A DNA stretch of 64,000 nt from NCBI GenBank assembly GCA_038087875.1, contig CM075992.1, forward strand, positions 8,744,001 through 8,808,000, read 5' to 3'. Origin of the DNA: Malacoraja senta. Its lineage: Eukaryota. Positions 1 to 64,000 of this stretch are shown here, piece after piece. The notes beneath the pieces are model-generated. The model worked only from the letters and a program-made list of their open reading frames with translations. It ran no database searches and had not been told where the DNA came from. Each line of letters starts with the position of its first letter. Position 1 is the stretch's first letter. A program made the position numbers and the translations under genes.

Positions 1-188
1 CCATGATCACATTGAATGGCGTTGCTGGCTCGAAGGGCCTACTCCTGCACCTATTGTCTGTAACAATATAGGAACCAAATAGGATGGAGCTTTCAACATT
101 CTTTATTCTTTACTGGAATAGGTGGAATGAGATAGAACATTTGAAACCAGCTCCCTTTGCGCACTGCAGTCCGTGCGATACCATAGCT

Positions 189-406
189 CAAGGGTTCCCA
201 ATCTGGGGGGGGAGGTAAATTTTGCCTTCGCAGGGGGTAAATTTATTGATTGTGGATTTGTACAAATTTTTTCTCATTGACTGACTGTGTTTGGTTCTGG
301 TATACCGGTATCCGTTCATCATTAGTTGTTCATAAAGAAGTGAAATAACTTCTCGTGCTATTAAAGTTGCCAGGAGTAAATGGGATGAAAAAGGTTGGGA
401 ACGCTG
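189..406. mobile_element. hAT (Charlie-like) MITE
   Basis: TIRs caagggttcccaatct / aggttgggaacgctg. Perfect 8-bp TSD CCATAGCT at 181-188 and 407-414. Confidence 0.85.
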
Positions 407-857
407 CCATAGCTGGACAGCATTCGATTAGAATCCAGTTGACTCATTTCCCAAGCACTATCGTACAATTTCCAGGAAGTCAGAAAGAGGCATCCCCATG
501 GCTTCCTCGATCTTCTTCCCATCCTCTTTCATTAAAGGCAGTGGTACATAATGACTTTCAAAGTAGGAAATGCAGATCTATTGAAAGAGTCTTTCTAATC
601 AGTGTGAAGTGACCTGTACATCAGGATCAAGGCATATTTTGCCTTGCACATGCTATGTTTTAGAATGGTTTCCTATGGAAGCCACAGTCAAACTCTCTCC
701 TCTCCTCCCCCCACCCCCCCCTACACCTCCCATCTCCATGCACCCAAAAGAATATTAATAGAGATAGATTGTACAAAACACAGGTATTCACATTGTTCCA
801 TTGCGCAGTGGATTTGTCTTAGTATCTAGACATTGTTAGAGATGTTAAAGGTCTTAC

Positions 858-921
858 CACAAAGAAAAGGATGTCCATTTGAAGACAGCTCATTCATACT
901 TCTTCAGGGAGAATCCTGTTT
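858..921 (-). other. Candidate internal exon of an unidentified divergent transcript
   Basis: Minus strand reads gcttttctttgtag|AAACAGG...TTTGTG|gtaaga (64 nt), in non-repetitive sequence. Confidence 0.4.
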
Positions 922-1726
922 CTACAAAGAAAAGCGCTGAAATATTACTTCTTACAATGCAAATGGCCACCTGAACTAATTTTAAATCGCGACAAAAACA
1001 TGGATTTCAACAAAAGGTGTAGCATCGCAAAAGGGCCTGCTCCACAATGTGACTTTCAACACTTGGTTAAGTAATTGACCGGATAACATAGTCCAGAGTA
1101 GACACAGGGACACACGTCACAGTGGCGCTGTGGTAGAGTTGCTGCCTTACAGTGCCAGAGACTCCGATTCCATCCTGACTACAGGTGCCATCTATACGGA
1201 GTTTGTTCGCTCTCCCCGTGAGTTCTCTCCGGTGTCCTCCCACACTCCAAAGACGTACAGGTTTGTAGGTTAATTGGCTTGATATAACTGTAAATTGTCC
1301 GTTGTGTGTGTAGGATAGTGTTAGTGTGTGGTGATCACTGGTCGGTGCGGACTTGGTGGGCCAAAGGGCCAGACTCCATGCCGTATCTCTGAGACTAAAA
1401 CAGCAGATGCTGGTTTACACACAAAAAAAAAAGTATTTGAGAACTCAGCAGGTAATATAGTATCTCTGGGGGACATGGATAGGTGACGTTTCCCTTCTGA
1501 GGGTATGAAGACGGATCTCGACCTGAAACACCGCTTATCCGTGTTCTCCAGAGTTGCCGCCTCACCTGCTGAGTTCTCCAGCACTGTGTTTTTTACACAA
1601 GACAGTTAACAGTAACTACTCTTCAAAGAGACATCGTTGGTTGCAAACCTTTCAAGGGCACGTACAAAATTAAAAATAGCCCTCAATATAAATGCAAGTT
1701 TTTAAAAATATCATATTGCAGTGTTA

Positions 1727-2046
1727 TAGTCCTGTCCCACGGTGCGAGTTCATTCCAAGAGCTCTCCCGAGTTTTAAAAAAATCAAACTCGTGGTAAGCA
1801 CGGAGAATGAACGTAGCTGGTACGTCGGAGCTCGGGGACGTCTCTTAGCGCTAACGGCAGGTACTCGGGAAGACTCGCTAACGGCAGGTAAGCACGGGAA
1901 GACTCGTAAAGATTTTTCAACATGTTGAAAAATGTCCACGAGAGCCCCGAGTACCGACGAGTGGCCATTCCCGTAAATCTCCGAGTTCGAATCAGGGCAA
2001 ACTCGGGAGAACTCTTGGAATGAACTCGTACCGTGGGACAGGGGTT
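1727..2046. mobile_element. PIF/Harbinger-type MITE
   Basis: Long TIRs cctgtcccacggt(g/a)cgagttcattccaagag..., TTA on both sides. Near-identical inverted copy at 22912-23231. Confidence 0.8.
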
Positions 2047-5000
2047 TTATGCTGCTACCAAGGTTTAGCTGTCTTGCTTTGAGGCCATAAAATCAAATGA
2101 TTATTAACTCAACACTCCACATCCGACTTTGCACTGTCAAGTAACGTGTGAGTTCACTGGAAAGCGGTTGTGAAATGCCAGCTCCAGACAGTGCACACTT
2201 GGTTCTCATTTATAGCCAGCAGCATAATCAAGGACAAGTCCCATCCTGGTCACTCCCTCTTCTCCCCTCTCCCATCAGGCAAGAGGTACAGAAGTGTGAA
2301 AACGCACACCTCCAGATTGAGAGACAGTTTCTTCCCAGCTGTTATCAGGCAACTGAACCATCAACCAGCAACTAGAGAGCTATCCTACCTATCTACACAT
2401 TGAAGACCCTAGGACAATCCTTAACCGGACTTTACCTTGCACTAAGGTAGACAAAAATGCTGGAGCAACTCAGCGGGTACGGCAGCATCTATGGAGCGAA
2501 GGAAATAGGCAACGTTTCGGGCCAAAACCCTTCTTCAGACTGATGTAGGGTGGGGGGGGGCGGGAAGAAGAAAGGAAGAGGAGGAGCCAGAGGGCTGAGG
2601 GAGAGCTGAGAAGGGGAGGAGACAGTGAGGGCTACCTGAAGTTGGAGAAGTCAATGTTCATGCCTCTGGGGTATAAACTGCCCAAGCGAAATATGAGGTA
2701 CTCCTCCAATTTCTGGTGGTCCTCACTCTGGCCATGGAGGAGGCCCAGGACAGAAGGGTCAGAGCTTTTCCCTAAATCTATGCACTGTGGGCGGCCTGAC
2801 TGAAATCATATATAGTCTTTTCACTGACTGTTTAGAGCGCAAGAAAAAGCTTTCTGTTTCAGTTTATTGTCGCTTGTACCGAGGTACAGTGAAAAGCTTT
2901 TGTTGCGTGCTATCCAGTCAGCGGAAAGACAATACATGATTACAATCGCATGATTACAATGTACAGATACATAATGTTTAGTGCAAGGTAATGCAAGTAA
3001 AGTCCGATCAAGGTTAGTCTGAGGGTCACCAAAGAGGTAGTTAGTAGTTCAGCAGTTCAGGTCAGTAGTTCACTGTACCTCTGTACACGTGGCAATAAAT
3101 TAAACTACTCTATATTAAGACTGCATTATATAATGGTCAGGTAATCCCGTGCTACCTGCTCCATGGTCGGAGGAGTTTCAAGGAAAATGTAGAATAAATC
3201 ATTGTTAGCTAGGTTTGCCAGGTGAGGAGGGGGCTGTGGACCCCCAGCAGGACCAAAAACAAGACCTGTCAAAGGGCGGATAAGCTTCCAGCGAGCCATC
3301 GGCCATCCACACCTCAGTAGAAGTTGCGATCACTGTCGTACATAGCATTGTAAGGCCCGTTGATGTTTTCAACGATGATGATGATGCATTATATTTTCCA
3401 CCAGTTGCAAAATAATGTCCAGAGAACAACAGATATTGTCTGTGCCCAAGAGCCATTTCCATTATACTGCTTACTGGCCTGTCACTAACATTAGAGTAAA
3501 CCAGAACCCATATTGGGCTTTTGAGCAATTATGCCAACAGCATTAAAAGTCGACATGCACATCCCACCCCTAGCACGTTACAATCCTGTTGCACAAAAAT
3601 TAAATCCATGGTATTTCACAAAAAAACGCATTTGGTTACAAGCAGCACCTCGCTTTCAAAGTTTTGAGGTCTGAAGAAGGGTCTCAACCCGAAACGTCAC
3701 CCATTCCTTCTCTACAGAGATGCTGCCTGACCCGCTGAGTTACTCCAGCTTTTTGTGTCTATCTTTTTGAGATTATCATTTAGCTAATGTGCATCGAGTG
3801 ACAATTTGTTAGATGCTGTGGACATTTCCACTGGAGACTATAACGAACAACACACATCCTCAAACTAAATAGTTTATAGTCTATTGTCGCATGCACTGAA
3901 GTACAGTGAAAAGCTTTTTTGTTGCATGCTAACCAGTGGAACGATCAGATGGTTATATCAAGCCGTCCACAGCGTACAGATACTGGATAAAGGGAATAAC
4001 ATTTAATGCGTGATAAAGCCCGGTAATGTCCGATTAAAGATAGTCCGAAGTAGATGGGAGGAATGCTTTTTCACACTTCTGTCCCTCTTGCCTGATGGGT
4101 GAGGGGAGAAGAGGGAGTGCCCGGGGTGAGACTGGTCCTTGATTATGCTGCTGGCCTTGCCGAGATAGGGTGAAGTGTCAGACTTCCATTCATTCTTTGG
4201 CAAGTTCGTTCATCTCATTCAATGTCAGTCTTATTTCAGAGGAGTAGAGTTTCTGCCCCTGAACACTGTGAACCATGGATCCAAAATCAGGATGCCACAC
4301 TGCTTTGTGTGCTTTGATGCCACACGGAGATATCACAGCATGTTTAACAGCAGCTCCAGGCCAACCCTGTGTCACCGAGCCAGGACAGGGACTTTAAGGC
4401 AAAGATATGATGCTACATTTTTAACTTCGAACTTGGAGACACAAGATGGTGCCAGAAACACGGTGACTCTACAGTTTGAGGGGCACAGTGGCGCAGTGGT
4501 AGAGTTGCTGCCTCACTGCGCCACAAACCCGGGTTCCATCCTGACTACGGGTGCTGTCTGTACGGAGTTTGTACGCTCTCCCCATGACCGTGTGGGTTTT
4601 CTCCGGGATCTCCAGTTTTCTCCCACACTCCAAAAGGCATACAGGTTTGTAGATTAAGTGGCTTGGTATAATTGTGTGTGGGGATTGCTGGTCAGCACGG
4701 ACTCGGTGGGCTGAAGGGCCTGTATCTCTAAACTAAACCACGCGACTGCCTCAATGTAATGTACAATTACCATTTTAAACTTGGATTGAATTGTGCTTAA
4801 GTTTACTAAATTGTAAGCAAACAAGAACTTGACTGTACCGAGATACATGTGACATTAAAGTACCATTGAACAATGAATGTTTCAGCATCCAGATTGTACT
4901 ACCATGGGGGATTAGAATAGTTATGTACAATGCAAATTTGTATCATAATGGACAAAACAAAAAAACATTATTGAATGCAATGGGGAAATTATAAATGAGT

Positions 5001-5142
5001 TTAGATTTTTTTTTCAAAAGCAACATTAGTTGATAATTAGAACAATAATATTATTATCATTCTAACCTTCAACTAATGCTGCTTTTGTAAAAAAAAAAAT
5101 TCTATACATCTACATTGAGTTAGTCACAGTGTAAACATAGTG

Positions 5143-5331
5143 AGCCTGTCCCACTTTGGCGACTCTAGGCAACTGCCAGGGACTAATTTTAATGGAATTC
5201 ACTGACAACACCTGGCGACAACCTACGACAACAAAAATTGTCGCCATTGCCCTGGAAATTTTTCAACATGTTGAAAATTTTGTGGCAATCGCCTGCAGTC
5301 GCCCAAAAAATCGCCTAGGTGGGACAGGCCC
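5143..5331. mobile_element. Harbinger-type MITE
   Basis: gcctgtcccact...gtgggacaggc TIRs, and shares the core ttttcaacatgttgaaaa with 1727-2046. Confidence 0.65.
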
Positions 5332-7679
5332 ATAACTGCCATTTTGTTCATATTAGAAACCAGCCTGTCTATTTCTGAGCTCTTGGGCAAAACGCCAACA
5401 ATTTTGAGACACCTTTGACATCGATCACTTCATTTTCACAGCAATTCCTATCCACCCTAGCGACCAGTACTGGCCTGGACAGAAAGGTTAAGGTGACAGA
5501 GGACTTTCTACTTTCCTATCCAAGTTGGAATCAAGATAATGTTGCTGATCTTTCAGTCTCTGCCTCTTTCCAAAGTTCAATATCAGTTACTACTCTAGTC
5601 ATACAGCATGGCAACAGGCCCTTCGGCCCAACTTGCCCACACCAACCAACATGTGCCAGCTACCCCAGTCCCACCTGCCTGCGTTTGGTCCACATCCCTC
5701 TAAACCTGTCCTATCCATGTACCTGTCCAAATGTTTCACTATCTTTTATGAAATATCCAGAATAACTAGCAAGGACATTGCCAAATCACAGGCTTCACTG
5801 TTTGACCTGTACGACATCAATAGATCTTAGCTTTCACAGCAACAAGAGCTCTTAAACTAGAGCAAGAGGGAGATCTAGCTGAGGAATTGTTCCCTACTAG
5901 TCACGATTGCCAGACAGGGCAGAATCAGGCCCAAGGAGACTGCAGGTGCTATCATCTTGAGCAAAACACAAAGTGCTCAAGCCAGCATTATCCGAGACCA
6001 ACAGCACCCCTGCCATCGCGAAGAAGGTACAGGAGCCTGAAAACTGTAACATCCAGGTTCAAGAACAGCTTCTTCCCTACAGTACAATTATTGTACTATT
6101 ACAGCGTGAGTGTGTGTGTGAGTGGGTGTGGGTGTGAGTGTGTGAGAGATTTCATTGTTCTATCTGGGACATGTGACAATAAAACACTCTCTTGAACTCA
6201 GATTAGGCACTATATGTGGAGGGAATGGATAGGTGACATTTTAAGTCGGGACCGTTCTTCAGACTGATGGAGCGGGGGGGGGGGGGGGGGAGAGAAAGTC
6301 AGAAAAGAGAGGTGGGGTGGAACAACACTGGCGAGTGATAGGTGGGTACAGGGGGAGTGATTGGTAAATGGGTGGAGGCAATAAAGGGAAGAGGTGAAAA
6401 GGAGACAAAATGGTGTCAGATAAGGAGAAGAGGGGGATGTGGGAAGCTATGGGCTCTCGCATGGGCCCCAGGTGCGCCATTTTATTGTTGGTGACGTTGA
6501 ACACTCTTTCCAAATGAGCCCCTGCAATATTCTGCTGAGTTCCTCCAGCACGTGTTTTATCTCAGAATCAGGCCCAGCTTTGATTTCCCCCACCCAAACA
6601 CTCACAATTAAAAAGGCAGCTTGATAGACTGTGGAACATATACGGTGGGATTGCTCCCCAGAACCAGCATCTTTGGGAGACACAGGGGTGAAGATAGAAG
6701 TAAACCTGAAATTGTGCACCGCATCTGGTCCTTGAATCGCTGTTCATCAGCGTAGTCAAATCTCGCCTAGTCAGAAACATCCATCACTTAGTTCACTGTG
6801 AAGGAAGGAACTGCAGATGATGGTTTACACCGAAGATAGACACAAAATGCTGGCGTAACTCAGCGGGACAGGCAGCATCTCTGGGGAGAAGGAACGAGTG
6901 ACGTTTCAGGTCGAGGCCCTTCTTCACACTGAGTCAGGGGCGAGGGAGACACAGAGATAAGCAAGTGCAAGGTGTGACATCAAAGGTGTGCGTGCAAGGT
7001 GTGACATCACGAGACATCAAAGAAGATGAGTGTCAAGGAAAATGTAGAATAGATCATCATTAGCTAGGAGAAGATGACAATGAAACAGGGATAAAACGTA
7101 ACCAAGGGGACAGTCAGACTGGTCTGAGAACTTGGAAGGAGGGGGGATGGAGAGAGGGAAAGCAAGGGTTACTTGGAAGTTAGAGAAGTCAATGTTCATA
7201 CCGCTGGGGTGTAAGCTGCCCAAGCGAAATACAAGGCGCTATTTCTCCAATTTGCACTGGGCCTCGCTCTGACAGTGGAAGAGGCCCAGGACAGAAAGGT
7301 CAGTGTGGGAACGGGAGGGGTAGTTAAAGTATTTAGCAACCGGGAGATCAGGTAGGTTTAGGCAGACTAAGCGAAGGTGTGAAGCCAAGGAATGCTGTTC
7401 CTCTCTGTAATGGTCACTGTGAAACCAAGGACTGCTGTCTCTCTTTGTAATAGGCAACCCACCCAAAGGACATTTTGTGCAGAAACACTATATGCTAAAA
7501 CACCACTTTCCAGTTAAAAGGGTGTGGTAGCTGTTGTCAAAGAATGGAATTTGAAAGCAGGGCAAGAGAAAATGGGGCATATTTCACATTTTACAAGAAA
7601 GTTCAACCAACAGCCTAAAAGAGCAAGAAAGGATGAGCTGATATATTGAATGTAACCATCTTGAAAGTCCTCAATAACA

Positions 7680-7899
7680 GGTGGACAAAATTGCTGGAGA
7701 AACTCAGCGGGTGCGGCAGCATCTATGGAGCGAAGGAAATAGGCAACGTTTCGGGCTGAAACCCTTCTTCAGACCCAATACGTTTCGGCCCGAAACGTTG
7801 CCTATTTCCTTCGCTCCATAGATGCTGTCTCACCCGCTGAGTTTCTCCAGCAATTTTGTCTACCTTCGATTTTCCAGCATCTGCAGTTCCTTCTTGAAC
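7680..7899. mobile_element. Fold-back Penelope pseudo-LTR insertion
   Basis: Two inverted arms, flanked by agtcctcaataaca (7666-7679 / 7900-7913). Confidence 0.8.
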
Positions 7900-8364
7900 A
7901 GTCCTCAATAACACTCAAGAAACACATGAATGAATAAATCACACAAATATAAATCTCAGTTCAGAACACAGAAGGCAATGAGAATGCTTATGTATAGAAC
8001 ATATATTTCTGACAGGTCATGTTAAAAGTGGACTAAACAATTGTTAGGCTACCTCTGGGTAACACACAAGGATCTGCAGATGCTGGAGTAACTCAAAAGG
8101 CCAGGCAGCATCTCTGGAGAACAGTGATAGGCGATGTTTCAGGTCAGGATCTTTCTTCGGGTGTGAAGGGTCCCGACCCAATACATCATCCATCCACGTT
8201 CTCCAGAGATGCGGCCTAAGGCTCTGAGTTACTCAGGCACTTTGAGGATTAAGTCAGCCACCTGGTTGAAGGGTAAGAAGAGATTTGAGAATATAAAATG
8301 TGTCCGCAAAGCAGGAAATTCAATACAGAAAGCCACAACCTATTTCAGAATATACCTGGTGGAC

Positions 8365-9757
8365 ATTTCAGGGCACCATAATGTTTGGAACACATGGCTT
8401 CACAGGTGTTTGTAATTGTTCAGGTGTTTAATTGCCTCCTTAATGCAGGTATAAGAGAGCTCTCAGCACCTAGTCTTTCCATCACCTTTGGAAACTTTTA
8501 TTGCTGTTTATCAACATGAGGACCAAGGTTATGCCAATGAGAGTCAAAGAAGCCATTATGAGACTGAGAAACAAGAATAAAACTGTTAGAGACATCAGCC
8601 AAACCTTAGGCTTACCAAAATCAACTGTTTGGAACATCATTAAGAAGAAAGAGAGCACTGGTGAGCTTACTAATCACAAAGGGACTGGCAGGTCAAGGTA
8701 GACCTGCTGATGACAGAAGAATTCTCTCTATAATAAAGAAAAATCCCCAAACACCTGTCTGACAGATCAGAAACATTCTTCAGGAGTCAGGTGTGGATTT
8801 GTCAATGACCACTGTCCGCTGAAGACTTCATGAACAGAAATACAGAGGCTACATGGCAAGATGCAAACCACTGGTTAGCCGCAAAAATAGGGTTACAGTG
8901 TGCCAAGAAGTACTTAAAAGAGCAATCACAGTTCTAGAAAAAGGTCTTGTGGACAGATGAGATGAAGATAAACTTATATCAGAGTGATGGCAAGAGCTAA
9001 GTATGGAGGAGAGAAGGAACTGCCCAAGATCCAAAGCATACCACCTCATCTGTGAAACACGGTGGTGGGGGTGTTATGGCCTCGGAATGTACGGCTCACT
9101 TATCTTCATTGCTGATACAACTGCTGATGGTAGTAGCATAATGAATTCTAAAGGGTATAGACACATCCTATCTGCTCAAAGTTAATACTTATAGCCATTC
9201 CTTTCTCTCTCCATCCCCTTCCCAGTTCTCCCACTAGTTTTACTGTATCCGCCAACACTCTATCTTTGTCCCGCCCCCTCCCCTGACATCAGTTTGAAGA
9301 AGGGTCTCGACCCGGAATGTCACCCATTCCTTCTCTCCAGAGATGCTGCCTCACCCGCTGAATTATCCCAAACATACTGCTAAAGCAACAAAGGAGTTTT
9401 TCAAAGCTAAAAAATGGTCAATTCTTGAATGGTCAAGTCAATCACCCGATCTGAACCCAATTGAGCATGCCTTTTATATGCTGAAGAGAAAACTGAAGGG
9501 GACTAGCCCCCAAAAACAAGCATAAGCTAAAGATGGCTGCAATACAGGCCTGGCAGAGCATCACCAGAGAAGACTATGTATAAACACAGCTGTAATCTCT
9601 TAATGGTGAAACCAAAATGTATAAAAATGGCCTTTAATAAAATCTGACAATGTGCACTTTAACCACATGTGATTTTTTTTCTTATTACAAATCTCAAATT
9701 GTGGAGTACAGAGGCAAATAAATAAAAGATGGGTCTTTGTCCCAAACACTATGGAGG
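8365..9757 (+). mobile_element. Tc1 transposon, degenerate and end-truncated, with a Penelope-tail insertion at about 9190-9365
   Basis: HTH segment (KTVRDISQTLGLPKSTVWNI), VKHGGG and SQSPDLNPIEH motifs. Same family as 52622-54140. Confidence 0.88.
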
Positions 9758-9939
9758 ATGCTAGTAAGTGGTGGATGTTTCTGACGAGGCGAGATTTGAC
9801 TACGCTGATGAAAAGCGATTGAAGGTGCACAATTTCACCCACAATGGCAAAAGAAAGAGCTTTTCTTCTGTAAAACCCCCGAGGGGAATCTCAAATGGCT
9901 CTTTCTTCAAACAGAATTCCAGCTGGAGGGTGGGCTTCC

Positions 9940-10800
9940 CCGGGGCTGTGCGGGGGCTGAGTGGGCAGGGGGGTGGGTGGGGATGACTGCGGTGTGAAGG
10001 GACGGGAGTGGCGGGGATGTCGGGCCCGGAGATGGGGAGGGCGGGTTTGGGGAGATGGGGACGGCGGGTTTGGGGAGATGGGGACGGCGGCGGTGGGTGA
10101 TGGAGACCGGGGGCGGAGGTGGAGGTGGAGGCCGAGGTCCGGGGGCAGCCGGCGGGGTAGGAGGGAGGGGAACGGGGGGGGGGGGGAGCGTCCTCGGGCC
10201 GAGGCGCCGCCGCTTAGGCCGGGACTCTCACTAGCGTCCGCTGTTAAAGGTGCTCCGCCATCGCCGTCTCTCCACCCGGCGCTTTAGGCCGAGAGCGCAT
10301 CCAAGCCGCTCCGTTCCTTCTCCCCGCTGCCGTCGCCGCCTCGGCCGTTCGCGTCGCTCCTCTCCCTCTCTCAGGGGGGAAAAAACAACCGCAGAGCAGG
10401 CGATCGCGGCGGCCGCCTGAGCCGGGCGCAGGCGCAGAACCGCCCCCGGATGCCCCAGCTGTTGGTTGACCGGCGGCCGGCGCGGTGGGGGGATCTGCGC
10501 AAGCGCGGGGCTGCGGGGCTGCGGGGCACCACGCAGGCGCAGAGCGGAGAGGGAGGAGCTGCGGGGCACCGCGCAGGCGCAGAGGGAAGAGCTGTTGTAG
10601 GAGTCGCGCATGCGCGGGGCAGACTGCCAGTTGGACGGACGGACGGACGGTTGGTACGGAAGCCCGGGGAGGTCGGTACGTCCGTCGGTCGGTGCCCGGG
10701 TTCCGCGGTCCGTCTCCCTCCCGCCTCACTCCACTCCCGGCCGGCAGCATGAGTGTGGATAAGGCGGAGCTCTGCGACAGTCTGCTGCTATGGGTGAGTG
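9940..10800. promoter_or_regulatory. CpG island / HOOK2 promoter, probably bidirectional, with NRF1-type motifs
   Basis: Very GC- and CpG-rich against an AT-rich background. Palindrome CGCGCATGCGCG at 10605-10616, GCGCAGGCGCAG-like sites at 10426, 10531 and 10571. Confidence 0.8.
10749..10793 (+). CDS. HOOK2: HOOK2 coding exon 1 (MSVDKAELCDSLLLW)
   Basis: Matches the vertebrate HOOK2 N-terminus (human MSVDKAELCGSLLTW). ATG context agcATG, GTGAGT donor at 10794, inside a CpG island. Confidence 0.93.
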
Positions 10801-11238
10801 GGTGGTGGGGGACGAGGGAGCAAGGGGAGAGTGAGTGAGGGGTAGGGGGTAGGGGGTAGGGGAGAGGGGAGGGAGGGTGGAGAGAGAGAAAATGGGGGCA
10901 AAGGGTAAAGGTGTGGAATGGATGGTGGGGGAGGGGAGGGGCGGTGGGGGCAAGGGAAGGGGTAAGAGATGGGGGTGTGAGGGGCGCAAGGCTCTCACCC
11001 CAACCACAGACTTTACCCCCCTCCCATCCCGGAGGCGCTACAGGTCTCTCCGTTGCCGGACCAGCAGGTTCAGGAACAGCCACTTCCCTGCGGCTGTTAC
11101 CCGACTTAACTCTGCACCTTGGTGATTGCCAGTCATCCCCCCTCGCCGGACACTCCTTCCCCCAGTGACTGATCTCCCCCCCCCCCCCCCCGAAATTTGC
11201 ACTACTGCTACTGTATATACATATATATATATATATGT

Positions 11239-11266
11239 CTGAAGAAGGGTTTCGGCCCGAAACGTT
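11239..11266 (+). ncRNA. Minimal hammerhead ribozyme-like motif (Penelope-associated), representative copy
   Basis: CUGAAGA-A-GGGU(UUCG)GCCC-GAAAC-GUU: core boxes, stem II and palindromic AACGUU. Stem I is very short. Confidence 0.55.
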
Positions 11267-14200
11267 GCCTATTTCCTTCGCTCCATAGATGCTGCTACAC
11301 CCGCTGAGTTTCTCCAGCATTTTTGTCTACCTATACATATATATATGTTACTGTTCCATTACTGTTTTACTGTTCACACTTCTGGGTGAGATGCTAACTG
11401 CATTTCGTTGTCTCTGTACTTGTACACTGCACAATGACAATAAAGTTTGAATCTGAGAGGAGGGGGTGGAGAGTGGGGAAGGGGCGCAGGGCAGGCGGTG
11501 GGAGGTGAGGGGATGGGGAGTGAGAGGTGGAGGGCTAGGGGTCCTGGGGAGAGGAGCAGGGGATGGTGCTGAGGGTGATGGTTAGCGAGGGACATGGTGT
11601 GAGGTTTTGCTACCTGTGGATACACCACATTGGAAGAGGCTACAACGACAAAAACAGCCTGCATTGACATGGAGCCACAGGCCAGGGGTGGGCTGGGGTC
11701 CATCTGCAGATATGGCAGGTCATGCGGCCCCTTGTGCTGCTTTATGCCCTGGGATCACAGCCAGGGTTTGACTCGGCCCACTCCCCTTCACTGGTCCAAC
11801 CGTCTCTGAGGCAGTGGGAGCTACAGTGATGGAGTGGCTGCCCTGGGGATTGAACCCCTGGCTCCTTCCACGAGGTTGGGAGGTCTCCCTCCCAGCGCCT
11901 TGGCCAGCAGCTTGCCTTCCGTCAACTTCAAAGATCACGGAGACATTATCACCTACTATGCATAGGTTGCACTGTGTCTCCTGCATGTGGCAAAGATTTC
12001 ATGTCCATAAGTGATAGGAATAGAATTAGGCCATTCGGTCCATCACATCTACTCCGGCATTCAATCATGGCTGATCTATCTTTCCCTCTCAACCCCATTC
12101 TCCTGCCTTCTCCCGATAACCACTGACACCCGTACTAATTAAGAATCTATCTATCTCTGCTGTTTATCGGAATGGCTGATCATCGGAAACAACCTCTCCA
12201 CATCCACTCTATCCAAGCATTTTACCCTTATTAATGTTACTAAAACAATGCAAGAGGTGTCCAAAACCTTGGACAACATAACAAGAGAGTTTTAATGGGG
12301 AAGATGGGTGGGGGGGGGGGGGGCGGGTTGTTAAAAGAGAGAATTTTAGGAATATGAACTCGCTGTTTTGAAAATGAGCAATATTACAGACCTATGGAAT
12401 ATAATCAAGGCAGTGGAATACGTTTATAAGGCAGTACACATCCAGTGAAGTATCTGGCCTCTCTCACTGTTACAATATTTGATTTATAGAAGATCCTGTT
12501 TTATTAAGAGGAATATGGTAGGATTGTAGTGTGAAATGTTGAAATGCGTTGAATCTTGTAGATTAAACCTTCCATGTAAGTTCTACAATTTGTCCTATTA
12601 TTAAACTGATGCAATATGTACGGAGCCCCTAAGGCAGTTCGTCGTTGTCTACAACCTCGCTCTGGCAGCTCCTGCGACGGCGCTGGTGCCAAACTGTAAC
12701 GGCCCTGCTGTTCCTTTGGATCGATCAGCGACGTGGAGAGGGGGGACGTGCTGCATGGGCAACAGCCTGTCCACCATATGACATCGCCCAGGCTTGCATC
12801 CGACCAGGGTACATCACCCATGGTCAGTCATGACCGAGAGGGGGCCTACATTTAAAAATATATTTTATTTGTGGCCGCACAGTGGTGCAGCTAGTAGGAC
12901 TGGAGACTAGGGTTTGATTTTGACCTCAGGTGCTGTCTGGGTAGAGTTTGCACGTTCTCCATGTGACTGTGTGGGCTTCCTCCGTGTTTCGGTTCTGGGT
13001 GCTCCGGTTTCCTCCCACATCCCAAAGACGTATGGGTTTGTAAGTTAACTGGCCTCTAGTGTGTAGGGAGTGGATGAGAAAGTGTGCTAACATATGGGTG
13101 GTCGCCTGTCAGCATGGAATAAGTGGGCCTGTTCCCCGCTGAATCTCTAACCTGAAAAAACAAAGTCATTATGACTGCCGTGAATCTTTAATATTATTAC
13201 TTGAAAAATTCAACAACAAAAATATATAGGTGAATTTGCGTAGAGTTGCGTTGTCGTATACGACGGGTCATTTGTAACCCCGAGGATAGACACAAAATGC
13301 TGGAGTAACTTAGCGGGTCAGAGTTTCTGGAGAGAAGGAATAGGTGACGTTTCGGGTCGACACACTTCTACGGACAGTCAATTGAGTCTGAAGAAGGGTC
13401 TCGACCTGAAACGTCACCCATTCCTTCTCTCCAGCGATGCTGCCTCACCCGCTGAGTTACTCCAGTATTTTGTGTCTGCCTTCGATTTAAACCAGCATCT
13501 GCAGTTCTTTCTTACACATCTGCAGTTCCTTTCTGCACATTAACTCCACAGATGCTGGGTACTCTGTTTGCATTAGGTTTTTTTGATTTATACTTTTCCA
13601 ACTATGCTCTTTAGATTGTTCTATTAAGCTTTGAGTCAGCATGTTCTGATTCAAACACCAATTAAGACTTCAATTCCTAATGCAGGTTGACATTTAACTT
13701 CAGACGGAGATGCATTGGTGTCCTCCTGAGGATAGCAATGATCCGCCTGTTCCAAAGAAGCAGATGCCTATTAAACATTCTATCGCTGCTTAATGGCTTG
13801 GAGTACTGATTTCTGCAAGAGATTCCTTCAATGTTCAACACTGTTCTTTAATCGGATACAGTGATTATATTTTTGTCCAAAGGACTTCAAAAAGTGATTG
13901 TGCAGTATTTGGGACACAGGGTACACTTGAGGAGATTTTTTTTTTTTGCCTTTTCAGTAGAGGTAAAAAATATTTGGTTTGTTAGACCACTAAAGCTATT
14001 TTTAGGTACGTTTCTTTCAAAATCAAGTGAGTGATGGCATCGGTTGCAGCGTTGCAAGGCTGCAGCTCTACTGCTGTGCCACGGTTCGATCCTGACTACG
14101 GGTGCTGTCTGTACGGACTTTGTACGTTCTCCCCACGACCTGCTTGGGTTTTCCCCGATATTTTTGGTTTCCTCCCACACTCCAAAGACATACAGGTTTG

Positions 14201-14459
14201 TAGGTTAATTGGCTTGCTGTAAATATAATTTGTCCCTATAGCGTGTAGGATAGTGTTAGTGTGCAGGGATCGCTGGTCAGCGCGGACTCGAAGGGCCTGT
14301 TTCCGTGCTGTATCTCTAAACTAAAGTGATTGTGCAGTATTTGGGACATAGGGTTCTTTTGAGTAGAGATACATTTGTTCCTTTTCAGTCGAGATCAAAT
14401 ATTTGATTTATTAGACCACTGAATCTATTTTTAAGTACGTTTCTTTCAAAATCAAGCAA

Positions 14460-14895
14460 TTAAAATGTGGATTGTGGAAATGTCGGAGACCCTACATCTA
14501 GAAAGAATTAGACTTGTCTTAATGGACAAACAAGAACTTTTAGTTAAAATATGGGCTCCATTCATTAACTATTTGAAGGGATAGATTGGCCCAGCACGAA
14601 AAGCCAACTTAAGCTTGAACTCCGGATTAGATGAAAAATTATACTTCATAACCTACGAACTTATCTCCAATAAGTAATTCATTCCACCATCTCTTTTCTT
14701 TGATATTTGGTAATTCTTTTTTGTCTCTTTCTCTCTTTTTCTATCTATATAAAAAAAAACACTAGAAGCAGAATTAATCGACAATTGAAAATTTTAATAA
14801 TGTATGATTGATGTATATGAAAAGTTTTTTTTTTACTATAATATGTAACTATACTTTATAATATGTTTGCTTCTAATAAAAATATATATTTTTTT
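14460..14895 (+). mobile_element. L1-clade 3' fragment
   Basis: WIVEMSETLHLERIR...KIWAPFINYL* C-terminus, AATAAA, and TSD aaatcaagcaa (14449-14459 / 14896-14906). Confidence 0.75.
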
Positions 14896-15199
14896 AAATC
14901 AAGCAAGTAAACTAAGTTGGAGACGCAAGGAACTTAAGGTGCTAAAATCTAAAACCAGCAAATCGCACTTGCTGGAGGAACTCAGCCGGTCAGGCAACAT
15001 CTGTGGAGGGAATGGGCATGCAATGTTTCTGATCGGGATCCTTCTTCAGACCGATTGTGGTAGGGAGGAAAGCTGGAAAAGAGAGGTGGGGTCGGGACAA
15101 AATCTAGCAAGTGACAGGGAGAAATGGGTGTGCACCTTGTGGGGGGGGGGCGGGGGCACTGGGAAAGGAGTGGCGATAGTGGAATACATGTCCATGATC

Positions 15200-16040
15200 C
15201 TTCTTCTTCCTCTTCTTCTTAAGTCCTTTGCTCCTCTCGGGAGCATAGGCCATTGACAAATGTCCTCCACCTCACTCGGTTCTTGGCAGTTCTTTCGAGA
15301 CCTCCCCAGTTGAGCCCACTCAGAGGGAGTACACAGAAGGTTCACCAGACTGATTCCTGGGATGGCAGGACTTTCATATGAAGAAAGACTGGATAGACTC
15401 GGCTTGTACTCGCTAGAATTTAGAAGATTGAGGGGGGATCTTATAGAAACTTACAAAATTCTTAAGGGGTTGGACAGGCTAGATGCAGGAAGATTGTTCC
15501 CGATGTTGGGGAAGTCCAGAACAAGGGGGTCACAGTTTAAGGATAAGGGGGAAGTCTTTTAGGACCGAGATGAGAGAAAAAAAAAGTTCACACAGAGAGT
15601 GGTGAATCTGTGGAATGCTCTGCCACAGAAAGTAGTTGAGGCCAGTTCATTGGCTATATTTAAGAGGGAGTTAGATGTGGCCCTTGTGGATAAAGAATTC
15701 AGGGGGTATGGAGAGAAGGCAGGTACAGGATACTGAGTTAGATGATCAGCCATGATTATATTGAATGGCTCGAAGGGCAGAATGGCCTACTCCTGCACCT
15801 ATTTTCTATGTTTCTGTCTGGACACCTCCAGCTGTTCCTGGGCGTCCTCTTTTCCTTTTTCCTTGGGGATTCCATTTCAGTGTGATGTTTGTGGCAGGTT
15901 TCCTGAGGGTGTGTCCAATCCAACTCCATTTTCCACTTCGAATTTGTAAGTCAATGGGCTCCTGGCTTGTTCTTTTCCACAGGTCCACATTGCTTGCTTT
16001 GTCTCTCCACCAGATGTTAAGTATTCTCCTAACTGGCGAT
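15200..16040 (-). mobile_element. RTE-clade LINE 3' remnant, interrupted
   Basis: KWSWIGHTLRK...WNPQGKRKRGRP motif and an (AAG)n-like tail at about 15200. Confidence 0.7.
15322..15812 (+). mobile_element. CR1/HER1 3' fragment inserted into an RTE remnant
   Basis: Nearly identical to 44303-44790, encodes GLSYEERLDRLGLYSLEFRR. Confidence 0.85.
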
Positions 16041-16486
16041 CCGCCCCCAATTTAATCCAGGCAAAATTACAAGAGTCTCCCCAAAAATGTGGTGCCTTGG
16101 CCGAGTGAGGCGGCTGATCTCAACCTCATTGGGACTTCCGCAGCCAATCAGTGGGTTGAATTTACTGGAACCGAGTTTGCCGGAAAATCACTATTAGACC
16201 TGTATTACTTTAAATTGGAGAACTCTGTGTTCATACTGTTGAGTTGTACACTACCCAAGTAGAATACGAGGTGCAGTTCCTCTCCTTTTCCGTGTGGCCT
16301 CACTCGGGTAATGTACGAGGCCCAGGACACAAAGGTTGGTATGGGAAGGGGAATCAAAATGATTCGCATCCGAGATATCCAGCAAACCTTGTCAGACAGA
16401 TCGCATGTGTTCAGTGAAATGGTCGCCCAGTCTACACGTGGTCTTGCTGATGTAAAGAAGGCCACATCAGGGGCACACTAATTAAC

Positions 16487-17005
16487 ATAGAAATATAGAA
16501 AATAAGGTGCAGGAGGAGGCCATTCGAGCCAGCACCGCCATTCATTGTGATCATGGCTGATCGTCCCCAATCAATAACCCGTGCCAGCCTCCTCCCCATA
16601 TCCCTTGATTCCACTAGCCCCTAGAGCTCTATCTAACTCTCGCTTAAATCCATCCAGTGATTTAGCCTCCACTGCCCTCTGTGGCGGGGAATTCCACAAA
16701 TTCACAACTCTCTGGGTGAAAACGTTTTTTCTCACCTCAGTTTTAAATGGCCTCCCCTTTATTCTAAGACTTTGGCCCCTGGTCTGGACTCGCCCAACAT
16801 TGGGAACATTTTTCCTGCATCTAGCTTGTCCAGTCCTTTTATAATTTTATATGTTTCTATAAGATCACCCATCATCCTTCTAAACTCCAGTGAATACAAG
16901 CCTAGACTTTTCAATCTTTCCTCATATGACAGTCCACCTATCCCAGGGGTCAATCTTGTGAACCAACGCTGCACTGCCTCAATCACAAGGATGTCCTTCC
17001 TTAAA
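16487..17005 (-). mobile_element. CR1/HER1 3' fragment
   Basis: Encodes GLSYEERLKSLGLYSLEFRR. Further copies at about 19683-19997, 20330-20870, 26843-27308, 29093-29660, 33520-34175, 44863-45215 and 46295-46765. Confidence 0.85.
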
Positions 17006-18338
17006 TTGACAGTCTGAATTCTGTCTTTCATAAGTGCGGAACGATATCTTTTGGAAGTCCGTACTGTTTGTAAAGAAATACTGTAGCTGATTTAATGGCA
17101 AATTTACTTATATTTGGCTTTTTTGCGGGCTAGAAGCTTTTCAGAAGAAGTGCAACTCCGTCCAGTTGGGTCATGCACTTTTTAAATTTGCAGATTCATA
17201 AAGTGTTGATAATATATATATATATATATATATTCATTGTGCAGTAATATTCTGCTGCGAAACAGATGGAGGGTTGGAATAGTGTCCAAAGATTGACGTC
17301 TGCTTTGGTTATTCCGGCTGTGGAAAAACATTCAGCCTGTGTTTGATGCTGGAGACTTGGAATGGGTTCACAACCCACTGCCCTCATTCAGTCAAATGTG
17401 TTTGTTGGTCAGGTGTGAACCAGAACAATGACATTCTTACCTGCTGCAGCTTCATAGGCCGATTAGAACCAACAACAACCAAATAAATATGTAATGAATG
17501 ATCAGTTATTCTGCGTGAAGCACTCCACAATACTGCAAAATTCACAGTACATAGAGCTACCATCGCAGTGCAAAGTCTGTAATGGTTCAGTAGGGTTGAG
17601 TTCAGGTTGTACAAGGTGGTTCAAGAGCCTGATGGGTGATGAGACGAAGCTGTTCTTGAACCTGGAGATCAGTTTTAAGGCTCTTGTACCTTCTTCCCGA
17701 TCATAGCAGTGAGAAGAGAGGATACCGAAAGTGCTGTAGGTCTTTGATCCAATAGGTGCAGGAGTAGGCCATTCGGCCCTTCGAGCCAGCACCGCCGTTC
17801 AATGTGATCATGGCTGATCATCCCCAATCAGTACCCCATACTGATGATATTGACTGTCTTGAGGCAGCGCTTCCTGTAGATCCCTTCGATGGTGGGGAGG
17901 TTAGTACCTGGCCCATTCTTTGGGAAGTGAACCAAAATGTCGCACAGGTGACCAGTCATGTGTTACCTCTGACCCTAAACAAACATTGTCCGCATATAAC
18001 ATATACAGATTTCACTTGATAAACCGAAAAATACATGTAAATAATTTCTTCAGTACAAAACAATATACCTGTAATGCTTTCAGAATTAGAAGAGATGTAT
18101 TCCACAATTTTTCATCTGTTTGGCCACACACGTGACTAAGAATGGGCCACTTGCGATGAATGTGTAGATCCATTCGATGGTAGGGAGATCATGTCCACCA
18201 CTCTCTGCAGCCTCCTTAGTTTTTGAGTGATGTAATTTCCAAACCAGGGCACGATGGAACGTGTTAGAGAAAGTGTAAAGATATGTTTTCTTACCTTCCT
18301 TCCCTTTGCCGTAACAATGTACCTCTTTCCTACCTTAG

Positions 18339-18424
18339 ATCCAGACGTTTCATGTGTCATCCCCTTGTACCACCAAGCAACATCTGACCAGCGGAGTTGT
18401 AATATCCCAGGTTCTTAACCATAT
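18339..18424 (+). CDS. HOOK2: HOOK2 exon 2 (IQTFHVSSPCTTKQHLTSGVVISQVLNHI)
   Basis: ctttcctaccttag acceptor, gtaagt donor, 86 nt, phase 0/2. Homologous to human LQTFHVPSPC...VLNQI. Confidence 0.92.
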
Positions 18425-18530
18425 GTAAGTAGACTCGTGCTTTCAACACACAGTCGACTTTTGGGAGGGAGAGTTGCCAATGTGCAGTGTTCGTACACCA
18501 CGGATTAATTATGGCTCAATGCTTGACATA

Positions 18531-19530
18531 TAATAATAATAATAGATTTTATTTATATAGCGCTTTTCAGGACTCAAGTCGCTTTACATTGAGAGTCAGG
18601 AATAAACAAAACAAAATTGAGCAATAAGACAGAGATGCAAAGGGGAGGGGAACATGGGACTAAGGGTATGCAGAGGTGAAGAGATGGGTCTTGAGGCGGG
18701 ACTGGAAGATGGTGAGGGAGTCAGAATTTCGGACCAGTTGTGGGAGGGAATTCCAGAGCCTGGGAGCTGCCCTGGAGAAGGCTCTGCCTCCAAAAGTGCA
18801 GAGGTTTGATTTCGGAGTGGAGAGGAGACCAGCTGATGTGGATCTGAGGGACCGTGAGGGTTGGTAGGGGAGAGGAGGTCAATGAGATAAGGGGGGGGGG
18901 GCAAGTTGTTGAGGGCTTTGTAGGTGAGGACCAGGATTTTGTAGGTGATCCGGTGGGAAATGGGAAGCCAGTGAAGTTCTTTGAGAACTGGGGTGATGTG
19001 GTGCCAGGATTTGGTGTGGGTAATGAGTCGAGCGGCTGCATTCTGGACCAGTTGGAGTCGGTTGATGCTGCTGGAATTGATTCCAAAGAGAAGAGAGTTA
19101 CAGTAGTCCAGTCGAGAGGAGATGAAGGCATGGATGAGTCTTTCAGCAGCGGGGGGTGTGAGAGAGGGATCTGATTTTGGCAATGTTGCGGAGGTGAAAA
19201 ATGGATGTTTTGACAACATGGCGGATGTGAGGCTCAAGGGAGAGGGTTGAGTCAAAGATCACGCCAAGGTTGCGGGCCTGAGGAGATGGGGAGACAGTGG
19301 TGCCGTCAATAGTGAGAATGGGGTTGTTAATTTTAGTGAGTGTTGATTTGGAGCCAATGAGGATAAATTCTGTTTTGCTACTGTTTAATTTAAGGAAGTT
19401 GAGTTGCATCCAAGATTTGATGGCTGATAGGCAGGAGTTGATATGGGAGAGAGGGGGGTGGTGGGGGGACTTGGTGCTCAGATAGATCTGGGTGTCATCA
19501 GCATAGCAGTGGAAGTCCAGGTTGAAGTGA
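18531..19530 (-). mobile_element. L2-clade LINE 3' part
   Basis: HCYADDTQIY, FLKLNSSKTE, SRLDYCNSLL and LHWLPI motifs. 3' stem-loop tgtaaagcgacttgag...aagcgctata followed by an (ATT)n tail. Confidence 0.9.
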
Positions 19531-21436
19531 CATATAGTTACCAGACTACAATTGGAACAGAGAAACAGGAGGTAGTGGATACCTAAAATAAAAACAAAAA
19601 TGGTAAAAGGGCTCAACAGATCAGACAGCATCCATGGAGGGAGAACGACCAAAGATTCAGATCAATGATTCTCCATGAGATCTGAGTCCAGAACCAGGGG
19701 CCACAGTTTAAGAATAAGGAGTAAGCCATTTAGAACGGAGACGAGGGAAACACTTTTTCTCACAGAGAGTGGTGAGTCTGTGGAATTCTCTGCCTCAGAG
19801 GGCGGTGGAGGCAGGTTCTCTGGATGCTTTCAAGAGAGAGTTAGATAGGGCTCTTGAAGATAGTGGAGTCAGGGGATATGGGGAGAAGGCAGGAACGGGG
19901 TACTGATTGGGGATGATCAGCCATGATCACATTGAATGGCGGTGCTGGCTCAAAGGGCCGAATGGCCTACTCCTGCACCTATTGTCTATTGTCTATTGAT
20001 CAGGAGCGGCACGGTTGCGCAGCGGTGGAGTTGCTGCCTTACATCACCAGAGACCACGGGTGCCCTCTGCACGGTATATTTGTATGTTCTCCCTGTGATC
20101 ATGTGGGTTTTCTCCAGTTGTTCCGGTTACCTCTTACACTACAAAGACGTACAGGGTTTGTAGGTTATTTGGCTTCTGTAAATTGACCCTAATGTATAGG
20201 ATAGTGCTAGTGTATGGAATCATCGATGGTCAGGAACAGGTGAAGAGAGCAGAGGTAAAATGTGTGATGGAGATTAAACTCGTCAAAGTAAATATTACTT
20301 TGAAAGTAATCAGTTAGAGGCAGAGGTCATAAGGAATAGGAGTAGAATTAGACCATTCGGCCCATCAAGTCTACTCCACCATTCAATCATGGCTGATCTA
20401 TCTCTCCCTCCTGACCCCATTCTCCTGCCTTCTCCCCATAACCCCTGACACCTGTACTAATCAAGAATCTATCTATCTCTGCCTTAAAAAATATCTACTG
20501 ACCTGGCCACCACAGCCTTCTGTGGCAAAGAATTCCACAGATTCTCCACACTCTGGCTAAAGAAATGTCTTCTCATCTCCTTCCTAAAAGAACGTCCTTT
20601 AATTCTGAGGCTGTGACCTCTGGTCCTGGACTCTCCCACTAGTGGAAACATCCTCTCCACATCCACTCTATCTGGGCCTTTCACTATTCTGTATGTTTTA
20701 ATGAGGTCCCCCCTCTTTCTTCTAAATTCTAGCGCGTGCAGGCCCAGTGCCGTCAAATACTCAGCATAGGTTAACCCACTCATTCCTGGGATCATTCTTG
20801 TAGACCTCCTCTGGATCCTCTCCGGAGCCAGCACATCCTTCCTCGGATATGGGCCAAAAATTGCTCACAATAATTGGATGAAAGAAAAGAAGGAACAGTT
20901 TGAAACAGGAGGAAAACACAAAGAGCTGGAAGAACAGCGGGTCAGGCAGCATCTGTGGAGGGAATGGTCGGCGATGTTTCAGGTTGGAGCCTTGTTTCAG
21001 TCAAGCCAAGAGTCAAGAGAGTTTATTGTCATGTGTCCCAGATAGGACAATGAAATTCTTGCTTGCTGCAGCACAACAGAATATTGTAGGCATGAATACA
21101 GAACAGATCAGTGTGTCCATATACCATAGAATATATATATACACACTTAAATAAACAGATAAAGTGCAATAGGCTGTTATAGTTCGGAGTTTGATTGAAG
21201 TTGTGTTTAATAGTCTGATTGAAACAAAAGCATCCAGCCATTTGGAGGCGTACAACATGGAAAGAGGCCCTTCCGCCCAACCTGCTTCCGCTAACCAAAA
21301 TGGCCCATTTACACCAAGTGCCTGTCAGTAAAAGAAAATTTGTGGATTATTTTTGCCGATTGTTAGTGACCGTGATGAATGTTTTGCATTCTTCTATATT
21401 GTCCCAGTTAAGAGTGGTTCTGTATCTTTTTTGCAG

Positions 21437-21506
21437 TGATCCCGCCTGGTTTAATGAGGCCTGGTTAGGGCGTATCAAGGAAGATGTCAATGACTGGAGG
21501 TTGAAG
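21437..21506 (+). CDS. HOOK2: HOOK2 exon 3 (DPAWFNEAWLGRIKEDVNDWRLK)
   Basis: tttttgcag acceptor, gtgagt donor, phase 2/0. Hook-domain DPxWFNE motif. Confidence 0.93.
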
Positions 21507-21539
21507 GTGAGTGCGAAGATAAGAATGACAATATTTTGG

Positions 21540-21895
21540 GGCAGATGGGGCTCGTCAGCCTGGGAAGGCTGTCCACCTAGGAGAGGGGAAACTCTGATTT
21601 AAAACCTCCACTGCCTTGTGGCCATATCCAGTCATGGAAAAGGCTCCTGGAGTAAACCTCAAGAAAACCCAGAGTCGGAGCCCCTAAGGCAGTTTGTCGT
21701 TGTCTACAACCTCGCTCTGGCAGCTCCTGCGACGGCGCTGGTGCAAAACTGTAACGTCCCTGCTGTTCCTTCAGCGACGTGGAGAGGGGGGACGTGCTGC
21801 ATGGGCAACAGCCTGTCCTCCATATGACATCGCCCAGGCTTGCATCCGACCAGGAGGCATCACCCATGGTCAGTCATGACCGAGAGGGGCCTACT
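21540..21895 (+). mobile_element. Non-autonomous RTE-related element (partial second copy at 12620-12850)
   Basis: Two highly similar copies, with an RTE 5'-UTR-like motif ctaggagaggggaaactctgatttaaaacc. Confidence 0.55.
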
Positions 21896-22911
21896 ATTAT
21901 TCTTCCACAGAAAACCTAAATGAAGGAATATGTGTTTTACATTTTTATTTGCATGAATTGATTCGCTGGCCTTGTTCTCTGGAGATCCCACACCCCCCTC
22001 CACTGCCTACTTCATATTTACATATCCAGAGAAACTGTCACAGTTTGTTTTCATACATGAGGAGGGAACTGTCTAGTCTCACCAGCGGGGGAGGAAGGGA
22101 GTAAGGAGGGGAGGGCAGGGGGTGGTCGAATGGCGGGGGTGGGGGAGCTCGAAGAAATCGCTGCCGCCAAGGGCTACAACAGAATCTGCAACAACTGCCG
22201 TGTCAGCGGAACGTGCGGTGCGTGAACGAGGGATCACTGGTGCGGGAGTGGGATCGTAGGCCGGCTCTCTAAATGGCGGGGGGGGGGGGGGGGCGGTGGG
22301 TGCCAGGGATGGCACTCCATGGTGCTTTAGAGACACGACAGGAGGTGTCTTTAGCAAGCCAGCAGTGTATTGTCGTTTCATTATCACGTGACCTCTGTTG
22401 GTCCGGAAAATCAGATAATCCAGAAAGATTCCTGAATCGAGGATGCCAGAACATCGTTGTTCAGTCTATACAACACACACATCTTCTCTCCAAATCACTG
22501 TTCTCTCTTCTGATGAGCTTTTTAGTCTTTCGCTGCTGGATTCTAAAAACCTCCCAGCCCTGCGGCCTGCCACTGGTATATACTCTATTTTTCAATTTAA
22601 CATTATGCTTCCTCTCTCTTGCGGGCGGCACTGTGGCGCAGCGGGTGGAGTTGTGGCCTCGCAGTGTCAGAGACCCGGGTTCGATGCTGACCTCGGGTGC
22701 TGACTATACAGAGTTTGCACGTTCTCCCTGTGATTGTGTGGATGTCCGTCTATAATCGACAGACGGAAATCCGATCACTCAAAAACATCTGCAGTTCTTT
22801 TCTACACCTACTGACCTGTCTCTCTGTAACGGACACGACTGACTATCAAAACAGGAGCTGTTTAATTGTGCCTGCCTCCTGTGCAGCTTGTTTCTATTTG
22901 TTTCTCTCTCA

Positions 22912-23231
22912 AACCCCTGTCCCACGGTACGAGTTAATTCCAAGAATTCTCCCGAGTTTGCCCTGATTCGAACTCGGAGATTTACGGTAATGGCCACTCG
23001 TCGGTACTCAGGGCTCTCGTGGACATTTTTCAACATGTTGAAAAATCTTCACGAGTCTTCCCATGCTTACCTTCCGTTGGCGAGTCTTCCCGAGTACCTG
23101 CCGTTAGCGCTAAGAGACGTCCCCGAGCTCCGACGTACCCACTACGTTCATTCTCCGTGCTTACCACGAGCTTGATTTTTTTAAAACTCGGGAGAGCTCT
23201 TGGAATGAACTCGTACCGTGGGACAGGGCTA
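22912..23231. mobile_element. PIF/Harbinger-type MITE (inverted copy of 1727-2046)
   Basis: Same TIRs and internal sequence in reverse orientation. Confidence 0.8.
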
Positions 23232-23410
23232 TTAGGCTGAAGCTAAAGGTCGTATGCACGGTGCAGCTACGTGAAACAAATCAATTTGCCAGTAAATAAT
23301 CTGATCAATCTGATCTGCCCCCTTCTGCTCAAAGTTCATTCAACTGCTGAAGGTCAAAGTTCAGCAAGTACAAAAAGATTGATTCATGGTTTATAAATGT
23401 ACTGAGAGCT

Positions 23411-23909
23411 CAAATATGTTTGAAACATTACACCTAGAAGAGATAAGACTCCTAGCAGGTAAACCAGATCACTTCCACCTGACGTGGTCTGCATTTATAG
23501 AATTATTACAAACATAGGGTGCAAAAGTACTTAAAAAAAAAAAAAAATTGAGGTCAGGTAAGGGGGGATGATAGTTGAAGAGTTGGTATGTCCTATTTTT
23601 TTTTTTTTTTTCTTTTTCCTCTCTTTCTCTTTTTTTTCCTAGGGCCTATCTCTTAACTCTTTTTTTTTAGTTTTTAATTTCGCTCTTATAGGGTCTTCGT
23701 CCTTTTTTGTTGTTACATTTTCTACACTTTTCTACACTTTCACTTTTCCCTTCACTTTCTTCTTTCTTTCAATCTTTTCCTTTTCTAATGTAAAAAAAAT
23801 AAAATAAAGGGAGTACATTAATTGTAAGAAGATACAAATGACGAGTATTAATGTATGTGGTTGTAATGTAATGTACTTCTAATAAATAAAAATAAAAAAA
23901 TTTAAAAAA
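23411..23909 (+). mobile_element. L1-clade 3' fragment
   Basis: MFETLHLEEIRL...TWSAFIELL*, poly(A), and TSD aaatgtactgagagct (23395-23410 / 23910-23925). Confidence 0.75.
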
Positions 23910-24583
23910 AAATGTACTGAGAGCTAAATGAGAGATGGCCATGTTTTGTGTCGAACACAAAGTGCTGGAGTAACTCAGTGGTTCTGGGGGGCATGGGGAG
24001 GTGGATTGAGACTTTTCTTGAGGCAAAACTTTCTTTGGCCTCATGCTGCAGAACATCATTTTAGATTAGTAGTGGCTAATGTGACAATGTCCTGACACGC
24101 AGAACTTTTTACAGGAATCTGGTTTCCTTTTCTCATGGTTCAGTGGGCGGCACACAGTGACACAGCGCCTGACAGCGCCAGAACCCCAGGTTCGATCCTG
24201 ACCACGGGTGCTGTATGTACGGAGTTTGTACATTCTCCCTGTGACCACATCAGTTTTCTCCGGGTGCTGCGGCTTCCTTCCACACTCCAAACACGTACAA
24301 AGCTTGTAGGTTATTTGGCTTTGGTACAAAATTGTAAATTGTCATAGTGTGTAGGGTAGTGCTAGTGTACGGGGTGATCGCGGGTCGGCATGATCTCGTA
24401 GGGCTAAAGGGCCTGTATGTAAAAGCACAGTTTCCGCTCTGTATGTAAAAGCACCAGCTGATAATGAACAGCCTGTGTCTATCATAGTCTCAGCTAGTCA
24501 GCGGTGCTGGCTCGAAGGGCCGAATGGCCTCCTGCACCTATTTTCTATGTTAGTCCAGCTAATCTCGCCTGGAACTGCCATTA

Positions 24584-24932
24584 TAGGTGCTCCTCAACTT
24601 ACGATGGGGTTACGTTCCGATAAACCCATCGTAAATCAAAAATATCCGAAGTGGAAAATGTATTTAATACACCCAGCCTACCAAACATTCTCGTGGCTAA
24701 CGATATGCGGTACGATACTCTCTCGTGAAGCTGGGTCACGGCAGCGACATCGCGTGGCTGACTGGGAGCTGCGGCAAGCTGCCGTTGACCAGCATCACGA
24801 GAGAGTATCGTACCGCATATCGCTAGCCCGGGAAAAGATCAAAATTCGAATATTCGATGTACGGTTTCTACTGAATGTGTATCGCTTTTGCACCATGGTA
24901 AAGTCGAAGCATCGTAAGTCGAGGAGCATCTG
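24584..24932 (+). mobile_element. Tigger/pogo MITE, MER47 (Tigger5)-like
   Basis: TIRs taggtgctcctcaacttacgatg / catcgtaagtcgaggagcatctg flanked by TA. Interior resembles the MER47 consensus as recalled. Confidence 0.8.
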
Positions 24933-25034
24933 TACTTCCTGGTAAAGGGAGGGGCGGTTTAGTTGGGTGCCTAACCTCGTTACTTTTACGGAGTGTTAGC
25001 ACAGTGAAGGTAGGATCAAACTCTGTCTGACAGC

Positions 25035-25458
25035 TGATCGTTTCGCCGAACAACTCCGCTTGGTCCGCATTAACCAACCTGATCTCCCTGTGGCTCAGCA
25101 CTTCAACTCCCCCTCCCATTCCGAATCCGACCTTTCTGTCCTGGGCCTCCTCCATGGCCAAAGTGAGCACCACCGGAAATTGGAGGAGCAGCACCTCATA
25201 TTCCGCATGGGCAGTCTGCACCCTAGCGGCATAAACATTGACTTCTCCAATTTCTGGTAACCCTTGCTGTCTCCTCCCCTTCTCAGCTCCCCCTCAGCCC
25301 TCTGGCTCCTCCTCTTCCTTTTTCCTTTCTTCTCCCCGTCCCCCCTCCCCCACCCATCCTACATCAGTCTGAAGAAGAGTTTCAGCCCGAAACGTTGCCT
25401 ATTTCCTTCGCTCCATATATGCTGCTGCACCCGCTGAGTTTCTCCAGCACTTTTGTCT
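25035..25458 (+). mobile_element. Penelope-like element 3' end (GIY-YIG C-terminus, 3' UTR and hammerhead-like motif)
   Basis: PVAQHFNSPSHS...RKLEEQHLIFRMGSLHPSGINIDF followed by CTGAAGA..GAAACGTT. Other copies at about 2447-2760, 6800-7385, 16205-16475, 37510-37760, 51855-52235 and 59520-60045. Confidence 0.82.
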
Positions 25459-27318
25459 GTCTGACATCTGCACAGTATCTTGGGACATGTACAAGAAGCC
25501 TTTGGACTTAAGGGATTCAGTGCATATACAAGCCCTTTGGCCCACCAATTCCACGTCGACCAGCGGTCACCCCGTACAATAGCACTATCCCACACACTCG
25601 GGACAATTTACAAGTTTACCAAAGCTAATTAACCTACAAACCTGCACGTCTTTGGAGTGGGGGGAAACCGAAGCAAACCCACACGGTCACGGGGGGAGCG
25701 TACACTCTCCCGACAGACAGCACCCATAGTCTCTGGCACCGTGAGGCAGCAACTCTACCACTGGGCCAGCCCAAGCAATTGTGCTTATTGACCTAATCTC
25801 AGGGAAACAAAAGGAAGAAGCTTCCTTCATTGTTAAACAGCTAAACCAAGATATCAACTATGGGTGCAAGTATTATAGTGAAGTGTAATTTGGTGGAGGC
25901 ATAAAAAACCTCCACCAAATTACACTTCACTAGAATTTGCCCTTCCTAAAGCACGTTCAATGTTTTTTTTCCAATCCAAGAGTGTTATTTTTCACAATAT
26001 GGTATGAGATCAAATTTAAATGTACGTAATCTATCTGACATACATAATCTGCAGAAAGTGTTGCACATTTGTTTATCACTGTGAATGAAAACGTGTTATT
26101 GTTCATTATCAGATGGCAAATTATCTTTCACCATCCACAGAGAAATTTGATGTAAATTTTCATCGTTGTATTTCAAAATAGCATGGTATCTGATCTAAAT
26201 AGTAATAAGATAGTGCTTTTCAACATTTGAGGGGAAGTGAAAACCGCATTGTTATCTAGGTTTTGCTGATTTAATTTGCTGATAGGGATCAGTGTAAAGT
26301 ACTGATCTGCTGGTTGGTCACAGATTTATAGAGGCAAGTCAGGGATTTTTGCTCCTTCGATAATCTCGGGAGTCTCGGCAGCGGCAGCATGAGCCTCGGC
26401 GGTGGTGGAGCCTCGGCAGCAACGGGAGCCTCGATGGTGGGGGCAACGGCTCGCGATCGACCCGCAATCAATGGTGGATGAGTGTGGGGGGGAGAGGGGA
26501 AGGCAATGGGTGCCCGGTGTTTGGGGACCGCCCCCATGAAAAACAACGGGGACCCGGCGTGGGGGGGGGGGGGCCGTGAGGGACGGTGGGAGACAAAGGG
26601 GGACCCAGTGTGGGGGAGGGGGGCACTCTAATTTAGAATCCTCTGCCCAGGGGGATAAGTCTGTGTTTGTTCATTTGTTCCAGAGAAGGCGCTGTGCACA
26701 AGGCAGCCAGACAACAGTCGCTTGTCTTTTTCTTTTTGTTTTCACTTTTGTGTACCTTGTGTGTTGTGACTGTCGGCAGACCAATTTCTCTCCGGTGATG
26801 AATAAAGTTTTATCGTATCCTATAAATGGACGGTTTATGAAAAGGTTAATTCCCGGGATGGCGGGACTGTCATATGCTGAGAGAATGGAGCAGCTGGGCC
26901 CGTACACTCTGGAGTTTAGAAGGATGAGAGGAGATCTTATTGAAACACATAAGATTGTTAAGGGCTTGGACACGCTAGAGGCAGGAAACGTGTTTCCGAT
27001 GGGGGAGTCCAGAACCAGGGGCCACAGTTTAAGAATAAGGAGTAAGCCATTTAGAACGGAGACGAGGAAACACTTTTTCTCACAGAGAGTGGTGAGTCTG
27101 TGGAATTCTCTGCCTCAGAGGGCGGTGGAGGCAAGTTCTCTGGATACTTTCAAGAGAGAGCTAGATAGGGCTTAAAATTAGCGGAGTCAGGGGATATGGG
27201 GAGAAGGCAGGAACGGGGTACTAATTGGGGATGATCAGCCATGATCACATTGAATGGCGGTGCTGGCTCGAAGGGCCAAATGGCCTACTCCTGCACCTAT
27301 TGTCTATTGACTAAACTA

Positions 27319-27710
27319 CAGGTCCACCACTGATTTTCCAGCACCCTTGGTTCCAGAGCCTTTCTGGATTATCCATTTTGCCAGACCAAGAGGTCACGCA
27401 CGGCCTTCGAGAGGAGTCCAACGGCACCGGAACGGTGTGTTGAGGAGCCGAGATACCGGCCCGCAAAGTCGGCCTCAGAGGTCGGCTTTGGGAACGGATC
27501 TGCAGGGGCTCCTGCCAGGCCAGAGCTCCTGAGCCTCGGCTGCAGGGGGCAAATTCGATCTGCCGATCGGCCACGGAGGTCCCGATGTGGTCAAGATCGG
27601 CTGCCTCATCCAGCCAAGACACCACATTTTCGGGGGGGTCTTGGGAGATTTCAAGTGCGCTCCAGTAATTTTATCCAGGTGAAAGGAGGTGCTGGATAAT
27701 CAGTGGTGGG
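27319..27710. mobile_element. Degenerate TA-flanked Tc1/Tigger-like MITE
   Basis: ccaccactgattttccagcacc matches the inverted ggtgctggataatcagtggtgg. Confidence 0.5.
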
Positions 27711-27906
27711 GTAAGCGACTTTAAACTAACATGGAGTGGGTCACAACCAAATGCATTTTCAACTGTCTTTGTTGCAGGTTGCCACGTATTTGCTGTGTTT
27801 TTGAGTTAACGATCTGTAACTATTATATTCCTAATCATGTTCCTGACTACTGACGTCCCTTGTGCTTATGACAGATTCTGACTGTTTAAATCTCTTAACA
27901 ATGCAG

Positions 27907-27957
27907 GTCAGCAACCTGAAGAAAATCCTTCAGAGCATGTTGGAATATTACCACGAT
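27907..27957 (+). CDS. HOOK2: HOOK2 exon 4 (VSNLKKILQSMLEYYHD)
   Basis: tgcag acceptor, gtaagt donor, 51 nt in frame. Conserved SNLKK motif. Confidence 0.93.
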
Positions 27958-29204
27958 GTAAGTACTCCTAAATTATGCATAGAATGGCTTGTTTTAAGAG
28001 GGTTTTTTTGGGGAGAGGGTGGTGGGGGGGGGGGGGATGAAGTTTGTATTATTGCACAGCTGAGCATTTTAGATGCAGTGCTGGAGATTTAGTTTGGTTT
28101 ATTATTCTATCCAGTCAAAGAAAAGACTACACATGATTACAATCAACCAGTGCTGGCTCGAAGGGCCGTATGGCCTACTCCTGCACCTATTGTCTATTGT
28201 CTAAGCCATCCACAGTGGACAGGTAAAGAATAAAACATTGATTGATTGATTGAAACTCTATTGCAAGATAAAGTCAGATTCAAGATGGTTCCAAGGTCTC
28301 CAATGATGGGAGGTCATGATCGTTCTCGAAGCTGATGATGGGACCATTCAGTTGCCTGATTAATGTGCTTTGGGAACCTGTCAAATTCCATGACTTTTTG
28401 GGGCACGTCTTGTAATCTTTTGTTTTCTGGATGATTTTGGACACAGTAAGGAAAAACGGGGCACAGGTGGTAGAGCTACTGCCTTGGAAACAGAGAAACA
28501 TTTTAAAAAAATAGGTGCAGGAGTAGCCCATTCGGCCCTTCGAGCCAGCACCACCATCCAATATGATCATGGCTGATCATCTAAAATCGGTACCCCGTTC
28601 CTGCTTTTTCCCCACATCCCTTGATTCCGTTAGCCCGAAGCTAAACCTAACTCTCTCATGAGCACCAGAGACCTGAGTTCGATCCTTGTGTGCTGTCAGT
28701 GTGGCGTTTTCATCTTCTCCCTATGACCGCATGGGTTTTCTCCCACATCCCGAAGACATGCTCGTTTGTAGGTTAATTGATCTCTAAATTACGCTGCATC
28801 TCTAAGCTAAAGCTAAAACACTGGTCTGCAGTGTGACCTGCTGCTATAACAGCTGTGCGATCAACTAAGAAATATTTTACAGGTTAGAAACGCTTCACTT
28901 GTCCTCGAGGTGCAAAAGTGCCTAACTACAGTAGACATATTAATGTAGGATTTTGTACATAATCTTGTCTTCATGTTTCTGCACTATGGCTTTTTTTGTG
29001 GTGGTTTTTTTCTCATCCTCCCTACTGCAGTCTTCTGATGACTTCCTCTGTAGAATATTACAAACAAAAAACCTCAATAGGACATTATTCCTTGGAGCAC
29101 AGGAGGATGAGGGGTGATCTTATAGAAGTGTACAAAATCATGAGGAAGATAGGGTAAACACACAGAGTCTTTAACCCAGAGCAAGGGAATCAAGAACCAA
29201 AGGA

Positions 29205-29426
29205 AGATAGACAAAAATGCTGGAGAAACTCAGCGGGTGCAGCAGTATCTATGGAGCGAAGGAATTGGGCAACGTTTCGGGCCAAAACCCTTCCTCAGAC
29301 TGAAGAAAGGTTTCGGCCCGAAACGTTGCCTATTTCCTTCGCTCCATAGATGCTGCTGCACCTGTTGAGTCTCTCCAGCATGTTTGTCTACCTTCGATTG
29401 TCCAGCATCTGCAGTTCCTTCTTAAA
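29205..29426. mobile_element. Fold-back Penelope pseudo-LTR insertion inside a CR1 fragment
   Basis: Inverted arms meeting at cagactgaaga. TSD caagaaccaaagga (29191-29204 / 29427-29440). Confidence 0.82.
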
Positions 29427-32045
29427 CAAGAACCAAAGGACATAGGTTTAAGGTTAGAGGGGCAATATTTAATATTAACCTGAGGGACAACTTTTTCACA
29501 CAGAGGGGGATGGTTGTATGGAACGTGCTGCCTGATGAGTGGTTGTGACAGGTACTATAACAGCATTTAAAAGATACTTGGACAGGTACCTGAATAGCAA
29601 CAGTTTGGAGGGATACGGGCCAAACGCAGGCAAATGGCCATCTTGGTCGGCTTGGACAAGTTGGGCCGAATAGTCAATAGTTAATTTTATTCGTCACATA
29701 CACATATAAGTGCAGTGAAATGAATTTGCCAGCAGCGATACAATTAAAAATGAACACACAATACACAATAAGATTTAACACAAACATCTTGTTTCTCTCT
29801 CAGAACAAGTCTCTGAAGAATAAGTCTCTGAAGGACTTGTTTCCATGTTTTATGGCTCTGTGACTGTGAAAGTTGATTCATCTAAGAGATAGACACAAAA
29901 TGCTGGAGTAACTCAGCGGGTCAGGCAGCATCTCTGGAGAAAAGGAATAGGTGGCGTTTCGGGTCCTTTTTCTCCAGAGATGCTGCCTGATTCGCTGAGT
30001 TACTCCCGCATTTTGCAACAAGGTATGAATCCATGTCCATCGGCTGAACAACTATTGTGTTCACTGTGCAACCATTGTGCTTTTTTTGAGGCAAAGATGA
30101 TTTCAAACGGCAGATTTTATGTTCAAACCTACTTGCAAGGTTGCTCTGCTGTCTTTTGTCAATATAACATGTGAGGAAAGATAACACAGGATGTTTTCTG
30201 CACCCGCTTTTCAGAGCTTCTGTTTCTATTCATCGTAGCGATTGCATTTGTTTGATCGAAAAATGGCCTTCAAGGGCACACAGCAGCCATTATTCCCATT
30301 GCAAAGACGCAACAAAGATCATTTGTTTAAATGACTAAGTATGTTAACAGGAGCATAAATTAAAGAGAATCAAGGGCAGGTTTCGTTTGTTTAGTTTAGT
30401 GTAGAGATACAGTGCGGAAACAGGCCCTTCGGCCCACCGAGTCCGTGCCGACCAGTATCCCCGCAAACTAACACTATCCTACGCACTAGGGACAATTGAC
30501 TATTTTTTACAGAAGCCAATTATCCTACAAACCGGTACGTCTTTGGAGAGTGGGAGGAAACCCACGCAGGTCGTGTAACTCCGTACAGACAGCACCCGTG
30601 GTCAGGATCGAACCCGGGTCTCTACTGCTTTGCCACCGCGCCACCCAGGTGTTTAGTTGTTTCCATAGTTCCCTCTTGCCCTGAGGGAGTTGTCGATGAA
30701 GGAGCGACCTGTTGTCTTAACTCCATTGACATTACTCGCAAGGATGTTGATGGTGAATCTACAATATATGTTAACAGTTTATGCCAAGTTTCTTTAATGC
30801 TTCCAGGATTTTGGAGAAGGTGTTAAATGCACAAGATGGTAAACTGAGGCCTTAAATGAACCTAAAAATATTTATATATAGTAGCTCTATTCAAAGATCA
30901 GGCTTGCTCTTGGAAAGAGGGACCAATCCACAGCGAACATCACCTGGAGGTATATAGAAGCAAGGAACTGCAGATGCTCTTCACAAACCCCCCCCCCCCA
31001 ACAAATTGCTGGAGTAACACAGCATCTCTGCAGAACATGGATGGGTGAAGTTTGGGGTCGGGACCCTTCTTCAGACTGATTGTGCCAGGGGTAGAAAGCT
31101 GGAAGGGAGGAGGGCCAGGATAATGCCTCGCAAGTAATAGGTGGATAGACACAAAATGCTGGTGTAACTCAGCGGGATAGGCAGCATCTCTGGAGAGAAG
31201 GAATGGGTGACGTTTCTAGTCATGATCTTCAGAAGAAGGGTCTCGACCCGAACCGTCAACCATTCCTTCTTTCCAGAGATGCTGCTGGTCCCACTGAGTC
31301 ACTCATGCATTTAGTGTCCATCTTTGGTTTAAACCAGCATCTGCAGTTCCTTCCTACACCAGTAATAGGTGGATTCAGGTTGGGGAGGGGGGGGGGGGGG
31401 AGAGTTTGATGGACACATGGTTGGACAAAGGCCAGAGATGCAAAGACAGAAGGTGTGAGTACACGTGACAGCTTTAGTTGCGTGCTAACCAGTCAGTGGA
31501 AAGACAATACATGATTACAATCGAGCCATCCACAATGTACAGATACATGATCAAGGGAATAACATGAATAATGTTTAGTGCACGGTAAAGCCAGTAAAGT
31601 CCGATGCTGCCTGACCCACTGAGTTACTCCAGCATTTTGTATCTAAGTCCGATCAAAGATAGTCTGAGGGTCACCAATGAGGTAGATAGTAGTTCAGGCA
31701 CCACTCTCTAGTTGGTGGTAGGATGGTTCAGTTGCCTGATAACAGCCGGGGAGAAACTGTCCCTGAATCTGGAGGTGTGCGTTTTCACACTTCTGTACCT
31801 CTTGCCTGATGGGAGAGGGGAGAAGAGGGAGTGGCCAGGGTGAGACTGGTCCTTGATTATGCTGCTGGCCTTGCCGAGGCAGAGTGAGGTTGTAGATGGA
31901 ATCAATGGAAGGGAGGTTGGTTTGTGTGATGGTCTGGGCATGCGTCCACAATTGGATTGTCTTGAGGTTGTTTGGTGACCATGCACTAGATTCCCAGAAT
32001 AGAGAGAGTCCCTTTGCTTTAATTTCAAACTCGCTTTGCCTTCAG

Positions 32046-32177
32046 GTTCTGGGCCACCAGGTTTCCGAGTACAATTTGCCGGAGGTCAACCAGATCGGGG
32101 AGCATTCGGACGCAGCGGAGCTGGGTCGGATGCTGCAGCTCGTGCTCGGCTGTGCCGTCAGCTGTGAGAAGAAACAC
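32046..32177 (+). CDS. HOOK2: HOOK2 exon 5 (VLGHQVSEYNLPEV...LVLGCAVSCEKKH), 1 nt short at the donor
   Basis: ttcag acceptor and conserved ELGRMLQLVLGCAV. The gtgagg donor gives 132 nt, but exon 6 requires phase 1 (133 nt). Confidence 0.9.
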
Positions 32178-34179
32178 GTGAGGCACCAGCACCGCGCGGT
32201 GTGTTCCAGGCTGCAATGTTCCGGCGGACCATCACCGCATCGTTTGCCTGTTTGCCGATTATTCATTTAGCTTAGAGATACAGAGCGGAGCCCACCGAGT
32301 CCCCACCGACCAGTGATACCCACACAGAAACACTGTCCTACACACACTGGGGACAGTTTAGAATTTTCACCAAAAGCCAATCAACCTACAAACCTGTACG
32401 TCTTTGGAGTGTGGGAGGAAACCGAAGATCTCTGAGAAAACCCACGCAGGTCACGGGGAGAACGTACAAACTCTGTACAGACAGCACCCGTAGTCGGGAT
32501 GGAACCCGGCTCTCTGGCGCTGTAAGGCAGCAACTCTACCGCAGCGCCACCGTGCCACCCCTTGCTGTCCTATCGGGTCTACCACCTGACCATGTGGATG
32601 TGATAAGTCCATATTGGAGAGATATAACCTGGATGCAGGCCCTTCGGCCCACCGAGTCCATGCCGACCAGCGATTTGCCCATACACTAGCACTATCCAAC
32701 ACAAACTAGGGATATTTTACAATTTTACCAAAGCCAATTAGCCCACGTTGCTACTACATTTCTCCTATGTGATGCTCCTAAAACTTTGCTTATTTTAGAG
32801 ATACAGCGTGGATATAGGCCCTTCGGCCCACCAAGCCTGTGCCGGCCAACTATCACCCACACAATAGTTATATATTATCCCAGTTTTGCATCCAACGTTC
32901 TAGGGGAATTTACATAAGCAAATTAACCTGCAAGTCTTTGGAGTTGGGAGGAAACCGGAAACCCACATGGTAACGGGGAGAGCCTACAAACTCCACACAG
33001 ACAGCACCCGAGGTCAGGATCGAATCCTGGTCTCTGGAGCTGTAAGGCAGCAACTCGATCACTGCACCACTGTGCTGTCCCCTAAGTTTCTTATTAAAAT
33101 GAAACTACCGATTGACTTGTATGTAGTAAACACTGCTTATTATTGGGTGTCAAGGGTTCTAAATTGGCACTTAGCTTATGAAAAACATCATTATATCAGC
33201 ATGGATACATTTCATTATCTCTGAAAATATGTGGTGGGATAATAATGGAATTTTGTTTTAACCCTGCATTGGATTATTCTTTTTGAGGTCTTGGATTGTT
33301 TAATGATGATGCACCTTGTTCCCAGAATAGCAAACATTTCTTTGCTTAGCAACCAGAAATTGCACATGAAATGTGTCATTAATGGCATTTGGCATGTGTC
33401 ATTAATGGCATTTATTTTAAAATGATATGAACCTGGGGGATGGGGGAAAGGGGTGAGAATATCTTCTGACCTTTGATTCTCAATGGTGACTCAATTAATT
33501 TTACTCTACAGTTGATAAGAGTCATACAGCATTGAAACAGGCTCTTAGGTCCAGCTTGCCCACACCGACCAACATGTCCCATCTCCACTAGCCCCACCTA
33601 CCTGAGTTTGGCCTATATCCCTCTAACCCTGTCCTATCCATGTACCTGTCTAAATGCCTCTTAATTGTTGCGATAGGATCTGTCTCAACTACCTCCCTAC
33701 ACCCACCACCCTTTGTGTAAAAGAAAGTTACCCCTCAGGTTCCTATTAAATATTTTCCCCCCTCACCTTAAACCATCACCCTCTGGTTCTCATTTCCCCA
33801 ATTTGGGGCAAGAGACTTGTTTACCCAATCTATACCTCCATAATTTTGTACACCTCTATAAGATCACCCTCCATCCATCTGCGCTCAAGGAATAGTGTCC
33901 AAGCTTGCTCAATCTCTCGCTGTAGTTCAAGCCCTCGATAATTTGGTAACATCCTCGTAAATCTTCTCTGCACCCTTTCCAGCTTGACAATAACTTTCCT
34001 ATAAAATGGTGCCCCAAACTGAACACAATACTCGAAATGTGGCCTCACCAACGTCTTGCATAACTGCCACATGACCTCCTAACTTCTATACTCAATACTC
34101 CGACTGATGAAGTCCATTGTGTCTAAGGTCTTTTTGACCACCCTGTCTACATGTGACACCACTTTCAAGGAGCTATGTC

Positions 34180-34965
34180 AAGAGTGTTTTATTGTCATGT
34201 GTCCCAGATAGAACAATGAAATTCTTACTTGTTGCAGCACAACAGAATATGTAATCATAATTAATAATATAACTAAAACTCAGAAAAAAAAGTACAAAAA
34301 ATAACAGTGCAATAATAATAATAATCTATTGTAGTTCATAGTTTATGAGGTTGTAGTGTTTAATAGCCTGATGGCTGTAGGGAAGACGCTCTTCCTGAAC
34401 CTGGACGTTACAGTTTTCAGGCTCCTGTATCTTCTTCCCGATGGCAGGGGTGAACTGAGTGTGTGGCCAGGACGGTGTGGGTCTTTGATGATGTTGGCTG
34501 CCTTTTTGAGGCAGCGACTACGATAGATCCCCTCGATGGTAGGGAGGTCAGAGCCAGTGATGGCCTGGGCAGTGTTTACAACTTTTTGCAGTCTTTTCCG
34601 CTCCTGGACGCTCAAGTTGCCGAACCAAGCCACGATGCAACCAGTCAGCATGCTCTCTACTGTGCACCTGTAGAAGTTCAAGAGAGTCCTCCTTGACATA
34701 CCGAATCTCTGTAATCTTCTCAGGAAGTAGAGGCGCTGATGTGCTTTATGATTGCATCAGGGTGCTGGGTCCAGGAAAGATCGTCGGAAATATGCACGCC
34801 CAGGAATGTGAAGTTTTGGACTCTCTCCACCATCGTCCCATTGATGTAAACAGGATTGTGGGTCCTCAGCCTTCCTCTTCCAAGGTCCACAATCAATTCT
34901 TTGGTTTTGCTGATATTGAGAGCCAGGTTGTTGTGCTGGCACCATATGGTCAGTCAGTTGATCTC
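34180..34965 (-). mobile_element. Rex1/Babar LINE 3' part
   Basis: FYRCTVESMLTGCIVAWFG...LPSGRRYRSL...FPTAIRLLN. Shorter copies at about 2214-2440, 4050-4165, 6005-6080, 11005-11110, 31690-31960 and 59235-59495. Confidence 0.85.
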
Positions 34966-35598
34966 ACATCTACACCCTACCAGCACTCCTAGATCCCTCT
35001 GCTCTACAACACTCCTGCCATTCACTGCATAGGCCCTGCCCATGTTAGACTTCCCTAAAGGCAAAGTCTCACATTTCTCTGTATCAAATTCCTTCAACCA
35101 TTCCTCGGCCCACCTGCCCAACCATTCAAGATCCTGCTGCAATTATTGCCAGCCCTCTTTACTATCTACAATACCGGCCACGTTAGTGGCAGTGCAGTGC
35201 TGCAGTTTTGAGTACTGTATTTTAATCTTTTACCTCTGCCCCAGATCTGTGGGACTCTGCTGCCCGTGGGTATTTTAGTTAGCCCCGTGATATTTTTGTG
35301 AGTGTACAGCGTCCATTTGCCCCCCTTGCCCCACCCGAGCTACCAGCCCAGGAATGGAATGCTGTGCTTGCATGTGGCATTCCATGCCTCATCCCAGCTG
35401 CTCCAGCTCCAGTGAATACCAGCCGGCTTCAGGATTAGAAAGCTGGCCTTTGCAAGCGACGTCCAGCTCCTTGTGGATCGTTATGTCTGAAACTTTTCTC
35501 GACTGCGTTTGAATGAGAATGTTTGTCGAGACAAACACTGTTTTTATAATGACAACTACAATGTTACTCTCAGACCAAGCTGCTTTTCTCCCTTCCAG

Positions 35599-35666
35599 AA
35601 TACATCCAGCACATCATGACGCTTGAAGAATCTGTACAGCACGTTGTCATGACAGCCATTCAGGAG
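35599..35666 (+). CDS. HOOK2: HOOK2 exon 6 (EYIQHIMTLEESVQHVVMTAIQE)
   Basis: cccttccag acceptor, gtgagt donor, 68 nt. Highly conserved Hook-domain helix. Confidence 0.93.
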
Positions 35667-36707
35667 GTGAGTAGACAAGGCCGCATTAAAATCTTTCTCT
35701 GAAGCCAGCCCTTGGTCTGAATAAATGTGTTCGAATTGCTGGTTTATTTGAAAATGAACAGGTAGAGCAAAGTCAGATCATTTGTCCTCATGTTTTGTGG
35801 TCATGTTTTTGTGTGCTTTACTGTTCTAACCTCACTGTAATAAACCCTCATAATTATGGATCACTGGGGGAGGGGGGGGGAAGAATGGTGGCCATTGTTG
35901 CTGATTGTCCGCTATAACCGAGTGAGGGGGGGTAAAGTTTAACTCAAGGCCGGGTAGGGAGGAGGGTGGGGGTTAAACACGTAGGAATTCACGGGCCGGG
36001 GAGCCCGGACGCGGTGCACCGGGAGAAGGGCCCGGTGCTCACTCCGCCTTCATGCTGCCTGCTCTGTCCACTCCCACACCCACTAGCGTGTCACGTGCCG
36101 CCTGCTCCCCGGGCAACTGGCAGAAGTGGGACGATGCATCGGAACTTTGGTTCGCTATAACCCAAACCCGCTGTATAGAGGCCCGTTATTGCTAGGGTTG
36201 CCAACTTTCTCACTCCCCCGCCCTCTACACGCCTTCAAGCATGCAGTAACTCTTCACTTCAGGGGTACCTCTTATTGAGCCTGACGCATGTTTGTGAAGC
36301 CATACAATCTTGAAGTGTTCAAACTAAAAGCATTCAATCTACTATTTATAACCCCTTGGATTAGTTTCCAGTGTACATTTTCCTTCTTACTTTCCGCCTT
36401 AACGATGTTAGATAGACACAAAATGCTGGAGTAACTCAGCGGGACAGCCAGCATATCTGGATAGAAGGAATGGGCGACGTTTCGGGTCGAGACTGAAGAA
36501 AGGTCTCGACCCGGAACGTCACCCATTCCTTCTCTCCAGAAATGCTGCATGCCCTGCTGAGTTACTCCAGATTTTTGTGTCCATCTTCGGTGCAAAGCAG
36601 CATCGACAGTTCCTTCCTACACATTAGCGATAAGTTAGACATCCTGCTATCTGGACTCATATTTGTCACTGCGGTTGGTAATCTGATTTATTTTTTCTGT
36701 TCTCCAG

Positions 36708-36770
36708 CTTTTGACCAAGGACCCTTGTGAATCAGTGGCTAGTGACAACTATAGCGAAGTGGACTGCCAG
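36708..36770 (+). CDS. HOOK2: HOOK2 exon 7 (LLTKDPCESVASDNYSEVDCQ)
   Basis: ttctccag acceptor, gtattt donor, 63 nt. Aligns to human LMTKDTPDSLSPETYGNFDSQ. Confidence 0.88.
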
Positions 36771-37332
36771 GTATTTATAGAATTCGGTTATTGCTAAAAA
36801 TCCTGTGAGTGACCTAATTAAAATACATCAGTGATGGTGACGTTATGCGACAGATTCATGTGACAAATACCTGCTGAATGAATTAATTCAAGATATTTGA
36901 TAATGAATCAAAATGTTTTTTGTGTGAATCCTCCCTGACCCCTGTAAATTGAGTGATCCCGTAGAAATCATCAAATTAAATTCACCGTCACCAGTGGGCA
37001 GCGCTGTGTCGCAGCAGTAGAGTTGCTGCCTCACAGCGCCAGAGACCCGGGTTCAATCGTGACTACAGGTGCTGTCTGTACGGAGTTTGTACCCGTGGGA
37101 CCGCGTGGGTTTTCTCTGGGTGCTCTGGTTTCCTCCCAGACTCCAAAGACGTACAGGTTTGTAGGTTTATTGTTTGGCCTCTGTACAAAAATGTAAATTG
37201 CCCCTGGTGTGTAGAAAGTGCTGGTGTCTGGGGTGATCGCTGGTCGACGTGGTCTCGGTGGGCCGAAGGGCATGTTACCGCACTGTGTCTCTAAAGTCTG
37301 AAGTAAATCTCTCTGTGCCTTTCTCTCTCCAG

Positions 37333-37410
37333 CCGAAGAGATTCAGTTTGTGTGAGGAGGTAGAATCAGGAGACGAGCTCTCTCAGCGCTGTCATGAACT
37401 AGATCTTCAG
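37333..37410 (+). CDS. HOOK2: HOOK2 exon 8 (PKRFSLCEEVESGDELSQRCHELDLQ)
   Basis: ctctctccag acceptor, gtgagt donor, 78 nt in frame. Confidence 0.9.
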
Positions 37411-40400
37411 GTGAGTACTCGTGAGCCGAACCTCTGTGGTAACGGGTGAACAGGTCTCTATATAATTGAAGGGTGCCAAAAACTGAAAGAACAATCAAAT
37501 TGTGGCACTGCAACTCCTCCCATTCCCAATCTGACCTTTCTGTCCTGGGCCTCCCCCATTGTCAGAGTGAGGCCCAGCGCAAATTGGAGGAACAGCACCA
37601 CATATTTCGCTTGGGCAGCTTACACCCCAGTGGTATGAAGATTGACATCTCTAACTTCAAGTAGCCCTTTCTTTCCCTCTCTCTCCATCCCCTCCCCAGT
37701 TCTCCCACCTGTCTTACTGACTCCAACCACATTTTATCTCTGTACCCGCCCACTCCCCTGACTTATATCCTACATCACTGTGTTTTGCTAGATTTTTCCA
37801 TACATCACCAGGCATGTCACAGTCTAAACTTAACGCAAGTATATATTTGACAAACGGGTCAGTTTTTGTTTTTATGGGCAAGTGCTTTTCTGAAGCACTG
37901 ATCAGTTCTTAAGTTGGTTTAAATTGACAGGCCCATTTCTGATGGAGCAGGTCAGCACACAGACAGTACCTTTGTCATCTTGCCGGCTGTGATATTGTAA
38001 AGTTCATGTGTGTGAGGACTTTGTTTTAAAAGACAAATAACTTTCTTCTTCCTTTTCCGAAGCGTTTTGGCCATTTTACTGTGTAAAAGTTGTCATGTAT
38101 GCACGCGCAGTCTTCATTTGGGGTGTTCAAGTAAAATACTCTTCTGGACATTGATTTCCCTTCAAATAAAATATTATACCCCGAGTATAATTCCTCAATA
38201 TCCGTTTTGAAAATGAGATATAAATTCTGATGGAGACACAAGAGATCGCAGATGCTAGAATGTGGAGCAATAAATGAAGTACTGGAGGAACACAGCGGTC
38301 AGGCACAGTGGACAGACGACGTTGACTATCCATTCCCTCCACAGATGCTTTTTGACCCGCTCAGTTCTTCCGGCACTTGATAAATTCTGATACCCATTTT
38401 GTGCTTTTGAAATAGCTGCTGCTATGTTTTATTGGGAATGCAGAGGTCCAACATGACATGTGATGTTTCATCTTGCCACTGTTGTAATTAGTTTAGTGCA
38501 GTTTAGAGATAAAGCACGGAATTAGGCCCTTCGGCCCTCTGAGTCCATGCCGACCAGTGATCACCGCACACTAACGCTCTCCTACACACTGTAGGGCCAA
38601 TTTACCATTATACCAAGCCGTTTAGCATACAAACCTGTACGTCTTTGGAGTGTGGGAGTGTAGTTTAGAGATGCAGCGTGAAAACAGGCCCTTCAGCCCA
38701 CGTCGACCAGCGATTCCCGCACACTAACACTATCCTACACACACTAGGGGCAATTTTACACATACACCAAGCCAATTAACCTACAAACCCGCACGTCTTT
38801 GGAGTGTGGGAGAAAACCCACGCAGGTCACGGGGAGAACGTACAAACTCCATACAGACAACACCCGTAGTCAGGATTGAACCTGGGTCCCTGGCGCTGCT
38901 GCACCTCTATTTTGGCACTTTTTGAATCTTTATGTCCCTTGTCCATGCTGACCAAGTTGTCAAATTGGTCTACTCCCATTTGGCACATAGCCCTCTAAAC
39001 CTTTCCTATCATGTCAACTACACTTGCTTCTGAATGAGACAACCTATTCCTTGGAAAGTACTCAGTAAACTCAAACATGGTTTTAAAAATGATTTTGCGG
39101 GTCTTCTCTTGCCACTTCATAAGCTGACGTGGATTTGTTAAGTTTTCCTAATGTGCTTCCTACAGCCCACACAAAACATTTTAAATGATCGTGAGGCTGA
39201 GAAACCTGATTTACCTTTTCACTTGCAATCTCTATCCCTTCCTGTCCCTGTGTTTATCATTTTCTCTTTTAATACCTGTCTTTAATTTGATTTAACATCT
39301 CTTTCCAACTTTGATCCCTTGCCTGCACTATTCAGCGTCATTGAGTCACAAGGCACGGAAACAGGCCCTTCGGCCCAACTTGCCGATGCCGACCAAGATG
39401 CCCCATCTACTCTAGTGCCAAAGCACCACCCACATTTGGCCCGTATCCCTCTAAACCTTTCCTATACAAGTACCTGTCTAAATCCCTTTTAAATGTTGTT
39501 ATAGTATCTGCCAGAAATGGCGGCACGGTGACGCAACGGTAGAGTTGCTGCCTTACAGCTCTCGCAGCGCAGGAGACCCAGGTTCGATCCCAACTACGGG
39601 TGCTGTCTGTACGGAGTTTGTACGTTCTCCCCGTGTCCTGCGTGGGTTTTCTCCAAGATCTTCGGTTTCCCCCCACACTCCAAAGATGTACAGGTTTGTA
39701 GGTTAATTGGCTATGTGTAAAATTGTCCCTAAAAGATGTGTGAAGGATAGTGTTAGTGTGCGGGGATCGCTGGTCGGCGCGGACCGAAGGGCCTGTTTCT
39801 ACGCCCTATCTCAACTAAACTACCTCCTCTGGCAACTCGTTCCATATACCCACACACAGTATGAGAGTAACTCAGCGGGTAAGGCAGCATCTCTGGAGGG
39901 TCCCGGCCAGAAATATCACAAATTAATCCATGTCCTCCAACGATGCTGCCTGACCCGCTGAATTACTCCAGCACTATTTTTTTTTGTAAACCAGCATCTG
40001 CAGTTTCTTCTGTCTAATAATTTGTCCAATACATTTGCTTCATAAGGGCTAACGACTAAATGGCAAAAATAAAAATTCTGAGAACCTGATTAAGGTAAGT
40101 TTTTATAAAAGTAATTTTGGAAAACTAAATTTTAACATTGGTTAAAATAAAATTTAACAATATCATTTTAAATCTATACCTGGCTGTACAACATATTAAT
40201 CAACTAGGAATTAAAATCTGCATGTGCATACTTAACAATGTCATTGCTGCCCCTTTTGGCATGGCTTTTGTGATATAGTGAATATAATTTAGTTTCTTCT
40301 ACAATGATCATAGGTTGGAAGATTTGTAGTTTGATGCGATAAATCTTTGTTGCATTGAAGCACACAAAACTGAAAGATATAGGCCCACATGCAGTGGTAA

Positions 40401-41773
40401 TGTTCTATTTCTTTGAAAGATTTTCTCCAGCAATGACCATTAATAGTTCTTGCAGTTGGACTCAAACTAAGCTGCTCAGAATGGTCCAACTTAATTTTCT
40501 CTCTGCTCCCGATTCTTGCTGGGGTTTCAGCCCATGAATGTCTACAGATTTCACGCATCTAAAGGAGGATGGTTGAACTACCAGACAGCGTGGAGTCTGA
40601 ACTAACAACAGAAAATGACATTAGACTTTAGTGATTTACACTTTAGCCGTACAGCACAGAAACAGGCCCTTTGGCCCACCAAGCTTGCACCGACCAGTGA
40701 TCTCCCCATACATTAGGACTATCTTGTTCACTAGGGACAATTTACAATTTTTTTTTAACAGACAATTAACCTACAAAACTGTATGCCTTTGGAGGGTGGG
40801 GGGGGGGGGGGGCACCTGGAGAAAACCCACAGAGCGTTTACAGAGAGAGAATGAACAAACTCCGTACAGATAGCACCCGTAGTCGGGATCGGACCAGGAT
40901 CTCCGGAGCTGTAAGGCAGCAACTCTACCGCTGCGCCACTGTGCTGCCCAGCAAAACACTCGGGCAACATCTGTCCAAATAAAGTGCAAACTCCAGCTCA
41001 ACTCTGCCTGTCCCGCCGGGTTAACCGACAGCCCTGGACTGACGGGACACTGGCCCGGAGCAGTGGAGTTAACACTTAGTCTCCGCGCTGGCTGTAAGCC
41101 TGGGCCGCCACTGCTCCGGGCCGGTGTTCCGTCAGCCTAGGGTCACCCTGGACATCTCCGGCCGCCTCCGGACAGGGATGGGACATTCGGGAGGGGATGG
41201 GGATGGTCCAGTAGCAATTCAACAGCGCTTGCAGTGCTGGAGACCGGGTTCGATCCTGACTACACATAAAGCGCAGGTCTGTATACATGCAGCAGCTCAG
41301 CTGCCGAGAATGTTTATTGCAAATGACCTATGACCTGGGCATGCACAATCGGAATACCGAACTCGCTTATAAATGAATGCAAGGAATGAAAAGAACAAAT
41401 CAAAGCCAGCACCAGTGATCAAGGAAAGATGGAGCCCACAATGGTCCATTGTTGGCTGTGGAAAAGGTGATAACGAGGGGATCCGAACAAACTAAGCAGG
41501 ACGATAGTAAAACTATTCATAAAACTAGGGTGGGGGAAGGACGGAGAGGGAGGGAATGCAAGCGTTACTTGAGATGAGAGAAATGTAATATATCACTAGG
41601 TTGTATGCTTTGTCCTCATTTTGGTATAAAGAAGCTATTTTTACTCATTCCCAAGGAAGCAGTTACTGTTCCTTTATAAAGACCACTTTGGAAGAAAGCA
41701 TTGATCCCATTGCACTTTCCTTGCACGTCTCTTCCCATTCAGTCCCTTGACACTTGCAGCCTTTCTCCCGTAG

Positions 41774-41937
41774 GTGGCGACCCTTCTGGAGGAGAAGAAC
41801 AGCTTGCTGGCTGAGAACAAGTTGCTGCGTGAGGGGATGAGCCGCTCCAACTCGCTGGAGGACTCGACCACCGCCACCAACAAGAAGCTCCTTCTACTGC
41901 AGAGCCAGCTGGAGCTGGTGCAGGAGGAGAACTACAG
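41774..41937 (+). CDS. HOOK2: HOOK2 exon 9 (VATLLEEKNSLL...QEENYR), coiled coil
   Basis: cccgtag acceptor, gtactt donor, phase 0/2. KKLLLLQSQLE motif typical of HOOK2. Confidence 0.93.
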
Positions 41938-43019
41938 GTACTTTCCTCCTCATGCTCAGAGACTGATCTTTCAAGGGCGGCATGGTAGCGCAGCGGGAGT
42001 GTTGCTGCCTTACAGACCTTGCAGCGCCAGAGACCTAGGTGCTGCCTGTACGGAGTTTGCACGTAATCCCTGTGACCGCATGGGTTTTCTCCCAGATCCT
42101 CGGTTTCCTCCCACACTTCAAAGACGTACACTTTTGTAGGTTAATTGGTTTGGTACAAGTGTAAATTGTCCCTAGTGTGTGTGGGATAGTGTTAGTGTCC
42201 GATGATCGCTGGTCGGTGCGGACTCCGTTTCCACGCTGTATCTCCAAACTAAACTGAACTACAGTTAGACAAATAGCAGAGAGTGATACAGTATGGAAAC
42301 AGGCCCTTCGGCCCAACTTGGTCACACCAGCCAACATGTCCCAGCTACACTAGTCCCACCTGCCTGCGTTTGGTCCATATCCCTCCAAACCTGTCCTATC
42401 CATGTACCTGTCTAATTGTTTCTTAAACGTTGCAATAATCCCTGCGTCAACTACCTCCTCCGGCAGCTCGTTTCATACATCCACTACCTTTTGTGGTAAC
42501 TTTGTATAACTGCTGCACGTGGCATAGCAGTAGAGTTGCTGCCTCACATCGCCAGAGACCAGGGTTCGATCCTGATCTGTACGGAGTTTGTGCGTTCTCC
42601 CCGTGACCTGCGAGGGTTTTCTCCGGGTGCTCTAGTTTCCTCTCCTCCAAAAATGTACAGGTTCGTAGGCTATTTGGCTTGGTATAAATGTAAATTGTCC
42701 CGAGTGTGTGTAGGGTAGTGTTAGTGTGCGGGGATCGCTGGTCGGTGTGGACTTGGTGGGCTGAAGGGCCTGTTTCCGCGCTGTATCTCTAAACTAAACT
42801 AAACGGGTAACTATCGACTGCTCCTGTGATGCTGATCCATTCCAGTGACTTTACTGGAGTTGGAATGTGTGTAACTAAAAGCTGTTAAATTAGTCTGTTC
42901 TACACGGAGTGATAATTATCTATCTCCCATCCATTTTCAAATAGAATCCAAAGATTGCCTGAGTACTTGCAACTAACACTTAAATGTTCTGATCTTCTGT
43001 AATCCTCATTCATTCTCTT

Positions 43020-44790
43020 GCAGTCAGAAACAGGTGAATTGATCATGGGGAACAAGGACATGGCAGACCAATTGAATAACTACTTTGGTTCTGTCTTCAC
43101 TAAGGAAGACATAAATAATTTGCTGGAAATAGCAGGGGACCGGGGGTCAAATGAGATGGAGGAACTGAGTGAAATCCAGGTTAGCCGGGAAGTGGTGTTA
43201 GGTAAATTGAATGGATTAAAGGCCGATAAATCCCCAGGGCCAGATCGGCTGCATCCCAGAGTACTCAAGAAAGTAGCTCCAGAAATAGTGGATGCATTAG
43301 TGATAATTTTTCAAAACTCTTTAGATTCTGGAGTAGTTCCTGAGGATTGGAGGGTGGCTAATGTAACCCCACTTTTTAAAAAGGGAGGGAGAGAGAAAAC
43401 GGGGAATTACAGACCAGTTAGTCTAACATCGGTAGTGGGGAAACTGCTAGAGTCAGTTATTAAAGATGGGATAGCAGCACATTTGGAAAGTGGTGAAATC
43501 ATTGGACAGTCAGCATGGATTTATGAAAGGTAAATCATGTCTGACGAATCTTATAGAATTTTTTGAGGATGTAACTAGTAGAGTGGATAAGGGAGAACCA
43601 GTGGATGTGTTATATCTAGACTTTCAGAAGGCTTTCGACAAGGTCCCACATAAGAGATTAGTATACAAACTTAAAGCACACGGTATTGGGGGTTCAGTAT
43701 TGATGTGGATAGAGAACTGGCTGGCAGACAGGAAGCAAAGAGTAGGAGTAAACGGGTCCTTTTCAGAATGGCAGGCAGTGACTAGTGGGGTACCGCAAGG
43801 CTCAGTGCTGGGACCCCAGCTATTTACAATATATATTAATGATTTGGACGAGGGAATTGAATGCAACATCTCCAAGTTTGCGGATGACACAAAGCTGGTG
43901 GGCAGTGTTAGCTGTGAGGAGGATGCTAGGAGGCTGCAAGGTGACATGGATAGGTTGGGTGAGTGGGCAAATCCATGGCAGATGCAGTATAATGTGGATA
44001 AATGTGAGGTTATCCACTTTGGTGGCAAAAACAGGAAAGTAGACTTATCTGAATGGTGGCCGATTAGGAAAAGGGGAGATGCAACGAGACCTGGGTGTCA
44101 TGGTACACCAGTCATTGAAAGTAGGCATGCAGGTGCAGCAGGCAGTGAAGAAAGCAAATGGTATGTTAGCATTCATAGCAAAAGGATTTGAGGATAGGAG
44201 CAGGGAGGTTCTACTGCAGTTGTACAGGGTCTTGGTGAGAACACACCTGGAGTATTGCGTACAGTTTTGGTCTCCTAATCTGAGGAAAGACATTCTTGCC
44301 ATAGAGGGAGTACAGAGAAGGTTCACCAGACTGATTCCTGGGATGTCAGGACTTTCATATGAAGAAAGACTGGATAGACTCTGCTTGTACTCGCTAGAAT
44401 TTAGAAGATTGAGGAGGGATCTAATAGAAGCTTACAAAATTCTTAAGGGGTTGGACAGGCTAGATGCAGGAAGATTGTTCCCGATGTTGGGGAAGTCCAG
44501 AACAAGGGGTCACAGTTTAAGGATAAGGGGGAAGTCTTTTAGGACCGAGATGAGAAAAATATTTTTCACACAGAGAGTGGTGAATCTGTGGAATTCTCTG
44601 CCATAGAAGGTAGTTGAGGCCAGTTCATTGGCTATATTTAAGAGGGAGTTAGTTGTGGCCCTTGTGGCTAAAGGGATCAGGGGGTATGGAGAGAAGGCAG
44701 GTACAGGATACTGAGTTGGATGATCAGCCATGATCATATTGAATGGCGGTGCAGGCTCGAAGGGCTGAATGGCCTACTCCTGTACCTATG
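43020..44790 (+). mobile_element. 5'-truncated CR1-clade LINE (HER1-like) with RT domain
   Basis: Motifs GNYRPVSLTSVVGK, QHGFMKGKSCLTNL, YLDFQKAFDKVPH, GVPQGSVLGP and FADDTKL. Two frameshifts. 3' tail ggcctactcctgtacct. Confidence 0.93.
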
Positions 44791-46133
44791 TTGGCACAGT
44801 GCAGATGGTTAGTTGTACAACATGGTGATGTAAAGGGACAGACGACACCCTGTCTGATAGCACATAGAAAATAGACAATAGGTGCAGGAGTAGGCCATTC
44901 GGCCTTTCGAGCCAGCACCGCCATTCAATGTGATCATGGCTGATCATCCCCAATCAGTACCCCGTTCCTGCCTTCTCCCCATATCTTTAAGAGCCCTATC
45001 TAGCTCTCGCTTGAAAGTATCCAGAGAACCGGCCTCCACCGCTCTCTGAGGCAGAGAATTCCATTGACTCGCAACTCTCTGAGAAAAAGTGTTTTCTCGT
45101 CTCCGTTTTAAATGGCTTACCCCTTATTTTTAAACTGTGGCCCCTGGTTCTGGACTCCCCCAACATCGGGAACACGTTTCCTGCCTCTAGCGTGTCCAAA
45201 CCCTGAATAATCTTCAGGCTTCAAGGTTCCACCCGATGCCGGTGTTCCAGCTTCCCGGCGGGTGGGCCTACAACATCGGGCTGCCGTTGCGGCGACTGAC
45301 TGCGGAGCCCTCAAACTGGCCCCGATCTCGGGTGGACTAGGAGGAGGACTGGACATTTTGGTGCCTTTCCCTCGCAGTGGAGAGTGTCGACTCTGCTGTG
45401 GGGGGATGTTCGTGTTGAGTCTCTGATAGTGTCGTGTCTTTTTTATTCTACCTTTTTATTTTTTATTTGTGTGGATAATTCTCTGGAAAGCACTTTGGTT
45501 TCAGTGATCTGATTGAAAAGCACTATATAAATAAACTTACTTTACTTACTTTACTTTACTTTAAGTCCTTCTAGCTTTCTATTCAGCCTCCACTGCAATC
45601 AGTCTGAAGAAGGGTCCTGATCCAAAACGTCACTTATCCATGTTCACCAGAGATGTTCGTTACCTGACCCGCTGAGTCACTCCAGCACTTTGTGCCTTCC
45701 CTTGGTAACCAACATGTGCAGTTTTTGTTCGTTTCTTGGAGATGCAGTGTGGAAATGGCCCACTGGGTCCACGTGGACCAATGATCACCCGTTCACTGTT
45801 TCTATCCTGCACACTGGACATCATTTACAGAAGCCAAATAACCTACAAACCTGCACGTCTTCGGTGTGCGGGAGGAAACCGGAGCACCCGGAGAAAACCC
45901 ACGCGGTCACGGGGAGAACGTACAAACTCCGTTTGTACAGACAACGCCTGTAGTCAGGATGGAACCTGGTTTTCCGGCGCTGTGAGACAATAGACAATAG
46001 GTGCAGGAGTAGGCCATTCGGCCCTTCGAGCCATTCAATGTGATCATGGCCGATCGTGTTAGGTAGCAACTCTACCGCTGTGCCGCGCTTGTTCCTTGTT
46101 TCCACAAAGTTAAATCGTTCCTCTTTTGCCCAG

Positions 46134-46274
46134 ATTGGACGCAATCAAAGATGACTTCCGCATCCGGTGCGAGGAGATGGAGAAGGAATCGTCGGAGCTG
46201 CAGCACAGGAACGACGAGCTCACCAGCCTGGCTGAGGAATCGCAGTCCCTCAAAGACGAAATGGACATCTTGAG
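46134..46274 (+). CDS. HOOK2: HOOK2 exon 10 (LDAIKDDFRIRCEEMEKE...LKDEMDILR)
   Basis: ttttgcccag acceptor, gtgagc donor, 141 nt, phase 2/2. Confidence 0.93.
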
Positions 46275-47992
46275 GTGAGCTCCAAAGCAGAATTGCATGA
46301 TCCCAGGAATGAGTGGGTTCACATATGATGAGCGTTTGACGGCACTGGGCCTGTACTAGCTGGGAGTTTGGAAGGATGAGGGGTGGGGGGGTGACCTCAT
46401 TGAAACTTACCGAATAGTGAAAGGCCTGGATAGAGTGGATGTGGAGAGGATGTTTACACCAGTGGGAGAGCCTAGGACCAGGGGCCACAGACTCAGAGTA
46501 AAAGGATGTCCCATCAGAAAGGAGATGAGGAATTTCTTGAGTCAGATGGTGGTGAATCTGTGGAATTCGTTGCCACAGACAGTAGTGGAGGCCTAGTCAT
46601 TGGGTATTTTTAAGGCGGAGATTGACAGATTCTTGATTAGTGCAGGTGTCAAGGATTCTGGGGAGAAGGCTGGAGAATGGAGTTGAGAGGGAAAGATAGA
46701 TCAGCCATGATTCAATGGCAGAGTAGACTTGATGGGCCTAATTCTGCTCCTAGATCTTATGAACTTGTATTAAAAACTAATTTGTTTTGGACAAGTGATG
46801 GAAATGGAATCGCAGCAGGCATTAGGTATCTCCTGCTGGAAAGGTTCAGATATATTTGTTGTTCTCTGCGTACCCCAGCCAATTTGCCAACTGCTTTTAA
46901 TTTCTCCAAGTTCGATGATGATGATACTTTATTGTCACATATACTTAGGCACAGTGACATTCTTTGTTTTACATACAATCCAGTAAAATCATACTATAGA
47001 TGAACACAATCATAGCTAAGTACAAAAGGGCAATGATTGTGGTGTAATAGTAAACTTCGCCGAGACAGCACACCGAGAGTCGCCACGTTTCTGTGCGCCC
47101 ACAAAGTTCTTTAAGAGTGCGGTCTTAGCTTGTCCGTAAAGGCCCGTCGTCCTGGCGACACCGAACCTCTCCTCCATCGGCCACCATCTTGAAAACGGCC
47201 CACTGTCCAGCGTCTGCCGCCATCGCCGACTCCCTCCACCCTCACTTGGGGTCGAGCAGGAGACGAACCTAGGACGACTCCAGGTGGGGTCCCAGTTCTG
47301 CGGCGGGCGGGCGAGCCAAGCTTGCTGCCGGGGTACGGCCGCGGCTCGCCGGAAGCTTATTTATTCATTGACCTGTGCCAAGAACCATTTAGACGAACCA
47401 TTTAGGGGGGCGTACATTTTACCTTGACCTGCTTTTTTAACCAGATACTAAGAAGTGGCTTACAGCAGAGATCTCTTGATCAGAACAGGGTGTCAAGAGT
47501 TATGGGGAGAAGGCAGGCAAAAGAGTTATGGGGAGAAGGCAGGATTAGGAGGCAGAGATGCGCCATGATTGAATGACGGAGTACACTCGATGGGCCAAAT
47601 GGCCTAATTCTACTCGAATAACTTGTGAACTTGTGTGATACTGCGTGTTTTTTTCTCTTGTCGTGGTCCCTGGTATCAATGGGTATTTTTAAAGCAGAAG
47701 TTGATAGGTTCCTGATTAGTAAGGGTGTCAAAAGTTAAGGAGAGAAGGCAAGAGAATGAGATTGAGTGGAAAATTAGATCAGCCATAATCGATAATTCTG
47801 CTCCTATGTCTTCTGATCTTATGATATCCGTAAGCTCAAATGAGATGTTAATGAATACAGTAAAGGTCCTGAAGTTTATGAAAGGTTTGATGATGTGCTT
47901 GCTAGGAGCAGCCATGTCTCTATGGCGGGAATACCAAATTGTCCCTAATAAACGGAATCTGGTGTCCCTGGAGCCATTGCTTTTCTCAGATA

Positions 47993-48310
47993 CGGGCAGC
48001 ACGGTAGCGCAGCGGTAGAGTTGCTGCCTTAAAGCGCCATACACCCGGGTTACATCCTGACTACAAGTGCTGTCTGTACGGAGTTTGTACGTTCTCCCCG
48101 TGACCTGCATGGGTTTTCTCCGAGATCTTCGGTCTCCTCCCATGCTCCAAAAACATACAGGTTTGCAGGTTAATTGGCTGGGTGTAATTGTAAATTGTAA
48201 ATTGCCCCAGTGCGTGTGGGATAGTGTTAGTGTGCGGGGACCGCTGGTCGGCGCAGAATCGGTGGGCTGAAGGGCCCTGTTTCCGCGATGTATCTCTGAA
48301 CTAAACTAAA
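47993..48310 (+). mobile_element. HE1-like tRNA-derived V-SINE (representative of more than 20 copies in both orientations)
   Basis: tRNA-like head ggtagcgcagcggtagagttgctgcc...gggtt, V-domain gtttgtacgttctccccgtg...ctcc, CR1-like tail ending (ctaaa)n. Copies include 1118, 4480, 14035, 24145, 32265(-), 36997, 38660(-), 39520, 40630(-), 41975, 42515, 49058, 55204 and 62870. Confidence 0.85.
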
Positions 48311-48338
48311 TTATTAAGGTCTTCCTTGATATTCGCAG

Positions 48339-48540
48339 GCATTCTTCAGACAGAGTCAGCAAGCTGGAGGCCACTGTCGAAGCCTACAAGAGGAAACTGG
48401 AGGACTTGGGAGACCTGCGTAGACAAGTCAAGCTCCTGGAGGAGAGGAACACTGTCTACATGCAGAAGACCTTCGACTTGGAGGAGGAGCTGAAGAAGGC
48501 TAACTCGGTCCGCAGCCAGCTGGAGGTCTACAAGAGACAG
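48339..48540 (+). CDS. HOOK2: HOOK2 exon 11 (HSSDRVSKLEATVEAYKRKLEDLGDLRRQVK...YKRQ)
   Basis: ttcgcag acceptor, gtacac donor, 202 nt, phase 2/0. Confidence 0.93.
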
Positions 48541-49374
48541 GTACACTAGATCATATTGTTATCTCACTTTGTGACTTTAGTGAATTGTCACGTTACAACT
48601 AACAATCAGCATTGTCTGCAAGAGAAGGAATGAAGATTACAGACAAGGGCGACATTTAAGTTTTGGTTGTAAGGCAGCACTGTGGCGCAGCGGTAGAGTT
48701 GCTGCCTTTACAGCCCGAGGGACCCGGGTTCCATCCCGACTACAGGTGCTGACTGACCACGTGGGTTTTCTCCGGGTGCTCCGGTTTCCTCCCACATTCC
48801 AAAGTCATGCGGGTTTGTAGGTTAATTTACTTTGGTAAAGTGCCCCTAGTGTGTAGAATGTGAAACTGGGATAATGGGGAACTAGCGTGCAGGTGATCAT
48901 TTGGTCGGCGTGGGCTGAGGGGCCTGTTTCCACGTTGAATCTCCAAAAACCAAAACAGGAATCAAGCAATCTTTGGACTTCTCTTTGAATATACATGGGA
49001 GATAGATAAAATTAGATTAACACTACAATCTGGCTAATGGGAGGATGTTTCAGTACTCGGTGGCGCAGCGGTAGAGTTGCTGCCTTACAGCGCCAGAGAC
49101 CCGGGTTCCATCCCGCCGACGGGTGCTGTCTGTACGGAGTTTGCACGTTCTCCCCGTGACCACGGGAGTTTTCTCCGAGATTTTCGCCTTCCTCCCACAT
49201 TCCAAAAGCGTGCAGGCTTGTAGGTTAATTGGCTTGGTATGTGTGAATTATGTGTAGGATCGTGTTAATGGGCAGGGATCGCTGGTCGGAGCGGACTTGA
49301 TGGGCTGAAGGGCATGTTTCTGCACTGTATCACTAAACTAAACTCTGGTAACAATCGGGAAGAAACTGTTCCTG

Positions 49375-51060
49375 AAGAGAAAGCATATAACAGTGCAAAG
49401 ATTAGTGGGAAGCCAGAGGATTGGGAAGCTTTTAAAGAACAGCAGAAGGTAAATAAAAAGGCAATACGGGGAGAATAGATGAAATACGACGGTAAGCTAG
49501 CTAATAATTTAAAATAATTTCTTCAGTTATATAAAGAGCAAGAAAGAGGCAATAGTGGACGTTGGGCCGCTGGAGAATGATGCCGGTAAAGAGATAATGG
49601 GGAATAAAGAAGGCAGAGGAGTTGAATAACTTCTTTGCATCAGTTTTCATAGTGGAAGACACCAGCAATGTGCCTGAAATGGAAAAGAGTCAGGGGGTGT
49701 AATTTAGTGCAGTGGCTATTTCTAAGGAGAAGGTGCTTGGGAAGCTGAAAAGGCTGAAGGTGGATAAGTCACCTGGACAGCAGGCTAAGGTTCTGAAAGA
49801 GGTGGCTTTCGAGATTGTGGAGGCATTAATAGTAATATTTCAAGAATCACGAGAGTCAGGGGTGGTTCCAGACGATTGGAAAATTGCCAATATTACCCTG
49901 CTGTACAAGAAGGGAGCAAAGCAGAATAGTGGGAACTATAGGCTGGTTAGTCCGACTTCAGCGGTTGTTAAGATTTTAGAGTCCATTATAAAGAATGAGG
50001 TTTGTGTAAGAAAGAACCGCAGATGCTGGTTTATATCGAAGGTAGACACAAAATGCTGGAGTAACAGTGGGTCAGGCAGCATCTCTGGACAAAAGGAATG
50101 GGCGACGTTTCGGGTCGAGACCCTTTGTTCAGACTTAAAGAATGAGGTTACGGAGTACTTAGATCGATTAGACAGCTGCAGCTGATTCAGAACGCTGCTG
50201 CTCGAGTCCTCTCTAAGACTAAGAAAGTGGATCACACTCCAGTTTTGAGATCTTTACACTGGCTTCCAGTCTGTCAAATAATTGATTTCAAAATATTACT
50301 GTTGGTTGATAAAGCACTGAATGGTCGAGGGCCAAAATACATTTCTGATCTTCTGCTACATTATGAACCACCCAGACCTCTGAGATCATCTGGGTCAGGT
50401 CTGCGTTCTGTCTCCACAATCAGAACTAAACATGGAGAAGCAGCGTTTAGTTTTTATGCACCACATATATGGAACAAACTTCCAGAAAAATGCAGGTCGC
50501 TCCAACTCTGTTCTTTTAGAAACATAGACAATAGGTGCAGGAGGAGCCATTCGGCCCTTCGAGCCAGCACCGCCATTCATTGTGATCATGGCTGATCGTC
50601 CCCTATCAATAACCCGTGCCTGCCTTCTCCCCATATCCCTTGATTCCACTAGCCCCTAGAGCTCTATCTAACTCTCTTAAATCCATCCAGTGACTTGGCC
50701 TCCACTGCCCTCTGTGGCAGGGAATTCCACAAATTTTAAATTGGGGCTGAAGACTTTTCTGTTTGACGCTACCTTTAATTACTTTTAATTTTAATTAAAT
50801 TAAATAATTATTCATATGTAACACGACACTGTAATTTTAATTCTTGTATTTTATACTTGCTTTATTGTATTTTAGCTTGTTTTTATTTTCTATTCTTTTT
50901 AATGACTTTTTAATTGCTTTTCATTGCTTTTTAATTCTTTGTGTAAAGCACTTTGAATTGCCTTGTTGCTGAAATGTGGTATATAAATAAACTTGCTTGC
51001 TTGCTCGCTCAGATGTTCATGATAAAATAAGCCAAAGTCAGTATGGTTTTGTGAAGGGGA
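49375..51060 (+). mobile_element. CR1 fragment carrying nested Penelope-tail, L2 and HER1 insertions
   Basis: VVPDDWKIANITLLYKKG...GNYRLVS, with CR1 sequence resuming at about 51015 (caaagtcagtatggttttgtgaaggg). Confidence 0.75.
50165..51005 (+). mobile_element. L2-clade LINE 3' part
   Basis: LQLIQNAAARVL...PVLRSLHWLPV...LRSSG. End tgtaaagcactttg...ataaataaa(cttg)n. Confidence 0.85.
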
Positions 51061-51193
51061 TCAAGTACTTGATGGGCCGAATGGCCAAATTCTGCTTCTA
51101 TCACTTATGGATATCGTGGTTTGCGCTTTCAAACATTTGTTTCTTTGGCCCGACGGAAGCAGGGATGAGTTAGGTGAAAATGTTCCTTGCTTA

Positions 51194-51494
51194 AGGGCCC
51201 GTCCCACTTACGCGATTTTTACAGCGACTGCCGACACCTGTCATAGTGGCAGCAGATCCAGCGGCGACCAGAACAAGGTACGACTCTATGGGCGACTACT
51301 CACGATCATACACGCTTCACCCCGCGACATGTCGCCAGGGTGTCGCCTGTAGGGTCGTGAGTAGTCTCCTAGTCACCCAAAGAGTCGTAGCGTCTTTTTG
51401 GTTGCCGCTGGATTTTCAACGTGTGGAAAACTGCCGGCAACCTATGACAGGTGCCGGCAGTCGCCGAAAAAGTCGCGTAAGTGGGACAGGCCCT
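51194..51494. mobile_element. Harbinger-type MITE
   Basis: agggcccgtcccacttacgcga / tcgcgtaagtgggacaggccct TIRs with TTA duplication. Confidence 0.8.
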
Positions 51495-51619
51495 TTATGT
51501 TGGCTGCTTGCCTGCGGCAGTGTGCAGTGGGTTTGCTTCTTGTACTAATTGAAGGCTGTTTCATTCCCTCCCTCCCACCACCCCTGCCCCCTCATGCCCC
51601 GCCATGCTGTTCAAACAAG

Positions 51620-51730
51620 GTCCACGAGCTTCACAACAAGCACACAGAAGAGTCGATGAAAACCGAAAAGTGGCAATTTGAGTTCAAGCACCTGCAGGAG
51701 AAACATGACGCGCTGTTGAAAGAGAAAGAG
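51620..51730 (+). CDS. HOOK2: HOOK2 exon 12 (VHELHNKHTEESMKTEKWQFEFKHLQEKHDALLKEKE)
   Basis: aag acceptor, gtgagt donor, 111 nt in frame. Aligns to human EEAMKAEKWLFE. Confidence 0.9.
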
Positions 51731-52621
51731 GTGAGTCTAGGAGGATGGATCACAGAATGAAGCCAACCATGGGGATAACCCCAGCTTACCAGTCAGCTAG
51801 TCTCCCTCTCCCCTGACTCTCAGTCTGAAGAAGGGTCTTGACCCATAACCTCACCGAAGATAGACACAAAATGCTGGAGTGACCCAGTGGGACAGGCGGC
51901 ATCTCTGGGGAGAACGAATGGGTGACATTTCGGGTCGAGGCCCTTCTTCAGACTAAAAGTAAGGGGAGGGGGAGTTATAGAGATATGGAAGGGCAAGGTG
52001 TGAAAATGAGACATCAAAGGGGATGAAGTTCATGGGACATGCAGAATAGATCATTGCTAGCTAGGGGAAGGTGAAGCATATAAAGATAAAATTTAATCAG
52101 GGGGACAGTCAGACAGGTCGGAGAACTAGGAAGGGAGGGGGGATGGAGAGACAGGGAAAGCAAGGGTTACTTGGAGAAGTCGGTATTCATACCGCTGGGT
52201 TGTTAGCTACCAAGTGAAATATGACGTGTTGTTCCTCACCTATTCCTTATCTCCAGAGATGCTGCCTGACCCGCTGAGTTACTCCAGCATTTTTTGCCGA
52301 ACGCCAGTCAACGTCTGATAGAGGAAAGCTTGAGCTTGGTGTCAGATGGACATGGTCAGGAAAGTGTGTTTTGATGTGATTGAATTGGGAAGGGAGCAGA
52401 TCGGTGAGATCTGAATAAGCCTGTTGGATGGACATTGTTATAGAGTCATACAGCGTGGAAACAGGCCCAACTTGCCCACACCGACCAACAAGTCCCATCT
52501 GCACCAGTCCCACCTGCCATAGCCTTCTAAACCTATCCTATCCATGTACCTGTCCAAATGTATTTTAAACATTCTGATAGTACCTGCTTCAACTACCTCC
52601 TCTGGCAGCTTCTTCCATATA

Positions 52622-54140
52622 CAGTGCCCTCCATAATGCTTAGGACAAAGACCCATCATTTATTTATTTGCCTCTGTACTCCACAATTTCAGATTTGTAA
52701 TTGAAAAAATCACATGTGGTTAAAGTGCACATTGTCAAATTTTATTAAAGGGTATGGCTCGGGTGTATTTAATTGCCTCCTTAATGCGGGTATAAGAGAG
52801 CTCTCAGCACCTAGTCTTTCCATCACCTTTGGAAACTTTTATTGCTGTTTATCAATATGAGGACCAAAGTTGTGCCAATGAAAGTCAAAGAAGCCATTAT
52901 GAGACTGAGAAACAAGAATAAAACTGTTAGAGACATCTTAGGCTTACCAAAATCAACTGTTTGGAACATCATTAAGAAGAAAGAGAGTACTGGTGAGCTT
53001 ACTAATCGCAAAGGGACTGGCAGGCAAAGGAAGACCTCCATAGCTGATGACATAAGAATTCTCTCTATAATAAAGAAAAATCCTCAAACACATGTCTGAC
53101 AGATCACAAATACTCTTCAGGAGTCAGGTGTGGATTTGTCAATGACCACTGTCCGCAGAAGACTTCATGAACAGAAATACAGAGGCTACACTGCAAGATG
53201 CAAACCACTGGTTAGCCGCAAAAATAGATGGCCAGGTTACAATTTGCTAAGAAGTACTTAAAAGAGCAACCACAGTTCTGGAAAAAGGTCTTGTGGACAG
53301 ATGAGACAAAGATTAACTTTTATCAGAGTGATGGCAAGAGCAAAGTATGGAGGAGAGAAGGAACTGCCAAGATCCAAAGCATACCACCTCATCTGTGAAA
53401 CACGGTGGTGGGGGTGTTATGGCCTGGGCATGTATGGCTGCTGAAGGTACTGGCTCACTTATCTTCATTGATGATACAACTGCTGATGGTAGTAGGATAA
53501 TTAATTCTGAGAAGTATAGATACATGCTATCTGCTTAAGTTCAAACAAATGCGTCACAACTCATTGGCCGGCGGTTCATTCTACAGCAAGACAATGATCC
53601 CAAACATACTGCTAAAGCAACAAAGGAGTTTTTAAAAAGCTAAAAAATGGTCAATTCCTGAGTGGCCAAGTCAGTCACCCGATCTGAACCCAATTGAGCA
53701 TACCTTTTATATGCTGAAGAGAAAACTGAAGGGGACTAGCCCCCAAAACAAGCATAAGCTAAAGATGGCTGCAATATGGGCCTGGCAGAGCATCACCAGA
53801 GAAGACACCCAGCAACTGGTGATGTCCTTGAATTGCAGACTTCAAGCAGTCATTGCATGCAAAGGATGTGCAACAAAATATTAAACATGACTACTTTCAT
53901 TTACATGACATTTCTGTGTCCCAAACATTATGGTGCCCTGAAATGGGGGGACTATGTATAAACACTGCTGTAAATTTCTACATGGTGAAACCAAAATGTA
54001 TAAAAATGGCCTTTATTAAAATCTGGCAAAGTGCACTTTAACCACATGTGATTTTTTTCTATTACAAATCTCAAATTGTGGAGTACAGAGGCAAATAAAT
54101 AAATGATGGGTCTTTGTCCCAAACACTATGGAGGGCACTG
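52622..54140 (+). mobile_element. Tc1 (DD34E) transposon, near full length, transposase disrupted
   Basis: TA|cagtgccctccata...tatggagggcactg|TA. Long TIRs, motifs VKHGGGGVMAWACM, QQDNDPKH and WPSQSPDLNPIEH. Confidence 0.92.
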
Positions 54141-55989
54141 TAGGTGCAATTTACAATAATACTTTATTTGCTACATGTACAGAGGTACAGTGTTATTGTA
54201 TATAGTTTAGTACAAGTATCACTATCCATCAGCACTTAGATACATCTTAGATCAGCATCTCAGATACAGTACAAGTGTACAGCAGTAGTACACTGAGACA
54301 GTCTACAGAGTCGCCATTTCCAAGTCCCAGTTGTTGTAAGTGCAGGGATCTTGACCTGACCGTGAAGGCCCGTTGTCATGGCGACAGTGCAGGGTTGGCC
54401 TGGCCAAGCGTAGCCGTGGTGTCCTCCACCGCTGTAGGCCGCGTGCGGTCCACGTGCTCGGCCTCTTGTAGCGGCGCCCGGTCCAGCCGAGCCCCAGGGT
54501 GCTGCAGGGCCTCCAGCGGCCCATTCCCCCGTCGAGGCCCTGCACTCCCTCCCGCAGCCCGTCTGCTCACCGGCCCTCTGTTCCCACTCCCTCCTCTCTG
54601 GGTGGGCGAGCTGGCCATTCCGGGCGACTTCATGCCTGCTTTGCAAGGGAAAGAAACGTGTTGATGGAACCTTCTCGACACTTTACCCTGCCAAATGACA
54701 GTGAACAAAGCAACAACCATGAAATCAAGGACAGCGTAAAAAATTCCATGTTGGAAAAGTAAATTAAATTCAGTGGATGGCAGAGGCTGGAATTCTGAAA
54801 ATAAAGCAGAAGATGCTGGAAATGTTCTGTGAGTCGGGCAGCATCTGTGGAAGAAGAACATTTCGGGGCCAGGAACCTGTATCAGAACTGGGAAAAGGAG
54901 AAACTGTTAGTTTGAAGTTGCAGAGGGTGTGGAAGGAATGGAGAGGACAAAGGAACTATTCCTGATGGTGTGCCAGGGCTGCGGTGGTTAGAGGGCCAGA
55001 GGAGGTAGTTGAGGCTGGGACTATCCCACCGTTTAAGAAACAGTTGGTCAGGTACATGGATAGGACCGGTTTGGAGGGTTATGGACCGCTGGCAAGTGGG
55101 ACTAGGGTAGCTGAGTAGGTGTTTCACAGAGGTTAGAGAATGTTAAATTATATGTTGACTTGTCCATTAAACACCTGCTTTGAAGTATTAATACTAATAA
55201 GGAGCGGCACGGTGGCACAGCATTAGAGTTGCTGCCTTACAGCGCCTGAGTTTGATCCTGACTGCGGGTGCTGTCTGTAGGGAGATTGTACATTCTCCCT
55301 GTGACCACGTGGGTTTTCTCCGGGTGCTCCGGTTTCCTCCCACACTCCAACGACGCACAGGTTTGTAGGTTAATTGGCTTGGTAAAATTGTAAATTGTTC
55401 CTAGTATGTGTCGGGTAGTGTTAATGTGCGGGGATCGGTGGTGGGTGCGGACTCAGTGGGCCGAAGGTCCAGTTTCCGCGCTGTATAGAGTCCTAGATTA
55501 ATACAGTGTGGAAACAGGCCCTCCGGCCCAACTCGCCCACACCGGCCAACAATGTCCCAGCAACCCTAGTCCCACTTGCCAGCGCTTGGTACATAACCCT
55601 CCAAACCTGTCCTATCCATGAACTTGTCCAACTGTTTATTAAACGGTGGGATAGTCCCAGCCTCAACTACCTCCTCTGGCAGCTTGTTCCATACACCCGC
55701 CACCCTCTGTGTGGAAAAAGTTACCTCTGAAGAAGGGTTTTCGGCCCGAAACTTTGCCTATTTCCTTCGCTCCATAGATGCCTGCCTCACCCGCTGAGTT
55801 TCTCCAGCATTTTTGTCTACTTTGATTTTCCAGCATTCCTCCTTAAACCTCTTTTCAAATTCCTATTTACCTCCGTATAAATTCCTATTCCGGATTCCTA
55901 TTAAATCTTTTCCCTTCACCTTGAACCTATGTCCCTCTGGTCTCGATTCCCTGAACTAAATTAAACTACTTCATGTTTTGTTGTTGCAG

Positions 55990-56078
55990 CGATTAATAGT
56001 GGAGCGTGATGGCCTCCGGGGAGACGAATGAAGAGCTGCGATGTGCACAGGCACAGCAGAAGGTCTTGAGCAAAGCCG
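55990..56078 (+). CDS. HOOK2: HOOK2 exon 13 (RLIVERDGLR/ETNEELRCAQAQQKVLSKA), +1 G in the run at 56018-56021
   Basis: ttgcag acceptor, gtaaat donor, spindly-like NEELRC motif. The frame is restored only by removing one G. Confidence 0.87.
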
Positions 56079-56721
56079 GTAAATCAGCGCTCCTCTCACC
56101 GATTGCAGCCAGCATCTCTGTGCTGAAAGGGTGGCGTTCTGGGTGCCGTTCGGAGTTAGTATTGTTTAGTTGTGATGCTGCACTCGATATTCCTGGATGG
56201 TGATCTCTATAACTGCACTGGTTAACAAAGTAACATCCAAGCAGAACATTGCATAGAATCCCAACAAAGGAACAATGTAGACAAAAGGAACTGCGTATGC
56301 TTGAATCTTGAGGAGAAAAAACACAAAGTGCTGGAGTAACTCAGCGGGTTAGGCAGCACCTCTGGAGAAAAGGAATAGGTGATGTTTCGGGTCGAGACCT
56401 TCTCTTTGATTTTACCAGCACCTGCAGTTTCTTTCTTACACATTTTGTCCGCTCCACTGCAAAATCTCCTCAAGGTTTGTCTACTTTGAAGAAGTCCTCC
56501 TCCTCTCTCTGTCGAGAGTTCAGCAACATCCTCCCTCACTGCTCCCCTTCTGTGATTTTCCTCCTTCCTTCCGAAAGATCAGTCTGAAGAAAGGTCTCGA
56601 CCCGAAACGTCGGCCATTCCTTCCCTCCATAGATGCTGCCTCACCCATAGTTGCTCCACCATTTTGTGTTTAGCATAATATAGGTAGAACGTCTTGACCC
56701 GTGTTCTCTGTGCCGTTGCAG

Positions 56722-56781
56722 CATCTAGTGAAGATTTATCCGTGGGGAATCTTGCAGCGGAGATGGTTCCTGCAGAGCTCA
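56722..56781 (+). CDS. HOOK2: HOOK2 exon 14 (ASSEDLSVGNLAAEMVPAELR), 1 nt short at the donor
   Basis: ttgcag acceptor and NLAAE..PAEL motif. Sequence reads ctcagtgagt where CTCAG|gtgagt is needed. Confidence 0.85.
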
Positions 56782-57113
56782 GTGAGTTATTATTTAAACG
56801 CATGCCTTTCTCTCCAACACCACCGCCAATCCTCGCCCTGCCCCTGGTTCCACGTTCTTCAATACGAACATATTTTACATTTATTTTGCCTCTATCTCAT
56901 TAAATATATCTTTTTATAGGCACGTCAAAAAAATGCCATAGTACAATAATAGTTTGTAAAATTCTGATCCGGAGAGGAAATGCACATTTCAAAGATTGTA
57001 ATTTGATATTTTGACAAAAGTGACGGTCTGGCTGTCAATTTTAGGGTTGACAATGCAGAAACATGCCCTTCGGCCCAACGAGTACACGCTGCACAGTGAT
57101 CTCCGCACACTAA

Positions 57114-57430
57114 AGGGCCTGTCCTACTTTCATGACCTATTCATGACCTGTTTTACTCATGGACATTTTTCATCCATGCTAGAAAAACGCCCCACCTACT
57201 TGATACCACGAGTACCTACGACTAGCATCACGGCCTGCTACTACCTTGTGACGACCATGCTGCGAGTGTGAGTCAAGGCAAACTCGGCAGAGGTCGTGAA
57301 AGTGGGACAGGCCCTTTACGCAATTTTTTTCGGCGACTTGCCGCACCCGTCATAGTCGCAGCAAGTTGCCGAAAAATGTCAAAATATTGAAAATCCAGCG
57401 GCGACCAGAAAAAAGGTACGACTCTTTGGG
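57114..57430. mobile_element. Harbinger-type MITE (57114-57315) abutting a fragment of the 51194 family
   Basis: agggcctgtcctac / gtgggacaggccct TIRs, followed by sequence matching the interior of 51194-51494. Confidence 0.65.
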
Positions 57431-58368
57431 TGTAAGTGATAGGAGCAGAATTAGGTCAATCGGACCATCAGGCCTACTCCGCCATTCAATCATGGCTGAT
57501 CTATCTCTCCCTTCTAATCCCATTCTCCTGCCTTCTCCCCATAACCCCTGGACACCTGTACTATAAAGAATCTATCAATCTCAGCCTTAAAATATCCATT
57601 GATGCCCTCCACAGCTTCTGTGGCAAAGAATTCCACAGATTCAACACTCTCTGACTAAAGAAATTCCTCCTCATCTCCTTTCTGAAGGTACGTCCTTTTA
57701 CTCTGAGGCTGTGCCCTCTGGTCCTAGACTCTCGCACTCAAGCTGTCCACAGTGTGCAGATACAAGAGAAGGGGTTTGTTGCTCCTGTGTTCTCTTCGTT
57801 CATCTCTGCAACATCCCGGCTTGCCCATTTATCAAGGAAAAGGTTCTGATAAGAGATTTCAAAAAGGTTCCATTGACTGTAAAGCCTCTCAGGATATCCT
57901 GATTATGCAAGAGCTCAAAATGCAGGATTCAATCCTGACGTCTGGTTGGGATGGGTTTCCATGCTAACGAGTAGGTGGACCTGCTGCCTCACAGCGCCAG
58001 ACACCCGGGTTGGATCCTGACTACAGGTACTGTCACTGCGCAGTTTGTATGTTCTCCCTGTGACAACGTTCGTTTTCTTTGGGTTCCCCCACACTCAAAA
58101 GACCTACAGGTTTGTAGGTTAATTGGCTTCGGTTTTAAAGATTGTAAATTGTCCCTAGTGTATAAGAATGTGCTAGTGGTCGGCACGGACTCGGTGGGCC
58201 GAAGGGCCTGTTTCTGCACTGTATCTCTAAACTAAACCAATAGTCGGCAGACGAGCAAGCATTGTGGTGTTGGTGCATCTCTACATTGCAGCCTGGGAAC
58301 ACACCTGTATTTCTATGGTCTCTGCATCCCTTCAACTCTGAACTAAACGTGCTGCTGTGTTGCTGCAG

Positions 58369-58507
58369 GGAACGGGTCATCCGGCTGCAACATGAGAACA
58401 AGATGCTGCGGGTTCAGCAAGAGGAGACGTACCACGACCGGTTCCACGAGTTCCAAAGTGTGTTGGACGATGCCAACAGGCACACCACAAGCTGGAGAAT
58501 GAAACCG
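58369..58507 (+). CDS. HOOK2: HOOK2 exon 15 (ERVIRLQHENKMLRVQQEE...DANR), two apparent 1-nt deletions near the 3' end
   Basis: gctgcag acceptor, gtgaga donor, IRLQHENKML motif. The shifted frame continues HHKLENE. No later exons were recognised in the window. Confidence 0.85.
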
Positions 58508-59098
58508 GTGAGAGAGAGAGAGAGAGAGAGAGAATCCCTAAGATCGACACAGAGTTCTCGAGTAACTCAGCAGGTCAGGCAGCATCTCTGGAGAAGGTGA
58601 ATAGGTGACCAGTGTAGGAAGGAATGCCGGTTTAAACCAAAGATAGATAGACACAAAAGCTGGAGTAACTCAGCGGGACAGGCGGCATCTCTGGAGAGAA
58701 GAATGGGTGACGTTTTTGGGTCGAGACCCTTCTCGATATAAAACATCACCCATTCATTCTCTCCGGAGATGCTGCCTGTCCGCTGAGTTACTCCAGCTTT
58801 TTGTGTCTATTGTGAATAGGTGACATTTTGGATCAGGATCCATCTTTAATCAGATTGTAATGGGAAGGGGGGAGGAAGCTGGAAGAGAGATGGGAGCAGA
58901 CAGGACAAAGCCTGGCAAATGATAGGTGGACACAAATTGCTGGTGTGGAACTCAGTGGGTCAGGCCGCATCTCAAGATTCAAGAGAGTTTATTGTCATCT
59001 GTCCCCAGAGAGGACAATGAAAATTCTTACTTTGCTTCAGCACAACAGAATATAGAAGGCGTAAATAAATACAGAACACATTGGTGTGTCCATATACT

Positions 59099-59104
<6 letters not shown>

Positions 59105-59129
<25 letters not shown>

Positions 59130-59144
59130 GATTATTTATGTGAG

Positions 59145-59177
<33 letters not shown>

Positions 59178-59201
59178 ATATATATATTATATATATATAT
59201 A
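59105..59201. repeat. (TA)n/(TG)n compound microsatellite
   Basis: Directly visible. Confidence 0.9.
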
Positions 59202-60586
59202 CTCACATAAATAATCAGATAAACTGCAATGGGCTATTAATGTTCAGAGTTTTGTTTGAATTGAGTTTAATAGACTGATGGCTGTGGGGAAGTAGCTGTT
59301 TCTGAACCTGGACGTTGCGGTCTTCAGGCTCCTGTACCTTCTACCTGAAGGCAGCGGGGAGATGAGTGAGTGGCCAGGATGGTGTGGATCCTTGATGATG
59401 CTGGCAGCCATTTTGAGGCAGTGACTGCGATAGATCCCCTCGATGGTAGGGAGCCGATGATGGACTGGGCAGTGTTTACGACTTTTGCAGTCTTTTGGGG
59501 AGGGGGGGGGGGGGGGGGAGGAGTAGGTGACGTTTTTGGGTGAAGGTCCTTCAGACTGAGTCAGGGGAGAGGGAAACAAAGTATGAAAAGGTACAAAGAA
59601 CAAATGAATGAATGGTATGTAAAGGACAAATCAGAGCTGACACCAGTGACCAGGGAATAGTGGAGCCCACAATGGTCCCAGTGTTGGCTGTGGAAAGAGG
59701 TTGAATAACGAAGGGATACGAACAGTGAAATTAGTATTACGACAACTAAACTAACAGGACGACTAGGGTGAAGGGGGGAGGGGCAGAGAGAGGGGCTACA
59801 AGGGTTACTTGAAAGTAGAGAAATCAATACTCATACTGCTGGGGTGTAAGCTGCCAAGCGGAATATGAGGTGCTGTTCCTCCAATTTGCGTTTGACTCAC
59901 CTTGACATTGGAGGAGGCCCGGGGACAGTAAGGTCAGCGTGGATCCAATTTGCGTTTGGCCTCACCTTGACAGTGGAGGAGGCCCGGGACAGTAAGGTCA
60001 GCGTGGATCCAATTTGCGTTTGGCCTCGCTCTGACAGTGGAGGAGTCGGATAATTCCTGTCTGAAGTTTGGGAAGACTGGCATCTCTGGACACAACTCGG
60101 AGTCTGAGATTCCCCAACATGCCCGTTCTCCGAGTCTGTCAATTCATTCCAAGTAGATGGGGGAAAAGGGAACTTTATAAATGCAGGACTTCAACACAGA
60201 ATTTCCATTTATGAGATAGAATGTGTAATAAAACATCTTGCAATAAAAAGAAAACTGCAGATCCTGGTTTATGCCAAAGATAGACACAAATTGCTGGAGT
60301 AACTCAGAGGGTCAGGCAGCATCTCTGGAGTAATTGGAGCAGCGATGCTTTGGGTTGGGGACCCTTCGCCAGTCTCTTAATAAAACATCATATAGCCAGG
60401 CCCAGAACCAGAAGACATAGTTTTCAGGTGAGGGTGGAAAGATTTAATGGAACCTGAAGGGTACCGTATTTACACAAAGGGTGGTGGATGTATGGACCAA
60501 GCTGCCGGAGGAGGTAGTTGGGGCAGGTACTATTCACAACGTTTAATAAACAGGTTAAGTAAGTAACATTTTATTTATTTATAAGC

Positions 60587-60786
60587 NNNNNNNNNNNNNN
60601 NNNNNNNNNNNNNNNNNNNNNNNNNNNNNNNNNNNNNNNNNNNNNNNNNNNNNNNNNNNNNNNNNNNNNNNNNNNNNNNNNNNNNNNNNNNNNNNNNNNN
60701 NNNNNNNNNNNNNNNNNNNNNNNNNNNNNNNNNNNNNNNNNNNNNNNNNNNNNNNNNNNNNNNNNNNNNNNNNNNNNNNNNNNNNN
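60587..60786. other. Assembly gap (200 N)
   Basis: Run of exactly 200 N. Confidence 0.99.
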
Positions 60787-63157
60787 TTATTCCCAAAATG
60801 GCGGAGGTTCCGACTCCGTTATGCCCCAGTTAATCCACGTCAGTCCATTGGATTCTTAGCAGCTTCTACCTATGATCTTTGGTTTAATCAGTGTTGTGCT
60901 CCAGTATCTTTGGATACAACAGTGATGTTTATGAGGATTTGGATAGGCACATGGATATGCAGGGAATAGAGGGATATGGATTATGTGCAGGCAGATAAGA
61001 GTTGGTCTTGGCATCATGTTCAGCACAGACATTGTGGGCTGAAGGGCCTGATCCTGTGCTGTACTGTTTTATGTTCTATCTGCTCTGATCAACCCTGCTA
61101 ATGTTGGAGGATCGGGTGAACAATGCCATCTTGTAGTACAGTGGGCTGGGTCCCAAAGACTGAAGAACTATTTTGCTTCTTTCGTCCTTCCTCAATAAGA
61201 AGAACCCTGCAAAGGATCTTGTGAGTAGATAAAAATGCTGGAGAAACTCAGCGGGTGAGGCAGCATCTATGGAGTGAAGGAAATAGGCAACTTTTCGGGT
61301 CGAAACCCTTCTTCGACCCGAAACGTTGCCTATTTCCTTCGCTCCATAGATGCTGCTGCATCCGCTGAATTTCACCAGCATTTTTGTCTACCTTCGATTT
61401 TCCAGCATCTGCAGTTCCTTCTTAAACAAGGGATCTTGTCACTGGTTTCCAGTGTTAGTTGACTTAAATGAATTGATTCAATTAGGGGAAGTGTGAAACT
61501 TCAATGGAAGTCCACTGTCCATCCACTGTGTGTGATCTGGTCGTTTGCAAACTATATGTACAGCAGATTATGTGGACTTCCCACGGAAACACTCAGGCTG
61601 TTAGATTCGGTTTGGAACACATTATTACATTTACTGCAGCTACATTTCATTCCAGATTTTCAGTTTGTGCTCCCAGCTAATTTATGTGTTTGAATTCACA
61701 GAGCGGTCAATTCCTGAAGGACTGGCCTTAATGACAATTTTGGCTTTGTCTTCCCTTAAACATAGGACAGGGCAGTACAGCAGCTGGCCCTTCGGCCCAT
61801 AATGTCCATGCCGAACATGATGCCTAGACCATTACTTATCTGCCTGCACATAATCAATAGCCTTCCATTGAATCACATGTGACAAGTCACAATGAAATTC
61901 CTTGCTTGCATCATACCCAAGGTATGCAAATAGTCCCCACATAAAGGTCGCTGAGAACGTTACAAAGTAATTAATTACCTTCCATTCCCTGCATATTCAA
62001 CAGTCTCTTAGAGGGCAGTTATAATCTGCCTCCACCACCCCTGGCAATGTGTTCCATGCACCCACCACCCACTGTGTACAAAGCTTGTCCCACACGCCTC
62101 CTAGCTAGCCTAGACCTGATGGGCCAAATGTCCTCATTTGCACAGATGTTTACATTCCAGGTGTTCCTGATCCTGTGTAAATAAAACATTAGTGGACCCA
62201 CTTTTTAATTCTGGACCAGTTTCCAAATTGGATGGCGGGAGGGGGCAATGATTTTTTTCTACCAAACACTGGAAAAAAGATTTTTTAAACTTCTGGCGTT
62301 TTTTTTCTACCAAAAACTGGTAGAAAGCAATTGTCAGCAACTTGACCTCCAGCCTCGTTTCACCTCTTTGGGAAGGCTACAGAAACGGGAAATAAACTGT
62401 TACATTGTGCATTCACTGCTGGCCTGGTGCGCTGGGCTTCTGCACGGGTGAAGCAGATTGCAATGGACTTTGAAACAGTCTGTCCGTGTGTGTGTGTGAC
62501 CATGCTCGACAGAAGCCACCACCAACACTATCGGTCTCTGAACCGTGTGGGGAGGAACTGCAGGTGCTGGTTTACACTGGAGATAGTCACAAAATGCTGG
62601 AGTAACTCAGCGGGACAGGCTACATCTTTGGACCGTGTTCGGAGAGGGACGATGCGGGCGTCCAAGCGCAAACCAACAGAGTGGGGCGAAGAAATGTTTC
62701 ATATCAACTCATCCGCCTCAGGTGGCTTTTATTTGGAGTGAATGCAGCCCTGATCCAACATCTGTCCACCTTGTCTTTCTCTATGTGGGTTGTCGTTTGA
62801 CGCTGAGCTATTAAAGGCAGCCGTGGACTTATCTTTGTGCAAAACAAGATGACATCTCTCGTTGTAGGATGGCGGGCGCAGCGGTAGAGTTGCTGCCTGA
62901 CAGCGCCAGAGACCAGGGTTCCATCCTGACTACGGGCGCTGTCTGTACGGAGTTTGTACCTTCTCCCCGTGACCCGCGTGGGTTTTCTCCGGGTGCTCCA
63001 GTTTCCTCCCACACTCCAAAAGATGTGGGTTTGTAGTTCAATTGGCTTCGGTAAAGTTGTAAATTGTAGGATATTGTCAGTGGGCCTGTTTCCCCGCTGT
63101 ATCTCTGAAGTCAAAAAAAGTCTCTCAACCCGATTAGCAAATAGAGCCAACTTGATG

Positions 63158-63265
63158 GCCTGTCCCACTTGTGCGTTATTTACGCGACATAATTTACGCG
63201 TCGTGACGTGCACAAGATGCGCGCCTCCTGCGTGACCCGCAAATGACGCCCAAGTGGGACAGGCC
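63158..63265. mobile_element. Short Harbinger-type MITE
   Basis: ggcctgtcccacttg / caagtgggacaggcc TIRs. Confidence 0.65.
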
Positions 63266-63486
63266 TATAAGTGTGAAAGAGTGCATATATCCGCAGTCGT
63301 TTCACGGAGATTCAGTCTGTGAGAGTCTACAATATCAATCCCAGATGGAGTCTGTGATTTGGAGTATATTTCACTGCTACATTCTCGCAGCCTCGTTTAG
63401 TCTTTGGTGAATGCTGATGTCCAGAATCGGCAGTTAAGAGCGATGAACTCGGGCTGATGTGAGCTGCGCGGCAGAGTCACACGACC

Positions 63487-63750
63487 CACACACACACACA
63501 CAATATGCACACACACATACATACACACACACACACACAATGCACATACACACACACACACACACACGATGCACACAGATACACACACACACACACATAC
63601 GATGCACAGATACACACATACACACACACGATGCGCGCACACACACACACACACACACATGATGCACACATACACACATACACACACACACACATGATAC
63701 ACACACACACGATGCACACAGACACATGATGCACACACACACACACACAC
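63487..63750. repeat. Interrupted (CA)n microsatellite with recurring gatgca spacers
   Basis: Directly visible. Confidence 0.92.
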
Positions 63751-64000
63751 CGAGAGGGTGAGACAAGTCCTTGCCACAGATTGGCAGCAGCGAGGTGAGC
63801 AATGGGCGAGAGCTTCTGCCCTTCCACTGAGATCTCACAGTGGGTGGGCGCAGGGCTGTGTTCCTTCTGTCTCTCCCTCTCCCCTCACTCTCAATCTGAA
63901 GAAGGGTCTTGACCTGAGACGTCACCTATTCCAGAGACGCCGCCTGTCCCGCTGAGTTACTTTTGTGTCTATTTTCGGTTTAAACCAGCATCTGCAGTTC

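Follow-up and report, generated by a model that had tools for sequence, protein, structure and literature searches.

The 64-kb stretch of Malacoraja senta DNA analysed here (the window) carries a host HOOK gene, which we take to be HOOK2, whose first coding exon lies on the plus strand at 10749..10793 beside a CpG island and whose plus-strand exons at 41774, 51620 and 58340 match the Pfam HOOK family. No host gene was found in positions 1-10400 among the 61 of 84 frames scanned, which gave only pieces of Tc1-like transposases. The repeats of the window include a long CR1-like LINE fragment with a reverse transcriptase (RT) domain at 43003-44603 (Pfam RVT_1, E 3.7e-26), another RT fragment on the minus strand at 19146-19661, and remnants of Tc1/mariner-like transposases at 8474-9522 (HTH and DDE_3 matches) and, as read by eye, at 52815-53096. 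Four inverted-repeat pairs that are unrelated to Penelope-like elements (PLEs), at 24695-24828, 44718-44949, 51193-51495 and 54995-55680, are probably MITEs or inverted LINE ends, and a run of 200 Ns at 60587-60786 marks an assembly gap.

Fold-back copies of a short repeat

Searching the window with a profile built from 18 of its own copies returned 50 matches, among which 12 head-to-head pairs were recognised over the whole window (one arm was read by eye). All seven palindromes of ~200-240 bp reported in a first-pass annotation of this DNA are present, and five more were added. Each palindrome consists of the last 95-130 bases of an element in two copies placed head to head. Positions within the element are given in a model numbering in which the C of CTGAAGA is 5, stem II spans 13-24, GAAA spans 25-28 and the predicted ribozyme cut falls after 32. 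The copy at 7680..7899 (subfamily A) has a tail-less antisense arm at 7680-7774 that reaches model 3, a 7-nt filler and a tailed sense arm at 7782-7899 that begins at model 15, and its arms are 95% alike. Subfamily A also includes the stub at 29205..29426, whose arms are joined by a CTGA overlap (target site duplication, TSD, 29191-29204/29427-29440, 14 bp), and that at 61223..61426, with a tail-less arm to ~7 and a tailed arm from 17 (TSD 61210-61222/61427-61439). To subfamily B belong the stubs at 13285..13537 (both arms to model 2-3, a 9-nt filler, a partly duplicated tail and no clean TSD), 31147..31360 (TSD 31133-31146/31361-31374, 14 bp), 36411..36622 (tail-less arm to 15, tailed arm from 2-5, TSD decayed or absent) and 58610..58811 (tail on the left, TSD 58597-58609/58812-58824, 13 bp), the last of which sits inside an older copy of the same element. 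Among the added fold-backs, those at 1397..1592 (old, tail on the left), 8078..8245 (old, both arms tail-less), 29887..30015 (inner ends at model 20 and 39) and 39856..40012 (inner ends at model 46 and 12) yielded no TSD, and the old copy at 38232..38379 (tail on the left) is flanked by an exact 12-bp TSD (38220-38231/38380-38391). The two arms are 68-95% alike in 11 of the 12 fold-backs and never identical; the oldest copy aligned poorly.

A scripted search found an exact 14-bp TSD around the 7680 copy (7666-7679 on the left, 7900-7913 on the right, plus strand) and agreed with the earlier report of flanking duplications in five palindromes: TSDs of 13-14 bp flank 5 of the 7 listed copies (14, 14, 14 and 13 bp exact, and 13 bp with 1 mismatch at 61223). 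No TSD was found by script for the 13285 and 36411 copies, at which decayed look-alikes were seen by eye only. One of the five added copies has a TSD (12 bp), so that 6 of the 12 fold-backs carry TSDs of 12-14 bp, and 4 of the 11 non-fold-back copies tested carry TSDs of 11-15 bp; an exact 10-bp repeat was reached by only 2 of 300 random position pairs. The 58610 palindrome duplicated 13 bp of the older same-element copy that it entered (58535-58850), and self-targeting is predicted for PLEs in the available part of PMC11167929.

The outer ends of the seven listed copies follow the description given before, of one arm with a fixed end and the other with a tail of ~38 nt: tail-less arms end at model ~96-100 and tailed arms at 132-135, and the one-sided tail measures 34-38 nt in all seven. 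Outer ends are less fixed in the five added, older copies (model 79-98). With respect to the centres, the claim had been that the junction differs between copies and always falls at the CTGAAGA..GAAAC motif. The first part stood, as all 12 centres differ; the second held for the seven listed copies, in which 14 of 14 inner ends lie at model 0-17, within or immediately ahead of the core and stem II, but failed in three of the five added copies, which have one inner end at model 28-46, outside the hammerhead motif. The inner ends of 58610 and 61223 were read by eye, as local alignments over- or under-ran the centre. The shorter arm begins in stem II (model 15-17) in 4/7 copies, the longer arm passes the whole motif, to model 0-9, in 7/7, and the centres of 5/7 show overlaps of 1-5 nt.

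Twelve different centres, two subfamilies and separate TSDs sustain the proposal that each palindrome arose independently. The suggested check of whether the two arms of one copy resemble each other more than arms of other copies did not show this beyond subfamily and age, with arms coming out as mutual best matches in 3 of 24 cases. A MITE or foldback DNA transposon was rejected on the grounds that 12/12 centres differ and that the tail makes the ends asymmetric.

Relation to Penelope-like elements

The Penelope-like origin proposed for the palindromes is corroborated by longer copies, which carry the C-terminus of a GIY-YIG endonuclease followed by the hammerhead motif, the body and the 34-38-nt tail. 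The 5'-truncated plus-strand copy at 25037..25455 comprises an endonuclease C-terminus (25036-25257), a pyrimidine-rich UTR, a core at 25369 and a tail-less end, between TSDs at 25022-25036/25456-25470 (11 bp exact, 15 bp with 1 mismatch). Its core lies ~110 nt past the stop codon, placing the motif 3' of the end of the ORF, and the same order recurs in two minus-strand copies, a subfamily-B copy at 6800..7380 (endonuclease C-terminus, UTR, motif, tail) and a subfamily-A copy at 2444..2763 (endonuclease end, UTR, motif, tail-less), which also served as the reference for public contigs (see below). In all, the endonuclease end was matched at 6 places in the window. The 74-residue piece encoded at 25036-25257 has no Pfam match and is similar to 589 proteins at E up to 0.001, with best identities of 79% and 74%. 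GIY-YIG was recognised in 13 of 16 homologues scanned, and one of them (P0044, 47% identical) contains an RT followed by GIY-YIG. Pattern scans of viral and metagenome contigs gave 0 matches, and the 64-kb window contains no full-length element, no pLTR-ORF-pLTR (pLTR, pseudo-LTR) tandem and no RT domain of the element.

A zinc-finger-like cysteine motif within the linker that joins the RT to the endonuclease (EN) marks the Neptune and Nematis clades, according to the available part of PMC8557442, and such a motif precedes the endonuclease in P0002, P0007 and P0044 (by eye, in homologues, the linker being absent from the window). We infer a Neptune-type PLE, a clade call that is indirect because it rests on the cysteine motif in homologues. 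On the basis of the longer copies and the homologues, the palindromes, the solo copies and the endonuclease-bearing copies are truncation products of one family with at least two subfamilies, and the small palindromes, judged by sequence, are the shortest insertions of an endonuclease-bearing PLE.

In five of the homologous proteins (P0001, P0002, P0003, P0065 and P0093) the endonuclease end is fused to unrelated host or LINE sequence; such fusions are most likely gene-prediction artefacts in fragment-rich vertebrate genomes.

A predicted minimal hammerhead

The tail-less arm of the 7680 copy holds a complete minimal hammerhead motif on the minus strand (7743..7774, predicted cut after ~7745), made up of the 5' strand of helix I, the CUGAAGA core, an extra A, stem II, GAAA and a palindromic ACGU. 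The tailed arm of this copy is without the core, and most palindromes have the whole motif in one arm only. As far as the consulted part of PMC4209133 describes it, the minimal PLE hammerhead has the core boxes, an extra base before stem II, a G-C first pair, a palindromic ACGU and a short helix I. The motif of 20 aligned copies fits this description, in support of the first-pass annotation, which had placed a hammerhead at the centre of the palindromes, and is predicted to be a minimal type I hammerhead of PLEs. Helices I and II pair in 89% of 118 cells versus at most 47.5% for slid partners, and the changes are one-sided; because 455 of 500 shuffles pair as well, the alignment is compatible with the hammerhead structure but does not prove it. 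Rfam returned 0 matches over the whole window at the gathering score and, within 11150-11420, six chance-level matches, none of them to a hammerhead.

A shared 5' boundary of solo copies and palindromes

Among 18 core-bearing copies that are not fold-backs, six start at model 2-5, ten run on into the UTR and two are unclear. The six boundary-starting solos lie at 3669..3764 (plus strand, from model 3, tail-less, 7-bp flanking repeat), 11237..11331 (plus strand, from model 3, tail-less, within a TA microsatellite, 15-bp flanking repeat), 20905..21002 (minus strand, old, from model 3, no TSD found), 50003..50135 (minus strand, from model 2, tailed, exact 14-bp TSD 49989-50002/50136-50149), 55727..55846 (plus strand, from model 4-5, tailed, 6-bp flanking repeat) and 60238..60377 (minus strand, from ~model 2, tailed, exact 12-bp TSD 60226-60237/60378-60389). 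The DNA upstream of these six is unrelated, and under uniform truncation, allowing 100 bins, the rough chance of 6 of 18 copies starting at one boundary is ~2e-6.

We also aligned contigs of four public sequencing runs (X1, X2, X3 and X5) to window positions 2400-2800, which contain a solo-type copy. Among the rows listed, a loose end at 2540 (model 3) was found in 116 contigs of X1, 242 of X3 and 241 of X5, that is, in three organisms, and it was not among the rows listed for X2. The flanks at this loose end are unrelated (agreement 0.34). Contig depth steps ~4-fold or more across 2540, a step given no weight here, since the depth of contigs does not measure copy number and the subfamilies have different upstream UTRs.

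The boundary falls at AG/G, two bases before the core and ~30 bases before the predicted cut, and is common to solos and palindromes. Because both start before the core, copying would run through the ribozyme to a fixed 5' end of the RNA. On its way along the RNA the polymerase encounters the ribozyme from its 3' side, so that a cDNA extending to model 3 must have copied the entire motif. The 5' ends lie ~30 nt upstream of the predicted cut, and ribozyme cleavage was rejected as their origin on that ground; both cleavage and stalling at the hairpin appear to fail as explanations of the boundary. A conserved TCAGT occurs at the boundary, after a pyrimidine tract. This sequence fits the initiator consensus, and it would also fit a splice acceptor. 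In D. virilis, the parts of the sources at hand place the end of an intron at the 5' end of helix I (PMC4209133) and the intron 46 bp after the start site (PMC2377424). A spliced element with an exon 1 of more than 2 nt was rejected, as flanks are unrelated and TSDs abut AG/G. As the flanks are unrelated and the TSDs adjoin the boundary, a first exon common to the copies is excluded, and we lean towards an RNA start at this boundary over a splice-related or other processing end, judging from insertion ends only. The available parts of PMC8557442, PMC3846280 and PMC2377424 yielded no description of solos whose 5' boundary at helix I is sharp to the base.

Formation of the second arm

The observations to be accounted for are the identity of the element, the TSDs, outer ends 34-38 nt apart, the sharp AG/G boundary and the differing centres. 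One explanation is snap-back, in which the ribozyme hairpin halts the RT or turns it round and the enzyme goes on to use its own cDNA as template; it would be in keeping with shorter arms that begin in stem II in 4/7 copies, with the 1-5-nt overlaps at 5/7 centres and with the concordance between arms at 15 of 20 diagnostic sites. However, the longer arm is always past the whole motif, and solos without any inversion end at the same base. Moreover, if one target-primed cDNA simply snapped back, the tail should sit on the longer-reaching arm. A cDNA started at the tail-less site has no tail to pass on to its copied arm, yet the tail is on the shorter arm in 7680 and 61223, in which the tail-less arm reaches further in (3 versus 15 and 7 versus 17, respectively). 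The tail-less arm also reaches marginally further in 29205 and 31147, the tailed arm does so in 36411 and 58610, and the arms of 13285 are even. In addition, the arms of 61223 differ at a dimorphic site, and hammerhead mutants left insertion unchanged in vitro (PMC11167929, consulted in part). Snap-back is thus unlikely, and the proposal that the ribozyme hairpin sets the strand switch lacks support in its original form: longer arms cross the motif, solos start at model 2-5, and in no case does the boundary coincide with the predicted cut (after 32). Microhomology for the shorter arm may nonetheless come from the stem-II palindrome.

A different possibility is self-priming on antisense RNA, or a free hairpin intermediate, after which the endonuclease would shorten one arm or the other by 34-38 nt. 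Self-priming has been proposed for palindromic head-to-head junctions (Arkhipova et al. 2013, PMC3846280, in the part available), a tail has been attributed to resolution by the endonuclease (PMC8557442, likewise), and such a route permits the tail on either arm. It also predicts arms that are identical at insertion, whereas those of 61223 differ; it leaves the solo stubs that start at the same base and have TSDs unexplained, and the tail has been mapped to two RT start sites on the sense RNA (PMC11167929, in part). We therefore hold this route to be quite unlikely.

The palindromes could instead form a non-autonomous fold-back unit that is transcribed and re-mobilised from a MITE-like or SINE-like master, and the first-pass annotation had read them as a non-coding fold-back mobile unit. 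The seven copies are similar in size, and some joints in the public contigs reach 10-30 times the depth of single-copy joints (the kind of joint is not given). Conversely, centres differ in 12/12 copies, two subfamilies and several age classes are represented, and the ends are asymmetric. Because solos and endonuclease-bearing copies have the same ends and TSD length, a separate mobile unit is not needed, and we consider one very unlikely.

On balance, the stubs are probably by-products of target-primed reverse transcription by a Neptune-type PLE, with twin priming from both nicks as the best-fitting route. The GIY-YIG endonuclease would nick both strands 12-14 nt apart, and the RT would begin at one or the other of two internal start sites on the two sides of the tail, as has been shown in vitro for the anole element (PMC11167929). 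A start in the 5' pseudo-LTR of the transcript would allow only 95-130 nt to be copied, through the hammerhead, until the cDNA runs off the 5' end of the RNA at the initiator-like TCAGT or, alternatively, at a splice acceptor like that of D. virilis. A solo stub would result when one nick is primed. When both are primed, one per start site, two antisense cDNAs would come together head to head and be linked via 1-5 nt of microhomology or short fillers, one of them often being trimmed back into the self-complementary stem II. As a variant, a short snap-back could anneal to the second cDNA. In the available part of PMC11167929, a PLE protein nicks and extends both strands and starts at two sites flanking the tail, without need for ribozyme activity.

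Does each arm copy its own RNA? Near model 60-61 lies a two-base site with two common variants in 4/4 public runs (a dimorphic site), and the arms of 61223 differ there, each with one of the alternatives, although this discordant copy could reflect gene conversion or an assembly error. What speaks against a free choice between two templates is that the arms match at 15 of 20 diagnostic positions outside CpGs (~10 expected at random). Rare variants are common to both arms in 7680, 58610, 1397 and 61223, which fits a single template equally, and a permutation test for the sharing of rare variants reached significance in neither direction (p = 0.10). Both the concordant and the discordant arms are accounted for by twin priming that draws mostly on one source locus. 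A more specific two-template reading, in which RNAs starting at the first bases of helix I, possibly as an ACGU-paired ribozyme dimer on a protein dimer, are copied from two nicks, one on each side of the tail, seems to us doubtful.

Fold-backs and the host gene

The first-pass annotation had the fold-backs place long dsRNA stems in HOOK2 pre-mRNA. For the 7680 copy this failed: it sits on the far side of the CpG island, ~2.8 kb upstream of the start codon (10749), and is for that reason not in the pre-mRNA of the HOOK coding region. Nine of the 12 fold-backs do lie downstream of the first coding exon, the remaining three (1397, 7680 and 8078) being upstream, and the seven listed copies are predicted to fold at -112 to -164 kcal/mol, their stacked helices measuring 19-48 bp. 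Location downstream of the exon and long predicted stems would both suit hairpins kept for a dsRNA function in HOOK pre-mRNA (editing, small RNA or splicing). On the other hand, the arms of a copy now differ by 5-30% with no sign of being kept alike, 3/12 fold-backs lie upstream of the gene, and dozens of solos in both orientations could also pair. Retention for such a function is highly improbable, and the stubs, which are non-coding and decayed, are most likely neutral.

Discussion

An inverted copy, a one-sided tail, a TSD and a hammerhead constitute the published architecture of EN+ PLEs. In the parts available of PMC8557442, PMC3846280 and PMC2377424, EN+ PLEs (Penelope/Poseidon, Neptune, Nematis) show, like the stubs, a 5'-truncated copy with an adjacent head-to-head inverted copy, and share with the copies described here a 30-40-bp tail at one end, a TSD, a pseudo-LTR hammerhead and a GIY-YIG endonuclease at the C-terminus. 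Unlike in those elements, the whole insertion here is often just two terminal pieces, and TSDs are 12-14 bp versus 8-10 bp in the A. vaga examples of the texts available. Literature searches outside subscription journals and Repbase listed nothing on such minimal fold-back stubs of PLEs from cartilaginous fishes.

The Poseidon element PAc of Anolis carolinensis (PMC11167929, from the part at hand) resembles the model proposed here in that two RT start sites flank the tail and both strands are nicked and extended; its hammerhead is dispensable for insertion and its protein is predicted to dimerise. It differs in having its start codon at stem II, whereas the CUGAAGA core here is without an AUG, and in its clade (the element here being Neptune-type by inference), and inverted junctions are not treated in the part of that paper available. 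The minimal hammerheads of metazoan PLEs, in the available part of PMC4209133, have the same core, extra base, G-C first pair, ACGU for helix III and short helix I, and occur, as here, mostly as single motifs from truncated PLEs with some opposite-strand pairs. Unlike those hammerheads, stem II here has only 4 bp and a tetraloop, and cleavage here is a prediction.

LINE-1 twin priming yields two cDNAs from two target nicks that are joined at microhomology, with the TSD kept. LINE-1 inversions contain non-overlapping direct and inverted parts of one RNA, whereas both arms of a stub copy the same stretch. Animal non-LTR retrozymes, in the accessible part of bioRxiv 10.64898/2026.07.22.740005, are short, non-coding, hammerhead-bearing and pLTR-related like the stubs, but each is a head-to-tail tandem in which two or more ribozymes are complete, whereas the stubs are head-to-head pairs or solos. 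A non-LTR retrozyme was rejected here, as no head-to-tail tandem with complete hammerheads occurs among the 50 matches.

As the architecture is known and the copies are decayed, the gain lies in mechanistic detail and not in a new system. How PLE inverted ends form is still regarded as open (PMC8557442, PMC11167929, both in part); because the insertions are minimal and abundant, snap-back, antisense self-priming and twin priming on two RNAs become testable by counting. If the two-template reading were true, discordance of arm variants would be a direct genomic read-out of inverted pseudo-LTR formation, given thousands of copies in cartilaginous fishes.

Several other arrangements in the window were also recorded. 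At 51802-52300, sense UTR and a motif that ends just past the predicted cut run into a long antisense copy, which has a further inverted piece in front of it. At 56240-56680, two complementary stretches past the tail flank one antisense and one sense copy; they may belong to the part of the element body that follows the 5' pseudo-LTR downstream. Finally, only 1 of the 15 joints listed on the 2400-2800 reference was an opposite-strand joint. In X1, 9 of the 10 joint rows listed pair 2528-2541 (model 2-15) with 2497-2500 (model 43-46), at depths of 138-993 versus ~30-45 for single joints, the kind of joint not being given. The 39856-40012 fold-back joins just these positions (46 and 12), and a second recurrent junction class may exist.
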